Shown: positions 1 to 30,087 of the stretch, in pieces
Layout of the letters: the number at the start of each line of letters is the position of its first letter
Numbering within the stretch: the first letter of the stretch is position 1
NCBI GenBank assembly: GCA_039811505.1
Contig: JBDHYS010000001.1
Coordinates: forward strand, 1 to 30,087
Reading direction: 5' to 3'
Length of the DNA stretch: 30,087 nucleotides
DNA from: Paludibacteraceae bacterium
GTDB lineage: Bacteria; Bacteroidota; Bacteroidia; Bacteroidales; Paludibacteraceae
Translations under genes and position numbers: made by a program
The notes under the pieces: generated by a model
The model's input: only the letters and a program-made list of their open reading frames with translations
Database searches by the model: none
Told to the model about the DNA's origin: nothing

Positions 1-2
1 AT

Positions 3-1739
3 ATTGAACCTGTCAAAAATCTGCATTTAAAATCAACTTTTGGTGTTGATTATGGAAATTTCTACCAACGTTTACTTACTTATAGTTTTACGGGAAGACT
101 TGGATCGGATTTGACATCATCAAAAATGAGTCAAAGCCATTCTACAAGATGGAATTGGACTAATACAGCAACGTATGATTTGTCTTTTGGTAAAAACAGA
201 ATGGATTTTTTACTTGGTACCGAAATGATAAATCAGCAAGATGTGTGGTTTGGTGCCGAAAAGCAAACGTATGAACTTGAAACTCCAGAATATATGTTTC
301 CTTCTGTCGGTGTGGGCGAAGCTTTTGCTACCGGCGGTGCAACGGGCTATTCCTTATTATCATATTTTGGAAAAGTGAATTATGTGTATGACGATAAATA
401 TTTAGCATCTGCAACTGTTCGTCGTGATGGTTCTTCGCGTTTTGGTAAAAACAATCGTTACGCAACGTTTCCTGCATTCTCTGTTGGTTGGCGAATTAGC
501 GAAGAGGCATTTATGGTTAGTACTCGTGATGTAATTTCTGATCTTAAACTACGTGCAGCTTGGGGACAAACAGGAAATCAAGAAATTGATAATTTTGCAA
601 ATCGCACAATCTTAATTCCTAATTACATTGGAGAAACGGGAGCAGGAATTAATACAGGAACTGCTTATGATATAAACGGCGTAAATTCCGGACTTTTACT
701 TTCGGGTTATCAACTAAACCAACGCGGAAATGATGATATAAAATGGGAAACTACAACTCAAACTAACTTTGGAATTGATTTTTCACTATGGAAACAATCA
801 TTGTATGGTACATTTGAATATTACATCAAACAAACGGATAATATTTTGATAAGTCCACCATATCTTGGTGCAATCGGCGAAGGTGGAAGTCAATGGGTAA
901 ACGGAGCTTCAATGGAAAATAAAGGTTTTGAATTTACATTGGGTTATCGTAATAGAACTGCATTTGGCTTAAACTATGATATAACCGGCAATATTTCAGG
1001 TTATAGAAATAAAGTTACAAAACTTCCAGAAAGCGTTGTTAACAATTATGGTGGCAATGGCACAACAGACAATATACTTGGCAGACCAATAAATTCATAT
1101 TATGGTTATAAAGCTGATGGTATTTTCAAAACTCAAGAAGAAGTGGATAATCACCCATCTCAAACCGGTGCGGGAGTAGGACGTATTCGTTATGCAAATT
1201 TAAATGACGACAACATTATTAATGAGAATGACCGTACGTGGATAGGAAGTCCACATCCCGACTTCGAATACGGTTTAAGCTTTTATCTTGAATACAAAGG
1301 ACTTGATTTGAATATGTTTTGGCAAGGGCTTAAAGGAAATAAAGTTATCAACAATACCAAAATGTTTACTGACTTTTGGGCTGTTACTGAATTAAATATG
1401 AACAAAGGAACTCGCCTATTGGACGCATTTGACCCCGTAAGCAATCCCAATTCAAATATCCCAATGATTTCACTAATGGACGACAATAATGAAAAACGGT
1501 TTTCATCTTATTATGTAGAAGATGGTTCGTTTTTGAAACTTCGTAATGTTCAGATTGGCTACTCATTACCAAATGCTCTCATTAAAAAAGCAAACCTTGA
1601 CAAAGTACGTTTTTATGTTTCAGGTCAAAATTTGCTAACATTAAAAAGCAAAAATTTCAGCGGTTTAGATCCAGAAAATCCGAATCTTGCATATCCTATC
1701 TCTACGACACTCACTTTTGGTCTTAATCTATCATTTTAA
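3..1739 (+). CDS. susC: SusC/RagA-family TonB-dependent transporter of the fructan PUL (5'-truncated by the window edge)
   Basis: The frame is open from base 3 (IEPVKNLHLKSTFGVDY...), so the start lies upstream of the window. Typical SusC barrel motifs: SYFGKVNYVYDDKYLASATVRRDGSSRFG, FPAFSVGWRIS, DIKWETT, VEDGSFLKLRNVQIGYSLP and terminal GLNLSF. A susD follows 12 nt later. Confidence 0.97.
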   Translation: MEPVKNLHLKSTFGVDYGNFYQRLLTYSFTGRLGSDLTSSKMSQSHSTRWNWTNTATYDLSFGKNRMDFLLGTEMINQQDVWFGAEKQTYELETPEYMFPSVGVGEAFATGGATGYSLLSYFGKVNYVYDDKYLASATVRRDGSSRFGKNNRYATFPAFSVGWRISEEAFMVSTRDVISDLKLRAAWGQTGNQEIDNFANRTILIPNYIGETGAGINTGTAYDINGVNSGLLLSGYQLNQRGNDDIKWETTTQTNFGIDFSLWKQSLYGTFEYYIKQTDNILISPPYLGAIGEGGSQWVNGASMENKGFEFTLGYRNRTAFGLNYDITGNISGYRNKVTKLPESVVNNYGGNGTTDNILGRPINSYYGYKADGIFKTQEEVDNHPSQTGAGVGRIRYANLNDDNIINENDRTWIGSPHPDFEYGLSFYLEYKGLDLNMFWQGLKGNKVINNTKMFTDFWAVTELNMNKGTRLLDAFDPVSNPNSNIPMISLMDDNNEKRFSSYYVEDGSFLKLRNVQIGYSLPNALIKKANLDKVRFYVSGQNLLTLKSKNFSGLDPENPNLAYPISTTLTFGLNLSF

Positions 1740-1751
1740 AATCAACGCAAC

Positions 1752-3449
1752 ATGAAAAAGATAATAAATAAAATTTTAATACTAACATTAAGTGCTTTCA
1801 CATTAAGCTCTTGTCAGGATTTCTTAGAACAACCACCTTATGCGATATTGGCAGAAGACGATATGAACGGGGTGATGCAAATAGAAAATCTATGTATCTC
1901 TGCATACGCAGGAATTGGCAATGATGAAATTAATCGTCCTCTAAGTCTTTGGGGTTACGGAAATGTTCGTTCTGATGATGCCTACAAAGGTGGAAATGAT
2001 CAGAATGACGGAGAACCGCTCCATTTTTTAGAAATATCTTCTCCTTCAATTGCAAATGAAACGTGGTTTAATGATGTGTTTTGGTATCGAAATTATGTTG
2101 TAATTTCGCGTATTAATTCAGCATTACGCGCCTTGGATAATATTACAGAAGCTGAGATGCCAAATAAAGTTGTTCGTCAAGCTGAAATGCGTTTCTTGCG
2201 TGGGCACATGCACTTTATTCAGAAAATTATTTTTAAACAAATCCCTTACATTGTAGAAACAATGACGCCCGAAGACATTGCTAACACATCGAACGTAGCA
2301 CTATCGAATGATGAATTATGGCAAAAAATTGTAGATGATTTCGATTTTGCTCGTAAAAATCTACCGGCATCACAACCACAAATTGGGCGAGCAAATAAAT
2401 TTGCCGCTACTGCATATTTAGCAAAGGCGTATCTTTATAAAGCATATCGTCAAGATGAAGCTCACAATGTAACTGAAATTAATAAAGCAGATTTACAAAA
2501 AGTAATTGAATTCGCTGATGAAGTTATCGCATCTCCTTACAGACTGGAAAATGATTTTGCAAACAACTTTCTTCCGGGTGAATATGAAAATGGTGTGGAA
2601 GCATTATTCTCCGTACAGTATTCACAAGAAGATGGAACGACATTTGGACGACTTAATATGGGTTGTGCATTGACAACTCCAACTCCGGGTGGTGATTTCA
2701 ACAAACCAAGTCAAAGTTTAGTAAATGCATTTGTAACAAAAAATGGTATTCCTGATTTTGACGGTTATAACACATCAGATTTCAATGAATCAGCCAACAA
2801 AGTAGATCCTCGTCTTTATCACACTGTTGCAATGCCGAGGAAACCTTATAAATATACAGATTTGATTTTTGAAAATTCTGAGTATTTTACAACATCTCGT
2901 AACCCGTCAATGTATGGAAACTATTCTTCATTAAAAGAAAATGTAGATCCGAAAAGCCAATATTACGTAAAAACAGGTCCTTGGTATGCCAATTCAAAAA
3001 ACTGGATTGTATTACGTTATGCCGATGTTTTATTATTCAAAGCCGAAGCTTTGATTGAAACTGGACAATTCTCAGAAGCTCGTCCTTTGATTAATCAGCT
3101 ACGCAATCGTGCCAAAGCAAGCACAGCGATGATAAGTTTTGCCAATTCACAATTTGAAATTAGAGAATACAGTGCAAGTGAATGGAGTGAAAGTTTTGCT
3201 CGTCAAGCACTTCGTTGGGAGCGTAGAGTTGAGATGGCAATGGAAGGCAGTAGGTTTTTTGATTTGGTTCGTTGGGGAATTACAGACCAAACAATAAATG
3301 CTTATTATAGCAAAGAAAAAGCGAAACACAGCTATTATAATAATGCTTTATTTGTGAAAAACAAAAATGAATACAGTCCTATTCCTGTTCAACAAATTAA
3401 TTTTAGCAAAGGAATTTATAAGCAAAATCATGGTTTTCAAACTAATTAA
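1752..3449 (+). CDS. susD: SusD/RagB-family lipoprotein, BT1762-like fructan-binding SusD
   Basis: SPII signal (TLSSC|QD). SusD motifs AEMRFLRGHMHF, VLRYADVLLFKAEALIE and ERRVEMAMEGSRFFDLVRWG. Segments such as VRSDDAYKGG, LAKAYLYKAYRQD, KPSQSLVNAF and SLKENVDP match BT1762 as I recall it. Confidence 0.95.
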   Translation: MKKIINKILILTLSAFTLSSCQDFLEQPPYAILAEDDMNGVMQIENLCISAYAGIGNDEINRPLSLWGYGNVRSDDAYKGGNDQNDGEPLHFLEISSPSIANETWFNDVFWYRNYVVISRINSALRALDNITEAEMPNKVVRQAEMRFLRGHMHFIQKIIFKQIPYIVETMTPEDIANTSNVALSNDELWQKIVDDFDFARKNLPASQPQIGRANKFAATAYLAKAYLYKAYRQDEAHNVTEINKADLQKVIEFADEVIASPYRLENDFANNFLPGEYENGVEALFSVQYSQEDGTTFGRLNMGCALTTPTPGGDFNKPSQSLVNAFVTKNGIPDFDGYNTSDFNESANKVDPRLYHTVAMPRKPYKYTDLIFENSEYFTTSRNPSMYGNYSSLKENVDPKSQYYVKTGPWYANSKNWIVLRYADVLLFKAEALIETGQFSEARPLINQLRNRAKASTAMISFANSQFEIREYSASEWSESFARQALRWERRVEMAMEGSRFFDLVRWGITDQTINAYYSKEKAKHSYYNNALFVKNKNEYSPIPVQQINFSKGIYKQNHGFQTN

Positions 3450-3462
3450 ATCAAATTGAATT

Positions 3463-4578
3463 ATGAAAAAGACATTTTATTATATCATCGCAACATTCAT
3501 TACAATTCTAACTTTTGTTGCTTGTGAAAATGAGAGAGAGACATTGGATATGTCTGGTGATGTGGATATTCACTCGTTCTCTATCAATGGAGTTAAAGGT
3601 GTTATCAATCCTGAAAATTCGATTATCAATGTTATAATGCCAAATACTACGGATTTAAAATCTCTTTCTCCTCAAATTGAAATTGGAGCAGGTGCTAAAA
3701 TTTCACCGGCAATCGGAGAGAATATTGATTTTTCAAATTCGATGAAAAAAGGTTCGGAAATAATATACACTGTATCCAATAACGATTTGTATCAACGATA
3801 TAAAGTTATTGTGGATGTAGCCCGTGCAAAAATCACAAAATTCCGTATTGGAACAATAGAAGGAAAAATTAACGAAGAAGCAAAAACTGTTAGAATCTAT
3901 TTACCAGTAGGAACAAACGTTACTGCATTAGTACCCATTATTGAATACACAAATGGAGCAGACATTTCTCCTGAAAATGGTGCTTCTGTCGATTTCACAA
4001 ATCCAGTTTCCTATAAATTGACACTTGGCGGTTCTGAATTTGTGTATTTGGTAAAAGTAATTTTAGGCGAAGAACCAAAACCTGAGATAATTATTTTTAA
4101 CGGAGAAGATGTTTCACCAACATGGGCAAGTTTGGCTGCAAGTGTAGAAAGCCCATATCCAAATCACAAAAAAGAGGGTATAAATACTTATGCTGTTTGT
4201 GCTTCTATTATGAAAAATGGTGAAGATACAGATAATGGCGGTAAACCTTGGTCGGGTGGTGCTTTGTGGAATGCTTATAAAGTCAATATCGATCCAAAAG
4301 TTTACGGTAGTTTTTCCATTATGATATTAAAAGGAGTAGCGGGTGATGTCCAATTAGAAATCCAATCAGATGGAGAACAAAATAAGGATTGGCTTAAAGT
4401 CTGGTATTCGGAAGAGAATTTAGGACAATGGCAAAAATTGGTTTTCAAAATACCGGAAGGACGAACAGCCGTAATAAATAATATATTAGTAGCTCCTCAT
4501 TGTCATGATGCCGGCAAACCCGTTCCATTTGTAACTCAACGTATGTATTGGGATGAGTTAATTGCAATTCCAAAATAA
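3463..4578 (+). CDS. Surface glycan-binding lipoprotein (SGBP): two Ig-like N-terminal domains plus a C-terminal ~160-aa CBM-like module
   Basis: SPII signal (TFVAC|ENERE) with acidic residues after the Cys, consistent with surface export. Two repeats of the ISP..G..IDF motif (AKISPAIGENIDFSN, ADISPENGASVDFTNPV) resemble the recalled BT1761 N-terminus. It lies directly after susD. Confidence 0.85.
   Translation: MKKTFYYIIATFITILTFVACENERETLDMSGDVDIHSFSINGVKGVINPENSIINVIMPNTTDLKSLSPQIEIGAGAKISPAIGENIDFSNSMKKGSEIIYTVSNNDLYQRYKVIVDVARAKITKFRIGTIEGKINEEAKTVRIYLPVGTNVTALVPIIEYTNGADISPENGASVDFTNPVSYKLTLGGSEFVYLVKVILGEEPKPEIIIFNGEDVSPTWASLAASVESPYPNHKKEGINTYAVCASIMKNGEDTDNGGKPWSGGALWNAYKVNIDPKVYGSFSIMILKGVAGDVQLEIQSDGEQNKDWLKVWYSEENLGQWQKLVFKIPEGRTAVINNILVAPHCHDAGKPVPFVTQRMYWDELIAIPK
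4087..4575 (+). repeat. CBM-like module, diverged copy D (C-terminal domain of the SGBP)
   Basis: Shares ordered motifs with copies A-C: NGED, WSGG, KGVAGDVQLEIQ (vs KNVAGTVRLELQ), GQWQKLVF (vs GTWQKLEF), ILVAP (vs LLIAP) and RMYWDELIA (vs RCFWDEVEA). Confidence 0.8.
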
Positions 4579-4586
4579 TTAAATAA

Positions 4587-4621
4587 TTTCTTTGCCAAAG
4601 TTTAACACTTTGGCAAAGAAA
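4587..4621 (+). promoter_or_regulatory. Perfect 15-bp intergenic stem-loop without a U-tract (possible mRNA-stabilising or processing element)
   Basis: TTTCTTTGCCAAAGT (4587-4601), loop TTAAC, ACTTTGGCAAAGAAA (4607-4621). It is followed by an A-run rather than a T-run. The hairpin is seen directly; its function is inferred. Confidence 0.6.
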
Positions 4622-4634
4622 AAAACTATTCACA

Positions 4635-6197
4635 ATGAAAATGAACACTTTATTTCTAATGATTTTTACGGTATTCTTTGGAGGGTGTAAAGAAGAACTA
4701 ACTCCTAATATCGAAAAACCAAAAATTGACACTACGCTTAATTATCGAACGCCATCATCTTTAAGTCAAGCGTATGAAACTTTCTTCAAACCTGTAAATG
4801 CAGAAACAGGAGATCCAATGCCTTATTACAACGAGTCGGATCAAATGTATTATATAAACTTTCTGCTTGGAAATTTTTCAGGTTATCCAAAAGGTGGAAT
4901 TTATCTGACGAAAACTAAAGATTTCGCACAATTTCTACCTGTTTCAGCTCAAATCCTGACAGGGGAAAATAGTGATAACGACAAAGGTATTGGTACCGGC
5001 TCTTGTATTAAAAAAGATAATGTATATCATTTTTTCTATACAGGATTTAATAATAATCCTATGCCGTCAGTTGCAATGAAAGCGACAAGCAATATGCCGT
5101 CAGGAGTATGGACAAAAGCTCCTTCGATGATAATAGGAGCACCTGCGTCTTATGACAAAGGAGAATTTCGTGATCCACATGTTTATTGGGATGAAACCCG
5201 TAATAAATACGTGATGCTTGTAGGAAGCCGCAACGGTGGGAAAGCTACAATTGCACGTTTTCAATCGGATGATTTGGACACTTGGCAACAAATAGAAGGC
5301 ATTGCAGCAACAACCTCAAATAATCCTAAGATATACGAAGTAGAAACGGACACTTGGATTGCGGAATGTCCCGATATTTTTAAAATGGGGGACAAATGGT
5401 ATTTGGTATTTTCAAGATTGGACAGAGACGATCACCGTAAAACATTTTACCGTATTGCTGATAATCCGAACGGACCATGGCGAAAGTGCAGTGATGAAAA
5501 AGGACACCATGAAACTTTTGATGGCTTGTATCTTTACGCCGCCAAAACGGTTTCAGACGGAACCAATCGCTACGTTTCAGGCTGGGCTTCATCGGGTCAG
5601 GAGCGTCAATCCAATGGAGAATTGCATTGGGGCGGAATGTTGGTAACACACAAATTAATCCAACAAGCTAATGGCAAATTATATCCAACAATCCCAGATG
5701 CTGTAAATGCAAAATTTTCAAAAGCAGTGGAATATAAAGACATAAAACAGATTGGGAGTGTTTCAGGAAATGGCAACAGTTTTACATTGCAAAATGGAGG
5801 GAAAGTTGTATTTAATCGAAATTTATCATCAGTAAAGATTGAAATGAAAATCGATGCTTCGCAAGCTCAAAGAAAATTTGGAATTGCATTTGGTGCTCAC
5901 GACAATCAATCAGACACATATAATTTGACTTTTGATTTGAGCAATGCAAACAAATACAATACCCCCGCACTTTTTATGTATCATTATGACAAAGAATATA
6001 ATTTTACTCCACTTATTGTTCCGGAAAACAAACAATTTGATGTCAAGATAATTATAGAACGTCAAGTTTGTGTGATGTATGTAAATGGAAATGTTGCATT
6101 TACCAATCATATTTCGAATATGGAACAAAATCCTTGGATGATATTTGCGGATGAAGGTGCGGTTAAAATTTCGAATATAAAGATTTTTAAACAATAA
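4635..6197 (+). CDS. GH32 endo-fructanase (BT1760-like, probably endo-levanase), surface lipoprotein, with C-terminal beta-sandwich
   Basis: SPII signal (FFGGC|KEE). Catalytic motifs GDPMP (nucleophile Asp), FRDP and ECPD are intact. GIGTG, YAAKTVSDGTNRY, WGGMLV and ERQVCVMYVNG..AFTNHI parallel BT1760 as recalled. Confidence 0.88.
   Translation: MKMNTLFLMIFTVFFGGCKEELTPNIEKPKIDTTLNYRTPSSLSQAYETFFKPVNAETGDPMPYYNESDQMYYINFLLGNFSGYPKGGIYLTKTKDFAQFLPVSAQILTGENSDNDKGIGTGSCIKKDNVYHFFYTGFNNNPMPSVAMKATSNMPSGVWTKAPSMIIGAPASYDKGEFRDPHVYWDETRNKYVMLVGSRNGGKATIARFQSDDLDTWQQIEGIAATTSNNPKIYEVETDTWIAECPDIFKMGDKWYLVFSRLDRDDHRKTFYRIADNPNGPWRKCSDEKGHHETFDGLYLYAAKTVSDGTNRYVSGWASSGQERQSNGELHWGGMLVTHKLIQQANGKLYPTIPDAVNAKFSKAVEYKDIKQIGSVSGNGNSFTLQNGGKVVFNRNLSSVKIEMKIDASQAQRKFGIAFGAHDNQSDTYNLTFDLSNANKYNTPALFMYHYDKEYNFTPLIVPENKQFDVKIIIERQVCVMYVNGNVAFTNHISNMEQNPWMIFADEGAVKISNIKIFKQ
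4779..4834 (+). repeat. 56-bp identical block shared with 6364..6419 (covers the GDPMP nucleophile motif)
   Basis: Direct comparison: ACTTTCTTCAAACCTGTAAATGCAGAAACAGGAGATCCAATGCCTTATTACAACGA occurs at both sites, offset 1585 bp. Confidence 0.9.
5148..6094 (+). repeat. 947-bp direct repeat, copy 1 (identical by eye to 6733..7679)
   Basis: Line-by-line comparison found no mismatch between the g/t difference at 5147/6732 and the t/a difference at 6095/7680. The shadow ORFs 5359..5646 / 6944..7231 and 5380..5649 / 6965..7234 are also identical. Confidence 0.92.
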
Positions 6198-6213
6198 ATA
6201 TTATATCTTTCAA

Positions 6214-8457
6214 ATGATGAAAAAAGGGATTTTCTTTCTATTCATTATAGTGAATGTGTTTGTGATTGGTGCAAATAGTCTAACCTTTGGAAATGTTGAT
6301 TATTCAGGAATCGACACTTCATTGGATTATTATTCACCAACCTCAGCAAGTTTGGGCTATCAGACTTTCTTCAAACCTGTAAATGCAGAAACAGGAGATC
6401 CAATGCCTTATTACAACGAATCGGAACGTATGTATTATGTTTACTTTCTTTTGGGAAATTTTTCGGGTTATCCAAAAGGTGGAATTTATCGGACAAAAAC
6501 AAAGGATTTTGCTCAATTCCAGCCTGTTTTATCTCAGATTCTTACGGGAGAAGGTTATGATATAGATTCTCACATCGGTGCAGGTTCTGCTATAAAGAAA
6601 GGAAAATCCCATTATTTCTTTTATACCGGATTTAACAATAGTCTTAATCCTTCAATAGTTACCAAAGCAGTTTTAGAAGATTTATCAGATAAATGGTTGA
6701 AAGAGCAAACATTTGTGATAAATGCACCTGCTTCTTATGACAAAGGAGAATTTCGTGATCCACATGTTTATTGGGATGAAACCCGTAATAAATACGTGAT
6801 GCTTGTAGGAAGCCGCAACGGTGGGAAAGCTACAATTGCACGTTTTCAATCGGATGATTTGGACACTTGGCAACAAATAGAAGGCATTGCAGCAACAACC
6901 TCAAATAATCCTAAGATATACGAAGTAGAAACGGACACTTGGATTGCGGAATGTCCCGATATTTTTAAAATGGGGGACAAATGGTATTTGGTATTTTCAA
7001 GATTGGACAGAGACGATCACCGTAAAACATTTTACCGTATTGCTGATAATCCGAACGGACCATGGCGAAAGTGCAGTGATGAAAAAGGACACCATGAAAC
7101 TTTTGATGGCTTGTATCTTTACGCCGCCAAAACGGTTTCAGACGGAACCAATCGCTACGTTTCAGGCTGGGCTTCATCGGGTCAGGAGCGTCAATCCAAT
7201 GGAGAATTGCATTGGGGCGGAATGTTGGTAACACACAAATTAATCCAACAAGCTAATGGCAAATTATATCCAACAATCCCAGATGCTGTAAATGCAAAAT
7301 TTTCAAAAGCAGTGGAATATAAAGACATAAAACAGATTGGGAGTGTTTCAGGAAATGGCAACAGTTTTACATTGCAAAATGGAGGGAAAGTTGTATTTAA
7401 TCGAAATTTATCATCAGTAAAGATTGAAATGAAAATCGATGCTTCGCAAGCTCAAAGAAAATTTGGAATTGCATTTGGTGCTCACGACAATCAATCAGAC
7501 ACATATAATTTGACTTTTGATTTGAGCAATGCAAACAAATACAATACCCCCGCACTTTTTATGTATCATTATGACAAAGAATATAATTTTACTCCACTTA
7601 TTGTTCCGGAAAACAAACAATTTGATGTCAAGATAATTATAGAACGTCAAGTTTGTGTGATGTATGTAAATGGAAATGTAGCATTTACCAATCACATTTC
7701 AAATATGGAGCAAAATCCTTGGATGATTTTTGCGGATGAAGGTGTAGTTAAATTTTCGGATATAAAGATTTTTAAACAAGATGAAACACCAACTTCTGGT
7801 CAAAATTTAGTGATCAGTAACGGAGAAGATATTGGTGGAAATTGGTGGAAAGCCGGTTCGACTAATGTGGAAATTGTAGACTGGCATCCCAAAGACGGAA
7901 ATTCCACAAATAAAGCGATGACAATTTGGATAAGTAAAAACAGCGATGTTTGGTCTGGTGGAGGTTTAGGCGGTTTGAATATTGATGTAAATGCTTACAA
8001 CACGATTTCGATGTTAGTTTACAAGAATGTGGCTGGAACTGTACGATTGGAATTGCAAGATGGTGATGGAGAAAACAATAAGTTTTTTGTTTCTGCTGAT
8101 TATAATTCGCCAGGCACTTGGCAAAAATTGGAATTTCCGTTTCCTTCTGAAATGAAAAATATAAAAACACTTCTTATTGCACCTTTTATTGATTACGATT
8201 TATCTACCATTGTAGGCGAACAAAGTCGTTGCTTTTGGGATGAAGTAGAAGCTACTTATAAAATTCGAGCATCGGAAAATGTTTTGTTTGAAAACGATGA
8301 AATAGTTTCTTCTCAAATTTATTCCATAAATGGTACTTTCTTAGGTACATTTAATGAAATTGAACAACGACAACAACTTCCAAAAGGGATATATATTATA
8401 AAATCTACCCGTAAAAATGGTAGAATAACCGTTTCAAAAATGTATAACACAAAATAA
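6214..8457 (+). CDS. GH32 endo-fructanase paralogue with SPI signal, C-terminal CBM-like module and T9SS-type C-terminal sorting domain
   Basis: Cys-free signal peptide (MKKGIFFLFIIVNVFVIGA|NS). GDPMP/FRDP/ECPD intact. After IKIFKQ comes the linker DETPTSG, the module QNLVISNGED...WDEVEATYK, and a tail SQIYSINGTFL...LPKGIYIIKS...SKM resembling a type A T9SS CTD. Confidence 0.88.
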   Translation: MMKKGIFFLFIIVNVFVIGANSLTFGNVDYSGIDTSLDYYSPTSASLGYQTFFKPVNAETGDPMPYYNESERMYYVYFLLGNFSGYPKGGIYRTKTKDFAQFQPVLSQILTGEGYDIDSHIGAGSAIKKGKSHYFFYTGFNNSLNPSIVTKAVLEDLSDKWLKEQTFVINAPASYDKGEFRDPHVYWDETRNKYVMLVGSRNGGKATIARFQSDDLDTWQQIEGIAATTSNNPKIYEVETDTWIAECPDIFKMGDKWYLVFSRLDRDDHRKTFYRIADNPNGPWRKCSDEKGHHETFDGLYLYAAKTVSDGTNRYVSGWASSGQERQSNGELHWGGMLVTHKLIQQANGKLYPTIPDAVNAKFSKAVEYKDIKQIGSVSGNGNSFTLQNGGKVVFNRNLSSVKIEMKIDASQAQRKFGIAFGAHDNQSDTYNLTFDLSNANKYNTPALFMYHYDKEYNFTPLIVPENKQFDVKIIIERQVCVMYVNGNVAFTNHISNMEQNPWMIFADEGVVKFSDIKIFKQDETPTSGQNLVISNGEDIGGNWWKAGSTNVEIVDWHPKDGNSTNKAMTIWISKNSDVWSGGGLGGLNIDVNAYNTISMLVYKNVAGTVRLELQDGDGENNKFFVSADYNSPGTWQKLEFPFPSEMKNIKTLLIAPFIDYDLSTIVGEQSRCFWDEVEATYKIRASENVLFENDEIVSSQIYSINGTFLGTFNEIEQRQQLPKGIYIIKSTRKNGRITVSKMYNTK
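6733..7679 (+). repeat. 947-bp direct repeat, copy 2
   Basis: Identical by eye to 5148..6094 at a constant offset of 1585 bp. Confidence 0.92.
7801..8262 (+). repeat. CBM-like module copy A (154 aa, fused to GH32)
   Basis: QNLVISNGED...RCFWDEVEATYK; 134/154 residues identical to copy B by hand count. Confidence 0.92.
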
Positions 8458-8478
8458 ATTTAATGTATAATTTAAAAA

Positions 8479-9207
8479 ATGAATAGTATGAAAATTAAGA
8501 TTTTACTTTTATCGATTGTATTGAGCGTATTATCAATAAATGCTCAAAATTTAGTAATTAGCAATGGTGAAGACACAGGATTGGGTTGGTGGCAAGCCGG
8601 TTCAACTGCTGTAGAAATTGTAGATTGGCATCCAAAAGATGGAAATCCAAGTGAAAAATCAATGACAATTTGGATCAGCACCAACAGCGATGTTTGGTCT
8701 GGTGGAGGTTTAGGCGGTTTGAATATTGATGTAACTACATACAACACAATTTCGGTGTTAGTTTACAAAAATGTGGCAGGAACGGTGCGATTGGAATTGC
8801 AAGATGGTGATGGAGAAAACAATAAGTTTTTTGTTTCTGCTGATTATAATACGCCGGGCACTTGGCAAAAATTGGAATTTCCGATTCCGGCTGAAATGGG
8901 CAATATAAAAACACTTCTTATTGCACCTTTTATTGATTACGATTTGTCATCTATCGTTGGAGAGCAAAGTCGTTGTTTTTGGGATGATGTGGAAGCTTTT
9001 TATAAAGTTCCGGCATCCATAAATTCTCTGTTTGAGAATAAAGAAATTGTATCATCTCAGATTTATTCAATCAACGGACATTTATTACAAACTATTTATG
9101 GTAATGAAAATGTGATGCAACTTCAACTTCCAAAAGGATTTTACATTGTGAAATCGACAGATATAAATGGAAATATAACTACGGACAAGATGTTATATGC
9201 AAAATAG
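8479..9207 (+). CDS. Predicted T9SS cargo: signal peptide + CBM-like module (copy B, 8545..9006) + CTD; no catalytic domain
   Basis: SPI signal MKIKILLLSIVLSVLSINA|Q, with Gln at +1 as is typical of Bacteroidota SPI proteins; the true start may be the Met at 8488. Tail SQIYSINGHLLQ...LPKGFYIVKS...KM. Confidence 0.85.
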   Translation: MNSMKIKILLLSIVLSVLSINAQNLVISNGEDTGLGWWQAGSTAVEIVDWHPKDGNPSEKSMTIWISTNSDVWSGGGLGGLNIDVTTYNTISVLVYKNVAGTVRLELQDGDGENNKFFVSADYNTPGTWQKLEFPIPAEMGNIKTLLIAPFIDYDLSSIVGEQSRCFWDDVEAFYKVPASINSLFENKEIVSSQIYSINGHLLQTIYGNENVMQLQLPKGFYIVKSTDINGNITTDKMLYAK

Positions 9208-9245
9208 CAAGCAATTATTTTTTAAATTTAAGAAAACGAGATAGT

Positions 9246-9971
9246 ATGAAAAAGATAACTTTATTTTTAATGTTAATTTTAGGCGTGTTAACAATCAACG
9301 CCCAAAATTTAGTGATAAGTAATGGTGAAGAAGATACAGGATTGGGTTGGTGGCAAGCCGGATCAACTAATGTTGAAATTGTAGATTGGCATCCAAAAGA
9401 TGGAAATCCAAGTGAAAAATCAATGACAATTTGGATTAGTCCCGATAGCGATGTTTGGTCTGGTGGTGGTTTAGGAGGTTTGAATATTAATGTAAATACA
9501 TATAACGCAATTTCGGTGTTAGTTTACAAAAATGTGGCAGGAACGGTGCGTTTAGAATTGCAAGATGGAGTAAATAATTATTTTGTTTCAGCAAATTACA
9601 ATACGCCAAGCACATGGCAAAAACTTGAATTTGATATTCCATCTGAAATGGGTAATATCCAAACGCTCCTTATCGCTCCGTTTATAGATTATGATCTGTC
9701 AACGATAACCAATGATGGAGATGTACATCAGAGCCGTTGTTTTTGGGATGAAGTTGAAGCTTTTTATAAAATACCTACTCCTGTTTCTGAAATAAAGAAT
9801 GAAAATAGAATCATTTCAACACAGATTTATTCCATAACAGGAAGCTTATTGCAAACATTGGATACTAACGCAACCATTTATAAAACATCTCTTCCAAAAG
9901 GAATTTATATTATTAAAAGTATTGATGAGTTGAATAATGAAGTTACATCAAAAGTTGTAAAAACATATTAA
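9246..9971 (+). CDS. Predicted T9SS cargo: signal peptide + CBM-like module (copy C, 9303..9770) + CTD; no catalytic domain
   Basis: SPI signal MKKITLFLMLILGVLTINA|Q. The module is highly similar to copies A and B. Tail TQIYSITGSLLQ...LPKGIYIIKS...SKVV. Confidence 0.85.
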   Translation: MKKITLFLMLILGVLTINAQNLVISNGEEDTGLGWWQAGSTNVEIVDWHPKDGNPSEKSMTIWISPDSDVWSGGGLGGLNINVNTYNAISVLVYKNVAGTVRLELQDGVNNYFVSANYNTPSTWQKLEFDIPSEMGNIQTLLIAPFIDYDLSTITNDGDVHQSRCFWDEVEAFYKIPTPVSEIKNENRIISTQIYSITGSLLQTLDTNATIYKTSLPKGIYIIKSIDELNNEVTSKVVKTY

Positions 9972-9991
9972 AATCTTTATTTATAAATAGC

Positions 9992-12205
9992 ATGAAAAAT
10001 AGGAATAAAATAAGCATTTTCTTTTTGATTTTCACCATTTTAGTAACTTCTTGTTCATCAAAAGATATTATTATTGACGATTTTGAGTCTGGTAATTATG
10101 ACAAATGGACGGTTGAAGGTGAAGCATTTGGAAATACGCCTGCTCCGTATCAGGAAGATCAAAAAAAACAGAGTAATGAAGGTGGAAATTATTATGCCGA
10201 CAGTTTTGGAGGTAACGACAGTTTGTTTGGGACACTTACATCAAAATCTTTTGTTATTGAGCGTAATTTTATCAATTTTTTGATTGGTGGTGGAAAAAGC
10301 GACAATATGTACATTGAACTTTTGATTGAAGGCAACACAGTTTTGAAAAGTAACTCATTAATCACAAGCGGAGAGATGAATTGGGTCGCATGGAATGTGA
10401 AAATCTATAAAGGTAAAGAGGCTCAAATACGAATTGTGGATAATCAAGGCGGAGGTTGGGGGCATTTTATGGTCGATGAAATTAGTCAAAGCAGTAAATC
10501 GAAAAGCGTAATATCCATCGATTATGAACTTTCTTTTGATGTGAAAAATAATTATCTACTTGTGCCAATTGAAGATAATGCGCCGGAATTAGAAATACAA
10601 TTATCAGCAAATGATAAAAATATTGGTGTTCCAATGTACATTCGTGTTGCAAAATCGAAAATTGATTATTGGATTCCTATTGATGTGTCTGATTATAAAG
10701 GGGAAAAAGTAACATTGAAATTTAGTTTATTAAATAAAAACGATGTGGGCTATTCGCAGATAAAACAATCCGATACATTTGGGTTTGATAGCAACGAAAA
10801 TTTCCGTCCGCTCTATCATTTTCTACCTGAATACGGCTGGATGAATGATCCAAACGGAATGGTTTTTTACGATGGAGAATATCATCTTTTTTATCAATAT
10901 AATCCATATGGTTCTAAATGGGCAAATATGCACTGGGGACACGCTGTTTCCAAGGATTTGGTCTCTTGGGAACATTTACCCGTAGCATTAGAGCCTGATT
11001 CACTCGGTTCAATATTCTCAGGTAGTGCAATTATTGATACGGAAAATACGGCTGGTTTTGGTAAAAATGCCATGATTGTAATCTATACTTCTGCCGGGAA
11101 AACTCAAACTCAATCCATAGCTTATAGTTTGGATAAAGGAAGAACTTTTACAAAATATGATCAAAATCCTGTTTTGGAAGATCCCACTATTGCAGATTTT
11201 CGCGATCCGAAAGTTTTCTGGCATTCTGAAAGTAATAAATGGGTTATGTCTTTGGCAACGCAACAAACAATTACTTTTTATGGATCCAAAAACTTAAAAC
11301 AATGGGAAAAATTAAGCGAATTTGGAGAAGGAATTGGAGCTCACAGCGGAGTTTGGGAATGTCCAGATTTATTTTCACTTAAATATAACGGAAAAACTAA
11401 ATGGGTATTATTTGTAAGTATTAATCCGGGCGGTCCAAATGGTGGAAGTGCAACACAATATTTTATAGGTGATTTTGATGGCAAAACATTCAAAGCAGAT
11501 AAATTGCCCTATCCACTTTGGCTTGATTACGGAAGAGATAATTATGCCGGAGTTACGTGGAGCAATGTTCCTGAAAGCGATGGTCGTAAAATTTTTATTG
11601 GATGGATGAATAATTGGGATTACGCAAATGATGTGCCGCCCATACATTTTTCAAGTGCAAACACACTGCCACGCGATCTTAAATTGGCACATAATGGAAC
11701 TCATTTAGTTGTTGCCAATCCGCCCGTAAAGGAGATGTTAAATCTTCGTAAAGAAAAAAACACTTTTGAAACTATAAAAGTATACAAACCACACCTGATA
11801 AATAATTTGTCAAAAGGAAACAGTGGAATATGTGAAATTGAAATGACAATTCAACCAAAAAGCTCGACATCTTTCAGTTTTGAGTTGTCAAATTCAAAAG
11901 GCGAGAAAACAAAATTTAATTTTGATATGGCAAAAAGAATATTTAGTGTAGATAGGTCAAAAAGTGGAATTATCAATTTTAACACAACTTTCGCATCGAA
12001 AATCAGTGAATCTCCTTTGGTGAAAAAAGACAAGTATATTATTCGGTTGTTTGTGGATAAACTTTCGATAGAATGTTTTATAAATGACGGTGAGTTGGTG
12101 CAAACAAACACCATTTTCCCAACAGAATCGTATCATTCATTGGAGTTTGATGCTGACTCTGAAATAAACATTGAAAATTTAACAATATATCAACTGAAAA
12201 AATAA
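9992..12205 (+). CDS. GH32 exo-type beta-fructofuranosidase/levanase lipoprotein with an N-terminal CBM38-like domain and a DUF4980-like domain
   Basis: SPII signal (LVTSC|SS). Canonical GH32 motifs WMNDPNG, HWGHAVSKDL, FSGS, FRDPKVFW, WECPDLF and DYGRDNYA. N-terminal DFESG...W.VEGEAFG...IGGG...DNQGGGWGHF.VD domain. Confidence 0.92.
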   Translation: MKNRNKISIFFLIFTILVTSCSSKDIIIDDFESGNYDKWTVEGEAFGNTPAPYQEDQKKQSNEGGNYYADSFGGNDSLFGTLTSKSFVIERNFINFLIGGGKSDNMYIELLIEGNTVLKSNSLITSGEMNWVAWNVKIYKGKEAQIRIVDNQGGGWGHFMVDEISQSSKSKSVISIDYELSFDVKNNYLLVPIEDNAPELEIQLSANDKNIGVPMYIRVAKSKIDYWIPIDVSDYKGEKVTLKFSLLNKNDVGYSQIKQSDTFGFDSNENFRPLYHFLPEYGWMNDPNGMVFYDGEYHLFYQYNPYGSKWANMHWGHAVSKDLVSWEHLPVALEPDSLGSIFSGSAIIDTENTAGFGKNAMIVIYTSAGKTQTQSIAYSLDKGRTFTKYDQNPVLEDPTIADFRDPKVFWHSESNKWVMSLATQQTITFYGSKNLKQWEKLSEFGEGIGAHSGVWECPDLFSLKYNGKTKWVLFVSINPGGPNGGSATQYFIGDFDGKTFKADKLPYPLWLDYGRDNYAGVTWSNVPESDGRKIFIGWMNNWDYANDVPPIHFSSANTLPRDLKLAHNGTHLVVANPPVKEMLNLRKEKNTFETIKVYKPHLINNLSKGNSGICEIEMTIQPKSSTSFSFELSNSKGEKTKFNFDMAKRIFSVDRSKSGIINFNTTFASKISESPLVKKDKYIIRLFVDKLSIECFINDGELVQTNTIFPTESYHSLEFDADSEINIENLTIYQLKK

Positions 12206-12250
12206 AAAACTAAAATCTCATTTTCTTGAAATCTTGAAATAATAAATATT

Positions 12251-13450
12251 ATGAATAAAAAAAGTAACCTTTCCGTTCTGATTCCCATTATGTTGGCGTT
12301 TTTCGCAATGGGAGCTGTTGATATGGTTGGAATTGCATCAAATTATGTAAAAAACGACTTGCAGTTAAGCGACACGATTGCAAATCTTCTACCTTCGATG
12401 GTTTTTCTATGGTTTTTCGTCCTTTCAGTTCCTACCGGTTTGCTAATGAATAAAATTGGTAGGCAGAAAACGGTGCAACTTTCTTTGGCTGTAACGGTGC
12501 TTTCACTACTTATTCCACTTTTAGCCTATCTTCCAAACATTGGAGGCAATATGGAGTTTGTGATAATGTTGATTGCGTTTGCACTTTTAGGAATCGGAAA
12601 TACCATTATGCAGGTATCTCTTAATCCTCTTATTTCCAATATCGTGTCAGATGATAAATTTGCATCCACTTTAACTTTTGGGCAATTTATTAAAGCGATT
12701 GCTTCATTTGGAGCACCGTTTATTGCTTCTTTTGCGGCAGTGAAATTTGGAGATTGGAAATTGTTGTTTCCTATTTATGCAGCGTTCACTATTTTGGCTT
12801 TAATCTTATTGTCCACCATAAAAATAGAGGAACAACCCTACACTACAAAAAGTAATTTTGCAAAATCACTCAATCTGCTCAAAAATCCCACTATTTTACT
12901 GTTCTTTTTTGGAATTATGGCACATGTGGGAATTGACGTTGGCATCAATACAACGGCACCAAAAATCCTTAATGGTATAAACGGAATGGATTTGCAAACA
13001 GGTGGAATGTTTGGTTTGGGTGCGGGTTTTGCTACAAGTATCTATTTTGTTTTCAGGATGATTGGAGGTTTTTCGGGTACATTTATCTTGGCAAAAGGAA
13101 AATACACCAATTTCTGGATAATTAGTGTACTTCTAATGGTGCTTTCGGTTGTTGGATTCTTAGCTTTCCAAAACGAAATTCTATTGTATGTTTCACTTGC
13201 ATTGGTTGGTTTTGGAAATTCGAATATTTTCCCAATGGTGTTTACAAAAGCTGTTCAAACTTTACCGGAGCGTGGAAATGAAGTGTCTGGATTAATGATT
13301 ATGGGTATTGTTTCGGGTGCAATCTTTCCTCTTTTTATGGGAATTGCGTCAGATGCTCTGCAAAGTCAATCGGGAGCCATTCTTGTAACAGCTGGTGCTG
13401 TGATTTATTTGGCTGCATTAACATTTAAATTGCAAACAATTAGAAAATAG
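12251..13450 (+). CDS. MFS sugar (fructose) permease, FucP/GluP-like, BT1758-like
   Basis: Multiple hydrophobic helices; motifs FFAMGAVDMVGIASNYVK, LLGIGNTIMQVSLNP and GFGNSNIFP; located between a GH32 and fructokinase. Confidence 0.92.
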   Translation: MNKKSNLSVLIPIMLAFFAMGAVDMVGIASNYVKNDLQLSDTIANLLPSMVFLWFFVLSVPTGLLMNKIGRQKTVQLSLAVTVLSLLIPLLAYLPNIGGNMEFVIMLIAFALLGIGNTIMQVSLNPLISNIVSDDKFASTLTFGQFIKAIASFGAPFIASFAAVKFGDWKLLFPIYAAFTILALILLSTIKIEEQPYTTKSNFAKSLNLLKNPTILLFFFGIMAHVGIDVGINTTAPKILNGINGMDLQTGGMFGLGAGFATSIYFVFRMIGGFSGTFILAKGKYTNFWIISVLLMVLSVVGFLAFQNEILLYVSLALVGFGNSNIFPMVFTKAVQTLPERGNEVSGLMIMGIVSGAIFPLFMGIASDALQSQSGAILVTAGAVIYLAALTFKLQTIRK

Positions 13451-13462
13451 CCAACTTAAAGG

Positions 13463-13470
13463 CAAATATA
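13463..13470 (-). promoter_or_regulatory. Possible antisense sigma-A -7 element (TATATTTG) pointing into the MFS gene
   Basis: The + strand reads GCAAATATA at 13462-13470, i.e. TATATTTGC on the - strand, matching the Bacteroidota TAnnTTTG consensus. A motif match only. Confidence 0.3.
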
Positions 13471-13477
13471 AAATATT

Positions 13478-14362
13478 ATGAGAAATATTATTGTAGGTAT
13501 TGGAGAAATACTTTGGGATGTTTTTCCTGAACGTAAAGTTTTAGGTGGTGCACCGGCAAATTTCGCTTATCACACTTCGCAATTTGGCTTTAATGGCTAT
13601 ACAATAAGTGCCGTTGGAAATGATTCATTTGGAAAAGAAATCATTGATTCTTTAGAAGAAAAAAAATTAAATTATCTTATTGAAACAACCGAATTTCCAA
13701 CGGGTACAGTTCAAGTTACGCTTGACGAAAACGGTATTCCGCAATATGAAATTTGTGAAAATGTAGCTTGGGACAATATTCCCTTCACATCGCAAACTGC
13801 AAGTTTGACACAAAATACGGTTGCAGTGTGTTTTGGTTCACTTGCTCAAAGAAGTAAAGTTTCAAAAGAATCAATCAGAAGTTTTTTGAATGCAGTTTCA
13901 GATGATTGTTTGAAGATTTTTGACATTAATCTACGTCAGCATTTTTACACAAAAGCTCTTATTGAAGAATCTCTTAATTTAGCAAATATATTGAAAATAA
14001 ATGACGAGGAAGTTGTGATCGTAGCAAATCTTTTTGGATGGAATGGGTTAAGTGAAAAAGATGTTTGCTTAGAATTGATGAAAAGCTTCAATCTTAATTT
14101 AGTTATCCTAACAAAAGGCACAGAAGGAAGTTTTGTGTACAACCATAAAGAATGGTCTTTTCACCCAACACCAAAAGTTCAAGTAGCCGACACAGTTGGA
14201 GCGGGCGATTCATTTACAGCTACATTTGTGGCTGCTTATCTTCGGGGAAAAAGTATTGTTGAATCACACCAATTAGCGGTTGAGGTTTCAGCTTTTGTTT
14301 GTACACAGCACGGAGCAATGCCAACACTTCCTGAATCGTATTTAAAATTGTTCAATAAGTAA
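13478..14362 (+). CDS. PfkB-family carbohydrate kinase, fructokinase (BT1757-like)
   Basis: GEILWDVF, GGAPANFA, FDINLR, LKINDEE and the PfkB signature DTVGAGDSF; fructan PUL context. Confidence 0.94.
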   Translation: MRNIIVGIGEILWDVFPERKVLGGAPANFAYHTSQFGFNGYTISAVGNDSFGKEIIDSLEEKKLNYLIETTEFPTGTVQVTLDENGIPQYEICENVAWDNIPFTSQTASLTQNTVAVCFGSLAQRSKVSKESIRSFLNAVSDDCLKIFDINLRQHFYTKALIEESLNLANILKINDEEVVIVANLFGWNGLSEKDVCLELMKSFNLNLVILTKGTEGSFVYNHKEWSFHPTPKVQVADTVGAGDSFTATFVAAYLRGKSIVESHQLAVEVSAFVCTQHGAMPTLPESYLKLFNK

Positions 14363-14385
14363 ACATTTTTTTCAAACTTTGTGAT

Positions 14386-14393
14386 TATCTTTG
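14386..14393 (+). promoter_or_regulatory. Sigma-A -7 element (TATCTTTG) upstream of the HTCS gene
   Basis: Exact TAnnTTTG match 34 nt before the ATG at 14428; suggests the regulator has its own promoter. Confidence 0.6.
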
Positions 14394-14427
14394 TGGGAAG
14401 AAAGAGTGTATTATTTCTCAAAATACA

Positions 14428-17190
14428 ATGAAAAACAGATACAAGAAAATTCTATTCCTACCATTTATACTGCTTTTGCTCCTTTCTTGTAACAATGGAA
14501 CAAAGATAGATTATGTCGTTGGTGTATCACAATGCAGCGATGACGAATGGAGGCAAGTTCAAAATCAAGGAATGTTACGTGAAACTGCTTTTTATCCCAA
14601 TCTGAAATTGGATATCAAAACAGTAAAAGATGATAGTAAAAAGCAGATTCACGATATTCGCACATTTATTGACCAAAAAGTAGATTTGCTTATTATTTCT
14701 CCAAATGAAGCAGAGGTTTTGACACCCATTGTGGAAGAAGCATACGATAAAGGGATTCCGGTAATTTTAATTGAAAGAAAAACAACAAGTGATAAATATA
14801 CAGCATTTGTGGGTGCAGATAATTTGGAAGTGGGACGCACTGCCGGAGCGTACATTGTGGACTTGTTGAAAGGAAAAGGCAATGTAATTGAAATTCGGGG
14901 ATTAAAGGGCTCTACATCAGATGCAGGTCGTCATCAGGGATTTATAGAAGAAATCAAGAAATTTCCCAATATAAAAGTTGTGGGAGAATATGCAACCGAA
15001 TGGTATCGTCAAGATGCAGAACGGATAATGAATAGTTTCCCTTCCGACAAATATCCCGATGTGGATTTGGTTTTTGCAATGAGCGATCGAATGGCATTGG
15101 GAGCTTACAATGTGGTCTCAAAAAAGGAAGGGAAAAAACCTGTTATTATTGGAATTGATGCACTTCCCGGCGACAACAATGGAATTACCAACATTATCAA
15201 AGGAAAAATTACGGCTTCGATTATTTATCCAACCGGTGGTGATAGAATTATTCAGACTGCAATGGGTATTTTAGAAGGACGTCCGTATCAGAAAGAAAAT
15301 ATCCTTTCCACTTTTTTTGTAGATCAAAGTAACGCTCGTGTTATCAATATGCAAAATGAGCAGTTGATAGAACATCAAGCCAAACTGAAACGTATGAATG
15401 AGATGCTCAATCACAGTGTCGAGCTTTATTCCAATCAGCAAATAATGTTTTACGGAACGATTCTTATTTTAATATTAATCAGCATAACTTTATTGGTCTC
15501 TTTTTTTGCATATCGTTCTAAAAATAAAGCAAACAAACTACTCGAAAAACAAAATAGAGAAATTAAACATCAAGCGGAAGAATTGGCAATCCAAAAAGAA
15601 CAATTAATCAAATTATCAATGGATTTAGAGGAAGCAACGCAAGAAAAACTCATATTCTTCACAAATATTTCTCACGAATTAAAAACACCTTTATCGCTTG
15701 TTTTAGGTCCGATTGAAACGCTTGCCGATTCTCCTAATTTAATGAAAGAACAGTATGATTTATTGAATTTAAGTATTCGGAACAGCGAGCGTTTACTCCG
15801 ACTTATCAATGAAATTATTGAATTTCGTACTTTCGATAACAATAAAATGGTCGGTTATTTTTCGGAAGCGGATATGAAGCAATTCATTGAAGATTTAAAT
15901 ATTGTGTTCATCGATTATGCGAAACAGAAACGGGTGAGATTTTCTTTTTCTTCGGAAAAATCTGAATTTAAGATGTTTTTCGACAAGGAGAAAATGGAAA
16001 AAATCTATTATAATTTACTATCCAATGCTTTTAAGTTTGTGAACAATGAGGGCAATATTAATGTGTCCTTAACAGAAAAAGAGATTGATGGTACAAAACA
16101 TGCTCATTTGAGTGTGTTTAACAGTGGAAGTTCCATTCCCAAAGAAGAAATTAACAATATTTTCAATCGTTTTTATAAAGTAAATCCACACGATACGGGA
16201 ACGGGAATTGGACTTGCATTAACCAATGCACTGATAAAAGTTCATGGAGGAAATATTTCTGTAGAAAGTTCAGAAGAATCTGGAACCACTTTTAGTGTTT
16301 TTCTCCCTATTCATCAAGAAAATATTGTTGAAAAGAAAGAACAAGACGTAGCATTTTATAAAAATTACACTCAAAGTCGCATTCTTCTTGAAGAACAACA
16401 AAATGAATCTCATCTATCAGAAGATGTTCCACTTGACGATAATAAACCTTTGGTGCTTGTGATTGAGGATAATGCAGATATGCGGCGTTATTTGGATTTT
16501 ATCTTAAAAGATGATTACAACGTGATTGAGGAAAAAGATGGAGAAAAAGGGATAAAAAGTGCAATAAAATACATTCCGGATGTGATTATCAGCGATGTGA
16601 TGATGCCCGTAAAAGATGGTTTCGAGCTTTGTCAAACATTGAAATCGCATTTTACGACAAGTCATATTCCGATTATTTTGCTGACGGCAAACTCACTTGA
16701 CGAACAAAAAGCCATTGGATTTGAAAGCGGTGCTGATGCGTATATTCCGAAACCTTTCAATGCCGAATTGTTTAAAATTCGCTTGCGGAAATTGATTGAA
16801 AACCGTGAAAAAATTAAAAAAGCCTTTGCAGGAAGTTTAATTGATGAATCAAAAAAAACAAGTCTTGGTGAATTAGACCAGCATTTTATAGATAAATTCT
16901 CTAAAATCATCGAGAAAAACATCTCGAAATCGGAATTGTCTGTGGATGAAGTGGCAAAAGAAATGGGTATATCAAGAGTTCAATTATATCGGAAAGTGAA
17001 ATCCATAACCAATTCATCACCAAATGAATTAATCAGAATTATCCGATTGAAACAAGCAAAATTGCTTTTAGCCACAAACACCAAAACTATTTCAGAAATA
17101 GCATACGAAACGGGCTTTTCTTCTCCGTCCTATTTTTCTAAATGCTTTAAAGAACTTTTCAATGAAAATCCGACAGATTATTTGAAGTAA
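14428..17190 (+). CDS. Hybrid two-component sensor/regulator with a periplasmic sugar-binding (RbsB-like) sensor domain, BT1754-like
   Basis: PBP domain (GVSQCSDDEWR, GADNLEVG, GIDALPG), a TM helix, HisKA (FFTNISHELKTPL), HATPase (NLLSNAFKF, GTGIGLAL), receiver (IEDN, SDVMMP) and AraC HTH (GFSSPSYFSKCFK). Confidence 0.95.
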   Translation: MKNRYKKILFLPFILLLLLSCNNGTKIDYVVGVSQCSDDEWRQVQNQGMLRETAFYPNLKLDIKTVKDDSKKQIHDIRTFIDQKVDLLIISPNEAEVLTPIVEEAYDKGIPVILIERKTTSDKYTAFVGADNLEVGRTAGAYIVDLLKGKGNVIEIRGLKGSTSDAGRHQGFIEEIKKFPNIKVVGEYATEWYRQDAERIMNSFPSDKYPDVDLVFAMSDRMALGAYNVVSKKEGKKPVIIGIDALPGDNNGITNIIKGKITASIIYPTGGDRIIQTAMGILEGRPYQKENILSTFFVDQSNARVINMQNEQLIEHQAKLKRMNEMLNHSVELYSNQQIMFYGTILILILISITLLVSFFAYRSKNKANKLLEKQNREIKHQAEELAIQKEQLIKLSMDLEEATQEKLIFFTNISHELKTPLSLVLGPIETLADSPNLMKEQYDLLNLSIRNSERLLRLINEIIEFRTFDNNKMVGYFSEADMKQFIEDLNIVFIDYAKQKRVRFSFSSEKSEFKMFFDKEKMEKIYYNLLSNAFKFVNNEGNINVSLTEKEIDGTKHAHLSVFNSGSSIPKEEINNIFNRFYKVNPHDTGTGIGLALTNALIKVHGGNISVESSEESGTTFSVFLPIHQENIVEKKEQDVAFYKNYTQSRILLEEQQNESHLSEDVPLDDNKPLVLVIEDNADMRRYLDFILKDDYNVIEEKDGEKGIKSAIKYIPDVIISDVMMPVKDGFELCQTLKSHFTTSHIPIILLTANSLDEQKAIGFESGADAYIPKPFNAELFKIRLRKLIENREKIKKAFAGSLIDESKKTSLGELDQHFIDKFSKIIEKNISKSELSVDEVAKEMGISRVQLYRKVKSITNSSPNELIRIIRLKQAKLLLATNTKTISEIAYETGFSSPSYFSKCFKELFNENPTDYLK

Positions 17191-17211
17191 ATTTTCACTT
17201 AAAACATTCTA

Positions 17212-18453
17212 TCACTTTTCCACCATTTTATACACTTTGTCGTTTCTTCTCACAATTTTTTTGGTTTTGATTGAAAAAAGTGATCCTTTTTTAACTTCCT
17301 GAACAGGTGTAAGTTCATCGCGTAATTCTTCCACTACGTCTTCGTATGCTCCGGTTGTTTCGCCAGTAATAAGAATTTCATCGCCCACTTTTAAGTTTTG
17401 GGCTTCAAGTAAAATTTCTGCCACACCTATTTTTCCAAAATAGTTGGTAACTTTTCCAACATACATTTTACGGTGTGTTGCCTCCGAACCGTAATTTTGC
17501 GACCATTCACCCAATCGTTGTCCTAAATAATAACCATCCCAAAATCCGCGATTAAAAACCCGTGCCAATCTTTTATCCCAATCTGAGATTTTTTCAGCTG
17601 AAAATGTATTGTTTAAAACCGATTCGGCAGCTTCTTTATAACAAGAAACAACTGTTTTTACATATTCAGGACCGCGTGCTCTTCCTTCAATTTTGAAAAC
17701 ACGGATTCCTGCATCCAACATTTTATCCATAAAATGAATGGTTTTCAAATCTTTTGGCGACATAATGTATTCGTTGTCAATTTCGAGTTCAATCTCACTG
17801 TCTTTATCTTTTACAATATATCCTCTTCGACAAATTTGATTGCATTCTCCGCGATTTGCAGAAAGATTTTTTTCATGCAAACTAAGGTAACATTTTCCCG
17901 AAACAGCCATACACAAAGCTCCGTGACAAAACATTTCAATTTGAATTAATTCTCCATTCTTCCCTTTTATCTGCTCCTTTTCAATGGTTTCATAAATCTC
18001 TTTTACCTGCTCCATATTTAATTCGCGAGCCAAAACAACCACATCGGCAAATTGTGCGTAAAACCGCAACGATTCAACGTTTGTGATATTGAGTTGCGTA
18101 GAAAGATGAACTTCCACACCAACGCTATTTGCATACATCAATACAGAAACATCAGAAGCAATAATGGCAGAAACGTTCACCTCTTTTGCCGTATCAATAA
18201 TTTCTTTCATCAATGAAATATCATTGTCGTAAATGATTGTATTTACTGTCAAATAGCTCTTAACGTTATTTTCTTTACATATCTGAACAATTTTTCTTAA
18301 ATCATCTGTATCGAAATTGCTGCTCGATTTACTTCGCATATTTAATCTGCCTATTCCGAAATAGACCGAATCGGCTCCCGCTTGTATTGCTGCTGCTAAG
18401 CTTTCCCACGAACCTGCCGGTGCCATTATTTCTATATCATCACGCTTTATCAT
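17212..18453 (-). CDS. U32-family protein (PrtC/TrhP-like; probably an Fe-S-dependent hydroxylation factor rather than a protease)
   Basis: EIMAPAG, GADSVYFG, HGALCMAVSGKCYLS, NRGECNQICR and FKIEGR; the conserved Cys cluster is present, plus a C-terminal beta-domain. Confidence 0.9.
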   Translation of the reverse strand: MIKRDDIEIMAPAGSWESLAAAIQAGADSVYFGIGRLNMRSKSSSNFDTDDLRKIVQICKENNVKSYLTVNTIIYDNDISLMKEIIDTAKEVNVSAIIASDVSVLMYANSVGVEVHLSTQLNITNVESLRFYAQFADVVVLARELNMEQVKEIYETIEKEQIKGKNGELIQIEMFCHGALCMAVSGKCYLSLHEKNLSANRGECNQICRRGYIVKDKDSEIELEIDNEYIMSPKDLKTIHFMDKMLDAGIRVFKIEGRARGPEYVKTVVSCYKEAAESVLNNTFSAEKISDWDKRLARVFNRGFWDGYYLGQRLGEWSQNYGSEATHRKMYVGKVTNYFGKIGVAEILLEAQNLKVGDEILITGETTGAYEDVVEELRDELTPVQEVKKGSLFSIKTKKIVRRNDKVYKMVEK

Positions 18454-18543
18454 ATAACTTTTTCTTTGTTGGATTGTTTGTAAGTAGTTGGAATGTGCTG
18501 AAAAATGACTTTACGTTAATTTTCAAGAGCATCCATTTTTTAT

Positions 18544-18559
18544 TAATTTTGCAAAATTA
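18544..18559. promoter_or_regulatory. Perfect 16-bp palindrome TAATTTTGCAAAATTA = overlapping divergent sigma-A -7 elements for dusB (+) and the U32 gene (-)
   Basis: Each strand reads TAATTTTGC, matching TAnnTTTG, and it lies between two divergent start codons (18453 and 18625). Confidence 0.65.
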
Positions 18560-18624
18560 CAAAATTTGAAGGTAATGGCAAGTTGCTGCTGTTTCTTCTC
18601 CTTTTTTTGAAAACGATATTGAAT

Positions 18625-19596
18625 ATGAATATAGCCCATATAAAATTTCCCGAAAAACCGCTATTTCTTGCTCCGATGGAAGATGTTACCGACCAAGCTT
18701 TTCGCCTTTTGTGTAAAAAATTTGGTGCTGATATGGTTTATACGGAGTTTGTTTCTGCCGATGCTTTGATACGAAATGTGAAACGGACAGAACAAAAAAT
18801 CACGCTACACGAAGAAGAACGCCCTGTAGCGATTCAATTATACGGAAGAGATGCAGATGCATTAGCCGAAGCTGCAAAAATTGCCGAAGAAGCAAATCCC
18901 GATATGATTGATTTGAATTTCGGTTGTCCGGTAAAGCGAGTTGCAGGAAAAGGTGCCGGATCAGGATTGATGAAAGAGGTGCCGAAAATGTTGGAAATCA
19001 CAACTGCCGTAGTAAAAGCAACACGAAAACCGGTAACAGTAAAAACCCGTTTAGGTTGGGATGAAAACAGCAAAATAATTGTGGAATTAGCAGAGCAATT
19101 GCAAGATTGCGGTATTGAAGCGTTGACAATTCACGGTCGTACCCGTTCACAAATGTACAAGGGCGAAGCGGATTGGACACTTATTGGAGATGTGAAAAAT
19201 AATCCACGAATGAAAATCCCCATTATCGGAAACGGCGATATCACAACACCCGAAAAAGCAAAAGAATATTTTGATAGATATGGAGTTGATGCCGTTATGG
19301 TGGGACGTGGAAGCATCGGACGACCTTGGATCTTCTCCGAAATACGTCATTTTATCGAAAAAGGAGAACATATTCAACCTTTTAGTTTTGAAGAACAAAC
19401 ATCTATTCTAAAACAACAAGTCCTCGATTCAATTAATTGGTTAGACGAACGAAGAGGGATCCTTCATTCTCGCAGACATTTGGCATCAAGTCCCACTTTC
19501 AAAGGAATTGCCAATTTCAAAGAAACCAGAATAGCAATGTTACGAGCCACAACAAAAGATGAATTATTTTCAATCATTGATTCTATTGAACTATAA
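18625..19596 (+). CDS. dusB: tRNA-dihydrouridine synthase DusB
   Basis: LAPMEDVTD, YTEFV, IDLNFGCPVK, VTVKTRLGW, TIHGRTR, IIGNGDI and VMVGRG. Start moved from the TTG at 18583 to the ATG at 18625 (MNIAHIKF), which lies downstream of the promoter motif and fits the family N-terminus. Confidence 0.93.
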   Translation: MNIAHIKFPEKPLFLAPMEDVTDQAFRLLCKKFGADMVYTEFVSADALIRNVKRTEQKITLHEEERPVAIQLYGRDADALAEAAKIAEEANPDMIDLNFGCPVKRVAGKGAGSGLMKEVPKMLEITTAVVKATRKPVTVKTRLGWDENSKIIVELAEQLQDCGIEALTIHGRTRSQMYKGEADWTLIGDVKNNPRMKIPIIGNGDITTPEKAKEYFDRYGVDAVMVGRGSIGRPWIFSEIRHFIEKGEHIQPFSFEEQTSILKQQVLDSINWLDERRGILHSRRHLASSPTFKGIANFKETRIAMLRATTKDELFSIIDSIEL

Positions 19597-19606
19597 AATT
19601 TTAAAT

Positions 19607-19614
19607 TAACTTTG
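19607..19614 (+). promoter_or_regulatory. Sigma-A -7 element (TAACTTTG) upstream of the M13 peptidase
   Basis: Exact TAnnTTTG match 37 nt before the ATG at 19652. Confidence 0.55.
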
Positions 19615-19651
19615 TGGGGCTATTTAAAAAACAAACTAAATTTATAGAGGT

Positions 19652-21700
19652 ATGTTACATTTTAAAACAGCTTTCATAGCAGGGAGCGTCATAATTGTGA
19701 GTTTATTGATAACAACAAGTTGTGCAAACAACAAAGCAGCAGAACAAAACGCAGGCATTCGTTCCGAAAATCTGGACACAACAGCCATTGCAGGCGATGA
19801 TTTTTATCAGTTTGCAACAGGAGGTTGGCAAAAGTTAAATCCCATTAGCGATGAATATTCTCGCTTTGGTAGTTTTGATAAATTGGCAGAAGATAATCGC
19901 GAACAGTTAAAAGCGTTGATTTTGGAAATTGCCAATAAAACACACAAAAAAGGGACAATCGAGCAAAAAATTGCCGACCTTTTCAATTTGGCAATGGACA
20001 GTGTCAAATTAAATAAAGAAAAAACAGCACCGATAAAAGAGGATTTGGAAAAAATCAATAATTTGAAAGATAAACAAATGATTGTTTCCTATCTCCCAGA
20101 AATGATGATGCAAGGAATTTCTCCTTATTTTCAATTGTATGTTGATGCAGATCCGATGAGCAGCAACGATTATTTACTTCAAACGTATCAAGGCGGAATT
20201 GGACTTGGACAACGGGATTATTACATTGAAAACGATGAAAATAGTAAAAACGTTCGTGAAAAATATAGCGAATTTATTGCCAAAATGTTTGAAAAAATTG
20301 GAAATTCAAAAGAAGAATCGAACAAAAAACGGGACGATGTTATTCGCATTGAAACCCGCTTGGCAAAAGCATCTTATGATAATGTAAAACTACGTGATCC
20401 TCATGCAAATTACAATAAAATGTCAGTTGAAGAATTGACGAAATTAGTTACGGGTGTGGATTGGAAACAATTCTTTGAAGGATTTAAATTAACCCAACTT
20501 TCAGAAATTTCCATTTCGCAAAAAGAACAATTAATTGAAGTGGGAAAAATTTTAAATTCCGAACCGATTGATGCTCAAAAATCATATTTGGAGTGGAATG
20601 TTCTCAATCATGCCGCCTCATTTTTAAGCGATGAAATTAATGAATTGAATTTTGATTTTTACGGAAAAATTCTTTCCGGAAAACAAGCACAACAACCACG
20701 GTGGAAACGTGCAGTAAGTGCAGTTGATGGTTCTTTGGGAGAAGCAGTAGGACAAATGTATGTGCAAAAATATTTCCCATCGGAGGCAAAAGAAAGAATG
20801 GTGGAGCTGGTGAAAAATCTTCAAAATGCTCTAAGTGAAAGAATCCAAAAGTTGGAATGGATGGGCGACAGCACTAAAATAAAAGCACAAGAAAAACTAA
20901 ATACTTTTCACGTGAAAATTGGTTATCCCGACAAATGGAAAGATTATTCTTCGCTTGATGTGAAAAATGATAGTTATTGGGCAAATATCAAACGTGCAAA
21001 TCGTTTTGAAAGCGAATTGATGTTTAATAAAATTGGAAAAGCGGTGGATAAAGATGAATGGTTGATGACACCACAAACCGTCAATGCGTATTATAATCCG
21101 AGCACAAACGAAATCTGTTTTCCTGCTGGAATTTTGCAATATCCATTTTTTGATATGAATGCCGATGATGCGTTTAATTACGGAGCGATTGGAGTGGTTA
21201 TTGGACACGAAATGACACACGGATTTGATGATCAAGGACGTCAATTTGATAAAAACGGAAATTTAAAAGATTGGTGGACAAAATCGGATGCAGAAAAGTT
21301 TGAAGTGCGTGCAGATAAATTGGTTGCATATTATGGAAACATCGAAGTTGCACCGAGTGTGTTTGCGAATGGGAAATTTACTTTGGGAGAAAACATCGCC
21401 GATCAAGGTGGATTACAAGTTTCTTATCAAGCGTTTGAGAAAATCATGAAAGAGAAATCTTTACCAGTGAAAGAAGGATTCACTCCCGAACAACGTTTTT
21501 TTATTGCGTATGCTAATGTTTGGGCAGGAAATATCCGCGATGAAGAAATTCTAAAACGCACCAAAACCGATCCTCATTCTTTAGGAAAATGGCGTGTAAA
21601 TGCAGCTTTGCCACACATTGATGCTTGGTACAAAGCATTTCACATCACACAAGAAAATAGTTTGTATATTGCACCGGAAGAGAGAGCTGTTGTTTGGTAA
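19652..21700 (+). CDS. pepO: M13-family zinc metallopeptidase (PepO/neprilysin-like), lipoprotein
   Basis: SPII signal (ITTSC|AN); DDFYQFATGGW, VNAYYNP, zinc motif GHEMTHGFDDQG, GENIAD and DPHS...RVN. Confidence 0.93.
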   Translation: MLHFKTAFIAGSVIIVSLLITTSCANNKAAEQNAGIRSENLDTTAIAGDDFYQFATGGWQKLNPISDEYSRFGSFDKLAEDNREQLKALILEIANKTHKKGTIEQKIADLFNLAMDSVKLNKEKTAPIKEDLEKINNLKDKQMIVSYLPEMMMQGISPYFQLYVDADPMSSNDYLLQTYQGGIGLGQRDYYIENDENSKNVREKYSEFIAKMFEKIGNSKEESNKKRDDVIRIETRLAKASYDNVKLRDPHANYNKMSVEELTKLVTGVDWKQFFEGFKLTQLSEISISQKEQLIEVGKILNSEPIDAQKSYLEWNVLNHAASFLSDEINELNFDFYGKILSGKQAQQPRWKRAVSAVDGSLGEAVGQMYVQKYFPSEAKERMVELVKNLQNALSERIQKLEWMGDSTKIKAQEKLNTFHVKIGYPDKWKDYSSLDVKNDSYWANIKRANRFESELMFNKIGKAVDKDEWLMTPQTVNAYYNPSTNEICFPAGILQYPFFDMNADDAFNYGAIGVVIGHEMTHGFDDQGRQFDKNGNLKDWWTKSDAEKFEVRADKLVAYYGNIEVAPSVFANGKFTLGENIADQGGLQVSYQAFEKIMKEKSLPVKEGFTPEQRFFIAYANVWAGNIRDEEILKRTKTDPHSLGKWRVNAALPHIDAWYKAFHITQENSLYIAPEERAVVW

Positions 21701-21718
21701 AACACGAAAATTTATAAC

Positions 21719-21764
21719 AAAAAAGATTGCTTCGATAGGATTTTTCCCTGAGCAATCTTTTTTT
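21719..21764. terminator. Bidirectional intrinsic terminator between the convergent pepO and radical SAM genes
   Basis: AAAAAAGATTGCT (21719-21731) ... AGCAATCTTTTTT (21751-21763), with A and T runs on either side. Confidence 0.85.
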
Positions 21765-21776
21765 GTTTTTTTGAAA

Positions 21777-22790
21777 TTACCTTTCTGTGCAATTTCGGCA
21801 TATTTCAAATTGCTTCCGATTTTTCAAAATTTGCTCACGAAATTTGTATGCTTTGTCGCTATGCCAACCGTTCATCAGTGAATCTTCGGTTGTATCTCCC
21901 AATTTGAATTTACTGTCTTTGTCAAAACAACAGGGCAATAATTCTCCTTTTGAATTGACAACTGTTCCCATCCAAAGCCGTTTACAACTGTTTTTTAGAG
22001 GTGATTTGATATGGTATTTTCCATCTTCTTTCAGTTCGTATCGTGCATATTTTTTTTTGTTGGTCAAAAGTGGATTTCCATTTTCAAAATCGTATAATTG
22101 TGCCGATTTAAAAGTCAATTTATCTGCTTTCAGCTCTTTTTTCATCTTTTTCATATCGTCCATTTCGTGTTCGTTGGTTTTAAGCACAAGAAATTGAATT
22201 TCAACGATTGGCAAATGAGATTTTAGCTCTTTTTTCCATTTTACAAGCAGTTCGATTGCTTTTTTCGCTTTTTCCAATTTTCCACCTATACGATAAGTTT
22301 GATACGTTTCTTGCGTTGCTCCATCAATGGAAATAATAATCCTATCCAATCCCGATTCTACGATGGCACGAGCGGTTTCATCGTTGATTAACTGTGCATT
22401 GGTGGATGTGGTAGATAAAATATTCCTTTCGTGCGCCAAACGAACCAATTGAGGAAAAAGCTTATTCAAAAGCGGTTCTCCTTGAAAATAAAAAATAACA
22501 TGTGTGAGTTTGTTCTTAAGTTCATTGAGAATTTTTTCTGTATTTTCTAAAGTAGAATTGATTGTTTTTACAGGAATTGTTCGCGTTCCAACCGGACATT
22601 CAGGGCAATCCAAATTGCAAACATTGGTCGGCTCAATGGAAATAAACGAAGGAAAAGTTCTCCATTTTGTCAAAATTCCCAAACGAGAAAGTTGATAAGA
22701 TGTGTGCAATCTAATTAGGTTCCATATTTTGGAAGGGACAAAAGCCGTTTTAAATATTCGGACTATATAAAAAAATAAATTGAAATTCAT
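21777..22790 (-). CDS. Radical SAM protein with SPASM/Twitch domain, function unknown
   Basis: CxxxCxxC motif (EPTNVCNLDCPEC), FQGEPLL and ISIDG; C-terminal CKRLW...GELLPCCFD...ICRNC (four Cys, i.e. a single auxiliary cluster). Confidence 0.92.
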   Translation of the reverse strand: MNFNLFFYIVRIFKTAFVPSKIWNLIRLHTSYQLSRLGILTKWRTFPSFISIEPTNVCNLDCPECPVGTRTIPVKTINSTLENTEKILNELKNKLTHVIFYFQGEPLLNKLFPQLVRLAHERNILSTTSTNAQLINDETARAIVESGLDRIIISIDGATQETYQTYRIGGKLEKAKKAIELLVKWKKELKSHLPIVEIQFLVLKTNEHEMDDMKKMKKELKADKLTFKSAQLYDFENGNPLLTNKKKYARYELKEDGKYHIKSPLKNSCKRLWMGTVVNSKGELLPCCFDKDSKFKLGDTTEDSLMNGWHSDKAYKFREQILKNRKQFEICRNCTER

Positions 22791-22899
22791 AATAAAAACT
22801 AAATTGTACTCAAAATTTTATATTTGAGCAATGTTAATCGTTAATAATTGTTTTGAGTGAAATAAAAATAGCAAAAATCCATTATTTACATAGATAAAC

Positions 22900-22921
22900 C
22901 AAAGATAAATTGGTACTTTTG
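22900..22921. promoter_or_regulatory. Back-to-back sigma-A -7 elements: TATCTTTG on - (22907..22900, radical SAM gene) and TACTTTTG on + (22914..22921, TPR gene)
   Basis: Two exact TAnnTTTG matches, each oriented towards one of the divergent genes. Confidence 0.55.
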
Positions 22922-22966
22922 CAAAAGAATAAAAACATTTTCAAAAATACAAAAAAAATAAACGGT

Positions 22967-24670
22967 ATGAACAAAAAATTTTTAATCATTTCAAGTGTAT
23001 TAATGGTATTTGTTTTCAGTGCTTGTAACAAAAACATGACTGCATTGGATGCAAGTTACTTTAAAACTACTCCAAACCCATTGGAAACAAAAGCGGGAAA
23101 AGTAGATGCAACTGTTACCGGAACGTTTCCGGTGAAATACTTTGCTAAAAAAGCAGAAGTTACGGTTACGCCGGTATTAAAGTTTGAAGGAAAAGAAGTT
23201 CAAGCAGCAGCCACAACTTTTCAAGGAGAAAAAGTATTGGGAAATAATCAAACCGTGCAATACAAAGCAGGTGGAACTTATTCTATAAAACCATCATTTG
23301 TCTATTCACCGGATATGGCAAAATCTGAATTGTATCTTAATTTTGATGTGAAACAAGGCAAAAAGAGCTATCAAATTCCTGCTGTGAAAGTAGCCGATGG
23401 AATTATTGCTACATCTGAATTGGTTTGTACTTCAAGTGATGAAATTAAAACAGCCGTTTCTCCTGATGGATTTCAACGTGTTACGAAAGAACTTCAAAAT
23501 GCTGACATTCTTTTCTTAATCCAACAAGCTCAACTTCGTAGTTCTGAGTTGAAAAAAGAGGACATCGCCGCATTTAATCAAAAAGTGAAAGAAGCTCGCG
23601 ATGCACAAAATAAAGAAATCACATCTTTAGAAGTGCTTGGTTACGCATCACCCGATGGTTCAATTGAGTTGAACACCGACTTGGCAGAAAAACGCCAAAA
23701 AGTTACAACAGATTATTTGAACAAAGAACTAAAAAAACTAAAAGCCGATGTGGCAATTGACAGCCGTTTTACAGCAGAAGATTGGGACGGTTTCCAAAAA
23801 CTGATGGAAGCATCTAACATTCAAGATAAAGATTTGATTTTGCGTGTTCTTTCAATGTATCAAGATCCGGAACAAAGAGAGCGTGAAATTAAAAATCTTT
23901 CAGCAGCATTTCAAGAAGTTGCAAACGATATTTTGCCACAACTTCGTAGAGCAAGATTAAATCTTGCAGTAGATGTGATTGGAAAATCTGATACAGAAAT
24001 TGTAGAATTAGCAACTTCAAACCCTACTTCACTTACAGCAAACGAATTACTTTATGCAGCTACATTGGTAGAATCATACAAAGAAAAAACTGATATTTTA
24101 AATAAGTTTGTTTCATTGTATCCTCAAGATGCACGCGGTTATAATAATTTAGGAATTGTAAAATATGAAATGGACAACGTGAAAGAAGCAGGTGAATTGT
24201 TCAAAAAATCTCTTTCATTGGATTCTTCAGATGCAAATGCCAATTACAATGCTGGATTAGTATGTTTGGCAAACGGAAAAATTAACGAAGCACAAGCATT
24301 CTTTGGAAAATCTGCCGGTTCAACAGGAAATCTTAGTGCAGCACTTGGAGCAAGTTATCTTGTAAGCGGTGATTATTTGAAAGCAGCAACAACAATGAAA
24401 AATACAAACTCAAACAATGCTGCTTTGACACAAATTCTTAGCAACAACTACAACGATGCTCGTAAAACATTAGCTGCCGTAGAAGCTCCAAATGCAATGA
24501 CTTTTTATCTTTCGGCAGTTATTGCTGCTCGCACAAACGATAGAGATGGAGTTTATTCCAATTTACGAACTGCACTTCAAAAGAACAAAACAGTTGGAAT
24601 GAAAGCATTGAAAGATGCCGAATTTTCTAAATATGTTGCAGATCAAGCTTTCTTGTCAATTTTCAAGTAA
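22967..24670 (+). CDS. Lipoprotein with an OmpA-like peptidoglycan-binding region and C-terminal TPR repeats
   Basis: Start moved from the TTG at 22910 to the ATG at 22967, giving SPII signal MNKKFLIISSVLMVFVFSAC|NK. GYASPDGSIELNTDLAEKR is OmpA-like. RGYNNLGIVKYE and ANYNAGLVCLA are TPR helices. Confidence 0.82.
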   Translation: MNKKFLIISSVLMVFVFSACNKNMTALDASYFKTTPNPLETKAGKVDATVTGTFPVKYFAKKAEVTVTPVLKFEGKEVQAAATTFQGEKVLGNNQTVQYKAGGTYSIKPSFVYSPDMAKSELYLNFDVKQGKKSYQIPAVKVADGIIATSELVCTSSDEIKTAVSPDGFQRVTKELQNADILFLIQQAQLRSSELKKEDIAAFNQKVKEARDAQNKEITSLEVLGYASPDGSIELNTDLAEKRQKVTTDYLNKELKKLKADVAIDSRFTAEDWDGFQKLMEASNIQDKDLILRVLSMYQDPEQREREIKNLSAAFQEVANDILPQLRRARLNLAVDVIGKSDTEIVELATSNPTSLTANELLYAATLVESYKEKTDILNKFVSLYPQDARGYNNLGIVKYEMDNVKEAGELFKKSLSLDSSDANANYNAGLVCLANGKINEAQAFFGKSAGSTGNLSAALGASYLVSGDYLKAATTMKNTNSNNAALTQILSNNYNDARKTLAAVEAPNAMTFYLSAVIAARTNDRDGVYSNLRTALQKNKTVGMKALKDAEFSKYVADQAFLSIFK

Positions 24671-24694
24671 GACGAAAGAATATTAAACATATTC

Positions 24695-24734
24695 AAAAAG
24701 AGATTGTTATAAAAAGACAATCTCTTTTTTTTTT
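24695..24734. terminator. Intrinsic terminator after the TPR gene (probably bidirectional)
   Basis: AAAAAGAGATTGT (24695-24707), loop TATAAAAAG, ACAATCTCTTTTT (24717-24729), followed by further Ts. Confidence 0.88.
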
Positions 24735-24867
24735 ATTAAAGGAATCAATAATATAACTTTTCTCGACACGCAGCGTATTTGAAAAAAAAAGATATAAAAT
24801 AGTTTTGGATTTATTGCCTTGAAATCATTTGCAAAATTAGAATCCTTTTTTATTTTGAATTTTTTGC

Positions 24868-24875
24868 TAATTTTG
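24868..24875 (+). promoter_or_regulatory. Sigma-A -7 element (TAATTTTG) upstream of the aminotransferase
   Basis: TAATTTTGCA at 24868-24877; its inverted copy TGCAAAATTAG lies at 24830-24840. Confidence 0.6.
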
Positions 24876-24949
24876 CACATAAATTAAATATCATACTTTT
24901 TATATGTGTTATTTTTAGATGTATATAAGTGGATATTAAAAAAGAAAAA

Positions 24950-26089
24950 ATGGGCAAAATGATATATCTTTCCTTAGCCAAAATGAGTGGTGAGGAACAA
25001 AAATACATTCAAGAGGCATTTGATACCAATTGGATTGCTCCGTTGGGACCGAATGTGATTGCTTTTGAAAAATCACTAACAAACTTTATTGGTGCGAATA
25101 AATATGTAACTGCGTTGAGTTCCGGAACAGCTGCCATTCATTTGGCGTTGATTCAACTTGGTGTAAGTCGTGGCGATGAAGTGATTTGTCAGTCTTTTAC
25201 GTTCGCTGCATCAGCCAATCCGATTGCTTATTTGGGTGCAACACCTGTTTTTGTGGATAGCGAAAATGAAACATGGAATATGAATCCCCGTTTTTTAGAA
25301 GATGCCATCAAAGATAGAATTGCAAAAACCGGAAAGAAACCGAAAGCTATTATTCCTGTTCATCTTTACGGAATGCCCGCCAAAATTGACGAGATTTTAG
25401 AAATTGCCAATCGATATGAAATTCCTGTGTTGGAAGATGCGGCAGAAGCACTTGGTTCCGAATACAAAGGAAGAAAATGTGGAACGTTTGGCGAATTTGC
25501 GTGTCTTTCATTCAATGGAAATAAAATAATGACCACTTCCGGCGGCGGAGCTTTAGTCTCATCAACAGAAGAAGAGAATAGAAAAGCACTTTTTTTAGCA
25601 ACACAAGCAAGAGATGAAGCTCCTCATTATCAACATTCACAAATTGGTTATAATTACCGTTTGAGTAACGTTTCAGCGGGAATCGGAAGAGGACAAATGG
25701 TTGCGTTAAATGATTTTATAGCTCGCAGAAGAGAAATAAATGCCCTTTACAAAAAAATGCTGTCAGATGCCAAAGGAATTATGTTTTTAGAAAATCCATC
25801 ATCTGATTTTAATTCAAATTATTGGCTTACTTGTGTTTTGATTGATCCAAAAAAAATCGGTTTTACTCGTGAAGATTTACGACTTACTATGGAAAAAGAA
25901 AAAATTGAAACACGCCCGCTTTGGAAACCAATGCACTTGCAGCCTGTTTTTGCTGATGCTCCATTTTATGGCGATGGCACAAGCGAGAAGTTGTTCGATT
26001 TAGGACTTTGTTTGCCTTCAGGTGCCGGACTTACCGATGACGATATAAAGAAAGTAGTTGAAGTAATTAAAAATTTTCAAAATACTTGA
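24950..26089 (+). CDS. DegT/DnrJ/EryC1/StrS-family PLP-dependent sugar aminotransferase (PglE/EpsN-like)
   Basis: NWIAPLGPNV, LSSGTAAIHLAL, VHLYG, EDAAEALGS, PLP-lysine motif SFNGNKIMTTSGGG, GYNYRLSN and LCLPS. The ATG at 24950 is preferred over the GTG at 24929. Confidence 0.92.
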   Translation: MGKMIYLSLAKMSGEEQKYIQEAFDTNWIAPLGPNVIAFEKSLTNFIGANKYVTALSSGTAAIHLALIQLGVSRGDEVICQSFTFAASANPIAYLGATPVFVDSENETWNMNPRFLEDAIKDRIAKTGKKPKAIIPVHLYGMPAKIDEILEIANRYEIPVLEDAAEALGSEYKGRKCGTFGEFACLSFNGNKIMTTSGGGALVSSTEEENRKALFLATQARDEAPHYQHSQIGYNYRLSNVSAGIGRGQMVALNDFIARRREINALYKKMLSDAKGIMFLENPSSDFNSNYWLTCVLIDPKKIGFTREDLRLTMEKEKIETRPLWKPMHLQPVFADAPFYGDGTSEKLFDLGLCLPSGAGLTDDDIKKVVEVIKNFQNT

Positions 26090-26229
26090 TTTATCTAAAT
26101 AAATATTGAAATCACGACGTTTAACGAATATTGATTACTTCCTTTTTTCTGTTAAAAAATAAAAAACAGTTAACAAATCTTCTTTTTTATTTGTTTAAGA
26201 AACAATTCAAATAAAAAAATAAATAAGAA

Positions 26230-26667
26230 ATGGAAGAAAGAATTGATGTTTCGAAAATTGCACCGGAAGGTTATGAAGCGATGATTGCGATGGAAATATA
26301 CCTCGCTAAGAGTGGATTGGATAAAAAATTGTATGAATTAATTAAAACAAGAGCTTCACAAATAAATGGGTGTGCTTTTTGTTTGAATATGCACACACGT
26401 GATGCACTAAAACTTGGAGAAACTGCTCAACGGCTTTTTCTTTTAAATGCTTGGCGGGAAACAGATTTATTCACGGAAAAAGAACGTGCTGTTTTAGCTC
26501 TTACCGAATCGATGACGCTACTTACAAACGATCACGTGGACGATGAAGTGTACAATGCAGCGGCAAAAGTGCTTACTGAAAAAGAATTGGCTGCTGTGAT
26601 TATGGCAGTTGTAGCCATCAATGGTTGGAATAGAATTTCGATTGCTACCCGGAAACCATTGGATTAA
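26230..26667 (+). CDS. Carboxymuconolactone decarboxylase / AhpD-like protein
   Basis: ELIKTRASQINGCAFCLNMH (CxxC intact), AWRETDLFTEKERAVL and INGWNR. Confidence 0.92.
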   Translation: MEERIDVSKIAPEGYEAMIAMEIYLAKSGLDKKLYELIKTRASQINGCAFCLNMHTRDALKLGETAQRLFLLNAWRETDLFTEKERAVLALTESMTLLTNDHVDDEVYNAAAKVLTEKELAAVIMAVVAINGWNRISIATRKPLD

Positions 26668-26693
26668 ATTTTTTATGTGAATTAAAATGAGTT

Positions 26694-26736
26694 AAAAAAA
26701 TGAGGTTCCAACTTGTTTGAAGCCTCATTTCTCTTT
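26694..26736. terminator. Probable bidirectional terminator between the convergent CMD and malQ genes
   Basis: AAATGAGG (26698-26705) ... CCTCATTT (26723-26730) imperfect stem, with an A7 run on the left and TTTCTCTTT on the right. Confidence 0.7.
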
Positions 26737-26776
26737 ATAAGAACGTTGAGAATATGTTATTTGTTAATTTCACTTT

Positions 26777-29461
26777 TTATCTTTTTGATTGCACAATGTA
26801 GTTTCTCAATTCATTGTTAAAATCATCTTCTTCTAATAAATCCTCCAAATTGATGTGTAATCTGTATCTCCAACTTGCTTTTGAATTGGAAGGAACGTTA
26901 ATTCGCTCATCATGAGGATTTTCTCGTCTTACTTTTTCTGAAATTCCCAATAAGTCTTGCATTTGAAAAATTGCCCACATTGCCGGTGAATACAAATGTT
27001 GAAGAACAATATCTCGATTTATCCACCATTCGCAAAAATAAGGTGCTTCGCCCCAATGACCTAATTGAGTGTTGTAAAATCGTTGTGTTACGGATTTGTC
27101 TTCTTCCCACCAACCCCTGATGGTACTCATATCGTGTGTAGAAGGCGTAACAACGGAAAGATAAGGAGCATTGTTAGGATGTGAAAATTCAATTTTATTG
27201 CTCTTTGGAGCTCGTTGCACTTCCAAACTTAAAATTCCCAACTCACTCATCACATCTGTAACGCATTGCGTCATCATTCCAAGGTCTTCGCCGCAAATCA
27301 TCATATTGGTTGTTTTTTTCAATGCCGGAAGTTTTTCCATTCCTGAATGGTACCAATTTTCATCTTGACGGTGGTAATAATAATGGATATAAAGTTCGTC
27401 CAATCCTCGTTTTGTGTGGTCGTCTAATTCTTGATATGTAGGCAAACTGTGCATTCCATAACGTGGAAAAAACTGAGTTTGATTTGAATTAGGAACTTCA
27501 AAAAAGAGAACATTGGAAATCAAATCAAATAAACCCCATTTGATCCGCTCCGAAATTTCACCTTTGTCAAATAATTTCTCCACATACGTTTGACTTTTAA
27601 ATTGGTCTTTCAAACGAAGAATCCAACCGTCTTCTATTTGCAAACAATTTGATTTTACCCATTCCACTTCTTCTTCAAAAAACCGCCATAAAATATCTTC
27701 CGTGATGTACGGTTTGCAAAAACGATTGTAATCAAACCAAATCCCTTTTTCGCTAAACTCATTGATATAGATAGGAATAGACGGATTTAAATGTCCCATT
27801 ATTCCTTCGATTTGATTGGTAGGAATTTGCCAAATACGGAAAAATCCAAGAATATGATCAATTCTGAACGTATCAAAATAATTTGACATTTGTCCAAACC
27901 GTTGTTTCCACCATTTGAAACCTGTTTGTTTCATCTCTTCCCAATTATAAGTTGGTAATTCCCAATTTTGTCCTTTTATGGTAAACATATCAGGCGGAGC
28001 ACCGGCATTCATATCCATGTGGAAAAGATTTGGATTTACCCACGTGTCAATGCTGTTTCTATTTACTCCAATTGGAATGTCGCCTTTTAAAATAACTCCT
28101 TTGGAATGTGCATATTCTGTTGAGCTTTTTAGCTGCTTATGAAGATGGTATTGTATAAAATAAACTGCTCCGATTTGGTCAAAATGAGGTTGATTGCTCG
28201 AAGTAAGTTCTTCGATTTTTCCTGCATCATACAATGCAAATTCTTCCCATTCTCTGTAATTATTGGTTTTGAATTTGTCTCTTAAAAAACAATAAGCAGC
28301 ATAAGGTTTCAGCCAGTATTCATTTTGATCAAAATAGAGTTGAAAGTCTTTATCATTCAAGAAAATTTCTTTTTCTTGCAGGTAAAGTTGTTTGGCATAT
28401 TCAATCTTAAAATTAACTACTTCCAAAAATGGCAGCAAAGGCATTGCATTTAATTCGGCTTGCTTTGGAATGTATTGCTTTTGAATTTCATGCGTGTCGC
28501 TTAATTTTCCCATTGCCGGAATGTTCAAATAGAGCGGATTTAACGCAAAAGCCGAAATGGCAGCATAAGGCAACACATCGTTTTCTGTTTGAGTGCCATT
28601 TGTGTCGTTTAGTGGCAAAACCTGAATCAATTTCAATCCCACTTTTGCAGCCCAATCCACAAGCAGTTTCAAATCTACAAAATCACCTGTACCAAAACTT
28701 TTTCTTGTCCGAATACTTGATATAGGCAACCCAATTCCAGCTCCTTTCCAATTTGTATCGTTCATACGGATAAAACCACCATCAAATTTCACAAGTGATT
28801 TTGACCCAAATAAAGGTAAAAATCGATCAGGACCTTCTTCAAATTCAACAAATTGCTTTGTTGAAAGATCGAAAATGCCAAATTTGAAAAGAATGTCTTT
28901 TTTCACTTTCCTTAAATCCTTTTTCAAAATCCATTTATCATCAGATAAGTGCATAATGGCGGGATTATTTACAGACCAATCTCCCAATTCCTGACAGTTT
29001 CCTACTACGCAAACTACTTGATTTTCTTTTATCAACGGAGCTTTTACGATAAGTTCGTGTGTGAAGTTTTTCTCTTCTCTTGGTTGCTTTTTTTCTTCGT
29101 TGTTTTTTAACAAGACTTTTTGAAAAGGAGAACTCATCAACACGTTTTCTATTTTTCCTGCCGCATTCCATTGATCGAAACAATAAATTTTGTCCACATT
29201 GGTTTGAGAAATTTCAATCGTTCGTTCTCCCCATTCTTCAATGTGAGCTCCGTTTGTTTCATCAAAAACCAAATATTTGTAAACGATAATTTGATCTTTT
29301 GTCGGATTAATTTCAATTTCACCAACCCAGTCTTCGTGTCCTTGAAAATTTAATGGAAATGCACGCCTGAAATTATTATTTCCCAATTCCGGAATATCGC
29401 CTGAAACAACAACATTTTGTCCAAATCGCGTGAAGAAAGGTACCTTAAAATGAATTTTCAT
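26777..29461 (-). CDS. malQ: 4-alpha-glucanotransferase (GH77, DPE2-type with two N-terminal CBM20 domains)
   Basis: Two CBM20-like segments (VVVSGDIPELG, CVVGNCQELGDW); GH77 motifs IQVLPLND, LKGDIPIGV, GAPPDMF, FRIDHILGFFRIW, CGEDLG, THDMSTIRGWW and RINVP...WRYR. Confidence 0.95.
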   Translation of the reverse strand: MKIHFKVPFFTRFGQNVVVSGDIPELGNNNFRRAFPLNFQGHEDWVGEIEINPTKDQIIVYKYLVFDETNGAHIEEWGERTIEISQTNVDKIYCFDQWNAAGKIENVLMSSPFQKVLLKNNEEKKQPREEKNFTHELIVKAPLIKENQVVCVVGNCQELGDWSVNNPAIMHLSDDKWILKKDLRKVKKDILFKFGIFDLSTKQFVEFEEGPDRFLPLFGSKSLVKFDGGFIRMNDTNWKGAGIGLPISSIRTRKSFGTGDFVDLKLLVDWAAKVGLKLIQVLPLNDTNGTQTENDVLPYAAISAFALNPLYLNIPAMGKLSDTHEIQKQYIPKQAELNAMPLLPFLEVVNFKIEYAKQLYLQEKEIFLNDKDFQLYFDQNEYWLKPYAAYCFLRDKFKTNNYREWEEFALYDAGKIEELTSSNQPHFDQIGAVYFIQYHLHKQLKSSTEYAHSKGVILKGDIPIGVNRNSIDTWVNPNLFHMDMNAGAPPDMFTIKGQNWELPTYNWEEMKQTGFKWWKQRFGQMSNYFDTFRIDHILGFFRIWQIPTNQIEGIMGHLNPSIPIYINEFSEKGIWFDYNRFCKPYITEDILWRFFEEEVEWVKSNCLQIEDGWILRLKDQFKSQTYVEKLFDKGEISERIKWGLFDLISNVLFFEVPNSNQTQFFPRYGMHSLPTYQELDDHTKRGLDELYIHYYYHRQDENWYHSGMEKLPALKKTTNMMICGEDLGMMTQCVTDVMSELGILSLEVQRAPKSNKIEFSHPNNAPYLSVVTPSTHDMSTIRGWWEEDKSVTQRFYNTQLGHWGEAPYFCEWWINRDIVLQHLYSPAMWAIFQMQDLLGISEKVRRENPHDERINVPSNSKASWRYRLHINLEDLLEEDDFNNELRNYIVQSKR

Positions 29462-29591
29462 TTATATTAAATGCTTAGTTAACTTTAATTGAATTACAAT
29501 TTTAATGAAATTTTAGTCAAAAGTAATCTATTTAGAGAAGATACGGTCATTTTATTTGTAGAAATATGCAAATTCACTATTCAAACGTTTG

Positions 29592-29599
29592 CAAAATTA
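29592..29599 (-). promoter_or_regulatory. Sigma-A -7 element (TAATTTTG) for malQ
   Basis: The + strand reads GCAAAATTA at 29591-29599, i.e. TAATTTTGC on -, about 130 nt upstream of the malQ start. Confidence 0.5.
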
Positions 29600-29796
29600 C
29601 CATAAAGCTAAAAAAATAGAGCAAGTTTTTTTAGCAATCGTATGTTATTTATAAACTTTATGTCATTTGAAAGAATCAATATTTTTTTTACAAAGAATAC
29701 CGTTATAAATTACGTTGAATAAAAGATTTTTAGATTAAATTTTATGATTGTCCGGTTTTGATTGAAATTCCGTTTCGTAAATCAATCTATTTTTTC

Positions 29797-29804
29797 TAAT
29801 TTTG
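29797..29804 (+). promoter_or_regulatory. Sigma-A -7 element (TAATTTTG) for prs
   Basis: TAATTTTGCA, 38 nt before the ATG at 29843. Confidence 0.6.
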
Positions 29805-29842
29805 CAAAAAACTGATTATTCATTCAATTTTTAGTAGCAATC

Positions 29843-30087
29843 ATGGAGCGAGCAAATTTATTTAAAGTGTTCTCAGGAACTAACACAAGAAGTTTAACCG
29901 AAAAAATTTGTACAAGCCTCCAATGGCCTTTGGGGAGATTAAATATCGAACATTTTTCTGATGGCGAATTTGCTGTTTTTTATGAAGAATCTATCAGGGG
30001 AAAACATGTCTATTTGGTGCAATCCACTTTTCCTAATTCAGATAATTTAATGGAATTGCTTCTGATGATTGATGCCGCAAAACGTGC
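29843..30087 (+). CDS. prs: Ribose-phosphate pyrophosphokinase (3'-truncated; absent from the ORF track)
   Basis: Manual translation MERANLFKVFSGTNTRSLTEKICTSLQWPLGRLNIEHFSDGEFAVFYEESIRGKHVYLVQSTFPNSDNLMELLLMIDAAKR; FSDGE, RG..V..VQS and DNLMELLLMIDAAKR are PRPP synthetase hallmarks. Confidence 0.96.
   Translation, partial: MERANLFKVFSGTNTRSLTEKICTSLQWPLGRLNIEHFSDGEFAVFYEESIRGKHVYLVQSTFPNSDNLMELLLMIDAAKR

Follow-up and report, generated by a model that had tools for sequence, protein, structure and literature searches.

To our knowledge, the fructan-binding domains described so far are of only three kinds, namely CBM38, CBM66 and DUF4960. The classical fructan-binding CBMs, CBM66 (of B. subtilis SacC) and CBM38 (of Paenibacillus CFTase), are found on GH32 enzymes. 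Both have beta-sandwich folds, and CBM38 spans about 350 amino acids in two domains (PMC10076258). The third kind, DUF4960 (PF16324), is an alpha/beta (flavodoxin-like) domain that forms the head of BT1761, the SGBP-lev of the B. thetaiotaomicron levan utilisome (structures 8a9y, 8aa0 and 8aa2). BT1761 is encoded by a lipoprotein gene directly after SusD, and it binds levan with its C-terminal domain, a head that projects from the cell (PMC7618045). A different glycan is bound by X584, the CBM of the Christiangramia forsetii Cf-SGBP. This domain binds laminarin, its crystal structure is available (8qx6), and its family has been named CBMxx (bioRxiv 10.1101/2023.09.07.556657).

We analyzed a window of 30,087 nucleotides from a Paludibacteraceae genome. 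With a module HMM run on the window proteins, we observed four homologous copies of a domain of about 155 amino acids, all within a fructan-degradation gene cluster (Table 1). The first-pass annotation had placed such copies at 4087..4575, 7801..8262, 8545..9006 and 9303..9770, and all four were present there; they are lettered D, A, B and C, respectively. The motifs read for them were also recovered: NGE(E)D, WSGG, K.VAG.V.LE.Q, WQKL.F, (L/I)(I/V)AP and R..WD(E/D)..A in all four copies, WW.AG, DWHPKDGN and FIDY in copies A-C (the three T9SS-type copies), and PNHKKEGINT in copy D at the SGBP tip. The copies A, B and C share 79-86% DNA identity among themselves, while copy D has about 50% DNA identity to them; at the protein level, the SGBP-tip copy and one stand-alone copy were 31% identical (BLASTP, E 7e-17). 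Elsewhere in the source genome (a 77%-complete MAG of 1.86 Mb), no further copy of the module was found.

Table 1. Features of the fructan-degradation gene cluster, with positions in the window
Feature	Position	Strand	Evidence and remarks
SusC-like TonB-dependent transporter, 5' end cut by the window	3..1739	+	PF00593 E 1.5e-12
SusD-like lipoprotein	1752..3449	+	PF07980 E 2e-42, PF14322
SGBP gene 3463-4578, first part: lipoprotein signal (Cys21) and two Ig-like stalk domains	3463..4080	+	BT1761 homology
Module copy D	4081..4575	+	P0001 207-371, distal tip of SGBP; module HMM
GH32 of BT1760 (endo-levanase) type, lipoprotein, without module	4635..6197	+	PF00251, PF16346
GH32 (BT1760-like) catalytic and C-terminal domains, T9SS-type paralogue	6214..7797	+	PF00251 E 1.7e-26, PF16346 E 3.4e-17
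Module copy A	7798..8265	+	P0002 529-684, appended to GH32; module HMM
T9SS C-terminal sorting domain (weak) of the GH32-module protein	8281..8457	+	TIGR04183 20.2 bits, E 4e-4
Stand-alone protein 1 (copy B between signal peptide and T9SS type A C-terminal domain)	8479..9207	+	TIGR04183 26.2 bits
Module copy B	8542..9009	+	P0003 22-177, in stand-alone protein 1; module HMM
Stand-alone protein 2 (copy C between signal peptide and T9SS type A C-terminal domain)	9246..9971	+	TIGR04183 27.4 bits
Module copy C	9300..9773	+	P0004 19-176, in stand-alone protein 2; module HMM
GH32 with DUF4980, GH32N and GH32C domains	9992..12205	+	PF00251 E 2e-96
MFS sugar transporter and PfkB fructokinase-type kinase	12251..14362	+	Domain matches
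Hybrid two-component regulator with periplasmic sugar-binding domain	14428..17190	+	Peripla_BP_4, HisKA, HATPase_c, Response_reg, HTH_AraC

Domain analysis bore out the three architectures that had been proposed for the module. These are a lipoprotein with two Ig-like stalk domains followed by the module, a BT1760-like GH32 followed by the module and a T9SS C-terminal domain, and (in two proteins) a signal peptide followed by the module and a T9SS C-terminal domain. The GH32 that carries the module is 86% identical in its GH32 part to the GH32 encoded just upstream, including a long stretch of complete identity. The regulator has a domain make-up that we take to be like that of the fructose sensor BT1754. 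The T9SS tails of both stand-alone proteins scored above the TIGR04183 cut-off of 23 bits, and that of the GH32 fusion scored below it, although it could be clearly aligned with the other two. At least 20 further ORFs in the source genome had T9SS tails (PF18962) above cut-off. From these sequence matches, the genes starting at 6214, 8479 and 9246 are predicted to encode T9SS type A cargo in a genome that uses this export system.

The SGBP of this locus resembles BT1761 in its stalk but not in its head. The gene at 3463-4578 has a lipobox (Cys21), a position after SusD and a homologous two-Ig stalk, as expected of a BT1761-type SGBP, and the layout of the two loci is identical. Residues 3-203 of P0001 matched BT1761 (8a9y_T) with an E value of 9.4e-23 (phmmer, PDB). 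The SGBP model (pLDDT 89.8) matched 8aa2_G over the stalk with E 3.6e-16 and 30% identity (Foldseek), and the stalk also had a weak DUF5018 match. However, where BT1761 has its DUF4960 head, the window SGBP has a 165-aa beta-sandwich module, and a Pfam scan found no PF16324 match in this protein. We also considered the module itself as a DUF4960 domain and rejected this, since it had no such Pfam match and its predicted fold is all-beta, in contrast to the central sheet with helices of BT1761. On a BT1761-like stalk, the module is therefore located where the levan-binding DUF4960/PF16324 head would be.

We further examined the fold of the module. The AF2 model of copy B (pLDDT 88, pTM 0.85) was an 11-strand sandwich, in agreement with the beta-sandwich CBM fold suggested from the sequence, and the predicted structure was of the type-B CBM kind. 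The best match among solved folds was X584 (8qx6: Z 14.7, rmsd 2.6, 140 residues aligned), followed by a nearly flat list in which CBM22, CBM59, CBM8, CBM11 and CBM29 had Z values of 12-14. The matches in the ESM Atlas were just unnamed clusters or generic galactose-binding-like CBM clusters. A sandwich of this sort also serves protein-protein contacts, and MAM domains and complex I assembly factors appeared in the fold lists, so one could suppose that the module is a protein-docking, spacer or surface-anchoring domain of outer-surface components rather than a glycan binder. We regard this as highly improbable, since the module lies at the distal tip of the SGBP and not at its membrane end, is related in sequence to a proven CBM and, among family members, occurs as CBMs do, with 2-4 copies in tandem or attached to unrelated enzymes.

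Other CBM families were also compared with the module. In Pfam and NCBIfam, no family scored above its cut-off for the module in the four window proteins and 60 family members. Pfam CBM_4_9 (PF02018) was tried and rejected, as the window copies reached 14-15 bits (E 0.027-0.065), under the gathering cut-off of 25.9 bits; sub-threshold matches to it occurred in 10 of the 60 family members, down to E 1.8e-4. The CBM4/CBM9/CBM16/CBM22 group shares the general fold of the module but differs in motifs, ligands and genomic contexts. CBM66 and CBM38 share with the module their presumed ligand class. However, CBM38 consists of two sandwiches and the module is a single 155-aa domain; among the Pfam and PDB matches obtained here, CBM38 did not occur. 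The module is not CBM66, to which the first-pass annotation could not assign it either: PDB profile searches (E up to 10) returned no CBM66 chain, and CBM66 was absent from the top 50 fold matches of the module.

The one characterized family to which the module could be related was X584, which we take to be CBM102 in CAZy numbering. A profile of 60 modules matched 8qx6_A in the PDB with E 9.4e-9 and 38 bits, covering only 97 of 156 positions. A profile of X584-like domains matched 8qx6 over its full length (E 2.1e-23), and hhalign placed the two profiles together with a probability of 99.9% (E 5e-33, 150 columns, about 17% identity). The X584-like HMM in turn aligned to almost the whole of each window copy, with scores of 68-79 bits. 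The X584-like profile also matched CBM4 structures weakly (1gui at 5e-4, 1k42 at 3e-3). The sequences around X584 are diverse, because single X584-like repeat proteins matched the PDB nowhere (P0183) or only weakly (P0122, E 2e-5), and a profile was therefore required for the PDB comparison. The module and X584 have in common the type-B beta-sandwich fold and the motifs NP..GIN.S (seen in the module profile and in 8qx6), VyK, W..L.F and Y.D. Both are also typical of Bacteroidota, where they are found on Ig/PKD-stalk SGBPs, as tandem repeats, on enzymes and in T9SS cargo. The suspected kinship with the widespread Bacteroidota NP.K.G.N domains was correct, as the profile search and hhalign identified those NP..GIN domains as the X584 family. 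The sequence comparisons thus make the module a clear though distant homologue of X584.

These matches bear on how new the module is. An orphan CBM family unrelated to any characterized one would fit with the absence of a Pfam family at cut-off, with the database names of the module-bearing proteins (all 'hypothetical' or 'DUF5018'), and with the four-copy profile and full-length P0001, neither of which matched 8qx6 or another CBM in the PDB at E up to 10. We give this almost no credence, as orphan status is refuted at the level of homology by the X584 matches with the 60-sequence profile, with the profile-profile comparison and with the X584-like HMM. The module had been put forward as a candidate new CBM family, and this novelty is partly lost because the confident match to a characterized CBM is the very result that the first-pass annotation had named as removing it. 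The part that stands is a separate clade: in the tree, 73 fructan-locus rows split from 55 X584-like rows with an SH-aLRT of 99 and a branch length of 0.6. What is possibly new is this clade and its specificity.

The genomic surroundings also set the clade apart. X584 has GH16_3, GH17 and GH30 laminarin loci as partners, whereas the partners of the fructan-locus module are GH32 loci; instead of the laminarin-locus association of X584, we observed a GH32 fructan context in every informative case. The proposed co-occurrence with GH32 PULs was checked in ten informative loci that covered stand-alone, tandem, SGBP, GH32-fusion, esterase-fusion and FGE-sulfatase-fusion proteins, and all ten had GH32 neighbours (the contig of P0125 was too short to reveal its context, and it stands outside the ten). 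P0205 and P0156 were independent fusions of the module to classical GH32 enzymes. Among species genomes, GH32 lay within 10 kb in 75 of 80 loci and in all 58 loci of at least 15 kb, but these are loci of SGBP-type proteins, and because their stalk is characteristic of fructan loci in its own right, the count is not a wholly independent line of evidence on the module. Nearly all of the 58 longer loci also contained SusD, PfkB and the sensor.

We then weighed whether the module might have kept the beta-1,3-glucan/laminarin specificity of X584, or might bind another glycan that accompanies fructan, and thereby attach the fructan machinery to composite material, for instance biofilm matrix or plant/algal debris. 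The sole experimentally characterized homologue does bind laminarin. In some family members the module is joined to an esterase or an FGE-sulfatase-like domain, which hints at targets beyond plain fructan, and because of these fusions the ligand could be a decorated fructan or a co-occurring substance. However, no GH16, GH17 or GH30 was seen in 11 loci with Pfam-annotated genes, while GH32 genes were always present, and the module stands where the proven levan-binding head sits in a BT1761-type SGBP. The surface strands also differ: E106, Q108, Y88, Y123, Q130 and W168 (P0003 numbering) are specific to the fructan-locus clade, with E106/Q108 in place of K/E, and Q130 in place of E, in the X584-like domains; W129, by contrast, is conserved family-wide. 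A retained laminarin or other non-fructan specificity therefore strikes us as distinctly unlikely.

A choice within the fructans is less directly indicated, as the module itself carries no sign of linkage. The ligand could be an inulin-type (beta-2,1) fructan, or both fructan types, instead of levan; a classical GH32 with DUF4980 is also present in the locus, and related B. thetaiotaomicron strains are reported to differ in fructan specificity via SusC/D (PMC5967196). We consider this unlikely, since two GH32 genes here have the BT1760-like PF16346 of the endo-levanase type and the SGBP stalk is BT1761-like; it is solely for these two features that levan is preferred over inulin. Together, these comparisons have led us to favour, with reasonable though not full confidence, the view that the module is a type-B CBM of a clade confined to fructan loci within the X584 superfamily, which most likely binds the fructan of its locus, probably beta-2,6 levan.

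If the module binds the fructan of the locus, its copies may act at several places. At the far end of the lipid-anchored two-Ig stalk, the SGBP module would capture polymer for the neighbouring GH32 and SusCD. The copy on the second GH32 would keep this enzyme at its substrate after export by the T9SS. The two small proteins of module and tail would be exported by the T9SS and then either fixed to the surface or released, as additional non-catalytic fructan binders.

The spread of the clade was also evaluated. SGBP-type clade members made up at least 164 protein clusters and came from at least 80 species genomes, and cultured carriers include Sphingobacterium, Labilibaculum, Plebeiibacterium, Carboxylicivirga and Saccharicrinis; the candidate module is common in environmental Bacteroidota. 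In 400 evenly drawn Bacteroidia species genomes, no close clade member was found, and the matches there were X584-like (E 1e-16 to 1e-20), so the clade is uncommon across such a sample, which was unsuited to counts of co-occurrence.

A more far-reaching proposal can be made only tentatively, and we hold it to be possible rather than probable. In this view, the laminarin-binding X584 scaffold gave rise to a genuine levan- or fructan-specific CBM, and the clade would deserve a CAZy family or subfamily of its own. Bacteroidota loci would then capture fructan in three unrelated ways, by SusD, by DUF4960 and by this clade, which would be interchangeable with DUF4960 as an SGBP head. Through the T9SS the module would also be deployed as free or surface-fixed 'SGBP-like' binders outside the SusCD utilisome.

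If the module does bind fructan, it would be a fourth kind of fructan-binding domain, and the annotation of fructan loci would improve. It would be an example of one CBM scaffold that has switched from beta-glucan to fructan, and a natural case of a head swap showing what the SGBP head contributes to the utilisome. The modules might also be usable as levan probes. Given the copies with predicted T9SS export, one may also ask whether these bacteria capture glycans by means beyond their lipoprotein SGBPs.

Using a module HMM on the own genome (the source MAG is 77% complete), we observed exactly four copies of the ~155-aa module, at the places where the first-pass annotation had reported them and with all of the motifs that it had quoted. 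The window is one entire contig of 30,087 bp carrying a fructan PUL, and the nearest relatives of its proteins were found mainly in Paludibacter MAGs. The copy at the SGBP tip (copy D) and one of the stand-alone copies shared 31% identity (E 7e-17), and the three T9SS-type copies A-C showed 79-86% DNA identity among themselves.

Features of the fructan PUL and of two fusion proteins from related loci (window coordinates unless a locus is named)
Feature	Coordinates	Description
Fructan PUL	3-17190	
SusC, SusD		first genes of the PUL, in this order
P0001		371-aa lipoprotein (SGBP), after SusD
Copy D	4087-4575	module at SGBP tip
P0005	4635-6197	BT1760-type GH32 lipoprotein, after P0001
P0002	6214-8457	second BT1760-type GH32, with extra module and T9SS tail, after P0005
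Copy A	7801-8262	module of P0002
P0003		~240 aa, solely signal peptide, module and T9SS tail, after P0002
P0003 signal peptide	8479-8550	predicted, ends Ala-Gln
Copy B	8545-9006	module of P0003
P0004		~240 aa, composed as P0003, after P0002
P0004 signal peptide	9246-9305	predicted, ends Ala-Gln
Copy C	9303-9770	module of P0004
P0006		classical GH32 with DUF4980, after P0004
P0006 residues 1-180	9992-10540	N-terminal to DUF4980
MFS transporter, PfkB kinase, hybrid two-component sensor with periplasmic sugar-binding domain		end of the PUL
P0117	L010:10001-12502	esterase-fused module protein
P0197	L043:6717-7976	FGE-sulfatase-like domain fused to module

The two BT1760-type GH32 paralogues were 86% identical overall and fully identical in protein at residues ~175-510, a stretch that could reflect gene conversion, a very recent partial duplication or an assembly collapse. 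The ~180-aa N-terminal region of P0006 had no Pfam match and may be a further accessory domain. Both stand-alone proteins carry a type A T9SS sorting domain scoring over the NCBIfam cut-off, and a mature N-terminal Gln would fit the pyroglutamate 'Q-rule' of Bacteroidota secreted proteins. At least 20 further T9SS-tailed ORFs were present in the genome.

The stand-alone type comprised 111 clusters at 90% identity, in which the T9SS tail was the sole Pfam domain; Paludibacter MAGs were their main source. The SGBP type comprised at least 164 clusters labelled 'hypothetical' or 'DUF5018'. Searching 1.84 billion representatives with a profile yielded 583 matches at E <= 1e-3 (39 at E <= 1e-30), and per-domain parsing divided these into two groups. 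The close set (per-domain E below 1e-20) included stand-alone proteins with a T9SS tail, tandems of 2-4 copies, and modules joined to a DUF5018 stalk, to classical GH32N+GH32C, to an alpha/beta-hydrolase esterase (1-3 modules) or to an FGE-sulfatase-like domain. The halo was made up of proteins bearing 3-11 weaker repeats; most of these are T9SS cargo or have a PKD stalk, with no catalytic domain. Three fusion types were seen in fructan loci: three modules with an esterase (Abhydrolase_2/DLH/Esterase_PHB), one module with an esterase, and an SGBP stalk and module with an SGNH/GDSL lipase-like domain. The esterase-fused proteins (P0117, and also P0114, P0319 and P0335) could be a sign of acylated fructans or of a mixed substrate. 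The sulfatase-like fusion P0197 also lies in a fructan locus, beside a PF16324 levan-binding SGBP, two GH32 genes, PfkB and an MFS transporter.

We further looked up the neighbour genes of twelve relatives of differing architecture, one of which was left out of the count (contig too short). GH32 genes adjoined the module gene in all ten informative contigs, every one a fructan locus; these included the esterase-fusion and sulfatase-like-fusion loci, both of which also had a classical PF16324 levan-binding SGBP. The twelfth relative, P0166, a GH16 enzyme, had no GH32 neighbour, and in the tree its domains grouped with the X584-like ones. Three motifs inside the module served as seeds for scanning 185,579 species genomes, which returned 80 SGBP-type loci, and GH32 lay within 10 kb in 75 of these (58 of 58 for loci of at least 15 kb, nearly all of which also had SusD, PfkB and the sensor). 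As the hits are entire SGBPs on a BT1761-like stalk, this count is only partly independent as evidence for the module. The independent part of the context evidence is the ten varied architectures. Cultured carriers included Sphingobacterium, Labilibaculum, Plebeiibacterium, Carboxylicivirga, Saccharicrinis and Thermophagus. About 30 of the 80 loci (L056, L060, L100, L121 and others), mainly from Paludibacter and relatives, had more module ORFs in addition to the SGBP, with a maximum of 3 ORFs and 5 modules; Sphingobacterium and Marinilabiliales-type genera mostly had the SGBP copy only.

The module had been proposed as a candidate new fructan-binding CBM family. The tie to fructan loci stood, as seen in the ten contigs, but the orphan status did not. 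The profile of 60 close modules (A4) had one match among PDB sequences, 8qx6_A (E 9.4e-9), with which it shares an NP..GIN.S motif; an earlier aside on 'NP.K.G.N domains' had pointed exactly at this family. The structure 8qx6, titled 'X584' in the PDB and named CBMxx in the preprint (bioRxiv 10.1101/2023.09.07.556657), comes fourth among the CBMs of the Christiangramia forsetii laminarin SGBP; it was shown to bind laminarin in affinity gels and ITC and was crystallised with laminaritriose. In contrast to the GH32 neighbours of the module, the preprint sections consulted name GH16_3, GH17, GH30 and similar enzymes as partners of X584, and GH32 is not mentioned in them. The profile of 47 halo domains (A7) matched 8qx6 over its full length (E 2.1e-23), hence the halo is X584-like. 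Aligned with each other by hhalign, A4 and A7 gave a probability of 99.9% (E 5e-33, 150 columns, 17% identity). An HMM of 133 halo domains scored the window copies at 68-79 bits, the halo having been picked by similarity to our module profile, which favours such scores. Together, these sequence matches indicate that the module is a true but distant homologue of the characterised family X584, which we take to be CBM102 in CAZy numbering; at the level of homology, the A4-8qx6 and hhalign matches rule out an orphan family.

The predicted fold agreed with the beta-sandwich CBM suggested earlier. The AlphaFold2 model of copy B was an 11-strand beta-sandwich (pLDDT 88.3, pTM 0.85; 16-sequence alignment), and Foldseek and VIA-align returned type-B CBMs from the galactose-binding-like group at nearly level scores, led by X584 (8qx6, Z 14.7) and followed by a mannanase CBM (1wky, Z 14.1), CBM22 (Z 13-14), and CBM8, CBM11, CBM29 and a GH50 N-terminal module (Z 12-13.7).

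In an ML tree of 128 domains, all close-set domains and window copies lay on one side of a branch of length 0.6 (SH-aLRT 99), with 73 rows (extra repeats of the same proteins included) against 55 X584-like rows. Since copies A-C and the SGBP-tip copy fell in different subclades (25 rows for the former; 33 rows, SH-aLRT 98, for the latter), the four copies are not all recent duplicates of one another. Residues common to both clades (N..P..G.N, W73, G75, K97, V103, W129, L132, F134, D169) are probably structural. Specific to the fructan clade were G30, Y88, E106 and Q108 (K and E in X584-like domains), Y123, Q130 (E), W168 (F), and a His where X584-like proteins have Asp; by strand periodicity alone, E106 and Q108 are predicted to face the sheet surface. 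The Asn and Pro of NP..GIN occur in 81% and 75% of the fructan clade and each in 99% of X584-like domains; copies A-C have Trp-His instead (DWHPKDGN).

The described fructan binders are CBM38, CBM66 and DUF4960 (PMC10076258). The module matched neither CBM66, in profile searches of the PDB, nor DUF4960; the first-pass annotation had been unable to assign it to CBM38 or CBM66. In a full-text search of the literature from 2022 onward on levan-, fructan- or inulin-binding domains, no account of it came up. The most fitting place for it is within the X584/CBM102-like family, as a clade of fructan loci whose specificity is predicted to be new.

In the full-length P0001 model (pLDDT 89.8, 32-sequence alignment), the sandwich comes after two Ig-like domains. 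Among solved structures the model matched best to BT1761, the SGBP of the levan utilisome, with coverage limited to the stalk (E 3.6e-16, 30% identity; by sequence E 9.4e-23, residues 3-203). The C-terminal head of BT1761 in B. thetaiotaomicron points outward from the cell; it binds levan and is able to dock beside GH32 and SusD (PMC7618045). The stalks are homologous, but the head of P0001 is the sandwich module, and the simplest reading would be a head swap that kept the task, capture of the locus's fructan. The BT1760-type GH32 domain (PF16346) and the BT1761-type stalk suggest levan over inulin. On P0002, the module would serve as a classical CBM. As T9SS cargo with a type A sorting domain, P0003 and P0004 would end up either fixed on the cell surface or released. 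Overall, the module stands as a candidate fructan binder that is well defined, widespread and testable.
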